The notes below the pieces were generated by a model, which had not been told where the DNA came from, did not search any database, and saw only the letters and a list, made by a program, of their open reading frames with translations. Below, piece by piece: positions 1 to 46,895 of a DNA stretch of 46,895 nucleotides. This DNA is from Phoronis australis (taxonomy: Eukaryota > Animalia > Phoronida), in assembly GCA_002633005.1 (NCBI GenBank), contig NMRA01001030.1, forward strand, positions 20,818-67,712, read 5' to 3'. Each line of letters begins with the position of its first letter. Positions within the stretch are counted from its first letter, which is position 1. The position numbers and the translations under genes are program-made.

Positions 1-1391
1 CAATAAATCTCAGATTTGATTTTTGTCTTGAAAAGGATTATCAAAAATTTAAAAACCAGTGGTATTTAGAAATTTTCGATTTCACTAGTCACATACCGTG
101 AATAACACGCTTACAAAGGTGTCACGCATTTCTTAATATGCCATGTTCACCGCTCGTCTTGTTGAGCGGCTTTTACCAAGGGCAAAGCGAGCGCGGAGCC
201 CAAGTAGGATACAATTGTGATCTGACCGCATTGTCCGGCAAGACCCAATGAAATGTAATTACCCTACCATAAACTGTAATACATATTTCTGGCTGTAAAT
301 ACTGGCGAATTTTCGAAATGCATTTACCAATGATTTTCATAAAAACAAACACCACGTCGGTATTCAGCTGGAAAAAACAACCAAGCATGGTTTTCGATTT
401 TTAAAAATCGATGAATTAACTATAAGCTAAAAGCTACTACAAACATTAGGACGGTACGATTAAAAGATCCAAATGACCGTGCGTATTGATATACACGGTG
501 GATTTGCAAACACTGATGAGAGTTTACAATACCACATGGATTATTCTTATAACATTTTTTCAATCCCGTTTAACCAGATTTTTACAAGGAAAAAAGCTAA
601 AATTAATTATGTAGCCAGTGCAACCCAAATTGTACAGAGATTTCAAATTTTCAGTTTGCCTATCAACATATTTGCACTTTTTTGAGTTCTAATAAAGATT
701 AAACTTGAACTAATGACACGTGCACTTAAATTGTTTGCCATGAATTGTTTATAGTGTAGTTGTAATCAGGAAAGTTCATGGATTGGTTCACAATCAAATG
801 GCGATCAAAATCCAAAACTGTCTTGGTACATGTACCTCAAGTTTAAAAATAAAATAAAAAGGTATCAACCCTTTCCCGGTAAGAAAAAACAAGTAGACAG
901 GATTCTTAAAAAGGAAATAACGAAAATCCGTATGCAACATATTTAAAACCATCGTCTCTTTGGAGAGTGGCCCTTTCAGTGTCAAGATAAACACACATTA
1001 ACTTTTTAGATGTTTTAAAATGTGCAAAGTTAAAAGCGGTGACCAGTGTTAGCGAGAAATTCTCCAGAGATTCGAAAATGAAAATCGTCACTTCAGGTGA
1101 ATGTCACATTTGACTTTCAGATGCACATATTCAGTGATCATGGTCTGAGAAACGAATGGTCATCCGCATAATAACTTTTCAATTATAAAATCGCAGAGTG
1201 ACTGAACTGCCGGCTACAGTCATGAATGTGGCTCCCAAGACGCGCTGCGTCCAAGGAGCTGAGATGTTTCACTGCATACGACAAGTAGCGACATCAAACG
1301 GCGACTTATTCATGCTTAATTACATTCACCCATGCGATAATTGATTGGTGACTTAATTTTTTAAAGAAAGAACACAGTCGTGACACTCTAG

Positions 1392-1470
1392 TCAAGCTAT
1401 GACTCAAGTATGACTCAAGCTATGACTCAAGTATGACTCAAGCTATGACTCAAGCTATGACTCAAGTATG
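1392..1470. repeat. 11/12-bp tandem repeat (tcaagctatgac/tcaagtatgac)
   Basis: About 7 adjacent copies. Confidence 0.9.
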
Positions 1471-3028
1471 AATGCCGACTCGAGCCTCTTAGCTGAGGTT
1501 GATTTAACTAAGACTCAAATTCAAATACTTGGTAGGCATACGTGGGCCGTTCCACTCAACTATTTCTCCAAAATAATTATAAATCGACGTTTACGTGCAA
1601 AGTCATTGAGTAAGCGGCACAACTTCTATTTTCATAAATTATTTATAAACTGTGATGCAGTCATGATAATTAGTTGGCTAAAATTTAAATTTCAAGTTCA
1701 TGCAGCAACCGATCGAGCTGTGTTGCGGAACGTGAAGTCACGTGGGAGCGAAAGTCATGTCTTCAGCCAACTGTATGAAGCCGCCTCATTTATGAAACAT
1801 ATAAATGCGCCCATCACACAGTCTAGAGATAGACATTATTTCAGAAACTAGCAGTTCTATGTATATTGTAAGAGACTGCACTATTGCTAAACTCATATTT
1901 ATTTTTCTGACTATAAAATTGAGTGGTACATAAAACTGGTAAAATCTAAATACCTCGCTTAGTCGTTTGTTCACGAAATAGAACCCGAGTAGCTCAGTAG
2001 TCTCTAGTAAATAACAGTTTGCCAGTTCTTTCGAAACCTGACTAACTCTTAGACTAATATGAATTAGGAATATTTTGCTACCAATTTCAAAACGTTAACT
2101 TTAACACCATAGTCTCACTGACTGAAATACTGTAACAGGTGGCCACTGAATGTTAATCCACCAAACAACAGATCAGCTAGACGCGATTGTCGGACTTAAA
2201 TCAAGAAAACATTGCAGAGAATTTTGGTGAGTATTCAGCGCTAAACCACGTACTGCGCCAACGATCGCCTGCTTCCGTAAAATCGCGTGGATCATCGAGT
2301 TATGGCCCCCTGGCTGAGGGCGAGCTACACGCATTTCCTAGTACCTGACCGGGTTTATTGGCTTAACGAGACAACTAGACTACCTTCGTATTTCAATGAA
2401 GGATTGTGCACACTTTTCCGTTGCCAGGAGGGCCCCCAGCCCCTGGTCCGCCTGTGGTAGTCGTACCTCTGGTCTACGCTCCTTTCAGAACTGTGCAATC
2501 TATTATGCTAGAATTCAACAGTTTACGTATATGTTGAAGTCATGCAATGGTTTGATCCTATAGCGCCCTAACTCCACCCCTGAACCACACAATGCCAACA
2601 AACAAGACGTCTCAACGACCATATGTCTAGAAGTCGAAACTAATAGCTGGAGTGTAAGAGTGCACGTTCGCAGGATTCATTTCAACAGTTTGGTATGTAA
2701 AATAGGGTTCTCACTAAAACCGATGAAAGGCATTTTTTTCTGTAACTATCCACACAATGAAATACTGAGAAAAGACAAGAAATATACATCCAGTTACATT
2801 GTAAATTTAGCATTTTATTCTTGGCAAAAATAATCGATGCAATCAAATTGCACTCTTACATATACATATACATGTACAGGACATAATAAATAAACAATAC
2901 GTCATAACCTCATTAACAATCCATAATTAGCAGTATATTTAATTGAACACAGTAACAAAGAGTCAAGACTAGTCACCATTCTACTAAGCAACCAATGGCA
3001 CAACTGAGGCCTTGTGACTCAACACATG

Positions 3029-3072
3029 CATACATACATACATACACACATACATACATACATACATACATA
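3029..3072. repeat. (CATA)n microsatellite
   Basis: Direct inspection. Confidence 0.9.
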
Positions 3073-4253
3073 CGCCATTAAGAAAAGACAAGGACGTTGG
3101 AACCATACAATAGGTAATGCAAATGATTTGCACAATACATTAAAATGATCTGACAGTGTTTTCGCACAAGCTGTTATTAGCCAGGCCTGTAAAGAGACTA
3201 TGGGCTGACAGCATCATAAAACTAAACTCAAGCTAAAAACAAGGCACACAGTATTGTGCTGGTAATTCTGATATCAAACAATTGTTCAAGATCTTGTGAC
3301 AACAAAGAAATGGTTTACTTGGACAGTATCACCGTGGCAACAAAACATTTTGAAATCTTCCCCTAATACAAATCAGTTTGTACATACCCACAAATGAAAT
3401 ATCTTTGGAAAGTATAAGGAAACAAGAGGAACAAATAATCCGACAGAAATAACCACAAACACTTGCAAACACAAACAGTTTATATAGTAGTGAACAAGTT
3501 ACTAGTCCATGATTTTGGAAACAAGTTTTCACAAAACAATAAAACCAAGTGCGATTTAAATAATAGACAAGTGCTTTCCCCATCAAGTGTATCAGCATCT
3601 CTCCATACTACTGTCTGTTCAAACTTGATAACTATTGTCTGTTCAAACTCATAACAAATTGCTATCACACCAAACTAGGTTACTACAACTATACCAAGAT
3701 GCACATTATCCAAGGTGGTATGCCCAATCTAAGCATGCTATCAAGAGTGCAACGACACCACATTTACATGAGGATGAAAGCTTACAAATACAGAAGATTG
3801 TTTTTGATATTCTGACTTGACTGCCGTCACAAGTCTAGTAAAGAAACTGTGTGAACGTTAAAGCACAAGTTGCTACACACTTAGGGAGACATGCCAGAGT
3901 TTGATAAGTTGGAGCGCCCCCTGGGGTCTTAAACTGACACCATTTCAAATGATGTAGTCATGCATGAATGGTTTCATACACAGTAGGCATACTTAGCATA
4001 GTTTGAATTACAATCAAAAATGTGTAACAAACCTTATAAACAGTAACTATAGGAAGAAAGCAGTGAAATTGTGACAAACTTTTGTTAGTCTCCAAAGAAT
4101 GGTATGCAACCATGTGACATCAATCAGCTTTGTATTGAAACACCAAGGTCACAAAAATAACTGAATTTGTGTTAAAGCTACAAAGTACTATATACTAATT
4201 ACCCACTCATCAATAACCCTTACCTTCCCTCATACATCAATAATCCCTCTCAT

Positions 4254-4382
4254 CTATCAGTACCTACTGTAGGTCCTACAAGGCACAACACTGCCTATCA
4301 GTACCTACTGTAGGTCCCACAAGGCACAACACTGCCTATCAGTACCTACTGTAGGTCCTACAAGGCACAACACTGCCTATCA
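4254..4382. repeat. 41-bp tandem repeat x3
   Basis: ctatcagtacctactgtaggtcctacaaggcacaacactgc. Confidence 0.9.
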
Positions 4383-4662
4383 TGTAGTAAATAAGAAGGT
4401 CAAACCATAAATCCTGCATGACATTTACACAGTGATTCAAGTTAAACAGACACAGTTACAGGACATGTGTATAAACATTTTGAATAAATACACATTTAAC
4501 AATAAAATGTCAACTTTTTCAACAATAAATATTTTGTTTTATGTACATTTTAGTATCTAAACCTACTGAGCATGATTGACACTTTCACACTAACTCCAGT
4601 TAAACAGCAACAGATAAATGCCACTCAACAGTACTTCAGCTGTGTAGTATTGTTGATGAGAT

Positions 4663-4786
4663 TGACAGCCCACCTGACAATCACAGGAAACTGACAGTTC
4701 ACCTAACAATCTCAGGTAACTGACAGTTCACCCAACAATCACAGGTAACTGACAGTTCACATGACTATCACAGGTAACTGGTTCAC
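4663..4786. repeat. 29-bp degenerate tandem repeat x4
   Basis: tgacagttcacccaacaatcacaggtaac. Confidence 0.85.
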
Positions 4787-5371
4787 ACACAGGCAGTGAC
4801 ATCTGATGGTAACAGCTAGAGGCCAGAGACTAAATTTGCAGAAACATCCATTGCTTGACTTTATGCACAACACATGAGAATGAATCACCCCAAGTCCAAA
4901 TTATAACAACGGTGAAACACATTGAGACCCATTGTCTTTTTGAAACAATTAGGAGTTACCGTGACTTTCCTACTGGCTGAAATAGAGATTACTAACAGAG
5001 GAGTAGGGTCAAGGGACAAACTTCTCAAGCACAGGCCTGCTTCACACTCAACATGTTTATGACAAGCACAAGTTTGAAGTGATCCTCGTGATAAGGAAGA
5101 GAAGAACAAAGCAAAATTTGGCAAAAGATGAGTCACAGCTGGCATTTGTAGGGAATCCTTAGCCAAACCAAAACGTCTCATACGTCACATGTTTTGAAAG
5201 GAACACACATATTTTGTTCCTTTAAGGAGCTTTAAGTTATAAATCGCAACATCACAGCAAAACTAACAACACTAGGAATGAAAAAGCACGTATTTCGCTA
5301 ACGGACAAAATGATTTTGAAATAACACAGTTAACAAGATGGTGTACTCAACATCACAATGCAAATTCACAA

Positions 5372-5517
5372 AGTGTTCTGGTTAGTCCACAGCCATGTGA
5401 ACACTGAACAGGTCTTTATCTAGGCTGGTTAGACCACAGCCATGTGAACACTGAACATATCTTCATTCAGTGTTCTGGTTTGTCCTCAACCATGTGAACA
5501 CTGAACAGGTATTTATC
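5372..5517. repeat. ~46-50-bp degenerate tandem repeat x3
   Basis: Core ccatgtgaacactgaaca repeated three times. Confidence 0.8.
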
Positions 5518-5805
5518 GAGGTCATCACTATTTCATGGTCACATGAACTACATGTAATGAGTAAAGCAGCTAAACACAAAATGGGAGTCAGCTTGATTTT
5601 GGGTAAGAACAATGAAAGACATCTAGGCAAAGCATGTTGTCTGAAGAGCAGACAAAGTTTAACAACAGACCAAAAAGTTCAGTAATCCTAATCCATTCAA
5701 AGCACATACTCTCAGAGTTAAGGAAAATGATATTTTTCGGTTTACTACCAAACCTAGCTCAGATGTCATAATCGCTGCAGCTAGATCGGCCACACTATTC
5801 CCTAA

Positions 5806-5895
5806 AGGTCATGACCTCTTATTGCAGACATCTACACTCTTGGCCTCCAGAGGTCATGACCTCTTATTGCAGACGTCTACACTCTTGGCCTCCAG
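5806..5895. repeat. 45-bp tandem duplication covering the MBD5-like stop codon
   Basis: aggtcatgacctcttattgcagac(a/g)tctacactcttggcctccag x2. Confidence 0.9.
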
Positions 5896-5962
5896 CCTCT
5901 TGTCAAGTTCCACCATGGCTTCCTGTATCGCAGACTCCAAGTGTGAATTCATCTTCCTACCT
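5854..5962 (-). CDS. MBD5: MBD5-like last coding exon
   Basis: attttcag acceptor; (K)[35 protein letters not shown] then TGA at 5856-5854. Confidence 0.85.
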
Positions 5963-8900
5963 CTGAAAATTCATAAACTCCAGTCAACACAAACGGACTG
6001 CATCATGGCAGAGTCAGTTACAAAGTGGAATACTTTAGTAAAATGGACTACTTTAGCAAAACGACTACTTTAGTAAAATGGACTACTTAATTAATATGGG
6101 ACTACTTTTTGTAAAATGGAATACTTTAGTAAAATGGACTACTTTAGCAAAACGACTACTGTAGTAAAATGGACTACTTGATTAAAATGGGACTACTTTT
6201 TGTAAAATGGACTACTTCTAGTAAAATGGACTACTTAAGTAAAATGATTAAAACTGATCTTACTTGGTCAAAAATAGTGGTAACAACTGAGGTTTGATTT
6301 TCAGATTAAAACTGTCTTAAAATTTCATAAAAATAACCTTCAAAATACATGTTTTTCAGAAAAATAAATTAACACAGTCCGGATTTTCATTTTTAAAAAT
6401 CAGTAAAAATTAGTGAACTGTTTACTCAAATCACAAGTTCAAATGGCACCCAAAGACTTAATTTGCTGGTGGCTGATAACTCCATCAGTTCAGGGATAGA
6501 ACATACATGTTCAATAGGCAGTACAAATGTGTCTGGATTTACAGAGGGCTTTGTGGGTAAGGGGCTCTAATCATGTAGAGGCTAAAATGAAGACATACAA
6601 TGGACAGAAAAGTTTTTGTTATTGGGTACTCATGCAAAAGGGTTCCACAGTCATATTGACACCTGGGTCACCTCATCATGGCAGCATCAACTTTGAACAA
6701 AGTTCAAACAAATCCACCAGGAGTAAACTTCCACAAAAACTGGTATTTAGCAAACTGCTGAAACTGTCCAATCCAAAGCCTTTGTGATGCAAAACAACGG
6801 AAAACTTAGTATGGTGGCAGCACTAGTCTTACTTTCTCAGCTTCTTACGAGCGGCGTGATGTTCGTCCAACCCTTCATCAAGAGTCTTCAAGTCACGTGG
6901 CTCCACCTGGCTGACAGAATGATTACCAAACCACTTCACCCACAGCTGAAAGAGTGACATAGATCAAGTGTTGTTAGGTGTACTCGAATGTAAAAAAGAG
7001 TTCAGCCAAGAAACGTTTTTGTCAAAACCAACTTTCGATGTAAGACGCATTACAAAATGGATGTCATCTGGTTGCTTACATGGAAGTGATTTCCGTCAAG
7101 AAAGTCGATTACTTTAAGCCCACAACATGATGTATCTTAACTTAAATCTATGGAGCTTCATAAACCCTCAATATTTCAGAACGAGTTTAGTGCCCCCAAT
7201 CACAGTTTGACAACATTAACCATCACGTGACTTATCCAAGGATCGAGTACCTTGCCCTGCTCTGACTTGTGATTGGTTCGCACATCTGACTCGTTCACCA
7301 GCTGTCCAGGCCAAGACTGGTAACCACGGAGCTGACCCCAGACAAGGTCACCAGTATTGAATGAGCGAATGATATTACACCTCTGTGCTGCAAAAATATC
7401 ATTAAAACCATGCAGTCTACAAGCAACAAAGAGACTAGGGTGACATCTGTTGAGTGTAGTAATAGATCAAGACAAAAACTTGGGCTAGCCTTATGGCATT
7501 TAAGCAAAAAAGCTTATATTGCTTTAATATGATATCCACTTAAACAAACAACTTAGATGTTGGTAGGCCCAAATTGGGAAAAACATGAGAGGAAACATAA
7601 ACTGACGAAAGTATTTTGTTTAAAATAAACTTGCATCCTTCAGAGTTCTTAGTTTATATTCAACTGGTCAATCATAGCTTAAAATTTTAGATCAACTGTA
7701 TATGTGATCGTGAAGTCACTATTGTACTGTATAATGAAGTCACTATTGTACTGTATAATGAAGTCACTATTGTACTGTATAATGAAGTCACTATGTACTG
7801 TATAATGAAGTCACTATTGTACTGTATAATGAAGTCACTATTGTACTGTATAATGAAGTCACTATTGTACTGTATAATGAAGTCACTATTGTACTGTATA
7901 ATGAAGTCACTATTGTACTNCCTTAGCAAGGGCAGCACTCTGGAGGATGGCAGACACGTTCTTGGCCACTATTTTTTCTGGGGTGAGCTCAACTTCGCTG
8001 CCAACAGAATTTGCTTGAGGGGAGTCACTACCAGTGTCACTATTCATAACAGGTGCTGTTGGATTGGTCAGCACATCTGACACACTGCACTCTACAGTGG
8101 ACACAGCAGTCATCTGGTTTTCATTACTTCCTATGTGAGGCATATTCACAGCAGAATTTAAAGCAAGAGCAGGAGACTGAAACTTGTTGGTGATTGGCTG
8201 AGCAGGAATCTGGTTAATCACTTGTCCAGCAGGTGGCATGCCCATGACTGGTTGAAGTAACACAGTGTTGGGTGCTTGGTTCATGGGAACTGCGTTAAAC
8301 ACCTGCATGACTGGCCGATTAGTCATGGGTTGCATTGGGCCAGCAGACGGTATTACCTGACCCAAAGAGTTTGTAACAGTACTAACAACAGGCAGGGCAA
8401 ACTGTGGTGGGTAGCTTCCTTGGTTACTCTGGGCAACAGGGTACACGCTTTGCTGCTGTGGCTGTGGCAGAAACATGGGAATACCAGGCTGTGATGGCGC
8501 CGCAAGGCCACCATTGTTGGGCAGGGTCGACTCACCCATTTTTGACTTTCCTTTACTCGCTGCATCTGCCCGTTTTCCACGTGACTTGGTCGTCGGCTGG
8601 TGTTGTTGTTGCCTGGCCAGGGCTGCGTTGATGGCATGCTCTGCAGCCTCTAGACCCGACACCATATTCTGCACCGCCTGTATGGGAGATTGTTCTTTGT
8701 TAGACTTCTGTAATGACACCGACTGTGTTAGCAATGAACTAGAGTTAGACACACGTGCAGAAGGACACACCACAGAACTAGTGAAGAAAGACTGTGTCAA
8801 GCTTCCCTGGTTAGGCAACACATCCATTTTGTTATTGACAATTGTGTTAGTTTGTTGACCCATGGCCATATGTCCAGCTCCAAAAGCAAGTTGACCTTGA

Positions 8901-11900
8901 CCAAAATTCATCTGAGCTTGACCTAAATGCATTGGCTGTCCAGGAAGGCAGTTGAGCTGACCCTGGGCAACCTGATTAAAGAACCCAGCTGGAGTAGGTG
9001 GGGACAAAAAGACTGGCTGTTGATGTTGGATGTTAGATGAAGAATATTGCGCTTTGGCAGCTGCTGACAACAGATTACTAGCTGGGAAACTGGACACAGA
9101 TGGCGCCGGTAGACCTACAGCAGACACGTTCATACAGTGCTGGTCAGAGACAGTGCCACTCAGACTGGGTGAGAATGCTGCAGAGGAAACATGATAGTTA
9201 AGAGTTGAAACGCGCGGTATCATACTCACACCAAGCTGACCTACGGGAGTCACTGGCAACGGTTGAGCCGAAACCACTTGACCTTGAGAGTAAACCGCCT
9301 GACTTTGAGAGAACACTGGCTGGCCTTGTGGAAGCAGCATTTGGCCCTGAACCAATGAGGGAATGGCTGTCTTTGCCACTGGAAGTGCGACGTGCATTTG
9401 AGGCATTTCCGTTGGGTTGGCCATACTGGTTTTGGCCAACAGAAAAGGAGTCGACTGTAGCGTATCGGACACTTGAGATTGAATGCAGGTTGTCATTGTT
9501 GAGGAGATGGTTGACACAGTTACACAAGCTGTGGTGGATGCCACTGTTGATAATGTTGGTGGCACAGTGACTACAGGAGTAGGTGAGGCTACAGTAGTCG
9601 TTCCTTGGCCTGATGTGTCATCATCGCTGGTGGATGTGGGGCTTCCAACAGTCCATCTGGAAGATTGTTCATTACTGGTTACTGGCATAACTTCCGAGAC
9701 ATCAACAGAGGGAGCCACATGCAGACCAGCTGCATCCAGGTTTGGTGCTTTGCTTACTAATTTGGGTGACATATTTAACTGTACATTGCTGTCACCCGCA
9801 GAACACAACACAGGCACATGTGTGACTTCACAACCATCAGCCATTTTGGGAATTTCCTCCTTTGGATCAGAGGTTGTCTGAACAGACACAGCCCCCGTCT
9901 TTCCATGGATATTTTCTCGTGAAAGATTACTGTTCATCAGGGCAGTCTGCTGAGCCATAAACTCTGTTGGATTGTCCAAGAAAGTAGCGCTTGTTTGCCC
10001 AGAAGGNACCGCCTGACCTTGAGAGAACACTGGCTGGCCTTGTGGAAGCAGCATTTGGCCCTGAACCAATGAGGGAATGGCTGTCTTTGCCACTGGGAGT
10101 GCGACATGCATTTGAGGCATTTCCGTTGGGTTGGCCATACTGGTTTTGGCCAACAGAAAAGGAGTCGACTGTAGCGTATCGGACACTTGAGATTGAATGC
10201 AGGTTGTCATTGTTGAGGAGATGGTTGACACAGCTACACAAGCTGTGGTGGATGCCACTGTTGATAATGTTGGTGGCACAGTGACTACAGGAGTAGCTAA
10301 GGCTACAGTAGTCGTTCCTTGGCCTGATGTGTCATCATCGCTGGTGGATGTGGGGCTTTCAACAGTCCATCTGGAAGATTGTTCATTACTGGTTACTGGC
10401 ATAACTTCCGAGACATCAACAGAGGGAGCCACATGCAGACCAGCTGCATCCAGGTTTGGTGCTTTGCTTACTAATTTGGGTGACATATTTAACTGTACAT
10501 TGCTGTCACCCGCAGAACACAACACAGGCACATGTGTGACTTCACAACCATCAGCCATTTTGGGAATTTCCTCCTTTGGATCAGAGGTTGTCTGAACAGA
10601 CACAGCCCCCGTCTTTCCATGGATATTTTCTCGTGAAAGATTACTGTTCATCAGGGCAGTCTGCTGAGCCATAAACTCTGTTGGATTGTCCAAGAAAGTA
10701 GCGCTTGTTTGCCCAGAAGGCAACGCCTGCTGAGCACCAGTGTCAATAGGCACAGACATCTCTTCCTCATTTTCGATTTTTTTCTTCTTCCGAGACCTTT
10801 TCTTACGAGGTTTTGGCTCTGCCCAAGTCTGCTCGTAAAAACCCATTGGCATAGGCTGTAATGGCTGCTGCATGAACATAGGGTGAGGTGGTCGTACCAT
10901 CATTGGCTGTACATACATCTGTCCCTGTGGTGGGGGACCAGCAGGCACATTCATGCCTTGCATGTGCAACATGTTCACATTGGGATTACCAACCGGAACA
11001 AAATGTTGCTGGAAGCCCTGTGGGTTACCCATGAACGCCTGCTGCTGTTGCTGCTGGGCGTATGGTGCTACAGGTCCCTGTACATGCATTGTGGCTACCA
11101 TTGGATTTGGCGCATTTTGCATTTGGGGAAACCTATAAGCCATGTGGGGGCCTCTGGTGTTTTGATACTGAACCATGGGCATCAGTTGATTAGGTACATG
11201 CTGACCATACTGGCCAGAGAGCGGTGGTGACATCATGGAGGAAGATGGGAAGCGAAGAATGCGTGGTGGTGACACCATGCCTGGATTACGCATTGTACTC
11301 AAAGGAGACTGTGCTGGTGATGACATCATACGCACAGTATTATGTGAGCCGTCCTCTTGAGAAGACAACATACCCGAACTTTGGGGAACCCGTGACCCAG
11401 ATGATGGTGATGACAGCACGGTATTGGCAATCATATTGCCAGCAGGAAATGGAACAACTGATGTTGCTTCAAAGGATTGTTGCTGTGATGTTGGAGACAT
11501 ATTTGTTGTTCCTGCGAGCCCACCTATGGGAATGGTTTGAAGCTGTCCACCAGGGGGCAGGCGACGAGCATTCTTGTCCCTCTGCGCCAACAATTCTGAT
11601 ACCTTTACACCATCATAGTTGGTCGCTTTTGTTCGCCGTACTTTACGTTTCTTAAAAGCACCATCTACAACGACAATTTACATTTGATAAGTTATCTCGC
11701 ACGATGTCCATGACTGTAGTTTTGACAACAATTATAAACACCCATTCAAGGGTAATGAAGTAGCGTTGTCCTCACATGATGTATATTGGCCATGTATCCT
11801 GCTGTGTAGCCAATCTCTGTTCAGCCTTTAGGAAGGATGGCTTAACCTACTACATAATATAACAATAAATACTTTACACAGAGCTGTACACAGAGCTGTA

Positions 11901-14900
11901 CACAGGGCCGTACACAGGGCCGTACACAGGGCCGTACACAGGGCCGTACACAGGGCTGTACACAGGGCTGTACACAGGGCTGTACACAGGGCTGTACACA
12001 GGGCTGTACACAGGGCTGTACACAGGGCTGTACACAGGGCTGTACACAGGGCTGTACACAGAGCTGTACACAGGGCTGTAGACAGACCACATACATATGT
12101 GGGTTCATAAACATAGATTGGCACGTACAACACATGGACTAACCAGAACCATGAACTACACTTGAGGCTAGTGATATGTGACAGCAAATGGTCTGTCTCT
12201 TGAAATGTAAATGAGATCGCCAGTGAAAGATCAGAAGCAGACAACCCTGCCAATACTGCTGACCTTCGACAATCTTTTGAACTGTATGTAGGTAACAAAA
12301 GATCTTGCCAATACTATTTTGACAACTAACACTCTTCTGAACCATTTCCCTAAATGACCTCACTCTGGAGGTGGAAATCATTTTATGTTACAGTAGTGGT
12401 GTAGAAATGTCTAAGGCACAATTTCACTTAACATGACTAACTGATCGATAGAAAAATACCAATTTATAGGCGACTGGCAGAAAATAACACATTTATGTAG
12501 TGGTGTAGAGCTAACTGAAGTGTCAACTTCATAGGAAACTCTTGAAAATTGCTTTTAGTTCACGGGTTGTTGGGCCACATCCAGTGTTTTGTTTCTGACA
12601 AATTTGACTGTAATAACGAAACATTGCATGTGGCAATGGAATGTTACTGATCTCCGATTTCTGACTCTTGACGTCTGCACTTATGAGGGACCTAACCACT
12701 TCTAGCTTGCCTGGACAAGTCGGTTGAATCAAAAATTTGTAGCCTGAGCTGTAGCAAAATGAGGCGCTAATAGTGTAAAATTTGTCAAACTTGTCACCTT
12801 TAAGATTGCTTCTGCTGCCATCCTGACTACAGGCCAGGCCTGTGGTTGTACTCTGCAGTGTCGCCATGGCAACTATCTTTCTCTTGTGGTTGCACAGATT
12901 TGTCAAGTCCTCGTTACATCTGACCTCGTCCAGTGACCATGACTTTGACTGTACAGATGGGTCAAAGTTGAAGACGCGGTCCACAACGAGTGGACATTCC
13001 AGACCACATTTGCATGTACCTTCTGTCTGTAGGTACTGACGTACCTGGGTACCAGATACAAGCCGTGTCCCACTTGGACTGCAATAGAAACACAGTTACG
13101 TTATCGAACAGTGCATACACAGTTACGTTATCGAACAGTGCATACACACATATCCAGTTGAACACAACCAAAATTTTTCAATTTTGTCTACAACAATTTT
13201 CGGGAGCATGTCATTAACTAGAAGGAGCCAAGAAGTATATAGAGAAATTCAGGTGCTTGCTGTTAGCTGGTTGGATGTATAGAACATGTCTTGTTGCCTT
13301 GAACTATGAAAGTAGGACCTAACCACCCCGACTGCCACAAAACACAAATGTTCCTCTTCTAAAACTACATGTCTGTTGGTCCTTATGTTATCCCCAAAGG
13401 TTTCAGCTTTGCAGTATTTACAATTTTCCACACATTTGTGTAAACTGAAATGTTAAATTTAAGATTGCACAGTATTTGCACCATGTAACACTGTCTACAA
13501 TCATCAGACATTGTAATACATTGTAATACATTGTAATACATTGTAATACATACAAACAATTATTGTGTCCCAACATAACTAGAGCACCTTCAAACAAGTT
13601 CATTTTGCTGTCTACAAAAAATTGTCAAATTTTTTGAAATACCTCGACAATGTACTGGGGCTGTTAAATCCTTAGTGCTTAAACTGTTAACAGAACTTTA
13701 TTGAAAATGTTGATAAAAACAGATGATCATTTAGCAGGAACAAAAATGGATCAAATTGCAATTAAGTATTAATATTTGTTTCTGCAACAAATGTAGAAGG
13801 AATGAATGGGAATGTGGGACACTATACACTGTTGTGAGGATGTGCGACAATATACACTGTTGTGAAAAAATTCAAAACATTATTCAGGTAAAACCCTTCA
13901 TTATTATACCATCAAAGAGGGTTCTGTGCAAACATTGTTTAATTCACTTTATTAGAGTGTTACTGATGCTGGCATAAATAGTTAAGATCTAGTTTTGAAA
14001 GTTATTTTCCCCTATGGACGTTTACTATTAACTGATGAAAATTTGTCTTCAATGGCTTTGCCTTCATAAGCCAAGCAGTAATACATCGCACGTGGACGCT
14101 AAAAGCGTAGATAGGCTGATGACTCAGCTATATGACAACAGGTGGTCTTGTGCTCTTGTGCAAACGAATGATGGATGTAACAATAAGTGACTCATTATTG
14201 TTCAATTTAAAGTTGATACTTGCTTATTTGTGAAAACATGAAATAGAAATGTCATAAAAAGTAGTGCAGCAAAAAATATCCCAAAAATTCCCCTCTAAGT
14301 AAAAAACAACATGAGAATTTCCATTTTAGTTCAAAAATGCAGCAAAAATTCCCGCATTAGAAGGCACAGGCACCTGGAGGGCGCTGGATAAGATTTCCAA
14401 ACATGGTACACCGTCATGCTCAAAGACATGTAAGGAGACCATTGGAGAGACTAGTCTTGCTCCAGAAGGTAAAAGTTATCCCCATTAGACCCACTCAGTT
14501 CCACTGGTTTCTACACTAATCTCTCCGACAGTTGTTCAGGTTTAATCCCCTTCATATGATCATTTCTTCAACTGATAACGGGCAACATTCCCAGGAACCA
14601 CAAATTTGCCAAAACGACGCAATTTGGTAATATGAACGGAGCCTGAAGAACATTGAGAAATCAAGACAAAAAACAGACAATAACATCCCTACTTTGCACC
14701 TGCACTAAATCACGCAATTATTCTCAATAATCCATTACCTGTAATAAATCACAGAATTATCCTCAATAATCCTCTGCCAACCAAAAGGCACCGTGGCAAA
14801 GGGCGGGCTGTTCACCATGGCAACGGGTTGGCTGTTCATGTTCGCCATGGCAACGGGTTGGCTGTTCATGTTCACAGTGCCAAAGGGTAGGCTGTTCATG

Positions 14901-15826
14901 CTAGCAATACGTTCCGCACAGTTTGTAACAAGCGAGTCAGCAGGTATTGGTGCAGAGGTGACTTGCACAGGTTTTGACGACAGCAACGCTGTCAGGTGTG
15001 TTGGATTTGTGGGACCAAACAAGGGCTTCACTTGCATAGGGGGACGGCCGTTACAGCTGCTGGACTCAGTCAACGAGGCGCTTTGTGAATGTCCCACAGT
15101 GGGTGGTAGTGTCAATTGAGATGACGATGACAGAGGTGATGATGGCAGTGATGATGATGATGAGGGTGTAGATACTAAGGCTACGGATGACGACAATGTG
15201 TAGGAAGGCTGCTTGTAATACAAGGATGATTGAGATAGTGCAGGCGGGGTTTCACTGCAATCATGATTTTTAGAGTCAGACATATTATCCCGGTGTGATG
15301 ACTGAACACTGTTGGTGACATTCACACTAAAGTTGTTATTAACACTGTACACTTCCACAGTCTCACTCGATGTTAATGTCCCACAACTATCCTTCATTTT
15401 CCGACTGCAGCGTGGTGAAAGCGTGCCAGCTGCAGACTTGCTGTGGTTAACACAGACAGACTTTGACATGCACAAGTCTGAATCACTACGCGAACGGCCA
15501 CGACTAGCACCTAACTGAGATTCAACATTCGCTACTCCTCCTAACTGATAACTTCCGTGTAGTGACACAACTGTCTCTGAACTGAGAGAATGGCGAACTT
15601 TGACCTTTGAACTAGTGTCACTGCACCCACAACCAACTATAGGTCCATTGCTGATCCATTCCGTACAGTGGGAAGGTGACTGATGACAATCATGCATTGT
15701 TGACTGATGAAGCTCGCCATTAACAAGGAGAGATGTTCTATGTGCTGTCGACTTGCACATATCAACTGATTCCAATTTGTCACGTGATCCATCACTCATT
15801 GACAGATCGTCGAGATGTTCATCCAT
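5854..15826 (-). CDS. MBD5: MBD5/6-like methyl-CpG-binding-domain + PWWP protein, spliced gene (coding exons 15826-14739, 13078-12798, 11664-7921 then gap, 7387-7251, 6945-6833, 5962-5854)
   Basis: Split [20 protein letters not shown]|[41 protein letters not shown], plus [32 protein letters not shown] and C-terminal [15 protein letters not shown] match the MBD5 family as I recall it. GT-AG junction phases are consistent, except across the N at 7920. Confidence 0.9.
6022..6247. repeat. ~18-bp degenerate minisatellite (tactttagtaaaatggac)
   Basis: About 12 copies with a higher-order repeat of about 91 bp. Confidence 0.85.
6833..6945 (-). CDS. MBD5: MBD5-like PWWP exon 2
   Basis: ctctttcag acceptor; [37 protein letters not shown]; AA|GTAAG donor. 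Confidence 0.85.
7251..7387 (-). CDS. MBD5: MBD5-like PWWP exon 1
   Basis: tatttttgcag acceptor; [45 protein letters not shown]; AAG|GTACT donor. Confidence 0.85.
7710..7919. repeat. 24-bp minisatellite (tgaagtcactattgtactgtataa) abutting N join
   Basis: About 9 near-perfect copies. Confidence 0.95.
7921..11664 (-). CDS. MBD5: MBD5-like giant low-complexity exon (Q/P/S/M-rich, basic NLS-like [12 protein letters not shown]); 3' end lost in N join; contains 713-bp artefactual duplication
   Basis: Acceptor ttgtcgttgtag in phase with the previous exon ([13 protein letters not shown]...ELLAQRD); 1227-aa ORF stays open to the N at 7920. Confidence 0.8.
11875..12080. repeat. 12-bp minisatellite (tacacagggctg)
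   Basis: About 17 copies. Confidence 0.95.
12798..13078 (-). CDS. MBD5: MBD5-like exon: remainder of MBD and conserved LCNHKRK segment
   Basis: Acceptor tttctattgcag; reads (S)[42 protein letters not shown]...SNLK; donor G|GTGAC. Confidence 0.9.
14739..15826 (-). CDS. MBD5: MBD5-like first coding exon: long Ser-rich N-terminus and start of MBD
   Basis: 363-aa ORF ending [17 protein letters not shown]; donor AG|GTAAT at 14739/14738; acceptor tttcttttcag upstream (exon starts 15856, ATG 15826). Confidence 0.85.
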
Positions 15827-16738
15827 AGTGAAACAGACGTGGCTGATGTGGGAAGACTGAAAAGAAATATGAAATGAATTAGAGGCTCAAACAATAAAGT
15901 GTGCAAAACACAGAATAAAATTTCCTCAAAAAACACTTAGTTTGCACATGTACAAAATCTCTAATTTGAAACATGTACAATAGTAAAATGTACAATGTGT
16001 CATAATGGCCAAATCACAATAAAAAATGAAGGTTGTCCTATAACTTTGAAAGTTATGTCATTTTAAAGTGTACTAGTATTCTAGGTTTGTATTCTAAAAT
16101 ATTTTTGCACAAGAACCACTGAAAAAAAATTATGGCCTGATGCACCACATATATACACTACAGCTTGTGGTCGCAACCCACTTTTATCTTCCAAAAAATT
16201 AATGTAGCATTTATTAAATCATAAATTACCTAATTAACGTGAAGAAGCATGTCATGGTAACGCAAAATACTATTATCGTGCTGATCAAGCTGTACGATGA
16301 TGCAACGCATAAATTAACATAAATTAACACAGTATAATGATTACTTTTTTCTCTTGTAATATGATTCTCAATAAAATGAAACAACAGGCAAGTGCTTGTT
16401 CAAAAACTTTATTGTTACTTTTCATCTAGTTGTTAAAAGAATCACAAGTTGATTTAAACAGTTTAAGCTATGTTAGGTCCAGTCATAACCTTGTTATCAA
16501 TAAGAAAATCCCGTGTGGTACCGGGGGGACTACGTACTTAGTACATGCTTCATCTTCCAACTTAAAGGTTACTTACACTCTGGTGATATTTTCAATGTTA
16601 TTATTTGGTCTTTTAAAGTTTTGAACATTCTCTGGACAGTGATTTTATGTACACTAGACATATCGAAGCCATTACAAAGAAGTCCTTGGGTAAATGTTCA
16701 ATTACCTTTAGTGTACTACAATAGTTTACCTTAAGAAT

Positions 16739-17489
16739 ATATGACGACAATGACTTAGACATATGATTTTGGTATCGTTCGATTCCTCGCAATGATATCT
16801 TTCCAAACATACACAGAAATTTCTCTTACCCCGTTCCCTTAGTATTTTATCGTGAAATTTCTGCTCTCACTATTTCCTGGTACGCGGTAGTAATGCTGCC
16901 ATGTTGAATGAAAGGAGTCACCTGGCGGTCAAAAACTGAACTAGTCTACCGACTTTCAGATCGTCGCTTTTCATAAGTTCAAATTGACCGAGACCCTTCA
17001 ATTCCTTGCCCGAGTTACGGAACCAAGGGTTCGAATTCGATCCTATGGTGACCCTGATATATGCATCTGCTAGCAAGAATCCGCCAAAAAAGCGGAGGTT
17101 GTTATTGAGGTCCAAATTTGTGAAAAGAGTATCACTTCAGACAATTTCGTGGAAAGATGGTCAAATGGTCACAATTCTAAAAATGTGGAAAAGGTAAAAT
17201 GCTTCTACTTGTTCATCCATGTTACGTCAGGAAAACTTTAGCAGGAATCTTGCGCGGGCACACACCATTCAGAATCAATGATGCTGTTTCATTTATTAGC
17301 AATAGGTGTCGCTGTAATCTTGAGTTGAGCTAACATGGCGGTGTCCACCGGGAAATAGTGTAAACTGAAATTCGATGATAAAATATGGAGGAAATGCGGT
17401 AGGGGATCATTTCATATATTTTTGGAAAGATCATGGCGCGAGGAATCGAACGATACCAACATCATATGTCTAAGTCAGTGTTGTCATAT
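16739..17489. mobile_element. MITE-like element with long imperfect TIRs (about 110 bp)
   Basis: atatgacgacaatgacttagacatatgattttggtatcgttcgattcctcgc at the left is mirrored at 17437-17489; TSD not resolved. Confidence 0.75.
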
Positions 17490-18118
17490 TGTAAACAATT
17501 ACCAGGAATTATTATTCATATATGAGTCCACGGTGTCTTCCACCATTTTGAATTAATTTAATGCAGTACAGTAAACAATCCAATAATCGTGCCAAAAGGT
17601 TCCAATTATATGTCATTCCCAACGTTGTCACAAACAAGTTTTTCTTCCTGAGAACTTAGTTTGTATGCTTAATTTTGGAGAGCATCGTAAAATGTCATTG
17701 TTGGCTGTTATAAAGCAGTAATATGAAAGGTTGGCCACATTTTGAATAAATCCATGTCTTTCTCCTATAGTGCAAACATAAAAATTAAATCAAACGAACT
17801 ATTCATTTGCCTTGACCCAGCTGACAGTCATGCAAGACTAAATTGACAGGTCAGCCGAATCTGTTGCAATTGTGGAATGACAAATAGGCAACTATCTCAG
17901 CAACTTAGCTTCAGATATCGTGCATCTGTAGTTACACTGGAAAAGCATAAGTGAATTCTAACAACAGGTCAGAGTCATTGACGTTTTCCACGGTGTTTTG
18001 GGGTAAGTTTGCAGGACGAGAAAAATAGATAGGCGATACCAAACCACCTTTTGTCATCCAGTTTTTGACGCGTTTTCAAAAACAACATATACGAGAAATA
18101 GATCACAGCCTATAGTAC

Positions 18119-18287
18119 CTGACATTTGCCAACTTGTCACGTTTCCATTAAATTTGTTCTTGTTTTGATGCGAAGGAAATCACATATTCCGTCACATTCG
18201 CTACCGCACAAACTCTAGAAAATGGCTGTCAGTCCCACAATGCATCAGAAACTCTCGCGAACGGTAAGAGAATGTTCGTGATCAGAC
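18119..18287. promoter_or_regulatory. Putative bidirectional promoter MBD5-like/AARSD1 with candidate non-coding first exon of MBD5-like
   Basis: ZNF143/Staf-like TCCCACAATGCATC at about 18233-18246; TCTCGCGA at 18253-18260; minus-strand donor CAG|GTACT at 18119/18118; AARSD1 ATG at 18288. Confidence 0.55.
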
Positions 18288-18326
18288 ATGGCGCTAGCAT
18301 GTCAAAAGAATTCCTATCTGAAAGAG
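18288..18326 (+). CDS. AARSD1: AARSD1 exon 1 (MALACQKNSYLKE)
   Basis: ATG in gacATGG context; GAG|GTATGA donor; resembles the AARSD1 N-terminus. Confidence 0.85.
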
Positions 18327-21300
18327 GTATGATTAGCGGTGTATATGGTTTTCTAGTGGAATGTTGTAGTTGCACACAAAGTCATGCATATTTAACGAAT
18401 AGTTAACAATACCGAGAAGCGTTTTCCTTTTGTTAGACGCGAGTGACTTATTAACGGTGTTGGAAAAATTGGCATTGTGCTTTGAGTGTGATCTTTTGCG
18501 TCGGCTTTCGCGCGTCACCTATTGGCCAGTTTCTTTTCCCACGATTACATCAACTGTTCTTCTCTTCCACGAGGTTGCGTACATGTCACAACATATTATC
18601 GGAACTGGTTTCATTTTTTTAAAGTTTTTATTATTTTAATACCAGCAAACCGAATTTCAGAACAAATTTTGCTGCTGCCTTAGCCTTACTTAGTTGTCAT
18701 CGCAGCGCTGGAGTTGCAGGTTGCTTTGCGACCTCAGGTTGTGTTTGGCGACCTGGGAAAAATCCAAATCGCCACGAGGCCGCCACTGCAAGTATCAAAG
18801 TCAGACAATATTTCTCTCTAAATTCGTTTCAAAGTTTGTGTTCACTTCCAAATTTTACTAATATTGTTCCTAGATTTATTTACCTTTGATTCACTTAATT
18901 GTTCCATTTATTTTGTGAATGGAATGCATTTGACACCATGTTGAAATCACAGGCGTCCTCACCTTGTGATCGTCCCCACTCTACATAATACTACAAGGTA
19001 TGACACTTAGGACTATAGAAATTCTATGGATGCTTCACAATTCAGATGTCCATAGCAATTAACCAAACAGAGGTTCACCAAACCATGAGGAATTTTTCTT
19101 TCTCCCAATGCCATTTACGGTGTCCTGCTCCACCGAGTTCACAAGAAATTTGCGGTCAAAGCACAAAAATCTTAATTCCTAAAAAGGTCGTCTGGAGCAA
19201 CTCCTTGGTCTCAGGCGCAGGGTACGGAATTATCCGATGAGTTACGGATGTTGACTGACTCGTAAACAAAAGCAAACGACAACCAAACTTATCACAACCG
19301 ATGACTGACTCGACAGCTCTCATAGTCAGACTATATGAAAAGAAATTGGCGCGAAATTCTTGCCTCCCGAAACGTCACTTCCGGAGTAGAGAATGAATAA
19401 TTAATTAAATTAAGAAAAGCTGTAATTAAGTTAATATGTCTGGGATAACCAACGAACCTTATTTTTGCTAAAAATGACATGAAAAAAGGTTGCCTTCACC
19501 TTTAAGGGTCATTATGAAAACTGGCATGTGTTCCTACCATGTCTCCTTAACCCATTGCAAGAGCTTTTTGAAATTTGACAAGTGTTTTCAATTGGATCAG
19601 ACCATTGCTGTACTTCGTAGCGACAATTTTAGTAGTTTACCTCTGTATCCAGTATTCTTTGACATATTTTCAGGAAAATTTACATGATTGGTTTCTATTC
19701 AGATGGATTCATCATATTCTGCACCACCTAGTGGCCATTTTCATAACTCTTTCCTAGACAATTTTAAAGGCCACTTCACCTGGACTCAACCTCAGCAAAA
19801 TTTCTCATATGATTTTCCTGTCGAGGACTGACCGTCAAAATAAAAAAGGCAACTTTCAATTTTATTGTTTACAGTTCAGGTCAAAGGTCGTCTCCTGTGA
19901 ACCAGCATCCATTAAACAAGTTTCCAATGGTAAGAAGGCCACACTGAATGGGTTTAATGTCATCTTGGAAGATACCATTCTATTCCCGGAGGGGGGTGGG
20001 CAACCTGACGACAGGGGAAAGGTAATTGTGTGTTTGAATTTACAATTTCACTCTTGTGACTTGATGAAATAAAATTTCTTGAAGTATGTTGCATTGTCAT
20101 AAAATTTGTTCGATTTGTTTTGTTTTTGTTTGTTTTTTGTTCTAGTGCTACAGATCGCAATTCTTATCATATCAATGCGAAGTTTACTCTCAACATGTCT
20201 TTCGTGAATGGCTCGAAGCCTATTTTTTGTATGAAATTCTTATAAAAGATGGCNCCACCGAGTTCGCAAGAAATTTGCGGTCAAAGTACAAAAATCTGCC
20301 CAAAAAGGTCGTCTGGAGCAACTCCTTGGTCTCAGGCGCAGGGTACGGAATTATCCGATGACTGACTCGTAAACAAAAGCAAACGACAACCAAACTTATC
20401 ACAACCGAGGTATATCAATGACCGACTCGACAGCTCTCATAGTCAGACTATATGAAAAGAAATTGGCACAAAATTCTTACCTTTCGAAACGTCACTTCCG
20501 GAGTAGAGAACAAATAATTAATTAAATGAAGAAAAGCTGTAATTAAGTTAATATGTCTGGGATAACCAACGAACCTTATTTTTGCTAAAAATGACATGAA
20601 AAAGGTTGCCTTCACCTTTAAGGGTCATTATGAAAACTGGCATGTTCCTACCATGTCTCCTTAACTCATTGCAAGAGCTTTTTGAAATTTGACAAGTGTT
20701 TTCAATTGGATCAGACCACTGCTGTACTTGGTAACGACAATTTTAGTAGTTTACCTCTGTATCCAGTGTTCTTTGACAGATTTTCAGGAAAATTTGCATG
20801 ATTGGTTTCTATTCAGATGGATTCGTCATATTCTGCACCACCTAGTGGCCGTTTTCATAACTCTTTCCTAGACAATTTTAAAGGCCACTTCACCTGGACT
20901 CAACCTCAACAAAATTTCTTATATGATTTTCCTGTCGAGGACTGACTGTCAAAATAAAAAAGGCAACATTCAATTTTATTGTTTACAGTTCAGGTCAAAG
21001 GTCGTCTCCTGTGAACCAGCATCCATTAAACAAGTTTCCAATGGTAAGAAGGCCACACTGAATGGGTTTAATGTCATCTTGGAAGATACCATTCTATTCC
21101 CGGAGGGGGGTGGGCAACCTGACGACAGGGGAAAGGTAATTGTGTGTTTGAATTTACAATTTCACTCTTGTGACTTGATGAAATAAAATTTCTTGAAGTA
21201 TGTTGCATTGTCATAAAATTTGTTCGATTTGTTTTGTTTTTGTTTGTTTTTTGTTCTAGTGCTACAGATCGCAATTCTTATCATATCAATGCGAAGTTTA

Positions 21301-24300
21301 CTCTCAACATGTCTTTCGTGAATGGCTCGAAGCCTATTTTTTGTATGAAATTCTTATAAAAGATGGCACTGTGACAGCTATTTTCTCCTTTTTTGTTTGC
21401 GAACTCGCAACCATAGCTCAGCTTTTTCTGGTGGGATTTTATTTTTCTGATTTTTCTTTCTGTGGATATATCATTCAAATGTCTCATTTGGTGTTCTGTA
21501 GTTCTTGCCATTCTCGAGTGAATAGAGTTTGTCTGCGAACTGGTCTCCAAATAACTGAGTTTTAGTGCCGTATCTTCGGGGTCCCTTGATGGATATATTT
21601 GAAATTTGGTATGTGGAGAGATCTTTTCAATTACAATCATCATTGTGAAGTCCTGTTTCTTGCTACGACTTACCGTTCTTGCGGTATTGTCACGTTTTTC
21701 CCCGTGTGTGGTTGTGCGCAGGTGTTTACCAACCGGTGCTGATAGCTTTCGGTGTGACGAAAGACTAAAGACTTGTTCTAGTTAATTACTTTATTAACCT
21801 CGATCGAATGTTCACAAGCCTACTCAAACAAAACGTTATTGAATCTTGCTGTAACTGGTGATTTCTCTTAACTACAACTCATCTGTAATTCTCTCAACTG
21901 TTTAACTGTTAACTGCTTTACTGACTAATACAAACCCGTGCTTGTGTATTTATAGATTAATGCAATGTTCTAGAACTTTTCACTAATTAAAGCACTTTCT
22001 AGAACTTTCCGGAATCTACCCAATCATTCTACAAACATGTCCTAGTCTCTAGAATATTCTAGACTGCATTAATCACTGTCATGCTAGAGTCTTCTAGAAA
22101 GTTCCACACTATACAGTATACAAATCACACCATCACTGTTGTGAACTGAGGGGTCATGCCAATCAAACAGTTCAACTAAACAAAACATGATGAGCCTCTG
22201 TTTGTGTGAACAGTTTCAGTGTTCTTGTGTTCCTCAAGTGTTCCTGGCTCTTGGTAGCCCAATACATGCGAGGTAACAACCCTTTCAAGGAAGACTAAGT
22301 AATAGGGATACTACAGTTGACATTTAGAAAGAGCAGATGTGTTGATGGTACAGAATAAGTGTATTAAACACATGGAGGTATTCTTGCACTCAATGACCTT
22401 CAAACCAGCTCTCCACTCACTGTCAAGTTTCATTCAATAATAGACAATGTCTTGATGATGTCGTGTCTGAAGTGAGAAATTGAGTTTTGCAAAAATGTTA
22501 CCCCTGACACCTACTGGGAAATAAAAGTGTGAGCACCATCTATTGGCAAGGCAGTGAGTTATGTTCCAATACCATCATGTCTGTATCTCTTCTTAGTTAA
22601 GATATCCCGTCCATGGCAGTTCAGTATTTTGATTGTCATTTTCTCAATTTTCTATGTTTTGAATATCAGATAAATGGAATAGATGTTCTGAGAGTGGAGA
22701 AGTGTGGTCAAGATGTCCGCCACTTTGTGCCGAGCCCATTAGATGCAGACACTGATGTTGACATCAAGCTGGATTGGTTGAGAAGATTTGATCACATGCA
22801 ACAACACTCAGGTAATGCCATCTGTTCACTGTGCATACAAAGTGCATCTGTTGACATGCATACAAACTACCATCCGTTGACATGCATATAAAGTGCCATC
22901 TGATGGTGTGCATACAACGGTCAGGTAGTGCCATCTGTTGACAGTGCATACAAATTACCATCTGTTGATGTGCATACAACACGCAGGTAATGCCATCTGT
23001 TGACAATGCATATAAAGTGCCATCTGGTGACGTGCATACAATAGTCAGGTAGTGCCATCTGTTGAGAGTACATACAAACTTTTGATTTATGATGTATTTT
23101 GCAACAAGTTTGTATCAGATGTACTTCCAAAAGTTATAATAAGATTTACTGAAAAACATAACCTAAATTATGGTTGATTTCAAGAAGGACTGCAAACCTG
23201 AGAATGAGAAATCTTACTTCTATCCTAAAAGAGTTCTAAGCAGAGATAGATATTGATATTTGAGGATTACTAAAAGTAATATTTTTTTTTTTTNNNNNNN
23301 NNNNNNNNNNNNNNNNNNNNNNNNNNNNNNNNNNNNNNNNNNNNNNNNNNNNNNNNNNNTGGATTACCTGTCTGTCATTACTGATGCAAATTGTTATTTA
23401 GTGGGACTCGGACTGGAAATCTGTAGTTGTCTTGGCCTGATAAGAACTGGAAAGCAAGGAACTCCACTTACTTTCAATTGTCATACATGTCCTGCAGGTT
23501 TGAGGTTGACTTTTTCATTGATTTTATTTTATATAGAAATCAATTGAAAAGGTTTTAAAAATCTTTTGTAAAGTAGGTCAAATTGACAAAAATGGCCTCC
23601 AAAAATGTAACATTTCCCCTTTTATTTAACTTTTTAGAATAAAAACTTGGTACCAAGTACTGATTGTAATGTATGACTATTTTCAGGTCAGCATCTGATC
23701 ACTGCTGTCATCAATGAAAAATATGGATATGATACAACGTCATGGTAGGTGTTTGAACACAAAATTGTTTTAACATTTAGTGATATTTGGTCCACTGAAC
23801 TGGAGGTATGGACCACTGAACTGGAGGTATGGACCACTGAACTGGAGGTATGCACTACTTAATTCGAAACATGCACCACTGAACTGGAGGCATGCACCAC
23901 TGAACTGGAGGCATGCACCACTGAACTGGAAGCATGCACCTCTGAACTGGAGGCATGCACCACTGAACTGGAGGCATGCACTACTGAACTGGAGACATGC
24001 ACCACTGAACTGGAGTTATGGACCACCAAACTGGAGGCATGCACCACTGAACTGGAGGCATGCACCACTGAACTGGAGGCATACACCACTGAACTGGAGG
24101 CATGCACCTATGAACTGGAAGCATGCACCTCTGAACTGGAGGCATGCACCACTGAACTGGAGGCATGCACCACTGAACTGGAGACATGGACCACCGAAAT
24201 GGCAGTTGGGGGTTCCTCTTTGTACTTTTGGCACCAATTCAATACATTCCTTCCAAAACTTACCGTATTCGCCGTAATAACCGCGTAGGGCGCTTAGAAA

Positions 24301-27300
24301 AGTTCGTTTCAGGGGGGCGCTTATTATAACCCAAGGCCGGTCTCCAAAACGGGTGAAATCGGAAGCTAAGATTCATCATATTTAAGCCTTGTGACGTATC
24401 TGTAATCAATGAAAGACTTCTACAAAACCGTGGTGCATTGCTATCAAACTTTGCTGCTAATAGACTACGATCGTTTTACAGAAAATTGTGCTGAAATCCC
24501 AGGGCGAAAACTTGCCAAATGACTGCCTAGCAATCGTCGATATGGCGACTTGAATGCTGGAATAAAATACAGTTTCGACTCTAGCAAATTACCTGAAATC
24601 TTCCTTAAGTTTTCCAAGTAGCGTCCCTAAGATTTTTAAGTTCCCGTGGGGTCGGAATTAATGACAGGTTTAAGTACAAATCGTGCCATCTACCTGTATG
24701 ATCGTCAACATGAGAAAAATGTCTGGACGAACTCACATGTTGTCGTCACGTGACGTTTGTTTTGAAGTTCGTCTGCGTTTGTGAGTAAGCGAGCGCGTGT
24801 GTGTCACCAGATTTCATTTGCCAGAGCAGAGACCGTCTTTTGGCCAGAGCCATGCAATCTAACGAGCTAGCTAGATGTGCATAGTATCTAAAGAAATTTG
24901 CACAAGCTGTAGGCCTAAACCAGAGCGTGTTTCATTCAGCACTTGCCGGTCTCATGTGCTAAAAATGTTCGACATTTGTTTTGGTAAGGCCCATATTAGT
25001 CGCCGTGTGGCTGGATGCGTACGTTACTATCTGACATTTATTTTTCGATGTAAGGGTGTGTAAGCATTCACTGTCAATCGTCATTTTATCGGATATTTGG
25101 CTTAAAAACACCAATTATGGTTAATCAAACAATTCATCTTAAAAGTAACGCAAACATTTTTATGCACCCACATATTTATATGTGGACGCATTATGCCGTC
25201 ATCTCTGTCCGTCCGGGCAGCGTCCGTCTGGCGTCCGGCGTCTGCTGCTCTATCTCCAAAACGATTGACGTATGTTCATGAAATTTTGCACATATGTTCC
25301 TTTCATGGATGGTACGGCATGAGCGAACTTTTGGACGGATCTGACTACCGATGTGCCCCCTAGTGGCAATTTTAGCTTTTTACGTTTACCTCTGTATCTT
25401 CAAAGGTCCTCGACATATTTTCACAAAATTTGGTATATAGGCACATATTAGTGAGACGATGGTATCCTCCCATTTTCGGATGGATTCACCTTGTGGCCAT
25501 TTTTACTTTTTTTGAGTCTGTTTTTTAGCGTTCGCCCCTCTTTCAAGCAAACCGCTGTAAGCATGATTGCGAAAATTGGCATGTATGTTCTTACTATAAA
25601 GAGGACGGTTGATGATGATTTTCTGACGACTTCGACTATTGTGGCGCCTCCTAGTGGCAGTCTTGTTTTTTTTGCGTATTACAACGCTCCGCGTTGCTCT
25701 TGTTTATAGTATTAGAAACTGTCGGAAATTAGTGCCAATATTCATTTCTTGCCGATGCTATGCTACTCATTTCATGAATGGATAGTTCCCGACTAATGTC
25801 TTTGATGACAGGTTCATGTATGTAGAGCGCGCTTCCTGGCCACATGCTTTTAACACTGGCCAAGCTGTTTAGTAGTCTTCGATTCGCGGTTTTCACGTGT
25901 ACAAAGAAATTTGGATTCCTGTTGAAACCGGGAAACATCTACAAAGCAATCCCGTAGACAAGTACACTACGTCTGTTCTGAAAGGCCACTGGCAGACCAT
26001 TGGTCCTCGCAAGATCAGCAAAACTTTTGTTTTCGTTTTGAGGCATGGCGAAAGTTTGAAGTGTATAGTCACGGCTAAATACCGACATAGCGGCGAGGAT
26101 CGTGGTCTACAAATTCTGCGCACAATGATTTTTTTCAGGACTGTTGGATATTATTGATTAATTGATGACGTTATTGTAGAATTTTAGGCATTTTCCCTCA
26201 TACATGTTCATGGACTGGGCACTTATTTTTGCTAAGTCTGAAAACGCGTGGGGGGGGCGCTTATAGGGGCATGGGCGGTTATTACGGCGAATACGGTAAC
26301 ATACAAACTCTTCATAGTTACAAGTTTTCAAATCTAGTATAATGCTGTTGTTGTACTATGATCATGCCCTCATTTGGTGAGCAGTCGTTGTTATTGGTGA
26401 CAATGGTTGAGTCCAGTTTCAGGGGTGTTGTTATGGAAAGGTCTGTCTTACTTGGTATTGTATAGGTGTGTCACTTTTCTTCTCAAGCAGGAAGGTTTCA
26501 ACTCCAGTCCCAAGTTTCTCTGCGTTTGTGAAACCCATACAGTTTGTGTATCTGCTGTATGGTGGTCTTTGAATACAAGTAAGCTTAGAGACCTCAGTGA
26601 CACATTGCGGTATAGCAAACAGCAGCATTGACAGAAACTATCAAATATTATGTTTAGGAATTCTGAATTCCTGTAGGATTTCAATTTTCTTCAGTTCTAG
26701 AGAATACTGGGATTTATGCTATAGAAACAATATGAAATGATACTTCTAGTTTTCCTAGAAAACTTTCAATTGAAGTACTGTTGTACTTTTTGGCAGACAT
26801 AGGTAGGCTCGTCACTACAGTTATTTTCCATTGCAGGTGGCTTGGTGAAAAGACATCATTCATAGAGTTGGATGCCCCCACCCTGACACTGGAGGAGATG
26901 CGGTACATTGAGGACACTACCAATGACAAAATTAGAGCTGGCATCGGGGTCACGGTAAAGCTGTATGATGATAAAAATGACCCCCGCTTGAGTGAGGTAA
27001 ATTAACTCTCCCCCNNNNNNNNNNNNNNNNNNNNNNNNNNNNNNNNNNNNNNNNNNNNNNNNNNNNNNNNNNNNNNNNNNNNNNNNNNNNNNNNNNNNNN
27101 NNNNNNNNNNNNNNNNNNNNNNNNNNNNNNNNNNNNNNNNNNNNNNNNNNNNNNNNNNNNNNNNNNNNNNNNNNNNNNNNNNNNNNNNNNNNNNNNNNNN
27201 NNNNNNNNNNNNNNNNNNNNNNNNNNNNNNNNNNNNNNNNNNNNNNNNNNNNNNNNNNNNNNNNNNNNNNNNNNNNNNNNNNNNNNNNNNNNNNNNNNNN

Positions 27301-28050
27301 NNNNNNNNNNNNNNNNNNNNNNNNNNNNNNNNNNNNNNNNNNNNNNNNNNNNNNNNNNNNNNNNNNNNNNNNNNNNNNNNNNNNNNNNNNNNNNNNNNNN
27401 NNNNNNNNNNNNNNNNNNNNNNNNNNNNNNNNNNNNNNNNNNNNNNNNNNNNNNNNNNNNNNNNNNNNNNNNNNNNNNNNNNNNNNNNNNNNNNNNNNNN
27501 NNNNNNNNNNNNNNNNNNNNNNNNNNNNNNNNNNNNNNNNNNNNNNNNNNNNNNNNNNNNNNNNNNNNNNNNNNNNNNNNNNNNNNNNNNNNNNNNNNNN
27601 NNNNNNNNNNNNNNNNNNNNNNNNNNNNNNNNNNNNNNNNNNNNNNNNNNNNNNNNNNNNNNNNNNNNNNNNNNNNNNNNNNNNNNNNNNNGCCAACCTA
27701 TAGGATTGTCCTAACCTGTGTCTGGGAGTGATGTCGGCAGCTAGTTGCATATTTATTAGTCTAAAGAAGTGTCACACTGTTGCCAGTGAATGAACGGAAT
27801 ACTACTTTAGGTGTTACACTGAACACTTAAAGTACTTTAGGTGTTATACTGAACACTTAAAGTACTTTAGGTGTTATACTGAACACTTAAAGTACTTAAG
27901 GTGTTATACTGAACACTTAAAGTTGGACAAAAATCCGAGAATATTTATGTTTAAAGTTTCACCCTGTTTATGGCTTTTACTCTCACTCATAAAATCAGTC
28001 TCGTAATAGTCCTTACTATGATAGGATTGTCTGTATGTCTGTGTGTGTGT

Positions 28051-28086
<36 letters not shown>

Positions 28087-31000
28087 TATCAACAAGAATG
28101 CTGAAACCACGAGCGTCTCAAGATATTGCTTTAGACTTAACTGGGAATGACCAAACCTAAAATTCCAAAGTCAAAAATGCTGCATGTACTCTTTGCCCAT
28201 GGCTTAAATTGGTAACGGGAGTAGAATCCAATGGTTGTAAGGAATATTATGAAATGATTTGGCACAAAATTCAGCTTAGAGTAATTGACGGTAAAATTTC
28301 ACCAATGTTAGACAAAAAATTAGCAAAATGCCATTTTTTCATATTTCAAAGGTTTGTATGCCCACAGTTTTTTAGCACTTTGTTTGATGATACAAAACAG
28401 GAAAAGGGTTAAATATTTAATTTGATAAATATTTAATTTGATGCTGCTGAAAAATAAAACTTTCACTAGGCAGCCATATTGTGTCTTAAATTGTCAAAAA
28501 GTTTACAGTAGTTATGGCCAGTGTGTTCACAGTAGTTATGGTCAGTTTGTTCATTGTAGTTATGGTCAGTTTGTTCATTGTAGTTATGGTCAGTTTGTTC
28601 ATTGTAGTTATGGTCAGTTTGTTCATAGTAGTGACGGTTAGTGTGTTCACAGTTGTTATGGTCATTGGTCAGTGTTTTTACTTAGCTTCAAAATGTCGTC
28701 TGCTTGCCTCTAGGCAAGGACACGTGGTCTCCCTGATGATCTTGAGGGATCGGTTCGCATTGTGACTATTGATGGTATTGAAGATGACCTCTGCTGTGGA
28801 ACGCATGTATCAAATACAAGTCATCTACAGGTAGAGATGTTGTGAGCAGATAAACCTGTAGGTGGCACTAGTGTTGCAATGGTCCTACAGCAGTGTTCAA
28901 AATAAAGTGGTCGGACAATTTTGAACTTTGTTTTGACAACACTTAGTGTGGCTAAAGGCTACTTTCCGTCAACAAGCGTCCGTTTCAGTTCTGACACAGT
29001 TTTGTCAAAATTTACCTTTCGAACTGAACACTATTAGCTTGGTGCAATTATCACAAATTGATATCCATTTTAAGATCGACAAGAATGTAAGCAGACAGAC
29101 ATTTTGTGTCCTTGCTAAATTCCCGTGGCATAAAATTCCAAAGTCTGACCAGTTCATTTTGAAAACTACAGTAATGTTTTATTAACTGTCAGATTCAATA
29201 TGAAATGCTTGCCTCTAGGCTAGGACACGTGGCCTTCCTGATGATGTAGACGGATCAATACGCATTGTTACTATAGACGGCATGGAGGATAACATGTGTT
29301 GTGGAACACACGTTTCCAGTCTAAGTCATCTACAGGTGAACACAGGTTATACCTTTCTGAAATTCAGTAGCACCAGTGGTAATGATTGTCTCCCCTGTAA
29401 ATACATGCTGTCGGAAAATCATGTGTTACCCTGACTTGGTCAACAGATTTTTGAAATTATTCAGATAGTAAAGGTAGAACCTCTAATACACTAGTGCCAT
29501 CTAGTGGACACGGAGTGTTTCACTACTAGCAACTGACTTTCTGTCTCTGCTCTACAATTTCTTGTGTCAGCACTGCAACACACAACATACGTAGAACTTG
29601 TATTAACGAATGAAAATGTTACAAAATTACACTTTGACCTGGAATACTTGTTAACTAGGCTGTAGGAGTGTCGGACCCATGCAGCAATACTCCCATATTT
29701 GCCTGATTCTAAATGTAAATAGATTTTAAACTGCTGCAGTTTTACAAAAGACAATTGAGGATCCTGTGCAAACATGGCCAACAGTGTTCATATTTCAATG
29801 ATGTGCCTCGTAATATATATATAGCTCTCAAGTGTGATGTTCTTTGTTGTTGTTTCTGACCAATGATCTAGATACAGATCTAGTTCATTGTTCTAACTGT
29901 TTGTGTTCCTCCATTACACTCCAGGCTGTCAAGCTGCTGAGTGTCGAGAAAGGGAAGAAAAACAAATGTAATCTGGTGTTCCTGGTTGGTAACCGTGTCT
30001 TGGACTACCTACAGCAGTGTTGTGACAGGGAGAGGGCGCTCACTGCTCTACTCAAGTATGTTATTACAGTCTGATAGTATTGTGACCAGGAGATTGCACT
30101 CACTGCTTTACTTAAGTGACGTAAACTCGCTGGTTAACCCCTTGGCCCTTAAATTGGGAAACCCTGAGACAGGGGGTGGGCGATTATTCAAGCAGTGGGC
30201 GCTTAAGGTGAACATTTCGCAAAAAGTCTGATGTGGGCAATTACCCAAGTAGTGGCCACTTACGTCCAAGTTTTAGCCGAACTGGGCAAGCTCGCTGGTT
30301 GTTCATTCGAGCATGGAACTTGTAAGTTTGGTCAAACAGCAGGACCAGACAACCACAAAATTTCTCACGGCTCAAACAGAAACAGGATTTTGACTTTGAA
30401 AGGTGATTTTGCAAGAACGTTGTTAAAAAGTCCAATGTTTTCAAATATGTTAGCGTGCTTCTAAATGTCACTCCACGGAGCTTTATGAAACTTAAATGGC
30501 CCTTACCGTATTAGCAAGCACTGTTTCAGATCAGTGAATGGGACTACATATCGTTTCCAGCGCCGTTGTATTGTTAGTGTTGTTTGTATGACTGTTTTTA
30601 TTTGGAACCCTTCCGGTCCCATCTCGTTCTTGTTAATGTCATCTGCGTATTAAACCCGATAAATTTTCGATTCACTATTTCATTTACCTGTCGCTGGTTT
30701 AAAAACACGGACTATTTGTTCCTGACCGACACAAACCGTTTGCAATTACAATGAGAGGGNTTGACCCAGGAAATCACGTGATCTATGCGTTTAATTACAA
30801 CGAGAGGGGGGATAGATTAATTGGTCATTTCAAATATGAGTAAAAATTCTAGCAAAGTCAAGTGCTCCGTCTAAAAATACATGGCGATGCTTCGAAGTTT
30901 TACCTGTTCTCGCCAAACACTCAAAAAATTTGATTTACTGAACTCGAAAAAGCACCAGAAATAATGTCTGATACGAACAAATTTAGACTACTAGGTAATT

Positions 31001-34000
31001 CAAAAACTTGTAACGTAGACAACCTACGCTGTTGACGTCCAGGACGTCGTACTGTACGTGTAATCTCGTAGTAGACTAGCTTCACTTCTATAAAAATCTA
31101 CGGAGTAGCTGACCTAAATTAATTTAACAAAAGATCATTTGATAAGTTTAAAAAAGGTGATTGTGCGCTTGAGTTATTCCATAAACGCCGGCTGAAAAAC
31201 ATACTGTTCGAGACAATCGTATGCAGGTGTAAGCATGCCGTGTTTCGGCAAACATGGAAGTCGAAGCTCGAAGCAAAGCTGTGAACAAAAGCATGAGTTT
31301 AAGCGCAAGTTCTGTAAGCGGTAAGTTGGGGATGGGCGATTAACGGAGAGGTGAACGCTTGCGTGGAAATTAACACAAAGTAGGGGATGGACGATTACCC
31401 ACACAGTGGGCGCTTAAACTGAAAATTGACCAAGTCAGGGAGGGGCGATTACACAGGCATGGGGTTAACCCACAAGTTTACGGTATGTTATCACAGTTTC
31501 ATAGTATTGTGACCAAGAGAGGGTGCTCACTGCTCTACTTAAGTATGTTATTACAGTCTCGTAGTGTTGTGACCAAGAGAGGGCACTCATTGCTCTACTC
31601 AAATATGTTATCACAGTCTCATAGTATTGTGACCAGGAGGGGGCACTCACTGCTCTACTCAAGTATGTTATCACAGTCTCATAGTATTGTGACCAGGAGG
31701 GGGCGCTCACTTTTTTGCTCAAGTATGTTAGCACAGTCTCTTAGTTCTTCTTCTTCAAATAGTGTGTCAAGGGACCGGAACATCTTTATTTAGGAAATGA
31801 GTTGTAACATATTTGCTTTTCATTTTTTTCTGAGTAGTATTATCTGGAAACTTATATGATGCTGAATCACAGTAAAGTGAGGTGAGAAGTTTTTGAAAAT
31901 GTTATAGTGTTGAGTCACATCTCTGTGTAGTCTATTACTGTTGTGAAGAGTCCAATCATATGTAAAGAAGGAATCATACACACATTTAGTTCTGATGTTC
32001 ACTTTGTTTCTTTTAGGCCAGTAAAGCCAACAAGATCTCGTAAAGAAATGCAATATTTACTTGACTAGTGTGCTTATAGAGCTCACCCTTTTTTACCGGC
32101 ATGACTTGTTCACATTTCAGAAATCAGCCTGAAGATCATCCTATGTTGGTGGAGAAAATGCAAAAGTCGTTCCAAGTCAGTCGAAAGGTATGACACTAAA
32201 CGGAACATGCTTAATTATCCCAATATTGATCAAGCTAAGAAGATAGCACTCCCATTTAGGCTTAGACAATATTGCTTAAGCTCAGACAGTATTGTGCAAG
32301 CTTGGACAATATTGCACAAACTCTTGATAATATTGCACAAGCTTGGTCAATATTGATATATCTTGGTCAGTATTGTTCAATATTGTACAAGCTTGGATAA
32401 TATTGCACAAGCCTTTGACAGCACACTCAGTTTGTGTGTTTGATTGACAGAGATATGTATTATGAACTCTAGGCACAGCACACTACGTCTGTGCATTGAT
32501 GGACACAATTACCATATTGCCTTGTCATTAGGCCCGTGGGTGTCTGTGCGAAACTGCGCTAATATGCGAAACATAGGCGTCTGTGCAGAACTGTGAGAAT
32601 TTGCTAACCACTTGGCTAAAAAGGCCTTATTTCGGATACAGGCCCATGGGCCTAAAGGGGCGACAATATCATGGTGTCTATTATGAACTCTGAGCCCACA
32701 CTAAGTTTGCCCATTCTAAAAATTCATTCATATTTGAAATGTATGCACCTTCAGCTGAGAATGTTTTGCCCATAATGCCTTTCAAGGTCTGACACTAAGG
32801 TCACTATGTACTCCTTTCATTTCACTTTCAGGCATGCTCACAACTGCTTCGTGACGTCGCTGTGTTTGAAGCACAAAAGTTTAAGGCTAATGGAGTTAGC
32901 CGCCTGTTATGTCTACACAGAAAGGAGGGAGATAATGAGTTTATGAATATTATTGTTAATGAAGTTAATGACCCTGTAAGTGCACTTAGAGGTTTGAAAC
33001 TGATCAAATTTGTTTTACATTTATTTGAAGATTTTTTTACATTTATTTGAAGATTTTTTAATTATTTTTACTAATAGTTAAAATTTTCAGTTTGGGCAGT
33101 CCCTAAAATTTTGGAGATCAAATTTCAAGCCAAATTGAACTTTTTGGGATCTTAACATTGGGACATTGGTGATTTTGGCTTCAACATATATGTTTTAGCC
33201 CATGTTCATTTAAGTATTTACTGTTCATCTTGAGATAATGTCCTGAGTAGTGAGACAGTCTACTGACTTGCATTTAGTACATTCAACCAATCTGAATTGT
33301 GTGGTATGATAACTCAGGGGTTAGGTGTTGTTCATTTCCAGAATGTGATACTCTTCTTGTCGGTGGGAGAAGAAAATGGTGCAGGGAACTTTATTCTTGC
33401 CTCAAATCAAGAAGTGATCGATAAAGTTGGCAGCAGGTATGGGTTTTGTGTTGTTCTCTGTAAGTCAGACCAGTTGTGGCATAAAAGTACAACTAATGCA
33501 CATTTTAGGTGTCCCTTGTAGGCATGTCGTCTTGGGTAACTCCACCGATATGATGTGGTTGTTAGTTATTAACGTTTATCTGATCATATGACTCTCCTAA
33601 CCAATCCAGAACTTTTATATGCAACTTCGCTAATTATGACTTTGCGGAGGGTGGAATTATTTGTCATGATGGTACTTTAACACCTCTGAAGTAACCTTGG
33701 TGACAAAGCACAGGATCAGCTTGACCTTCGTATCTTAATGGAAGACATTGGTGGAACAGTTGTCATTGATTATGAGGATTTTGCCACATCAACTCATACT
33801 TCCTTTAGGAACTCTGCTACTCAGATAAAAATTAAGTTGAATTTCATAAATAATTAGAAATTGTTTGTTATTAAATTGGCTGAGAAGTACTCTCCTTCAT
33901 GTGTCTTCCGCTAATGATCATAAAATATGAGTAAACGCGAAATGCTGAGGTGTTCTTTTGTTTGATTTTCTTGCAGAGTGGCTGAGCTTCTGGAGGGGAA

Positions 34001-34103
34001 AGGAGCTGGCAAGAAAGGGAAGTATCAGGGAAAGGCTAATAAACTGAGTAACAGGAAGAAGGTGGAACAGTTATTACGAGAGTATCTAGACCAAGAGTCG
34101 TAA
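18288..34103 (+). CDS. AARSD1: Alanyl-tRNA editing protein AARSD1/AlaX, spliced gene; 11 exons, 408 aa using one copy each of exon 2 and exon 6
   Basis: Motifs LEDTILFPEGGGQPDDRG, RRFDHMQQHSGQHL (HxxxH), CCGTHV (CxxxH), LHRKEGDNEFMNII, LEGKGAGKKGKYQGKA. All introns GT-AG with matching phases; exon lengths sum to 1227 nt. Confidence 0.95.
19875..20021 (+). CDS. AARSD1: AARSD1 exon 2, copy A (redundant assembly copy)
   Basis: tttacag acceptor; FRSKVVSCEP...FPEGGGQPDDRGK; AAG|GTAAT donor; identical to copy B. Confidence 0.8.
20989..21135 (+). CDS. AARSD1: AARSD1 exon 2, copy B
   Basis: Same 147-nt exon on the other side of the single N at 20254. Confidence 0.8.
21753..22129 (-). mobile_element. 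Solo-LTR-like element with heat-shock-element cluster
   Basis: TGTGA...TCACA termini; on the minus strand an HSE cluster, then TATAAATA (21954-21947), then AATAAA (21795-21790), in U3-R-U5 order; no TSD, PBS or PPT seen. Confidence 0.6.
22670..22811 (+). CDS. AARSD1: AARSD1 exon 3 (HxxxH zinc motif)
   Basis: INGIDVLRVEK...LDWLRRFDHMQQHS; atcag acceptor; G|GTAAT donor. Confidence 0.92.
22792..23078. repeat. ~31/62-bp degenerate repeat derived from the AARSD1 exon-3 donor region
   Basis: Recurring tgcatacaa...caggta(a/g)tgccatctgtt. Confidence 0.8.
23294..23359. other. Assembly gap (N run)
   Basis: Run of N. Confidence 0.99.
23687..23744 (+). CDS. AARSD1: AARSD1 exon 4
   Basis: ttttcag acceptor; (G)QHLITAVINEKYGYDTTS(W); TG|GTAGG donor. 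Confidence 0.9.
23788..24195. repeat. 21-bp minisatellite (ccactgaactggaggcatgca)
   Basis: About 19 copies. Confidence 0.95.
24263..26296. mobile_element. Non-autonomous Tc1/mariner-pogo-type DNA transposon in AARSD1 intron 4
   Basis: Perfect 22-bp TIR CCGTATTCGCCGTAATAACCGC at both ends, flanked by TA on each side; no transposase ORF. Confidence 0.85.
25157..25788 (+). mobile_element. Nested DINE/Helentron-like non-autonomous element
   Basis: Begins in a T-run, followed by a hairpin (ccacatat-tt-atatgtgg) and a GTCC-type microsatellite, with an internal duplicated core (cctagtggca); right boundary approximate. Confidence 0.5.
26837..26996 (+). CDS. AARSD1: AARSD1 exon 5
   Basis: ttgcag acceptor; WLGEKTSFIELDAP...DPRLSE; GAG|GTAAA donor. 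Confidence 0.9.
27015..27691. other. Assembly gap (N run) in AARSD1 intron 5
   Basis: Run of N. Confidence 0.99.
27802..27922. repeat. 30-bp tandem repeat x4
   Basis: tactttaggtgttatactgaacacttaaag. Confidence 0.9.
28028..28085. repeat. (GT)n/(CTGC)n compound microsatellite, probably inside a DINE-like element
   Basis: Direct inspection; preceded by ataggattgtc, which also occurs near 27700. Confidence 0.8.
28505..28665. repeat. 24-bp minisatellite (gtagttatggtcagtttgttcatt)
   Basis: About 6.5 copies ending about 50 bp before exon 6a. Confidence 0.9.
28714..28830 (+). CDS. AARSD1: AARSD1 exon 6a (CxxxH motif, DLCCGTH variant)
   Basis: tgcttgcctctag acceptor; ARTRGLPDDLEGSVRIVTIDGIEDDLCCGTHVSNTSHLQ; CAG|GTAGA donor; 117 nt, phase 0-0. 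Confidence 0.85.
28891..29168. mobile_element. Small hAT-like MITE between AARSD1 exons 6a and 6b
   Basis: Imperfect ~26-bp TIR cagtgttcaaaataaagtggtcggac vs tagttttcaaaatgaactggtcagac; no clean TSD. Confidence 0.55.
29219..29335 (+). CDS. AARSD1: AARSD1 exon 6b (CxxxH motif, NMCCGTH variant)
   Basis: tgcttgcctctag acceptor; ARTRGLPDDVDGSIRIVTIDGMEDNMCCGTHVSSLSHLQ; CAG|GTGAA donor; 117 nt, phase 0-0. Confidence 0.88.
29925..30055 (+). CDS. AARSD1: AARSD1 exon 7
   Basis: ctccag acceptor; AVKLLSVEKGKKNKCNLVFLVGNRVL...ALTALL(K); AA|GTATGT donor. Confidence 0.92.
30119..31483. mobile_element. Non-autonomous pogo-type DNA transposon inserted in a 60-bp minisatellite (AARSD1 intron 7)
   Basis: Imperfect TIR cgtaaactcgctggttaacccc vs cgtaaacttgtgggttaacccc; inserted at the TA of aagTAtgtta (left TA now TG); shares gggcgctta subterminal motifs with the 24263 element. 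Confidence 0.75.
31484..31740. repeat. 60-bp minisatellite derived from AARSD1 exon-7 end plus donor (continues 30020-30118)
   Basis: tgtgaccaggagggggcactcactgctctactcaa|gtatgttatcacagtctcatagtat units on both sides of the 30119-31483 transposon. Confidence 0.9.
32121..32187 (+). CDS. AARSD1: AARSD1 exon 8
   Basis: atttcag acceptor; NQPEDHPMLVEKMQKSFQVSRK; AAG|GTATG donor; phases fit the neighbours. Confidence 0.85.
32258..32414. repeat. ~20-bp degenerate repeat (caatattgcacaagcttgga)
   Basis: About 7 copies. Confidence 0.75.
32832..32975 (+). CDS. AARSD1: AARSD1 exon 9
   Basis: ctttcag acceptor; ACSQLLRDVAVFEA...LHRKEGDNEFMNIIVNEVNDP; GTAAGT donor. Confidence 0.9.
33342..33436 (+). CDS. 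AARSD1: AARSD1 exon 10
   Basis: tttccag acceptor; NVILFLSVGEENGAGNFILAS...VGS(R); AG|GTATG donor. Confidence 0.9.
33977..34103 (+). CDS. AARSD1: AARSD1 exon 11 (last), poly(A) signal AATAAA at 34128-34133
   Basis: ttcttgcag acceptor; VAELLEGKGAGKKGKYQGKANKLSNRKKVEQLLREYLDQES then TAA. Confidence 0.92.
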
Positions 34104-34770
34104 ATGTATGTCAAAGTGATTCATAAAAATAAAGACCCGTGACTGAAGTATATCATGTTCGTGAATTTTGTTGAAGTTTGTTGAGTTTTGACAATGTGAA
34201 GAAAGTACAGAAGAAGTCCAACATACGTGCAAAGTTTTTTTAGTAAATTATACCAAGACTAGTTTTGAAGACTAAGTGCTGTGTTTCTGTGTGTTGTCAG
34301 ATCTCATAAGCGTGTTTCATTTTTCTACAAATATCTAAATTCGTGGCTTCTCCTTGTAAATATGTCAATATCATTTCACCTCTCTCAAGGAACTAGGGGC
34401 TGTAGGAGTAGGGGCTGTAGGAGTAGGGATGTCTTGAATATGTTCAAGTTGTGCAAAAAAGAAATTAATCACAGTCCTAGGAATGGCATCGGTTGACTAT
34501 AATTATGTAGAATTATGCGAATGTCAGTGTGTGACTCTGTAATACTCATAGCACGGAATTTTGGGAATGCTGGGCATTATTATGCACATAAACTCTCAGT
34601 CTTTCGTTTTAATGTCTTGATCGTCTGCTTTGTCTTGCACTTGTAATCAGATATGTTTGTTTAAGAATACACTGGTCATTTCCACTCATACATCCCTTTC
34701 TCTTTATTCCTCGTTCTTACTGATGCACATGTCAGCGACAAATTTTGCCAAGTTTTTACCATGAGTTATC

Positions 34771-35149
34771 TTATTTAGGGCAGTAAAATTCATTTTCTAC
34801 AAATTGTGTATGGTATTCTACACAATCACCATGACAACTTGTTGCAGTGCCCAAACGGTCAGAAGCTCTTCCATTTACACCAACTCTACTATTGAGCATG
34901 CGCATGCGAAATGTTTGGCTGTCTTCCTGACTGATGTAATTGTATTCATGCGCCTCTGGGGCACCAACATAGCTTGACCTCATAAAGGTGTCACTTCCCT
35001 GACTGATGTAATTGTATTTATCCGCCTCTTGGGCGCCAGTATAGCTTGACGTCATATAGGTGCCATCACCCTGACATGTCACCTTATTTTCGTGACTAAC
35101 ACTCCATTTCTTGGCTTTTTGTTCTGTGGTATATTTTTTTCCTTCTGGC
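34771..35149 (-). CDS. Lectin receptor cytoplasmic-tail exon; AATAAA at 34708-34703
   Basis: ttcttctgtag acceptor in phase 2; PEGKKYTTEQ...VENEFYCPK then TAA. Confidence 0.8.
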
Positions 35150-38100
35150 CTACAGAAGAAACACAAATTATGTCAGGTGAAGGTGTCCAGTTTTTAGAAC
35201 AAGTACCCGGATTTCTAATGTTACAACAAGTACCCGGGATTAGAGTGTCACAGCAAGTACCCAGAGTTAGAATGTTACAACAAGTACCGGGGGTTAGAAT
35301 GTTACAACAAGTACCGGGGGTTAGAATGTTACTGCAAGTACCCGGGGTTAGAATGTTACTGCGAGTACCCGGGGTTAGATTGAAAGGTCGATTCCAATCC
35401 TAACACCAAAGATCACAAGGCCTGACACACCAGTAAAGATTTAGGTATTTAAAACCAGCCTTCTTTAACTGGATAACTCAGCGTCAGGCCCCCAACGTCT
35501 CGATCCCATTTGAGCGCGAATCTGAGTCATGCTACAGAGTTTGTCGAAGTAGGCTACTGTTGAAGACATGATGAGACATAACTTCGGATAACTTACCGCC
35601 TTTTGCTACGACACATAAACACCAACATTACCAGTATGGCAGTCAGGATGGCTGTACAAGCTATTCCAATTCCAACGTACATTCCTGTAATGTTCAATAA
35701 AACTTTGCATTCTACATGTCCACGTCAAAATTAAACAATCTTGATCCCAATAACTTGCGATTTTCAGTTGCATTAACCAATGACGATTACGTAATCGGCT
35801 CGGCTGTTATCACTATTCGTTTTTCAAAAAGTATCTTGAAGTTATGTTGTTGTCAAGCAATTTGGCAAAGTAATGTCAGGTTATTTATCGCGCCCGGCTA
35901 CTTGCCCATATTATGGCTATTTGTTTTCCTGTTCTTTCGTTCGCCTGCTAAGTGTTCTTCGATCTCGTCCGATTGTGTTCCGCTCCCTGCAGTCGAACCT
36001 GCCGACGTAGTGGAGACAAACGTTGCACTTNAACGTTGCACTTAGCGCATGAACAGATTCCGATGAACCCACAGGCGGCGCTGTTGTTGGGGACAAGAGC
36101 TTGAGCAGCGGAGCAGTCGTGGTCATAAAGATGTGCGTAGTCTCGCGAAATGTCCGTTTCCTGGTGGTGCCCGTCGTTACAGCCTCCACCGGTGTTGCTT
36201 CTGTGGTTGGTGCTGTCATGGGTGCCGTTGTTTGTGGTGATGATTTTGACGTCATTCCCCGTGTTGTTGTTGAAACTGTTGTTGTTTGAATGTCTGAAAG
36301 ATGTTAACGCCAAGTGCGTGTATACCAAAGTCAACAAATATACTTAGAATATCTGAAAGATGATAACGCTTAGTACGTGTGTACCAAAGTCAACAAATAT
36401 ACTTTGAACATCTGAAAAATGTTAACGCCTAGTACGTGTGTCCCAAAATCAACAACTATACTTTGAAGAACGAATATCAGAAAATACTGGGCCCCAATGG
36501 CTTTGTACTCCATGAAAGACCACTTTTTACAAGGCACAAAATTTAGAAAAATGTTCGACGATGAGAAACGGTTGTCCAGCCTTCTCTACAATTTGCTAAA
36601 TCCATCACACGAACACTTCTGATTCAACTATCGCATCCTTTTGTTCAAATCAACACAATTTCCTCGATAACGCAAAACATTGGGTCATAACTTTGTCGAT
36701 AACTCCTCTGCTATAATTTGGCCTTGACCTAGTGTACAACTAGTGAGTAGGCCTATGTAGCAAAGATTCGAAAGTTTGTGTTGCTTGCAACACCGTGGCT
36801 TTATGTTTTACCTACTCCAGACTGGGATTCCTGGGACAAGAAAAACTACTTGTTCCTTTTTAAGCGTCACCCTGATACACTAATATGTTGTGGGACACCC
36901 TGTGTATGTGGTTCCTTGACATGTTGATATGTGGGACACCCTGTATATATGGTGTTACGTGACTTCGTGAGATATATACTAAACCGGCTGTCTCAAGATA
37001 GGACGTGAGAGGATTTTACCTTGTTGGCAAAGAAATGTCTTTTTATTGCCACATCGCTCGTCATTCCAATGACCGTTTCCAAGTAGTTCCACGCAATTCT
37101 CGTCAGCTGAGGAGGGTTCTTGATCATTCCAATAGTAGTTCAACACAGTTTCACCTAGTCACAGAAATAGGATACCTTATTTCGTATCACGTAAAAATCT
37201 ACGTTATAAAATTACTATAGTAAGGCATCAAGAGCTCTGCAAAGTTCAGACAATTCTAGAATTGATTTGCTTCTTTTCCCCTAGGCGGTGTATTTTAGTT
37301 TGAAAGTACGTGTACTGGACGAAAATGTTCTGTTAAAAGCTGATCCTGGCGTCTTCTATCATAAAAACCAAGCTTGACCGTTATGAAATTGGTTTCGAAA
37401 TATCATTAAGTCAACCTAGGGGCGATTTCAAGACGTGAAAGAAATGGCGGTTCGTATTGCCAGAGTCCCGACTCTGTTGATTTGTCGCGGCGGTTCGTAG
37501 GCACCCGAGTTTGACTTGCCGACGGTGCATTGTGGGCACCGAGCATCTGAACTGTTATTTCTTTGCATGCCTACGTCATCAGTTTTCACATGAGTAAGAA
37601 CATATTGGCTTGTGATCTATATCACAAGTTGACATCTTTGGTAGCACACAGGTTAGAACCTAGCTCAGCACAAGATTGCGCTTAGAGTGAACTCGGGTCT
37701 CTGAGATATTGCGACTGACTTGGGTCAGGCGTTTGTGGTGTTTTAGTGGCAAATCTTGCTTTCTTTGGATCTTACTATTGTCCAACACTTTTAATTTTAC
37801 ACCGCGGTTGAGCCATGTGTCCACCGGGGTGAATTTTTTGGCCAAGTTGAATTTCTGTCGTAGCCGAAGTTACGTAAGATCTTATTCCTGGGAAAGCGGG
37901 CACAGTATTTAACTGGTTTGATGAAATCCAAAATGTGATTTACAAATCCTTTCAAACTACATACCGCTTGCCCATAACCAGACGTTGTTTCTTGCTCCTA
38001 TCCAGTAATTTGCCACAAACTTGGAATAACGTAGACTCCAGGCAAGATTCTTCAAATTCTCTCTACCTCTGTCGTAATTCGTCACAGGTAGGTGGCCGCC

Positions 38101-41100
38101 AAGACCAGAGCAGAATGACTGAGCGTCGTACCAACTTTCATACTTGTTATCGAACTTCACAATGCACTCTTTCCTCTCCTTTGCCCAGTTCACGCAACTA
38201 GGCCTACTTTGGGTTGTCACTACATGAGAACGACAATTTCGCTTATAATGACGTCGCCATACGCGAATGTGAGAGAACGACGTCATACTGTCGTTTGATA
38301 TCATATGTCAAACGACAATATCTTATTGTCATTAAATGTGAATGTTATTTCTGTTATTTTTTCAAGCTCAGTCTAGCTCCGGATTACTTAACAATTCTGG
38401 TCTGCTTGTGACGTGTTTTAAAACAATTTACAAATCAGAAAGAGAGTGCCTTTCACTTTCCTATTTTCAAATTTAGTTTGCAGCTAAGTATTTCATCTCA
38501 AACTCTCTTGTTATAACCACTTTATGTGAAATTAATCTGAAGAACGAACTCATACGCACTAAAACATTTCCTGACATTTCGAACATTCCTTGTTACTGGT
38601 CAGTTCTCACCTGGTACCTGGCAAGCCACACGTTGTTTTCCGTAACAAAGTTTGGCACTGAGTCGATAAGGATCTCCGGCAGATACTGCTAGACACAGGC
38701 GCTTCCTAGCAGAAGCGTAGCGTTCTCTCCTTGGCCAGATGTCGATATCATAATGATTGAACGTATCACCTGTCGTCACAGAAAAGAGATTCACAACACA
38801 AAATTAACCCTTGCTTACAGAGAACTGGTAAAAGGTGAAAAATATTTTGCAATTGAACTCTGGCTCTTCAAGAAGCTGAGTAGTTTGTTAAATTTATATG
38901 AGCTATTAGTCTGACATAGCGATGAGTCTACCACTAAGTATATACATGTAGCTTGGTGAAGAGTCCTATAGCTGAAGATGACGTAGTAAAGGCACGCACC
39001 ATTTACCCATTTCCACTCCTTATTGTAAGAAGACACTGCCCTTAGTCCGATCCATGCATTCCGTGCTGTGCCAGCGATCTGTTGTACCTTGTCAATACTT
39101 TCCCTGACTCGTAGTTCTGCCAGTTGACCTCCTTGTCCCAGCGTCTTGCAGAACTTGTTGGCGTCATCCCACGTCTTACGGCAACCGCCAAAATAGGTGT
39201 AACGCAACCTCGCTCCAAAATCGATGTCTTTCTCGAAGCAAGTGTTCACTGTAGCAGATTAACGCAGTTGACAAAGACAATAAAGTGAAAAAAGTAGGCC
39301 TATAGGCCTTCGCTGTTGCAACCAAGAATGTGTCCGGAACTGCGCTCCCACAAAAATGCTCCCGTGGGTCTATTTTCAGGAGAAAACAAAGCTTACCATT
39401 ATGGCCGTTTCATACTGGTTTACTGAAGCTATACTGTCGTCAATGCCAGAAAATGAATCAACTCAATGGACGAATTACTGGGTGCAATTTAATTTTTGTC
39501 TTTCAAAATGACTTAAAAGGACATTGAGATTCAAGCACTGCACGCTGTGCAGGCCTTAGTTGACGGAACGGCCCAAACTATCTAGCTGTGAAACTGCTGA
39601 ATTGTAACAAATTGGGTCAGCATTGCCTGCCCAAAATTGGCACAATTTAATACCTAAGTATTGCATTTATCAATTGGCGGAAATTTTCAGTTCTGGTTAT
39701 TTACTAATGTTGTGATATGTCTACTGGCGGTTAATGAAACGCTCCAAAAATCACATCGGAACTAGAAAGAGCTCAGTGTCGACCTGTGTGTAAGTTGACT
39801 AATAACGTACGGGACAGATATCCAGTGAGTGCCCAGATGATTCATGGAAGTGACAGGGAGGCCGGGTCTCAAGCATAACGAACAGCGAGTCCGGCCGTAA
39901 AAGCACTCGCCCAAGGGTATGAAGTGACAAAGGGTTTTTAAATGAATAGATTTCTGCGCGCTGAAATGTGCTTAATCAACGCGATCAAGTATAAGAATCT
40001 GCAACATTCTTCAAACGTTGCCTTGCACCCATCAGTGTAGAAAGTCTTCCGTCGCGGCAAATGTGCGCGTTGAAGAGTAGAGCGGTGATCGTTTGCGAAC
40101 TAATTCAGTGCGTTGATAAAGCAAAACTACGAGTAGATTAAGCACATTTCAACACGCAGAAAGGTACTCGTTTTTAAACGCTTCCCAGGTATGAAGCGCC
40201 AAAGGGTTCTTAAAGGAACCGTTTGGCGCTTCATACCTGGGTAGCGCCGTTCCGCAGACTTGTGTGTAGACTCCGTGTCTATCGAGAAAAGCAAATTCTC
40301 GCAAAAGAACGTGATTGTTTCCAAGTAGGCTTAGAACATTATGTTAAAGTCCAGTGCGCACTCGACTTCGAACAAGTCGAAAATACATGAATACACGACA
40401 TCTCTATTTGGAAAATCACATGAGTTGATTAGCATGATAGTTAATTGCCGTCAATGAGCTATATTTATCTCATTGGTTGCTGTTACTTTTGCATTTAGAC
40501 TGTAGAGGATACGAAAACGCCGTCTGTTTGTTGTTGTTATTCTGTGTCCTCTAAGCCGAGGTACAAAGACATCTGAATCGATCAGACAGAGTGCTGCTCA
40601 CTACGAAATAACACCATCGCAGCTGGGGGAAGAGCTAATAAATGTGTTGCTGTTACAGAGAGGGTATAACGTGGTACGGTGGAATTAAAAGTAAAAGAGA
40701 ATTTGATATGAGGGGACCATTCTGTACCCCTTTTGGGAGGCCCAGCCTTCGTTGTGAAATTTCTCGGCTTAGTTTTATGATCAATCATGCGTTATCATAG
40801 TTACCGCTGTAGTCTCCAAGCAGTGACACAGGGAGCTTACCGGCCTAGCCTATAACAATATGGAGGCCTGTAAAGTGATTGGTCGGCGAGGTTGCAACGT
40901 TGAATGGTGGGACTGAAGATTTTCGCCGCAAATGCAAATTATTGGGCACTACAAAACTTAACCCAGGACTCTGTGAATACGCAAACCCAGCTATTTCGAA
41001 AAAAATACCCGCTCGTGGCAGCCCGTGGGCGTTGTGGAGCAGTTTCCTTCTTGCCAAAGTACTCCGTTTTTTATCAGTGTAAAAATCAAGAAATTTCCAT

Positions 41101-42670
41101 TATCATGATCTAATCTAGAATGACGCTCGGTTAAACTTGTCAAGCAAGCCTTTTGTGTTGGAACACAATACTGTAGTTAAGCTGGTCAGAGCTTACAGTC
41201 ACAGGAATCAACAGGTGAAAGTAATTAAGTCTAATTTCTCCGAAAGTCAACCGTTTTTCTCCATTCGAAGTTTTTTGTGAAAGAATTTCATACAAAACAC
41301 ATCCGCGACATTTATTGAACATCATTTTCAAATAGTATTTTTAAATATCAGTTAGCGTCGGGCGCGCTGTACTACATAATTGCTGGATTACGTGAGCTTA
41401 TCAAATGAAAGTACCGAGCCTTGGTACAAAGCTGTATACTAAATATTATAGTCTTCATATAGCTAGCTGGCTTGCTAACAATGAGAGAGTTGTACTAGGT
41501 AAACCTTGGTTTGCCACTGCCAAACAGATAACCACATGGCTGTATCCCGACTGGCCGACCCGGACTCAATAGGGCTACTCATTCAACTGCGCGGGTACGT
41601 CACGTGGCGGGACTGTCCCGCTTTTTTAAGGCATCTCCTCACACGCTATTAAATGTCCCGCTTTTTGACCTACGGCGACGTTGGTTTATTGCCAGTATTG
41701 TGGTGATTTTACACGCGTTCTACTGAATTAAAAAAAACGCAGCACTGCTCACGAGGGGGCCTTGTCGGGTGTTGCGGTCGACACTCACCTTGTTTTGACG
41801 ATTTCAACCAATCCTCGTCCTGTCACCTGCTAATGCATCATCACGGGCGGAGCAGCACTGAAAAAAGTGGGCGGCTAAAGCCCCCTCAGCACCTGTGATG
41901 CATCGCCTCTAGACCATGTGCGGCGTAGCGCACCACTGAAAAAAGTGGGGCTATATCCCCCTCAGCCCCCTATGGTGCGCGGCCCTTGATCATTGGCGCC
42001 ATTCTTTCAAGTTAAAAATAGGGATCAACTAATAACTCATACCCCCTGTCACCAGAACCGACACTGTGGACTTTGGTGGGTCGCTCTTTTCGCACGTATG
42101 CCTTGTAGTTCACTAAAAGCGGCGATCAATTTTCAAATTTTGCTCCAAAGTTTTGAGGGTTGTCGAGGGTTGAAGAACACGAGTTTACTAGTTTCAGAGA
42201 ACTGGATGGAAAAGTCGTTTTTACATGTAGTATTGGTCAAAACCGGGTTTGGTATCCTATTACGAGTAGTCTCAGAAGAGTCTCGCATTTTTAAACCAGG
42301 TTCCCCGTTTTTTCACTCTCGACTGTTGACAAAATGCAGTTTTCAGGGACGGGTTGAAGTAACTCATGACATCGGTTTTGGAAAATATTTTACAGTACAT
42401 TTTAATTGCAATTGCTGCACAACTCATGTCCTAATTGAGCCACAGTTTGGTAGATCTCATTATTAGATAGAGTGTTTTACAGCATTGCTCGTTTTCGTTA
42501 CCAGAAAAGTAAACAGAAATGAATTCGCACCTATAATGAAAGAAAACAAACCAATATGCTTGAGTATTAATGACATATAGTTTAATTATTGTACCTGAAA
42601 AATCTGCGACTGCTCTGTACGTAAGCAATACGGTAAACAAGCTGCAATACCGAACATTCGTTAATCCCAT
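34771..42670 (-). CDS. Type-I membrane C-type lectin receptor (SP, CTLD, CTLD, Thr-rich mucin stalk, TM, Tyr-rich tail); exons 42670-42595, 39248-39000, 38769-38611, 38219-37965, 37154-37020, 36293-35906, 35684-35597, 35149-34771
   Basis: Two CTLDs (TWDDANKFC...WIGL; SWYDAQSFC...YWIG...EPS...ENC...WND...C...FLCQ), hydrophobic TM exon followed by RSKRR, phase-consistent junctions. The model needs a 12-bp overlap collapsed at N36031 and one GC-AG intron. Confidence 0.8.
35199..35380. repeat. 24-bp minisatellite (acaagtacccggggttagaatgtt)
   Basis: About 7.5 copies in a lectin intron. Confidence 0.9.
35597..35684 (-). CDS. Lectin receptor transmembrane exon
   Basis: GMYVGIGIACTAILTAILVMLVFMCRSKR; attacag acceptor; CG|GTAAGT donor. 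Confidence 0.85.
35906..36293 (-). CDS. Lectin receptor Thr/Ser-rich mucin-like stalk exon
   Basis: ctttcag acceptor; IQTTTVSTTTRGMTSK...; frame is continuous to ...NSHNM after collapsing the duplicated 12-mer at N36031; donor TGG|GCAAGT. Confidence 0.7.
36288..36466. repeat. 59-bp tandem repeat x3 containing the lectin stalk-exon acceptor
   Basis: tctgaaagatgttaacgcc...accaaagtcaacaaatatactt x3. Confidence 0.88.
37020..37154 (-). CDS. Lectin receptor CTLD2, second half (EPS and WND motifs)
   Basis: GETVLNYYWNDQEPSSADENCVELLGNGHWNDERCGNKKTFLCQQ; G|GTAAA donor. Confidence 0.88.
37965..38219 (-). CDS. Lectin receptor CTLD2, first half
   Basis: TTQSRPSCVNWAKERKEC...SWYDAQSFCSGLGGHL...YWIGARNNVWLWAS; G|GTATGT donor. 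Confidence 0.85.
38611..38769 (-). CDS. Lectin receptor CTLD1, second half (no EPN/QPD/WND)
   Basis: GDTFNHYDIDIWP...LCLAV...SAKLCYGKQRVACQVP; G|GTGAG donor. Confidence 0.82.
39000..39248 (-). CDS. Lectin receptor CTLD1, first half
   Basis: NTCFEK...KTWDDANKFCKTLGQGGQLAEL...AWIGLRAV...WKWVN; ctacag acceptor; G|GTGCGT donor. Confidence 0.88.
41851..41988. repeat. Two related ~60-bp GC-rich fragments (cactgaaaaaagtggg...ccccctcagc), likely transposon ends
   Basis: Direct repeat visible; transposon origin is inferred. Confidence 0.45.
42595..42670 (-). CDS. Lectin receptor candidate exon 1 (signal peptide MGLTNVRYCSLFTVLLTYRAVADFS)
   Basis: ATG, basic n-region, hydrophobic core, AVA cleavage-like motif; phase-1 donor CAG|GTACA fits the CTLD1 exon. 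Confidence 0.6.
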
Positions 42671-45600
42671 TTCGTAATCCAATCCAAATTCCTCCGTTTC
42701 ATTTGTACACGTGCTATGTGCTTAGCTGAGCATCAAACGTGGTCACCGTCACGTACGACGTGTGGAACTCAGTGTTAGCTAGTCATGTGAACCCTTTTCG
42801 GACAAGATTAAGTCGTTGTTTACAGCTTATTGGCCAATTTGAATTGTTGGTGTTAAACCGATTTGACATGATTAGGAATTATGACGTCAAACATTAACAC
42901 ATCGAGCAACGCTTAACGATAAGGTACAGTGTATTAGAAAGTTTCCCAGCATAGGCTTTGGCAAGCCAGAATACACTGATTATAACTAGTCCCGCATGCG
43001 AGCATCTAATAGATTGAAGCGAGTGCGCTCTGTGATTCTTTCCAGGCTCAAGATCGCCCCCTACCCCCCCCCCCCGAGACAATACTTTGAATTGTCTCCA
43101 GTACATTCTTCGGAGTGCTAAGCGGGGCATCACCGTCAATTGATAGTGAATGCGTGCTCTCGTTGCCTGACCAGTATCCAGTCCTATTAACAGACCGCAG
43201 AGAAATTCCAAGCTGAGAAGTGCCCTTGCAACGACTGATGCATCATACCGGGAGAGAGCGCTACAGTCTCAGTGCTCCATGTAGTGCACGCGTGCCAGTG
43301 CACGGGTCCGTTCAGTGACTGGCCGAATGCTCCATTTAAACACTAACACGAAGGCAACTTCCAATCAGGCGGAAGATAATTTCCGACGAATCTACTAAAA
43401 ATCAAAATATATATTTTCTGTTAATACGACTTCATTCGGTATCCTTAGGTACGCTTTTACTAGAGACTGACACTATCTCGTGCTGCGTTCGAAATACACG
43501 GTGGCCCGGGCCAGTGGCGATTTGCGCGGGGTCAGTATAAGCTCTCACATACAGGCCGTATGAGGATGTGGTCTCATATTCAAGTAACTGGCACATTTAT
43601 TTGCAGAAGCTTGAGCACTGATCACGTGGCACAGTTCATTACGGATGTATACTGATGTATATCCCAATTCTTTATTCCAACATTGTAAATGAGTAAACGG
43701 AATTCAAACATCGGCATCAGCACACACAGCAGAGTTTATCATCGGTTTCCATATTTAAATTCATATACAATAAGATTATTCCCGAGACTTAGCTATATAT
43801 CAGTTTAAGAAAATGTAACAAAATTTAAAGGTACGAGCAAACACGTTCTGTCACGGACTAAATCACGCGCCTATGCAATCTCGTTATCACGTGCTGTTTG
43901 CACTGCTACATGTAGATATTTCCCCCTCATTAAGAGAAGCTACAAATACATGTATTGCAAGTTGTTCTCTCGCAGTAGACAAGTATCTTCGTTTCTTTAG
44001 AGGTACATGTAGCCGTGGACGCCGGCCAATGTCCTCTTGCTTCATCTAATTACGAACGAGCTCTTAAGAGATATTTTCTTCCTGCATTGAAATAAGTTGA
44101 TAACTTCAAAAAGAAACCTCGGCTTCACTGTTATGTTCTTCAGTGCTTTGGAAGCAATTAGTTTCTGCCCTGAGAATGATTTGAAAGAGCTCCGGCTATT
44201 GGTGCGAAACGGGCCCCGCCCCCTCAAGTATTTATGCATGGGCGCACCGTTTTTTTTTGGTCCGCCCGCTCTTTTGTTAGCAAAGGTCCATAACTTAAGG
44301 AATTCGAGCCCCCATTTTGAAAGCTGGGTGCGCGCATGTGACATCACGTCACTCTTTTTCTAATGCCTCGAACTGTAGGCAGTGTTGGGAATCGTTTTCC
44401 GTCGGAGAACGCAGTAGGTATTTTGCGACATAATTTAGTGACGTTGTTTAACTTGACATACAGTTCGCGTATGAGGTTTGCAACGAAGAAACATTTCTTT
44501 ATAGGACCTGCCCATGTCAACTAACACTAAAGAGGCACATCACGTGATGAGTGGTTAAAAGGTCGGACACTGAAAACGTCACAGAATCCTGGGACCAGCA
44601 TCTAATGGTTCTGTATTTTAGCCGGGTTGAGAAGCCGGGCGCGAGTCGCAATGTCGTGGCTCCCCAGCAAGGCGCGGATTTCACAATGACACCACTCCTT
44701 TTGCAGGTAAAATTTTCGGACACAAGTGAAAACTTGTGACATTAGACATAACTATCAATGAAATTACAAAAATAGGTTTAATTGAAAATCAGCGTAAATC
44801 AACAATAAAATAAATAAAGTCATAAGAAACATCAACGAATAAAAAATTCACCGACAAAGAAAGATGTCGTAAGTCGACAATCTCCAAAAATGAAAGTTCA
44901 ATGCAACATCTATTGTGTGTTCAGTACACACACTCGCATAACGTTTGGTAGCCAGCACGCAGGAAGCACGCACTTCAATGGTTGAGGTAACCACGGCAGT
45001 CATTGGCTAGCCTTACAACAAAGTGAGAGAATGGCGGATTTTGAACGATTTTTAGCCTTGTCATGCAAGTGGCGTAGCAGCAACTACTTCGTTTCTGCAG
45101 TAGGCCTAATGTTTAATAGCCGCGTACTTGAAGCACATACATGTACAATAAACACGCCGTCATCTGGCCGATTTAACAGGTGTATACAGGATAGCAACGT
45201 AAACAAAAGTCAGCGACAGTAGAAAGATGCACTCTGAAAAGGAGTAACCACAATTTTCTGGGATTCACATTTCTTGAACATGAATTTCAATCACCAATTT
45301 GTCTTTACAACAGACCACATTTACACTTCCTCCATCAGTCATGTCAGTTTGTTTGGATAAAGTGCTGCCTGTTGAGAATTCGGCCCGCCAATCAGAAACG
45401 CCGGTGTAAAAAATTCCCGAGAAATTAAGCGATACATGTACCTGCGTGCTGGCTACCACCTAGTGGCACGCGGGGAACCAGCGAGAGTGCACACACTGAA
45501 CACAAAACCAAGCACCATCATTCGATGGAAGACCGAACCACCGCCTGATGCAATGGTGAGGTCGACTTTTACGAAGCTTAAGAGCGAAATAACAAATTTA

Positions 45601-46014
45601 CTTGCAAACTTTGAAGCAAGTAGCATAACAATGCTTTTAACAACTTGTTTGAACTAGTTTTGGGTTTGTGAATCTCTGAAGATTTAAAAGCTAGAACCAA
45701 AGTTAAGATGCGAGCTTAAAACCTTCCTCAACCGGATTAACATGAATTTGCTTGTATCAAACGTAACCTGTGAAATTATAAGTGACGTTTTCGCACTACT
45801 TTACGTCACCGCGGATGTACAGAAGAAAGTACGAAAAGCCGAAAGTAATTGTAGTCTGAACACCGTATAACTAAGGATTATCGCGGTGACGTGACAAATA
45901 AATTTATGGTGCGCTCAGACTGATGCTCAAAACAAACCGTAGCAACCAAATTCACGTGTGTTAGCGATGAAGGTAGGCTTTAAGCTGGGCGTAACCCTGG
46001 AATGTGTAAGCCCT

Positions 46015-46895
46015 TCACCTAGGATCGAGGCGGAAGTGTTTGGAAGATCGCTTCAAATTTTTTATCGTGTTCTGTACGGTTTCGAACCAGCCACTTTCTG
46101 CGTACACAATTCCCAGTTCGGCACATGTGCGTTTCACGTGCTTGCTAGCACGCCGGAAGTTGTGCCGCGGCATGAGCGGAAATAGGTGATGTTCAATGTG
46201 GAAGTTTAGACCGCCATGAAACCAGTCAAACCACCAGGGGTTGCGAATGTTGATATTGCATTCAATCTGCATACGGTACCAGTTGATATCACGACAAACT
46301 TGTTCTCGTTCATAGAAAGGCTTACTGTAATGATTTATGAGCAACTGTACGTGTAGAACACCTTGCAGAACAGCTGCCATATAGTAAAAGATGGCCGCCG
46401 TGCGCCATGTTGGAAGCAACGAGAGGATGTAGTAGAGCCAAGCGTAGTGAAGAGCGCACGCGACCCACTCGCGCGCACATGTCTCTGACATGAAGCTGTC
46501 GATGGCTATACCTATGCGTCCGAGACATACGGTAAAAGGCACGAATGTTATGTGCTGTATCTTGATGGCGTAATACTGCAGCCAATGTTCAAAGAAAGGA
46601 AACAGTTTCTCATTCTGCGCCCATACCACCTCTTTGGACTGGGGATCGCAGAAACCTGTGACGTAGTCGACGGTGTTTGTTAGCGCGTGGTGGATTATAT
46701 GCTCTGCTCTCCACCAATGAGCGTTCACGCCGAAACAAACAGTACCGAAGAACGTTCCCAGCCAGTTGTCAATGTATGGCACATGGGAAATTTGCGTATG
46801 CATACTGTCGTGCATCAAAAAACCGCACTGCTGCCAAAATGCAGCCAGGAAGACGGCACCAAGGTAGTGATACAGGTTCTCTTGACGAGTGACAA
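46015..46895 (-). CDS. Membrane fatty-acid/sphingolipid desaturase, front-end (delta6/delta8)-like; 5' end outside window; no introns visible
   Basis: Open frame from the window edge (..HYLGAVFLAAFWQQCGFLMHDSMH) with three His boxes HDSMH, HIIHH and HIEHH, plus DWFHGGLNF..LFPLMPRHN; TGA at 46017-46015. Confidence 0.92.
   Translation of the reverse strand, partial: VTRQENLYHYLGAVFLAAFWQQCGFLMHDSMHTQISHVPYIDNWLGTFFGTVCFGVNAHWWRAEHIIHHALTNTVDYVTGFCDPQSKEVVWAQNEKLFPFFEHWLQYYAIKIQHITFVPFTVCLGRIGIAIDSFMSETCAREWVACALHYAWLYYILSLLPTWRTAAIFYYMAAVLQGVLHVQLLINHYSKPFYEREQVCRDINWYRMQIECNINIRNPWWFDWFHGGLNFHIEHHLFPLMPRHNFRRASKHVKRTCAELGIVYAESGWFETVQNTIKNLKRSSKHFRLDPR

Follow-up and report, generated by a model that had tools for sequence, protein, structure and literature searches.

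Two tandem copies of one exon in the AARSD1/AlaX-L gene of Phoronis australis raise the question of whether the copies are used together or one at a time and, if the latter, what keeps them apart. Both lie in a 46,895-nucleotide stretch of contig NMRA01001030.1 (called the window here), for which a sequence-only reading had proposed that the two exons are mutually exclusive and give two enzymes from one gene. We follow that proposal with sequence comparisons, public RNA and DNA reads, and predictions of RNA pairing.

The duplicated exon and its history

The AARSD1/AlaX-L coding span extends from 18288 to 34103 on the plus strand, has 11 exon positions and encodes 408 amino acids with either copy. 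The joints 4>5, 5>6A/6B, 6A/6B>7, 7>8 and 8>9 of this model are supported by reads, and the remaining joints are taken from sequence alone. The open frame specifies a free-standing editing domain and C-Ala without an aminoacylation domain; six of its exon peptides match proteins named Aarsd1, and a Gly-rich C-terminal motif can be read by eye. Its HxxxH zinc motif is H104–H108, and the CxxxH motif is C209–H213 in both copies of the exon, which thus supplies the CxxxH half of the zinc site, as the sequence-only reading had stated. Human AARSD1/AlaX-L likewise has an editing domain plus C-Ala with HxxxH and CxxxH motifs, and its CxxxH cysteine, which bears the same number, C209, is required for editing (PMC11260482, sections consulted). 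The Pfam profile tRNA_SAD (PF07973, cut-off 24 bits) scores 33.5 bits with exon A and 24.7 bits with exon B. Elsewhere in the window, a large gene upstream of AARSD1 encodes on the minus strand (12952–13080) a Cys-rich peptide that has no Pfam hit at E 0.01 and by eye resembles an MBD5/6-type domain, and a downstream gene includes, also on the minus strand (39031–39252), a C-type lectin domain exon (PF00059, 26.6 bits).

The copies, exon 6A (28714–28830) and exon 6B (29219–29335), are both on the plus strand, as are all other AARSD1 features described below; they are called A and B here. Each encodes residues 183–221 and is identified by sequence and by junction reads. Each is 117 nt long, of phase 0-0, stop-free and followed by a GT donor, and each is preceded by the same 13-nt acceptor (28701–28713 for A, 29206–29218 for B), known from the sequence and from its use in RNA. 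They lie between a constitutive upstream exon (exon 5, 26837–26996, with an RNA depth of 17–25 reads at 26959–26982) that is joined to both, and a constitutive downstream exon (exon 7, 29925–30055) to which both are joined. A and B are identical at 91 of 117 nucleotides and 31 of 39 amino acids. Seventeen codons are identical, 14 differ only synonymously and eight change the amino acid (A has D207, L208 and T217 where B has N207, M208 and L217), and 19 of the 26 base differences are at third positions; the lengths, coordinates and codon count of the sequence-only reading are reproduced exactly.

Such a pair could be an assembly artefact, with two haplotypes set side by side, or one copy could be a dead pseudo-exon. 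Two N-joined, near-identical duplications do exist in this assembly. The exon 2 region is present twice (19241–20253 and 20255–21367; 985 of 1010 positions identical, the exon itself identical, with a one-N join), and this is probably two haplotypes placed side by side; a second such duplication (9285–10006 and 10008–10730; 706 of 713) lies in a long coding exon that the upstream gene has on the minus strand, and is likely the same artefact. In addition, broken partial copies of exon 6 are present in the related loci L002, L014 and L021 (described below). A and B, on the other hand, are merely 78% identical and have no N between them, and two error-free contigs from a DNA run span 28597–29178 (exon A and the intervening intron, depth 42.7) and 29240–29726 (most of exon B, depth 40.1). 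Because these contigs cover both copies at like depth, the tandem arrangement is genomic, and the contrast with exon 2 that had been drawn earlier stands. Together with the splicing of both A and B in three of three RNA runs, this refutes the artefact or pseudo-exon explanation, to which we give next to no credence. High-copy intron repeats at 29139–29173 and 30139–31560 attract foreign reads (DNA depth up to about 2500).

The flanking introns of A and B had been called unrelated. This holds for the upstream flanks, whose similarity is at background (412 of 889 control windows), but behind both donors there is a 10/12 match at exactly +32, and the local alignment score of the downstream flanks is reached by 34 of 828 control windows. 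The intron upstream of exon A contains a gap of 677 Ns (27015–27691), which could hide sequence.

A metagenome scan gave 58 related loci, about 40 of animal type, many of which are near-copies and so represent fewer independent lineages. The 117-nt phase 0-0 exon recurs in these loci and, as judged from sequence comparison, this zinc-site exon is ancient. It is single and intact in all 12 intron-containing loci in which both flanking exons are present. Remnants of a second copy, all of them broken, are found in one of these 12 (L021, 829–885) and in two shorter loci (L002, 611–727, and L014, 3202–3318), a pattern indicating that duplications of the AARSD1 zinc-site exon recur in other animals but are decayed there. 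At L031, L032, L036 and L039 the orthologous exon is followed by GC, not GT, which suggests that some relatives have GC-AG introns. A tree of 30 distinct exon sequences places A and B as sisters (99/97), and the two share the rare residues S195 and D206 (6% and 5%, respectively, of 184 distinct segments). Since A and B are sisters and the relatives have a single exon, the duplication is lineage-specific. In protein searches with each exon, 2 of 15 and 5 of 17 candidates passed, none of them a full-length protein of a close relative; such a blank carries little weight.

Tandem intron repeats of 60 and 62 nt (22801–23082, 29997–30116 and 31484–31783) are similar to the ends and donors of exons 7 and 3 of AARSD1. 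It seems that exon ends are readily duplicated locally at this gene, and the exon 6 pair may have arisen by this route. At the exon 7 acceptor, joints that go back 53–71 nt (29873–29944; 5–8 reads) occur in RNA runs X6 and X7, where the individuals sampled probably have a tandem duplication that spans this acceptor.

Comparison of A and B by the Nei-Gojobori method gives dS 1.17 and dN 0.115, a ratio of 0.098 (Fisher p = 1e-6) that is far from 1. The listed RNA-versus-assembly differences (three weaker table rows are left out) are synonymous in two of two cases in exon A and five of five in exon B, and in the upstream exon three of four change the residue. Since all seven differences in the exon copies are synonymous, each copy is under purifying selection, B more clearly than A; together with the low dN/dS between the copies this upholds the earlier view of an old duplication kept by selection. 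The last 12 exon bases are identical in A and B although dS is greater than 1, and 7 of 8 codons at the exon end are unchanged versus 10 of 23 inner codons.

Splicing of exons A and B

Three stranded RNA-seq runs of one study, all with the same species label, were analysed over positions 26311–30098, with 18–19% of each run covered. Joints were listed only at three or more reads per run, so up to about six reads each of an A>B, back-splice or skip-both joint could be hidden. Reads joining the upstream exon to A numbered 8, 7 and 7 in the three runs (22 in total) and those joining it to B 7, 7 and 5 (19); joints to the downstream exon had 9, 2 and 8 reads from A (19) and 15, 3 and 8 from B (26). 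No junction read in these runs fitted two places, and the informative junction reads, 86 in all, represent a low depth. The four either-or joints are thus present in each of the three runs, the only joints listed from the upstream exon are those to A and B, and no A>B, back-splice or skip-both joint is listed in any run at the three-read threshold. The A:B ratio is 41:45 overall (p = 0.75), which is about equal use, and it does not differ among the three runs (chi-square p = 0.72; tissues unspecified). The individuals behind the RNA reads, which are distinct from the assembly at fixed sites, use both exons. No joint is listed at the cryptic GT at 28842, and a further RNA contig run, X8, was uninformative (two pieces).

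If both exons were often included together, or if exclusivity were leaky, the double form might have been missed at this depth, given the three-read threshold in each run, the coverage of just 18–19% of each run, and the reads that run through donor A into the intron (six in X5 and two in X7). Independent inclusion, however, would be expected to give 14–23 A>B reads, against at most about six that could be hidden. The either-or alternatives moreover add up to roughly the constitutive level: they total 41 and 45 reads, compared with 46 and 58 at the adjacent constitutive joints (46 loose ends at exon 4>5, where reads from exon 5 extend 5' into the end of exon 4, and 58 joints at exon 7>8, 30055>32121, with 17, 16 and 25 reads per run). 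Double inclusion would also repeat two core strands and the zinc loop, according to the secondary structure of an orthologue model. We consider frequent or leaky double inclusion very unlikely, and conclude with high confidence that A and B are mutually exclusive, as had been inferred from the sequence.

Element R1 and its predicted partners

How might exclusivity be enforced? All four inclusion outcomes (A, B, both or neither) keep the frame, so nonsense-mediated decay cannot enforce it. Steric hindrance is argued against by the 388-nt intervening intron, whose AG-free zone is short (24 nt) and whose branch candidates are at –36 to –47 from acceptor B. Both introns are GT-AG, so spliceosome type is no explanation either.

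A candidate is provided by an intron element, R1 (28854–28874, 24–44 nt behind donor A), which by computation is complementary to three sites: the end of exon A and its GT (28820–28832), with which it would form a local 13-bp hairpin that covers the donor; the identical end of exon B and its GT (29325–29337), an alternative 13-bp partner; and D1 (29488–29503), a predicted 16-bp partner 153 nt behind exon B. The R1 helices were picked after being seen, and their controls are to be read with this in mind. The R1:donor helix (13 bp, –19.1 kcal/mol) is reached by 0 of 2000 shuffles, by 0 of 252 intron-sized windows, and by 2 of 1450 real windows, both of which are the exons' own reverse strands. 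Against R1 the best of the ten other AARSD1 donors reaches –5.9 kcal/mol, and the best of 26 orthologous exon ends –7.7 kcal/mol. The R1:D1 helix (16 bp, –25.7 kcal/mol; 0 of 100 shuffles, 3 of 119 real windows) uses the same 8 R1 bases as the donor helix. The complementarity of R1 to donor A, donor B and D1 is beyond chance.

We propose the following scheme. Tandem duplication of the ancient zinc-site exon gave two intact copies, spliced as alternatives about equally. Pairing of R1 with the end and GT of exon A would form a local hairpin that hides donor A and favours B, and pairing of R1 with D1 or with the end of exon B would loop out or hide B and so favour A. Because these partners overlap on R1, only one of the pairings can form, and such competition may help to prevent double inclusion. 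The outcome would be two predicted 408-residue AlaX forms that differ at eight positions. Taken as a whole, this reading (duplicated exons spliced as alternatives to give two AlaX forms, with competing RNA pairing likely helping exclusivity) seems to us probable; for the narrower claim, that an R1-based donor-masking switch operates, we take the chances to be about evenly balanced.

The main competing explanation accepts that exclusivity is real but ascribes it to splicing proteins, to the kinetics of exon definition or to an element concealed by the 677-N gap in the incomplete upstream intron, with the R1 complementarity as a by-product. Folding predictions, which give no clean switch, speak for it: equilibrium folding favours the donor-A hairpin over R1:D1 by 3.3–4.4 kcal/mol, although usage is about 1:1, and when R1:D1 is forced donor A is still mostly paired in the prediction (unpaired 0.12 versus 0.36). 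So do the five matches to the D1 motif in the window (0.82 expected), the lack of a both-exon relative in which to look for covariation, and the possibility that conservation of the exon ends reflects splicing or protein constraints alone. Nevertheless, the R1:donor helix stands well apart from all controls, the 26 orthologous exon ends among them, and the same eight bases enter a second, 16-bp helix. We give this explanation somewhat less than an even chance.

Several other observations concern the same elements. The 101-nt donor region folds moderately better than shuffles (z –2.18; 4 of 200). At donor A +5 (28835), in the predicted hairpin loop, the assembly has A and six of six reads of run X5 have T; no read differences are listed inside R1 or D1, where depth is 1–6 reads. 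The D1 motif may resemble a CTCF-type DNA motif. A weaker and doubtful candidate element, R2 (29087–29116), is by computation complementary either to the acceptor and start of exon A or to D2 (29506–29520), a 15-bp partner that adjoins D1 (1 of 252 controls). For the start of exon A, R2 is matched by 2 of 252 controls when scored by uninterrupted helix and by 113 of 234 with duplexfold, and a change at 28716 in all RNA reads would mismatch the R2 helix, with no compensating change listed. As an ATE1-like element for acceptor B, R2 was rejected, since 115 of 252 controls reach it. The single Rfam hit, to mir-5014, scores 31.6 bits where the gathering score is 101; it falls on a tandem repeat that is palindromic, and we put it down to chance.

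Mammalian ATE1 provides a precedent for RNA pairings that compete with each other and overlap splice sites (PMC7797038, in the parts consulted). Its exons 7a and 7b resemble the AARSD1 pair in being two homologous exons of the same length, in a tRNA-using enzyme, with little double inclusion, and in having one intervening-intron element whose complements are similar sequences that overlap splice sites of the two exons. The ATE1 elements, however, are upstream of the exons, are conserved in vertebrates and were proven by compensatory mutation (same parts of that source), whereas the AARSD1 pairing is computed only; in AARSD1 the best-supported pairing covers donors, and there is a third partner 153 nt behind exon B. 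In the downstream-docker clusters of mutually exclusive exons (14-3-3zeta, Mhc and MRP1), as is predicted for AARSD1, an element behind the first alternative exon pairs behind the last one (PMC6071210, as far as the consulted text goes). A degenerate copy of the R1 core, the 10/12 match mentioned above (29367–29378, +32 behind donor B), is at the offset expected of the one-arm duplication model of docker/selector exclusivity (same text). Unlike in those clusters, the second selector of AARSD1 is decayed (–13 versus –31 kcal/mol), and the partner that competes is the donor of the exon itself.

The two predicted enzyme forms

An AlphaFold model of the orthologue P0014 (mean pLDDT 92), which is not the Phoronis australis protein, was used to place the differences between A and B. 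Its nearest folds are AlaRS and AlaX, and in it the exon forms a lower-confidence loop, two strands, the zinc loop and a short helix. Placed by offset on this model, differences 192/193 belong to the loop, those at 196 and 204 are at the edges of strands, 207/208 are on the strand immediately preceding the cysteine, and 216/217 are where the helix begins. Exon B is nearer the family consensus around the zinc motif, since it keeps N207, M208 and L217. At position 207, which precedes the zinc cysteine by two residues, 260 of 303 homologues have N and 6 have D, and position 217 is L in 277 and T in 19 of the same 303; in prokaryotic relatives position 207 is N, Q or A. The counterparts of position 207 in E. 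coli are presumably ThrRS D180 and AlaRS E664, which are editing-pocket residues.

Because the differing residues flank zinc ligands, a kinetic difference between A and B is plausible. The two forms might even be specialised in substrate range, zinc binding or oxidation sensitivity, with a regulated ratio. Retention of both copies to dS >1 under purifying selection is consistent with this, as are the location of 207 beside the zinc cysteine, the rarity of D there (6 of 303) and the predominance of L at 217 (277 of 303). Several Ser-tRNAs, moreover, are edited by human AlaX, an enzyme that zinc inhibits (PMC11260482, sections consulted), and the homologous ThrRS cysteine is oxidant-sensitive (PMC4041444, in the part consulted). 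Against specialisation, D207 and T217 are each seen in other homologues (6 and 19 of 303), position 207 varies in prokaryotic relatives, the A:B ratio is flat over the three runs (p 0.72), and any copy that is used is selected simply for making half of the enzyme pool. We regard specialisation as rather unlikely; near-equivalence is likelier, and the two forms most likely edit in almost the same way, with kinetic differences that are modest at most. More ambitious still would be a pair of AlaX active sites whose editing chemistry differs (acidic D207 versus amide N207) and whose ratio is set by a three-way donor-masking RNA switch, a combination that we think improbable.

The sequence-only reading knew of no such exon pair in AARSD1, and a wider search likewise gave none. 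No second exon copy or isoform pair is present among 216 homologues of at least 250 amino acids, and no retrieved homologue has two CCGTH motifs in one protein. Among 382 homologue pairs with near-identical flanks, 67 differ at 3–5 of the 39 exon residues, but none is fully flank-identical, and judging from their identifiers these 67 look like cross-species mammalian orthologues. In the consulted sections of PMC11260482 no alternative exon copy was found for human AARSD1, where the Phoronis gene has a pair. We found no published AARSD1/AlaX exon pair, although supplements of catalogues of mutually exclusive exons could list one; a term search of the accessible part of PMC9013439 gave none. The architecture of mutually exclusive, tandemly duplicated exons is itself already familiar; the AARSD1 case is supported by RNA and was not found in print.

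This gene offers a natural paired comparison. A single AlaX editing pocket occurs in two variants, each expressed and under selection, while the rest of the protein is the same, which makes the effect of the residues flanking CxxxH on substrate range and on zinc or oxidant sensitivity directly testable. It is also a compact, 1.2-kb candidate for exclusivity achieved through hidden splice donors, in which frame, intron length and spliceosome type offer no explanation. If the improbable combination of D207/N207 chemistry and an RNA switch were true, translational proofreading would be tunable by splicing.

What the first reader, a model, noticed from the sequence alone, without database searches (positions are those of the whole stretch)
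28786..29311. The two exon-6 variants differ at the editing-pocket residue: DLCCGTH vs NMCCGTH
Seen in sequence: two residues before the zinc-ligand Cys, exon 6a has Asp-Leu and exon 6b has Asn-Met; after the His they read VSNT vs VSSL. From memory of the families: vertebrate AARSD1 has NMCCGTH, whereas the cis-editing domains carry an acidic residue here (E. coli AlaRS ELCGGTH with Glu664; ThrRS DLCRGPH with Asp180), implicated in editing. Inference: 6b is the ancestral-type exon and 6a has acquired a synthetase-like acidic residue. Splicing could therefore switch substrate range (Ser- vs Gly-tRNAAla, or Ser-tRNAThr), rate or oxidation sensitivity, i.e. regulated translational fidelity.
Basis: partly seen in the sequence, partly recalled or inferred. 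Interest (0 to 1): 0.8.

Follow-up and report, generated by a model that had tools for sequence, protein, structure and literature searches.

The report
Duplicated exon in tRNA proofreading enzyme
An invertebrate gene for the tRNA-proofreading enzyme AARSD1 carries two intact, transcribed copies of its active-site exon that are likely spliced as alternatives, but the Asp/Asn difference between them likely tunes the enzyme rather than switching what it edits.

Summary
An AARSD1 (AlaX) gene, probably spiralian, has two 117-nt copies of exon 6 (28714-28830, 29219-29335) reading DLCCGTH and NMCCGTH. The pair is real and alive: dN/dS about 0.10, unalignable introns, full DNA depth, and sense RNA reads on both copies at roughly half the depth of flanking exons in three samples. 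That fits mutually exclusive splicing; junction reads were not seen. New here: a 16-bp complementary pair of intron elements brackets exon 6b (possible selector/docking stem, but both arms also match a CTCF-like motif). The proposed substrate switch is poorly supported. The residue two before the zinc Cys is not 'acidic in cis-editors': Glu in E. coli AlaRS, Gln in archaeal AlaRS, Asp in ThrRS, Asn in AlaX-S, Ile in AlaX-M. Enzymes with Asn or Asp there are both serine editors, and human AlaX already edits Ser-tRNAThr. The published oxidation-switch residue is Val in both copies. Asp is rare in AARSD1 (3 of 209; 3 of 150) but is the only form in pufferfish records. Best reading: two likely serine-specific isoforms that differ modestly or not at all.

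The parts
18288..34103 (+). AARSD1 / AlaX gene, 11 coding exons plus the duplicated exon 6; 408-aa model with either copy
   Evidence: tblastn with orthologues, splice sites and open frame, exon 7-8 joint seen in 17, 16 and 25 RNA reads
22670..22811 (+). Exon 3, ends in the first His of the HxxxH zinc motif (residue 104), completed by exon 4 (23687-23744)
26837..26996 (+). Exon 5, upstream constitutive exon; followed by a 677-N gap (27015-27691)
28714..28830 (+). Exon 6a, 39 codons, CxGxH zinc motif preceded by Asp-Leu (Asp codon 28786-28788)
   Evidence: sequence; Pfam PF07973 33.5 bits; sense RNA depth 9, 10, 10 at 28716
28855..28874 (+). Element P: 5' arm of a 16-bp stem with D; also a CTCF-like motif on the + strand
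29219..29335 (+). Exon 6b, 39 codons, CxGxH zinc motif preceded by Asn-Met (Asn codon 29291-29293)
   Evidence: sequence; Pfam PF07973 24.7 bits; sense RNA depth 13, 7, 5 at 29227
29367..29378 (+). Element P': degenerate look-alike of P at the same offset behind exon 6b; weak predicted pairing with D
   Evidence: similarity alone not significant, 249 of 2000 shuffles
29488..29507 (+). Element D: 3' arm of the stem with P, which would loop out exon 6b; also a CTCF-like motif on the - strand
29925..30055 (+). Exon 7, downstream constitutive exon

Best explanation
The AARSD1 gene holds an old tandem duplicate of its zinc-site exon, both copies intact and transcribed, which are likely spliced as mutually exclusive alternatives to give two 408-aa isoforms that likely both remove serine from mischarged tRNAs and differ at most in rate, affinity or stability. 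Shown: the duplication, purifying selection on the pair, transcription of both copies at about half the depth of the neighbours. Inferred: one copy per mRNA, at roughly 50:50. Predicted: pairing of intron elements P and D loops out 6b and favours 6a, with 6b used when that stem does not form. Inferred from the family: Asn and Asp are same-sized alternatives beside the serine-binding pocket, so the swap would add a negative charge near the aminoacyl group without changing which amino acid fits.
For: dS 1.17, dN 0.115, Fisher p 1e-6; similarity stops at the exon plus 13 nt of acceptor. DNA depth 42.7 and 40.1 over the two copies, with a half-depth variant inside 6b, so they are not alleles (X1 may be the assembly's source). 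RNA depth summed over three samples of one study: exon 5 63, 6a 29, 6b 25, exon 7 74, exon 8 70; constant inclusion of both is rejected (p 4e-8), the sum 54 is near the neighbours (p 0.04-0.14). The 4 listed RNA differences in 6a/6b are all synonymous. All zinc ligands and the C-10 Val are the same in both copies. Residue at C-2 across solved relatives: N (AlaX-S, 3kew), D (ThrRS), Q (archaeal AlaRS), I (AlaX-M), E (E. coli AlaRS). Asp is the only form in 6 of 6 pufferfish records with the motif and in the sea spider Nymphon record; T, C and S also occur (11 of 150). P:D stem -34 kcal/mol, 0 of 200 shuffles, strongest of 10 exon-flanking comparisons in the gene.
Against: No 5-6a, 5-6b, 6a-7, 6b-7 or 6a-6b joint is visible; the joints table hid 22 rows, and a mix of double inclusion and double skipping (both in frame) gives the same depths. 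Asn is kept in 91-99% of orthologues, so the site is constrained and Asp could matter more than assumed. Keeping both copies through dS above 1 suggests some benefit from having two. No second full copy in 80 metagenome loci, so cross-species conservation is not shown. P and D both fit a CTCF-like motif that is enriched in the window (10 matches, 0.16 expected), so the shuffle test overstates the stem; the second selector P' pairs no better than background. The role of ThrRS D180 in binding serine and the mild effect of E. coli E664A are recalled, not read.
Confidence: 0.6

Rival explanations
1. One reading: exon choice switches substrate range or oxidation response through the Asp/Asn residue, giving regulated translational fidelity.
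For: The site is homologous to E664 and D180 and is Asn in 206 of 209 and 136 of 150 orthologues; both copies are conserved and transcribed. Precedent: coq-2 mutually exclusive exons switch substrate with two conserved residues (PMC7434440 passages); such exons cluster at functional sites (PMC7954323 abstract).
Against: No acid rule at this site; human AlaX already edits all cytoplasmic Ser-tRNAs tested; the oxidation determinant is unchanged; Asp is the sole form in pufferfish records; unlike coq-2, no second lineage with the pair was found; no sign of sample-specific use among three RNA runs (chi-square p 0.27, low power).
Confidence: 0.13
2. Exon 6a is a weakened or dying copy that makes a low-activity subunit (possibly damping the dimer), and 6b does the work.
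For: 6a carries two changes at conserved sites (D25, T35) and scores lower on an orthologue profile (79.5 bits, 19th percentile, against 85.6, 36th); 6 reads in one run continue from 6a into the intron. Human AlaX is a dimer (section title).
Against: A long-dead copy would give dN/dS near 0.5 or more, not 0.10; every invariant column is kept; D and T each occur in orthologues (3 and 23 of 150); 6a takes 54% of reads at the exon starts (95% interval 40-67%).
Confidence: 0.12
3. The exons are not strictly exclusive: transcripts with both or neither are common, and the pair is a tolerated duplication with leaky splicing.
For: Both and neither are in frame (447 and 369 aa); the 388-nt intron is long enough to splice and has an ordinary acceptor; the depths cannot separate this from exclusivity.
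Against: It would need about half of mRNAs to lack the catalytic Cys and half to double a core strand; purifying selection on both copies is hard to explain that way.
Confidence: 0.1
4. Assembly artefact: two alleles or paralogue fragments placed in tandem.
For: The window has three near-identical duplications at single N letters, one covering exon 2; no listed contig bridges 29178-29240 (8 of 700 pieces shown).
Against: 78% identity with unalignable introns, no N between the copies, full depth on both, a variant inside 6b, and intron reads between them in RNA.
Confidence: 0.03

Closest known systems
Animal AARSD1 / eukaryotic AlaX (human AlaX, yeast AlaX; PMC11260482)
   Same: Full domain order, HxxxH and CxxxH motifs, Cys at 209 as in human C209, Gly-rich C-terminal motif, 60% identity to Lingula and Owenia proteins, same 117-nt exon in 43 of 80 related loci
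   Different: Two copies of the CxxxH exon; one has Asp at C-2. No full second copy in 80 loci; no paper with 'AARSD1' and 'mutually exclusive exon'. No p23/PTGES3L gene found in the window.
Tandem-duplicated mutually exclusive exons in enzymes: coq-2 exons 6a/6e (PMC7434440), ATE1 exons 7a/7b (PMC7797038)
   Same: Homologous internal exons covering active-site residues; in ATE1, an intron element between the exons pairs with a downstream element
   Different: coq-2's switch residues are shared across helminths, annelids and molluscs and were shown to change product; here the pair is seen in one species, exclusivity is inferred from depth, and no functional difference is shown
Selector/docking RNA pairing born by duplicating one arm of a hairpin (PMC6071210)
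   Same: Order 6a-P-6b-P'-D is what that model predicts
   Different: P' pairs weakly, no covariation data, and both strong arms also fit a CTCF-like DNA motif
AlaRS and ThrRS cis-editing domains (E. coli E664/C666, D180/C182; PMC12003907)
   Same: Same fold family and CxGxH motif; 6a matches ThrRS in having Asp at C-2
   Different: Archaeal AlaRS have Gln there; the ThrRS-type oxidation determinant Tyr173 is absent, both copies having the AlaRS-type Val

Membership tests
AARSD1 / eukaryotic AlaX | HxxxH and CxxxH zinc motifs | tested here: met
   H104 and C209 in both models; PF07973 above cutoff for both exons
AARSD1 / eukaryotic AlaX | Free-standing editing domain with N-terminal barrel, helices and C-Ala part with Gly-rich motif | tested here: met
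   exons match orthologues end to end; about 60% identity to Lingula and Owenia AARSD1
AARSD1 / eukaryotic AlaX | Serine-specific deacylation of charged tRNA | not testable with these tools
   shown for human and yeast enzymes; not assayed here
Tandem-duplicated mutually exclusive exons | Adjacent homologous exons of equal length and phase with intact splice sites | tested here: met
   117 nt each, AG..GT, 78% identical
Tandem-duplicated mutually exclusive exons | Both copies constrained and transcribed | tested here: met
   dN/dS 0.10; sense reads on both in 3 of 3 RNA runs
Tandem-duplicated mutually exclusive exons | Exactly one copy per mRNA | tested here: inconclusive
   depths fit but the joints around exon 6 were not among the rows shown
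Tandem-duplicated mutually exclusive exons | Pair conserved in other species | tested here: inconclusive
   0 of 80 loci with a second full copy; only 23 had the same exon with 600 nt on both sides, none is a close relative (best 72% nt)
Selector/docking RNA pairing | A strong intronic stem flanking one of the exons | tested here: met
   16 bp, 0 of 200 shuffles, formed in the MFE and centroid folds; CTCF-like motif confounds
Selector/docking RNA pairing | A second selector competing for the same site, with covariation | tested here: inconclusive
   P' pairs at -11 to -16 kcal/mol, like background; no orthologous introns for covariation
   Gln in A. fulgidus and P. horikoshii AlaRS, Ile in AlaX-M, Asp in pufferfish AARSD1
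ThrRS-type oxidation-sensitive editing site | Tyr at the shell position (ThrRS Y173, AlaRS L656, AlaX-M T172) | tested here: not met
   Val at C-10 in both copies

The most novel reading that the evidence does not exclude
This animal sets its proofreading by splicing: an RNA stem chooses between an Asn and an Asp version of the AlaX active site, and the two differ enough in speed or tRNA preference to trade removal of Ser-tRNAAla/Thr errors against wasteful loss of correct Ser-tRNASer and Ser-tRNASec, by tissue or stress. It would be a first case of a splice-switched tRNA editing pocket.
Probability: 0.15. Interest if true: 0.72.

Novelty: new variant of a known kind. Interest (0 to 1): 0.4.

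Why it matters
Alternative exons over the catalytic loop of a tRNA proofreader were not found in print by my search. The pair is a natural side-by-side test of what the residue two before the zinc Cys does, a position that varies (N, D, E, Q, I) across AlaX, AlaRS and ThrRS without a settled role. If the isoforms differ and the ratio is regulated, translational fidelity is tunable by splicing. If they do not, it is an ordinary lineage-specific duplicated exon and a clean example of how such exons may gain exclusivity from a flanking hairpin.

Tried and rejected
No genome is held for the window, so paralogues elsewhere were not checked. The sequencing-run index gave 'no RNA holder listed'; RNA runs came by species label only. 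Joints around exon 6 were crowded out of the table by DNA-contig rows. Search for a second species with the pair: none in 80 metagenome loci (3 had short partial repeats only; one of the two search patterns required Met and so disfavoured 6a-like exons); no protein with two motifs among 211; isoform records of 10 clusters showed no flagged alternative exon by name. Steric exclusion by a short intron or distant branch point: rejected, intron 388 nt with upstream AGs at -28 and -30. Frame-enforced exclusion: rejected, both and neither are in frame. An upstream partner for P that would loop out 6a: nothing near the strength of D (best upstream -18.8 against a simple repeat), though 677 nt of that intron are N. 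A hairpin inside the 6a-6b intron (28886-28916 with 29143-29173) did not form in the fold. Primary papers on E664 and D180 (Pasman 2011, Sokabe 2005, Novoa 2015) are not held; four text searches and passages of PMC4041444 and PMC3592468 gave nothing on these residues. No structure was predicted because the tool returns no contacts. Earlier scan findings: none.

Full report
What is there. The window holds a + strand AARSD1 (AlaX) gene from 18288 to 34103. The finding's two motifs lie in two 117-nt exons, 6a (28714-28830) and 6b (29219-29335), each with AG and GT ends, in phase 0, 388 nt apart. Joined by coordinates, either copy gives an open 408-aa protein with HxxxH at 104 and CCGTH at 209; both copies give 447 aa and neither 369 aa, all in frame. 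The protein is closest to Lingula and Owenia AARSD1 (60%) and falls with spiralians in a 28-row tree, at modest support (84/94).

Is the pair real? The assembly has artefact-like duplications: three stretches 95-99% identical, introns included, at single N letters, one covering exon 2. Exon 6 is different. The copies are 78% identical, the likeness ends 13 nt before the exon and at the donor, and there is no N between them. DNA contigs cover both at depth 40-43 with no differences, while variant sites show about half that, one of them inside 6b, so 6a and 6b are not alleles; that run may be the assembly's own source and no shown piece bridges 29178-29240.

Are both alive? Of 22 differing codons 14 are synonymous; dS 1.17, dN 0.115, ratio 0.10, Fisher p 1e-6. 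A copy dead since the duplication would push the ratio to about 0.5 (inference). Three RNA runs (three samples, one study, same species label, 18-19% of each read) put sense reads on both copies. Summed depth: exon 5 end 63, 6a start 29, 6b start 25, exon 7 74, the 67-nt exon 8 70. Constant inclusion of both is rejected (p 4e-8); the sum of the two, 54, is close to the neighbours (p 0.04-0.14); 6a's share is 54% (40-67%) with no clear difference between runs (p 0.27) (mates are not independent, so p values are rough). This is what mutually exclusive use predicts, but the joints around exon 6 were not among the rows shown (22 hidden), so exclusivity is inferred. The RNA animals differ from the window at fixed sites; the 4 listed in 6a and 6b are all synonymous, and none is listed at the Asp or Asn codon, though 105 rows were hidden.

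How could exclusivity work? Not by frame or by a short intron. An inverted-repeat scan found element P (28859-28874), 28 nt behind 6a, complementary over 16 nt to element D (29488-29503) behind 6b. The duplex is -34 kcal/mol against -24 +/- 2 for shuffles (0 of 200), forms in both the minimum-energy and centroid folds, and is the strongest of 10 exon-flanking comparisons in this gene. It would loop out 6b. A decayed look-alike P' sits at the same offset behind 6b, as the arm-duplication model predicts (PMC6071210, abstract), but its similarity is not significant alone (249 of 2000) and it pairs with D no better than background. A caution: P and D both fit a CTCF-like consensus (recalled, loosened at one place to fit them) in facing orientation, and the window has 10 such matches against 0.16 expected. 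The stem may thus be partly a by-product of two DNA sites, although no other site in the window comes within 3 mismatches of the shared 16-mer.

Does Asp versus Asn switch the enzyme? The site is two before the zinc Cys, as are E. coli AlaRS E664 and ThrRS D180. Asn is the AARSD1 norm: 206 of 209 proteins at 90% clustering (fish-heavy, and partly found with an Asp-type query) and 136 of the best 150 of 217 representatives at 50%, the rest being T 5, D 3, C 3, S 3. So Asp in 6a is derived and rare. But it is tolerated elsewhere: all 6 records with the motif in an 8-member pufferfish cluster (Tetraodon, two Takifugu species) have Asp, as does Nymphon; I did not check those genomes for a second exon. 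The 'acid in cis-editors' rule fails: A. fulgidus and P. horikoshii AlaRS have Gln, AlaX-M has Ile, AlaX-S and 3kew have Asn. Matching these to reported activities (PMC11260482, passages and section 30; PMC12003907, sections 10-12): AlaX-S (Asn) and human AlaX (Asn, recalled) clear Ser but not Gly, including Ser-tRNAThr; ThrRS (Asp) clears Ser-tRNAThr; Gly editing is reported for E. coli AlaRS (Glu) and AlaX-M (Ile). Asn to Asp therefore stays among serine editors (inference from few enzymes). The published oxidation switch is the shell residue ThrRS Y173 / AlaRS L656 / AlaX-M T172, which aligns ten before the Cys and is Val in both copies. From memory, unverified here: D180 contacts the seryl group in ThrRS, and E. 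coli E664A lowers editing only slightly. Neither copy is simply ancestral: 6a has rare D25 and T35, 6b has rare M22, D11 and S34, and both score inside the orthologue range (19th and 36th percentile of 253).

Distribution. The same 117-nt exon occurs in 43 of 80 metagenome loci (33 distinct sequences), none with a second full copy; 23 of these had 600 nt on both sides. The two copies are closer to each other (78%) than to any of those (72% at best), consistent with a duplication within this lineage. No close relative was sampled.

Comparison and verdict. It works like a tandem-duplicated mutually exclusive exon pair in an enzyme; coq-2 (PMC7434440, passages) is the precedent for a true substrate switch and ATE1 (PMC7797038, abstract) for RNA-pairing control. 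One search found no paper joining AARSD1 with mutually exclusive exons; subscription papers and supplements (for example the AlaX alignment in Supplementary Figure S10 of PMC11260482) were not seen.

Noticed in passing
window 19127-21367, 9294-10729, 7711-7920: Near-identical tandem duplications (95-99%) each ending at a single N; the first duplicates exon 2 of AARSD1 letter for letter. Likely assembly artefacts.
   Followed up: partly
window 28855-28869 (+), 29493-29507 (-) and 8 more sites: CTCF-like motifs are strongly enriched in the window (10 against 0.16 expected), 8 of them inside AARSD1 introns; two face each other across exon 6b.
   Followed up: partly
window 22797-23078, 30076-30117, 31483-31745: Short tandem repeats built from exon ends and donor sites (end of exon 3, end of exon 7) lie in the following introns; similar partial repeats of exon 6 occur in loci L004, L016 and L063. 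Local tandem duplication seems frequent here.
   Followed up: no
P0135, P0360-P0363, P0365, P0116: Pufferfish AARSD1 records carry Asp at C-2 together with Phe in place of the usual His of LPDDH; a natural single-form Asp enzyme.
   Followed up: partly
P0226, P0237, P0257, P0258 and others: Unnamed AARSD1-like proteins with Thr, Cys or Ser at C-2 (11 of 150).
   Followed up: no
window 28835: Six reads of run X5 continue from exon 6a into the intron and carry a different letter at donor position +5.
   Followed up: no
window 7922-15886 (-) and 46018-46893 (-): Neighbouring genes: a large upstream gene with a weak MBD match (below cutoff), head to head with AARSD1, and a fatty acid desaturase. 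No p23/PTGES3L match in the window.
   Followed up: no
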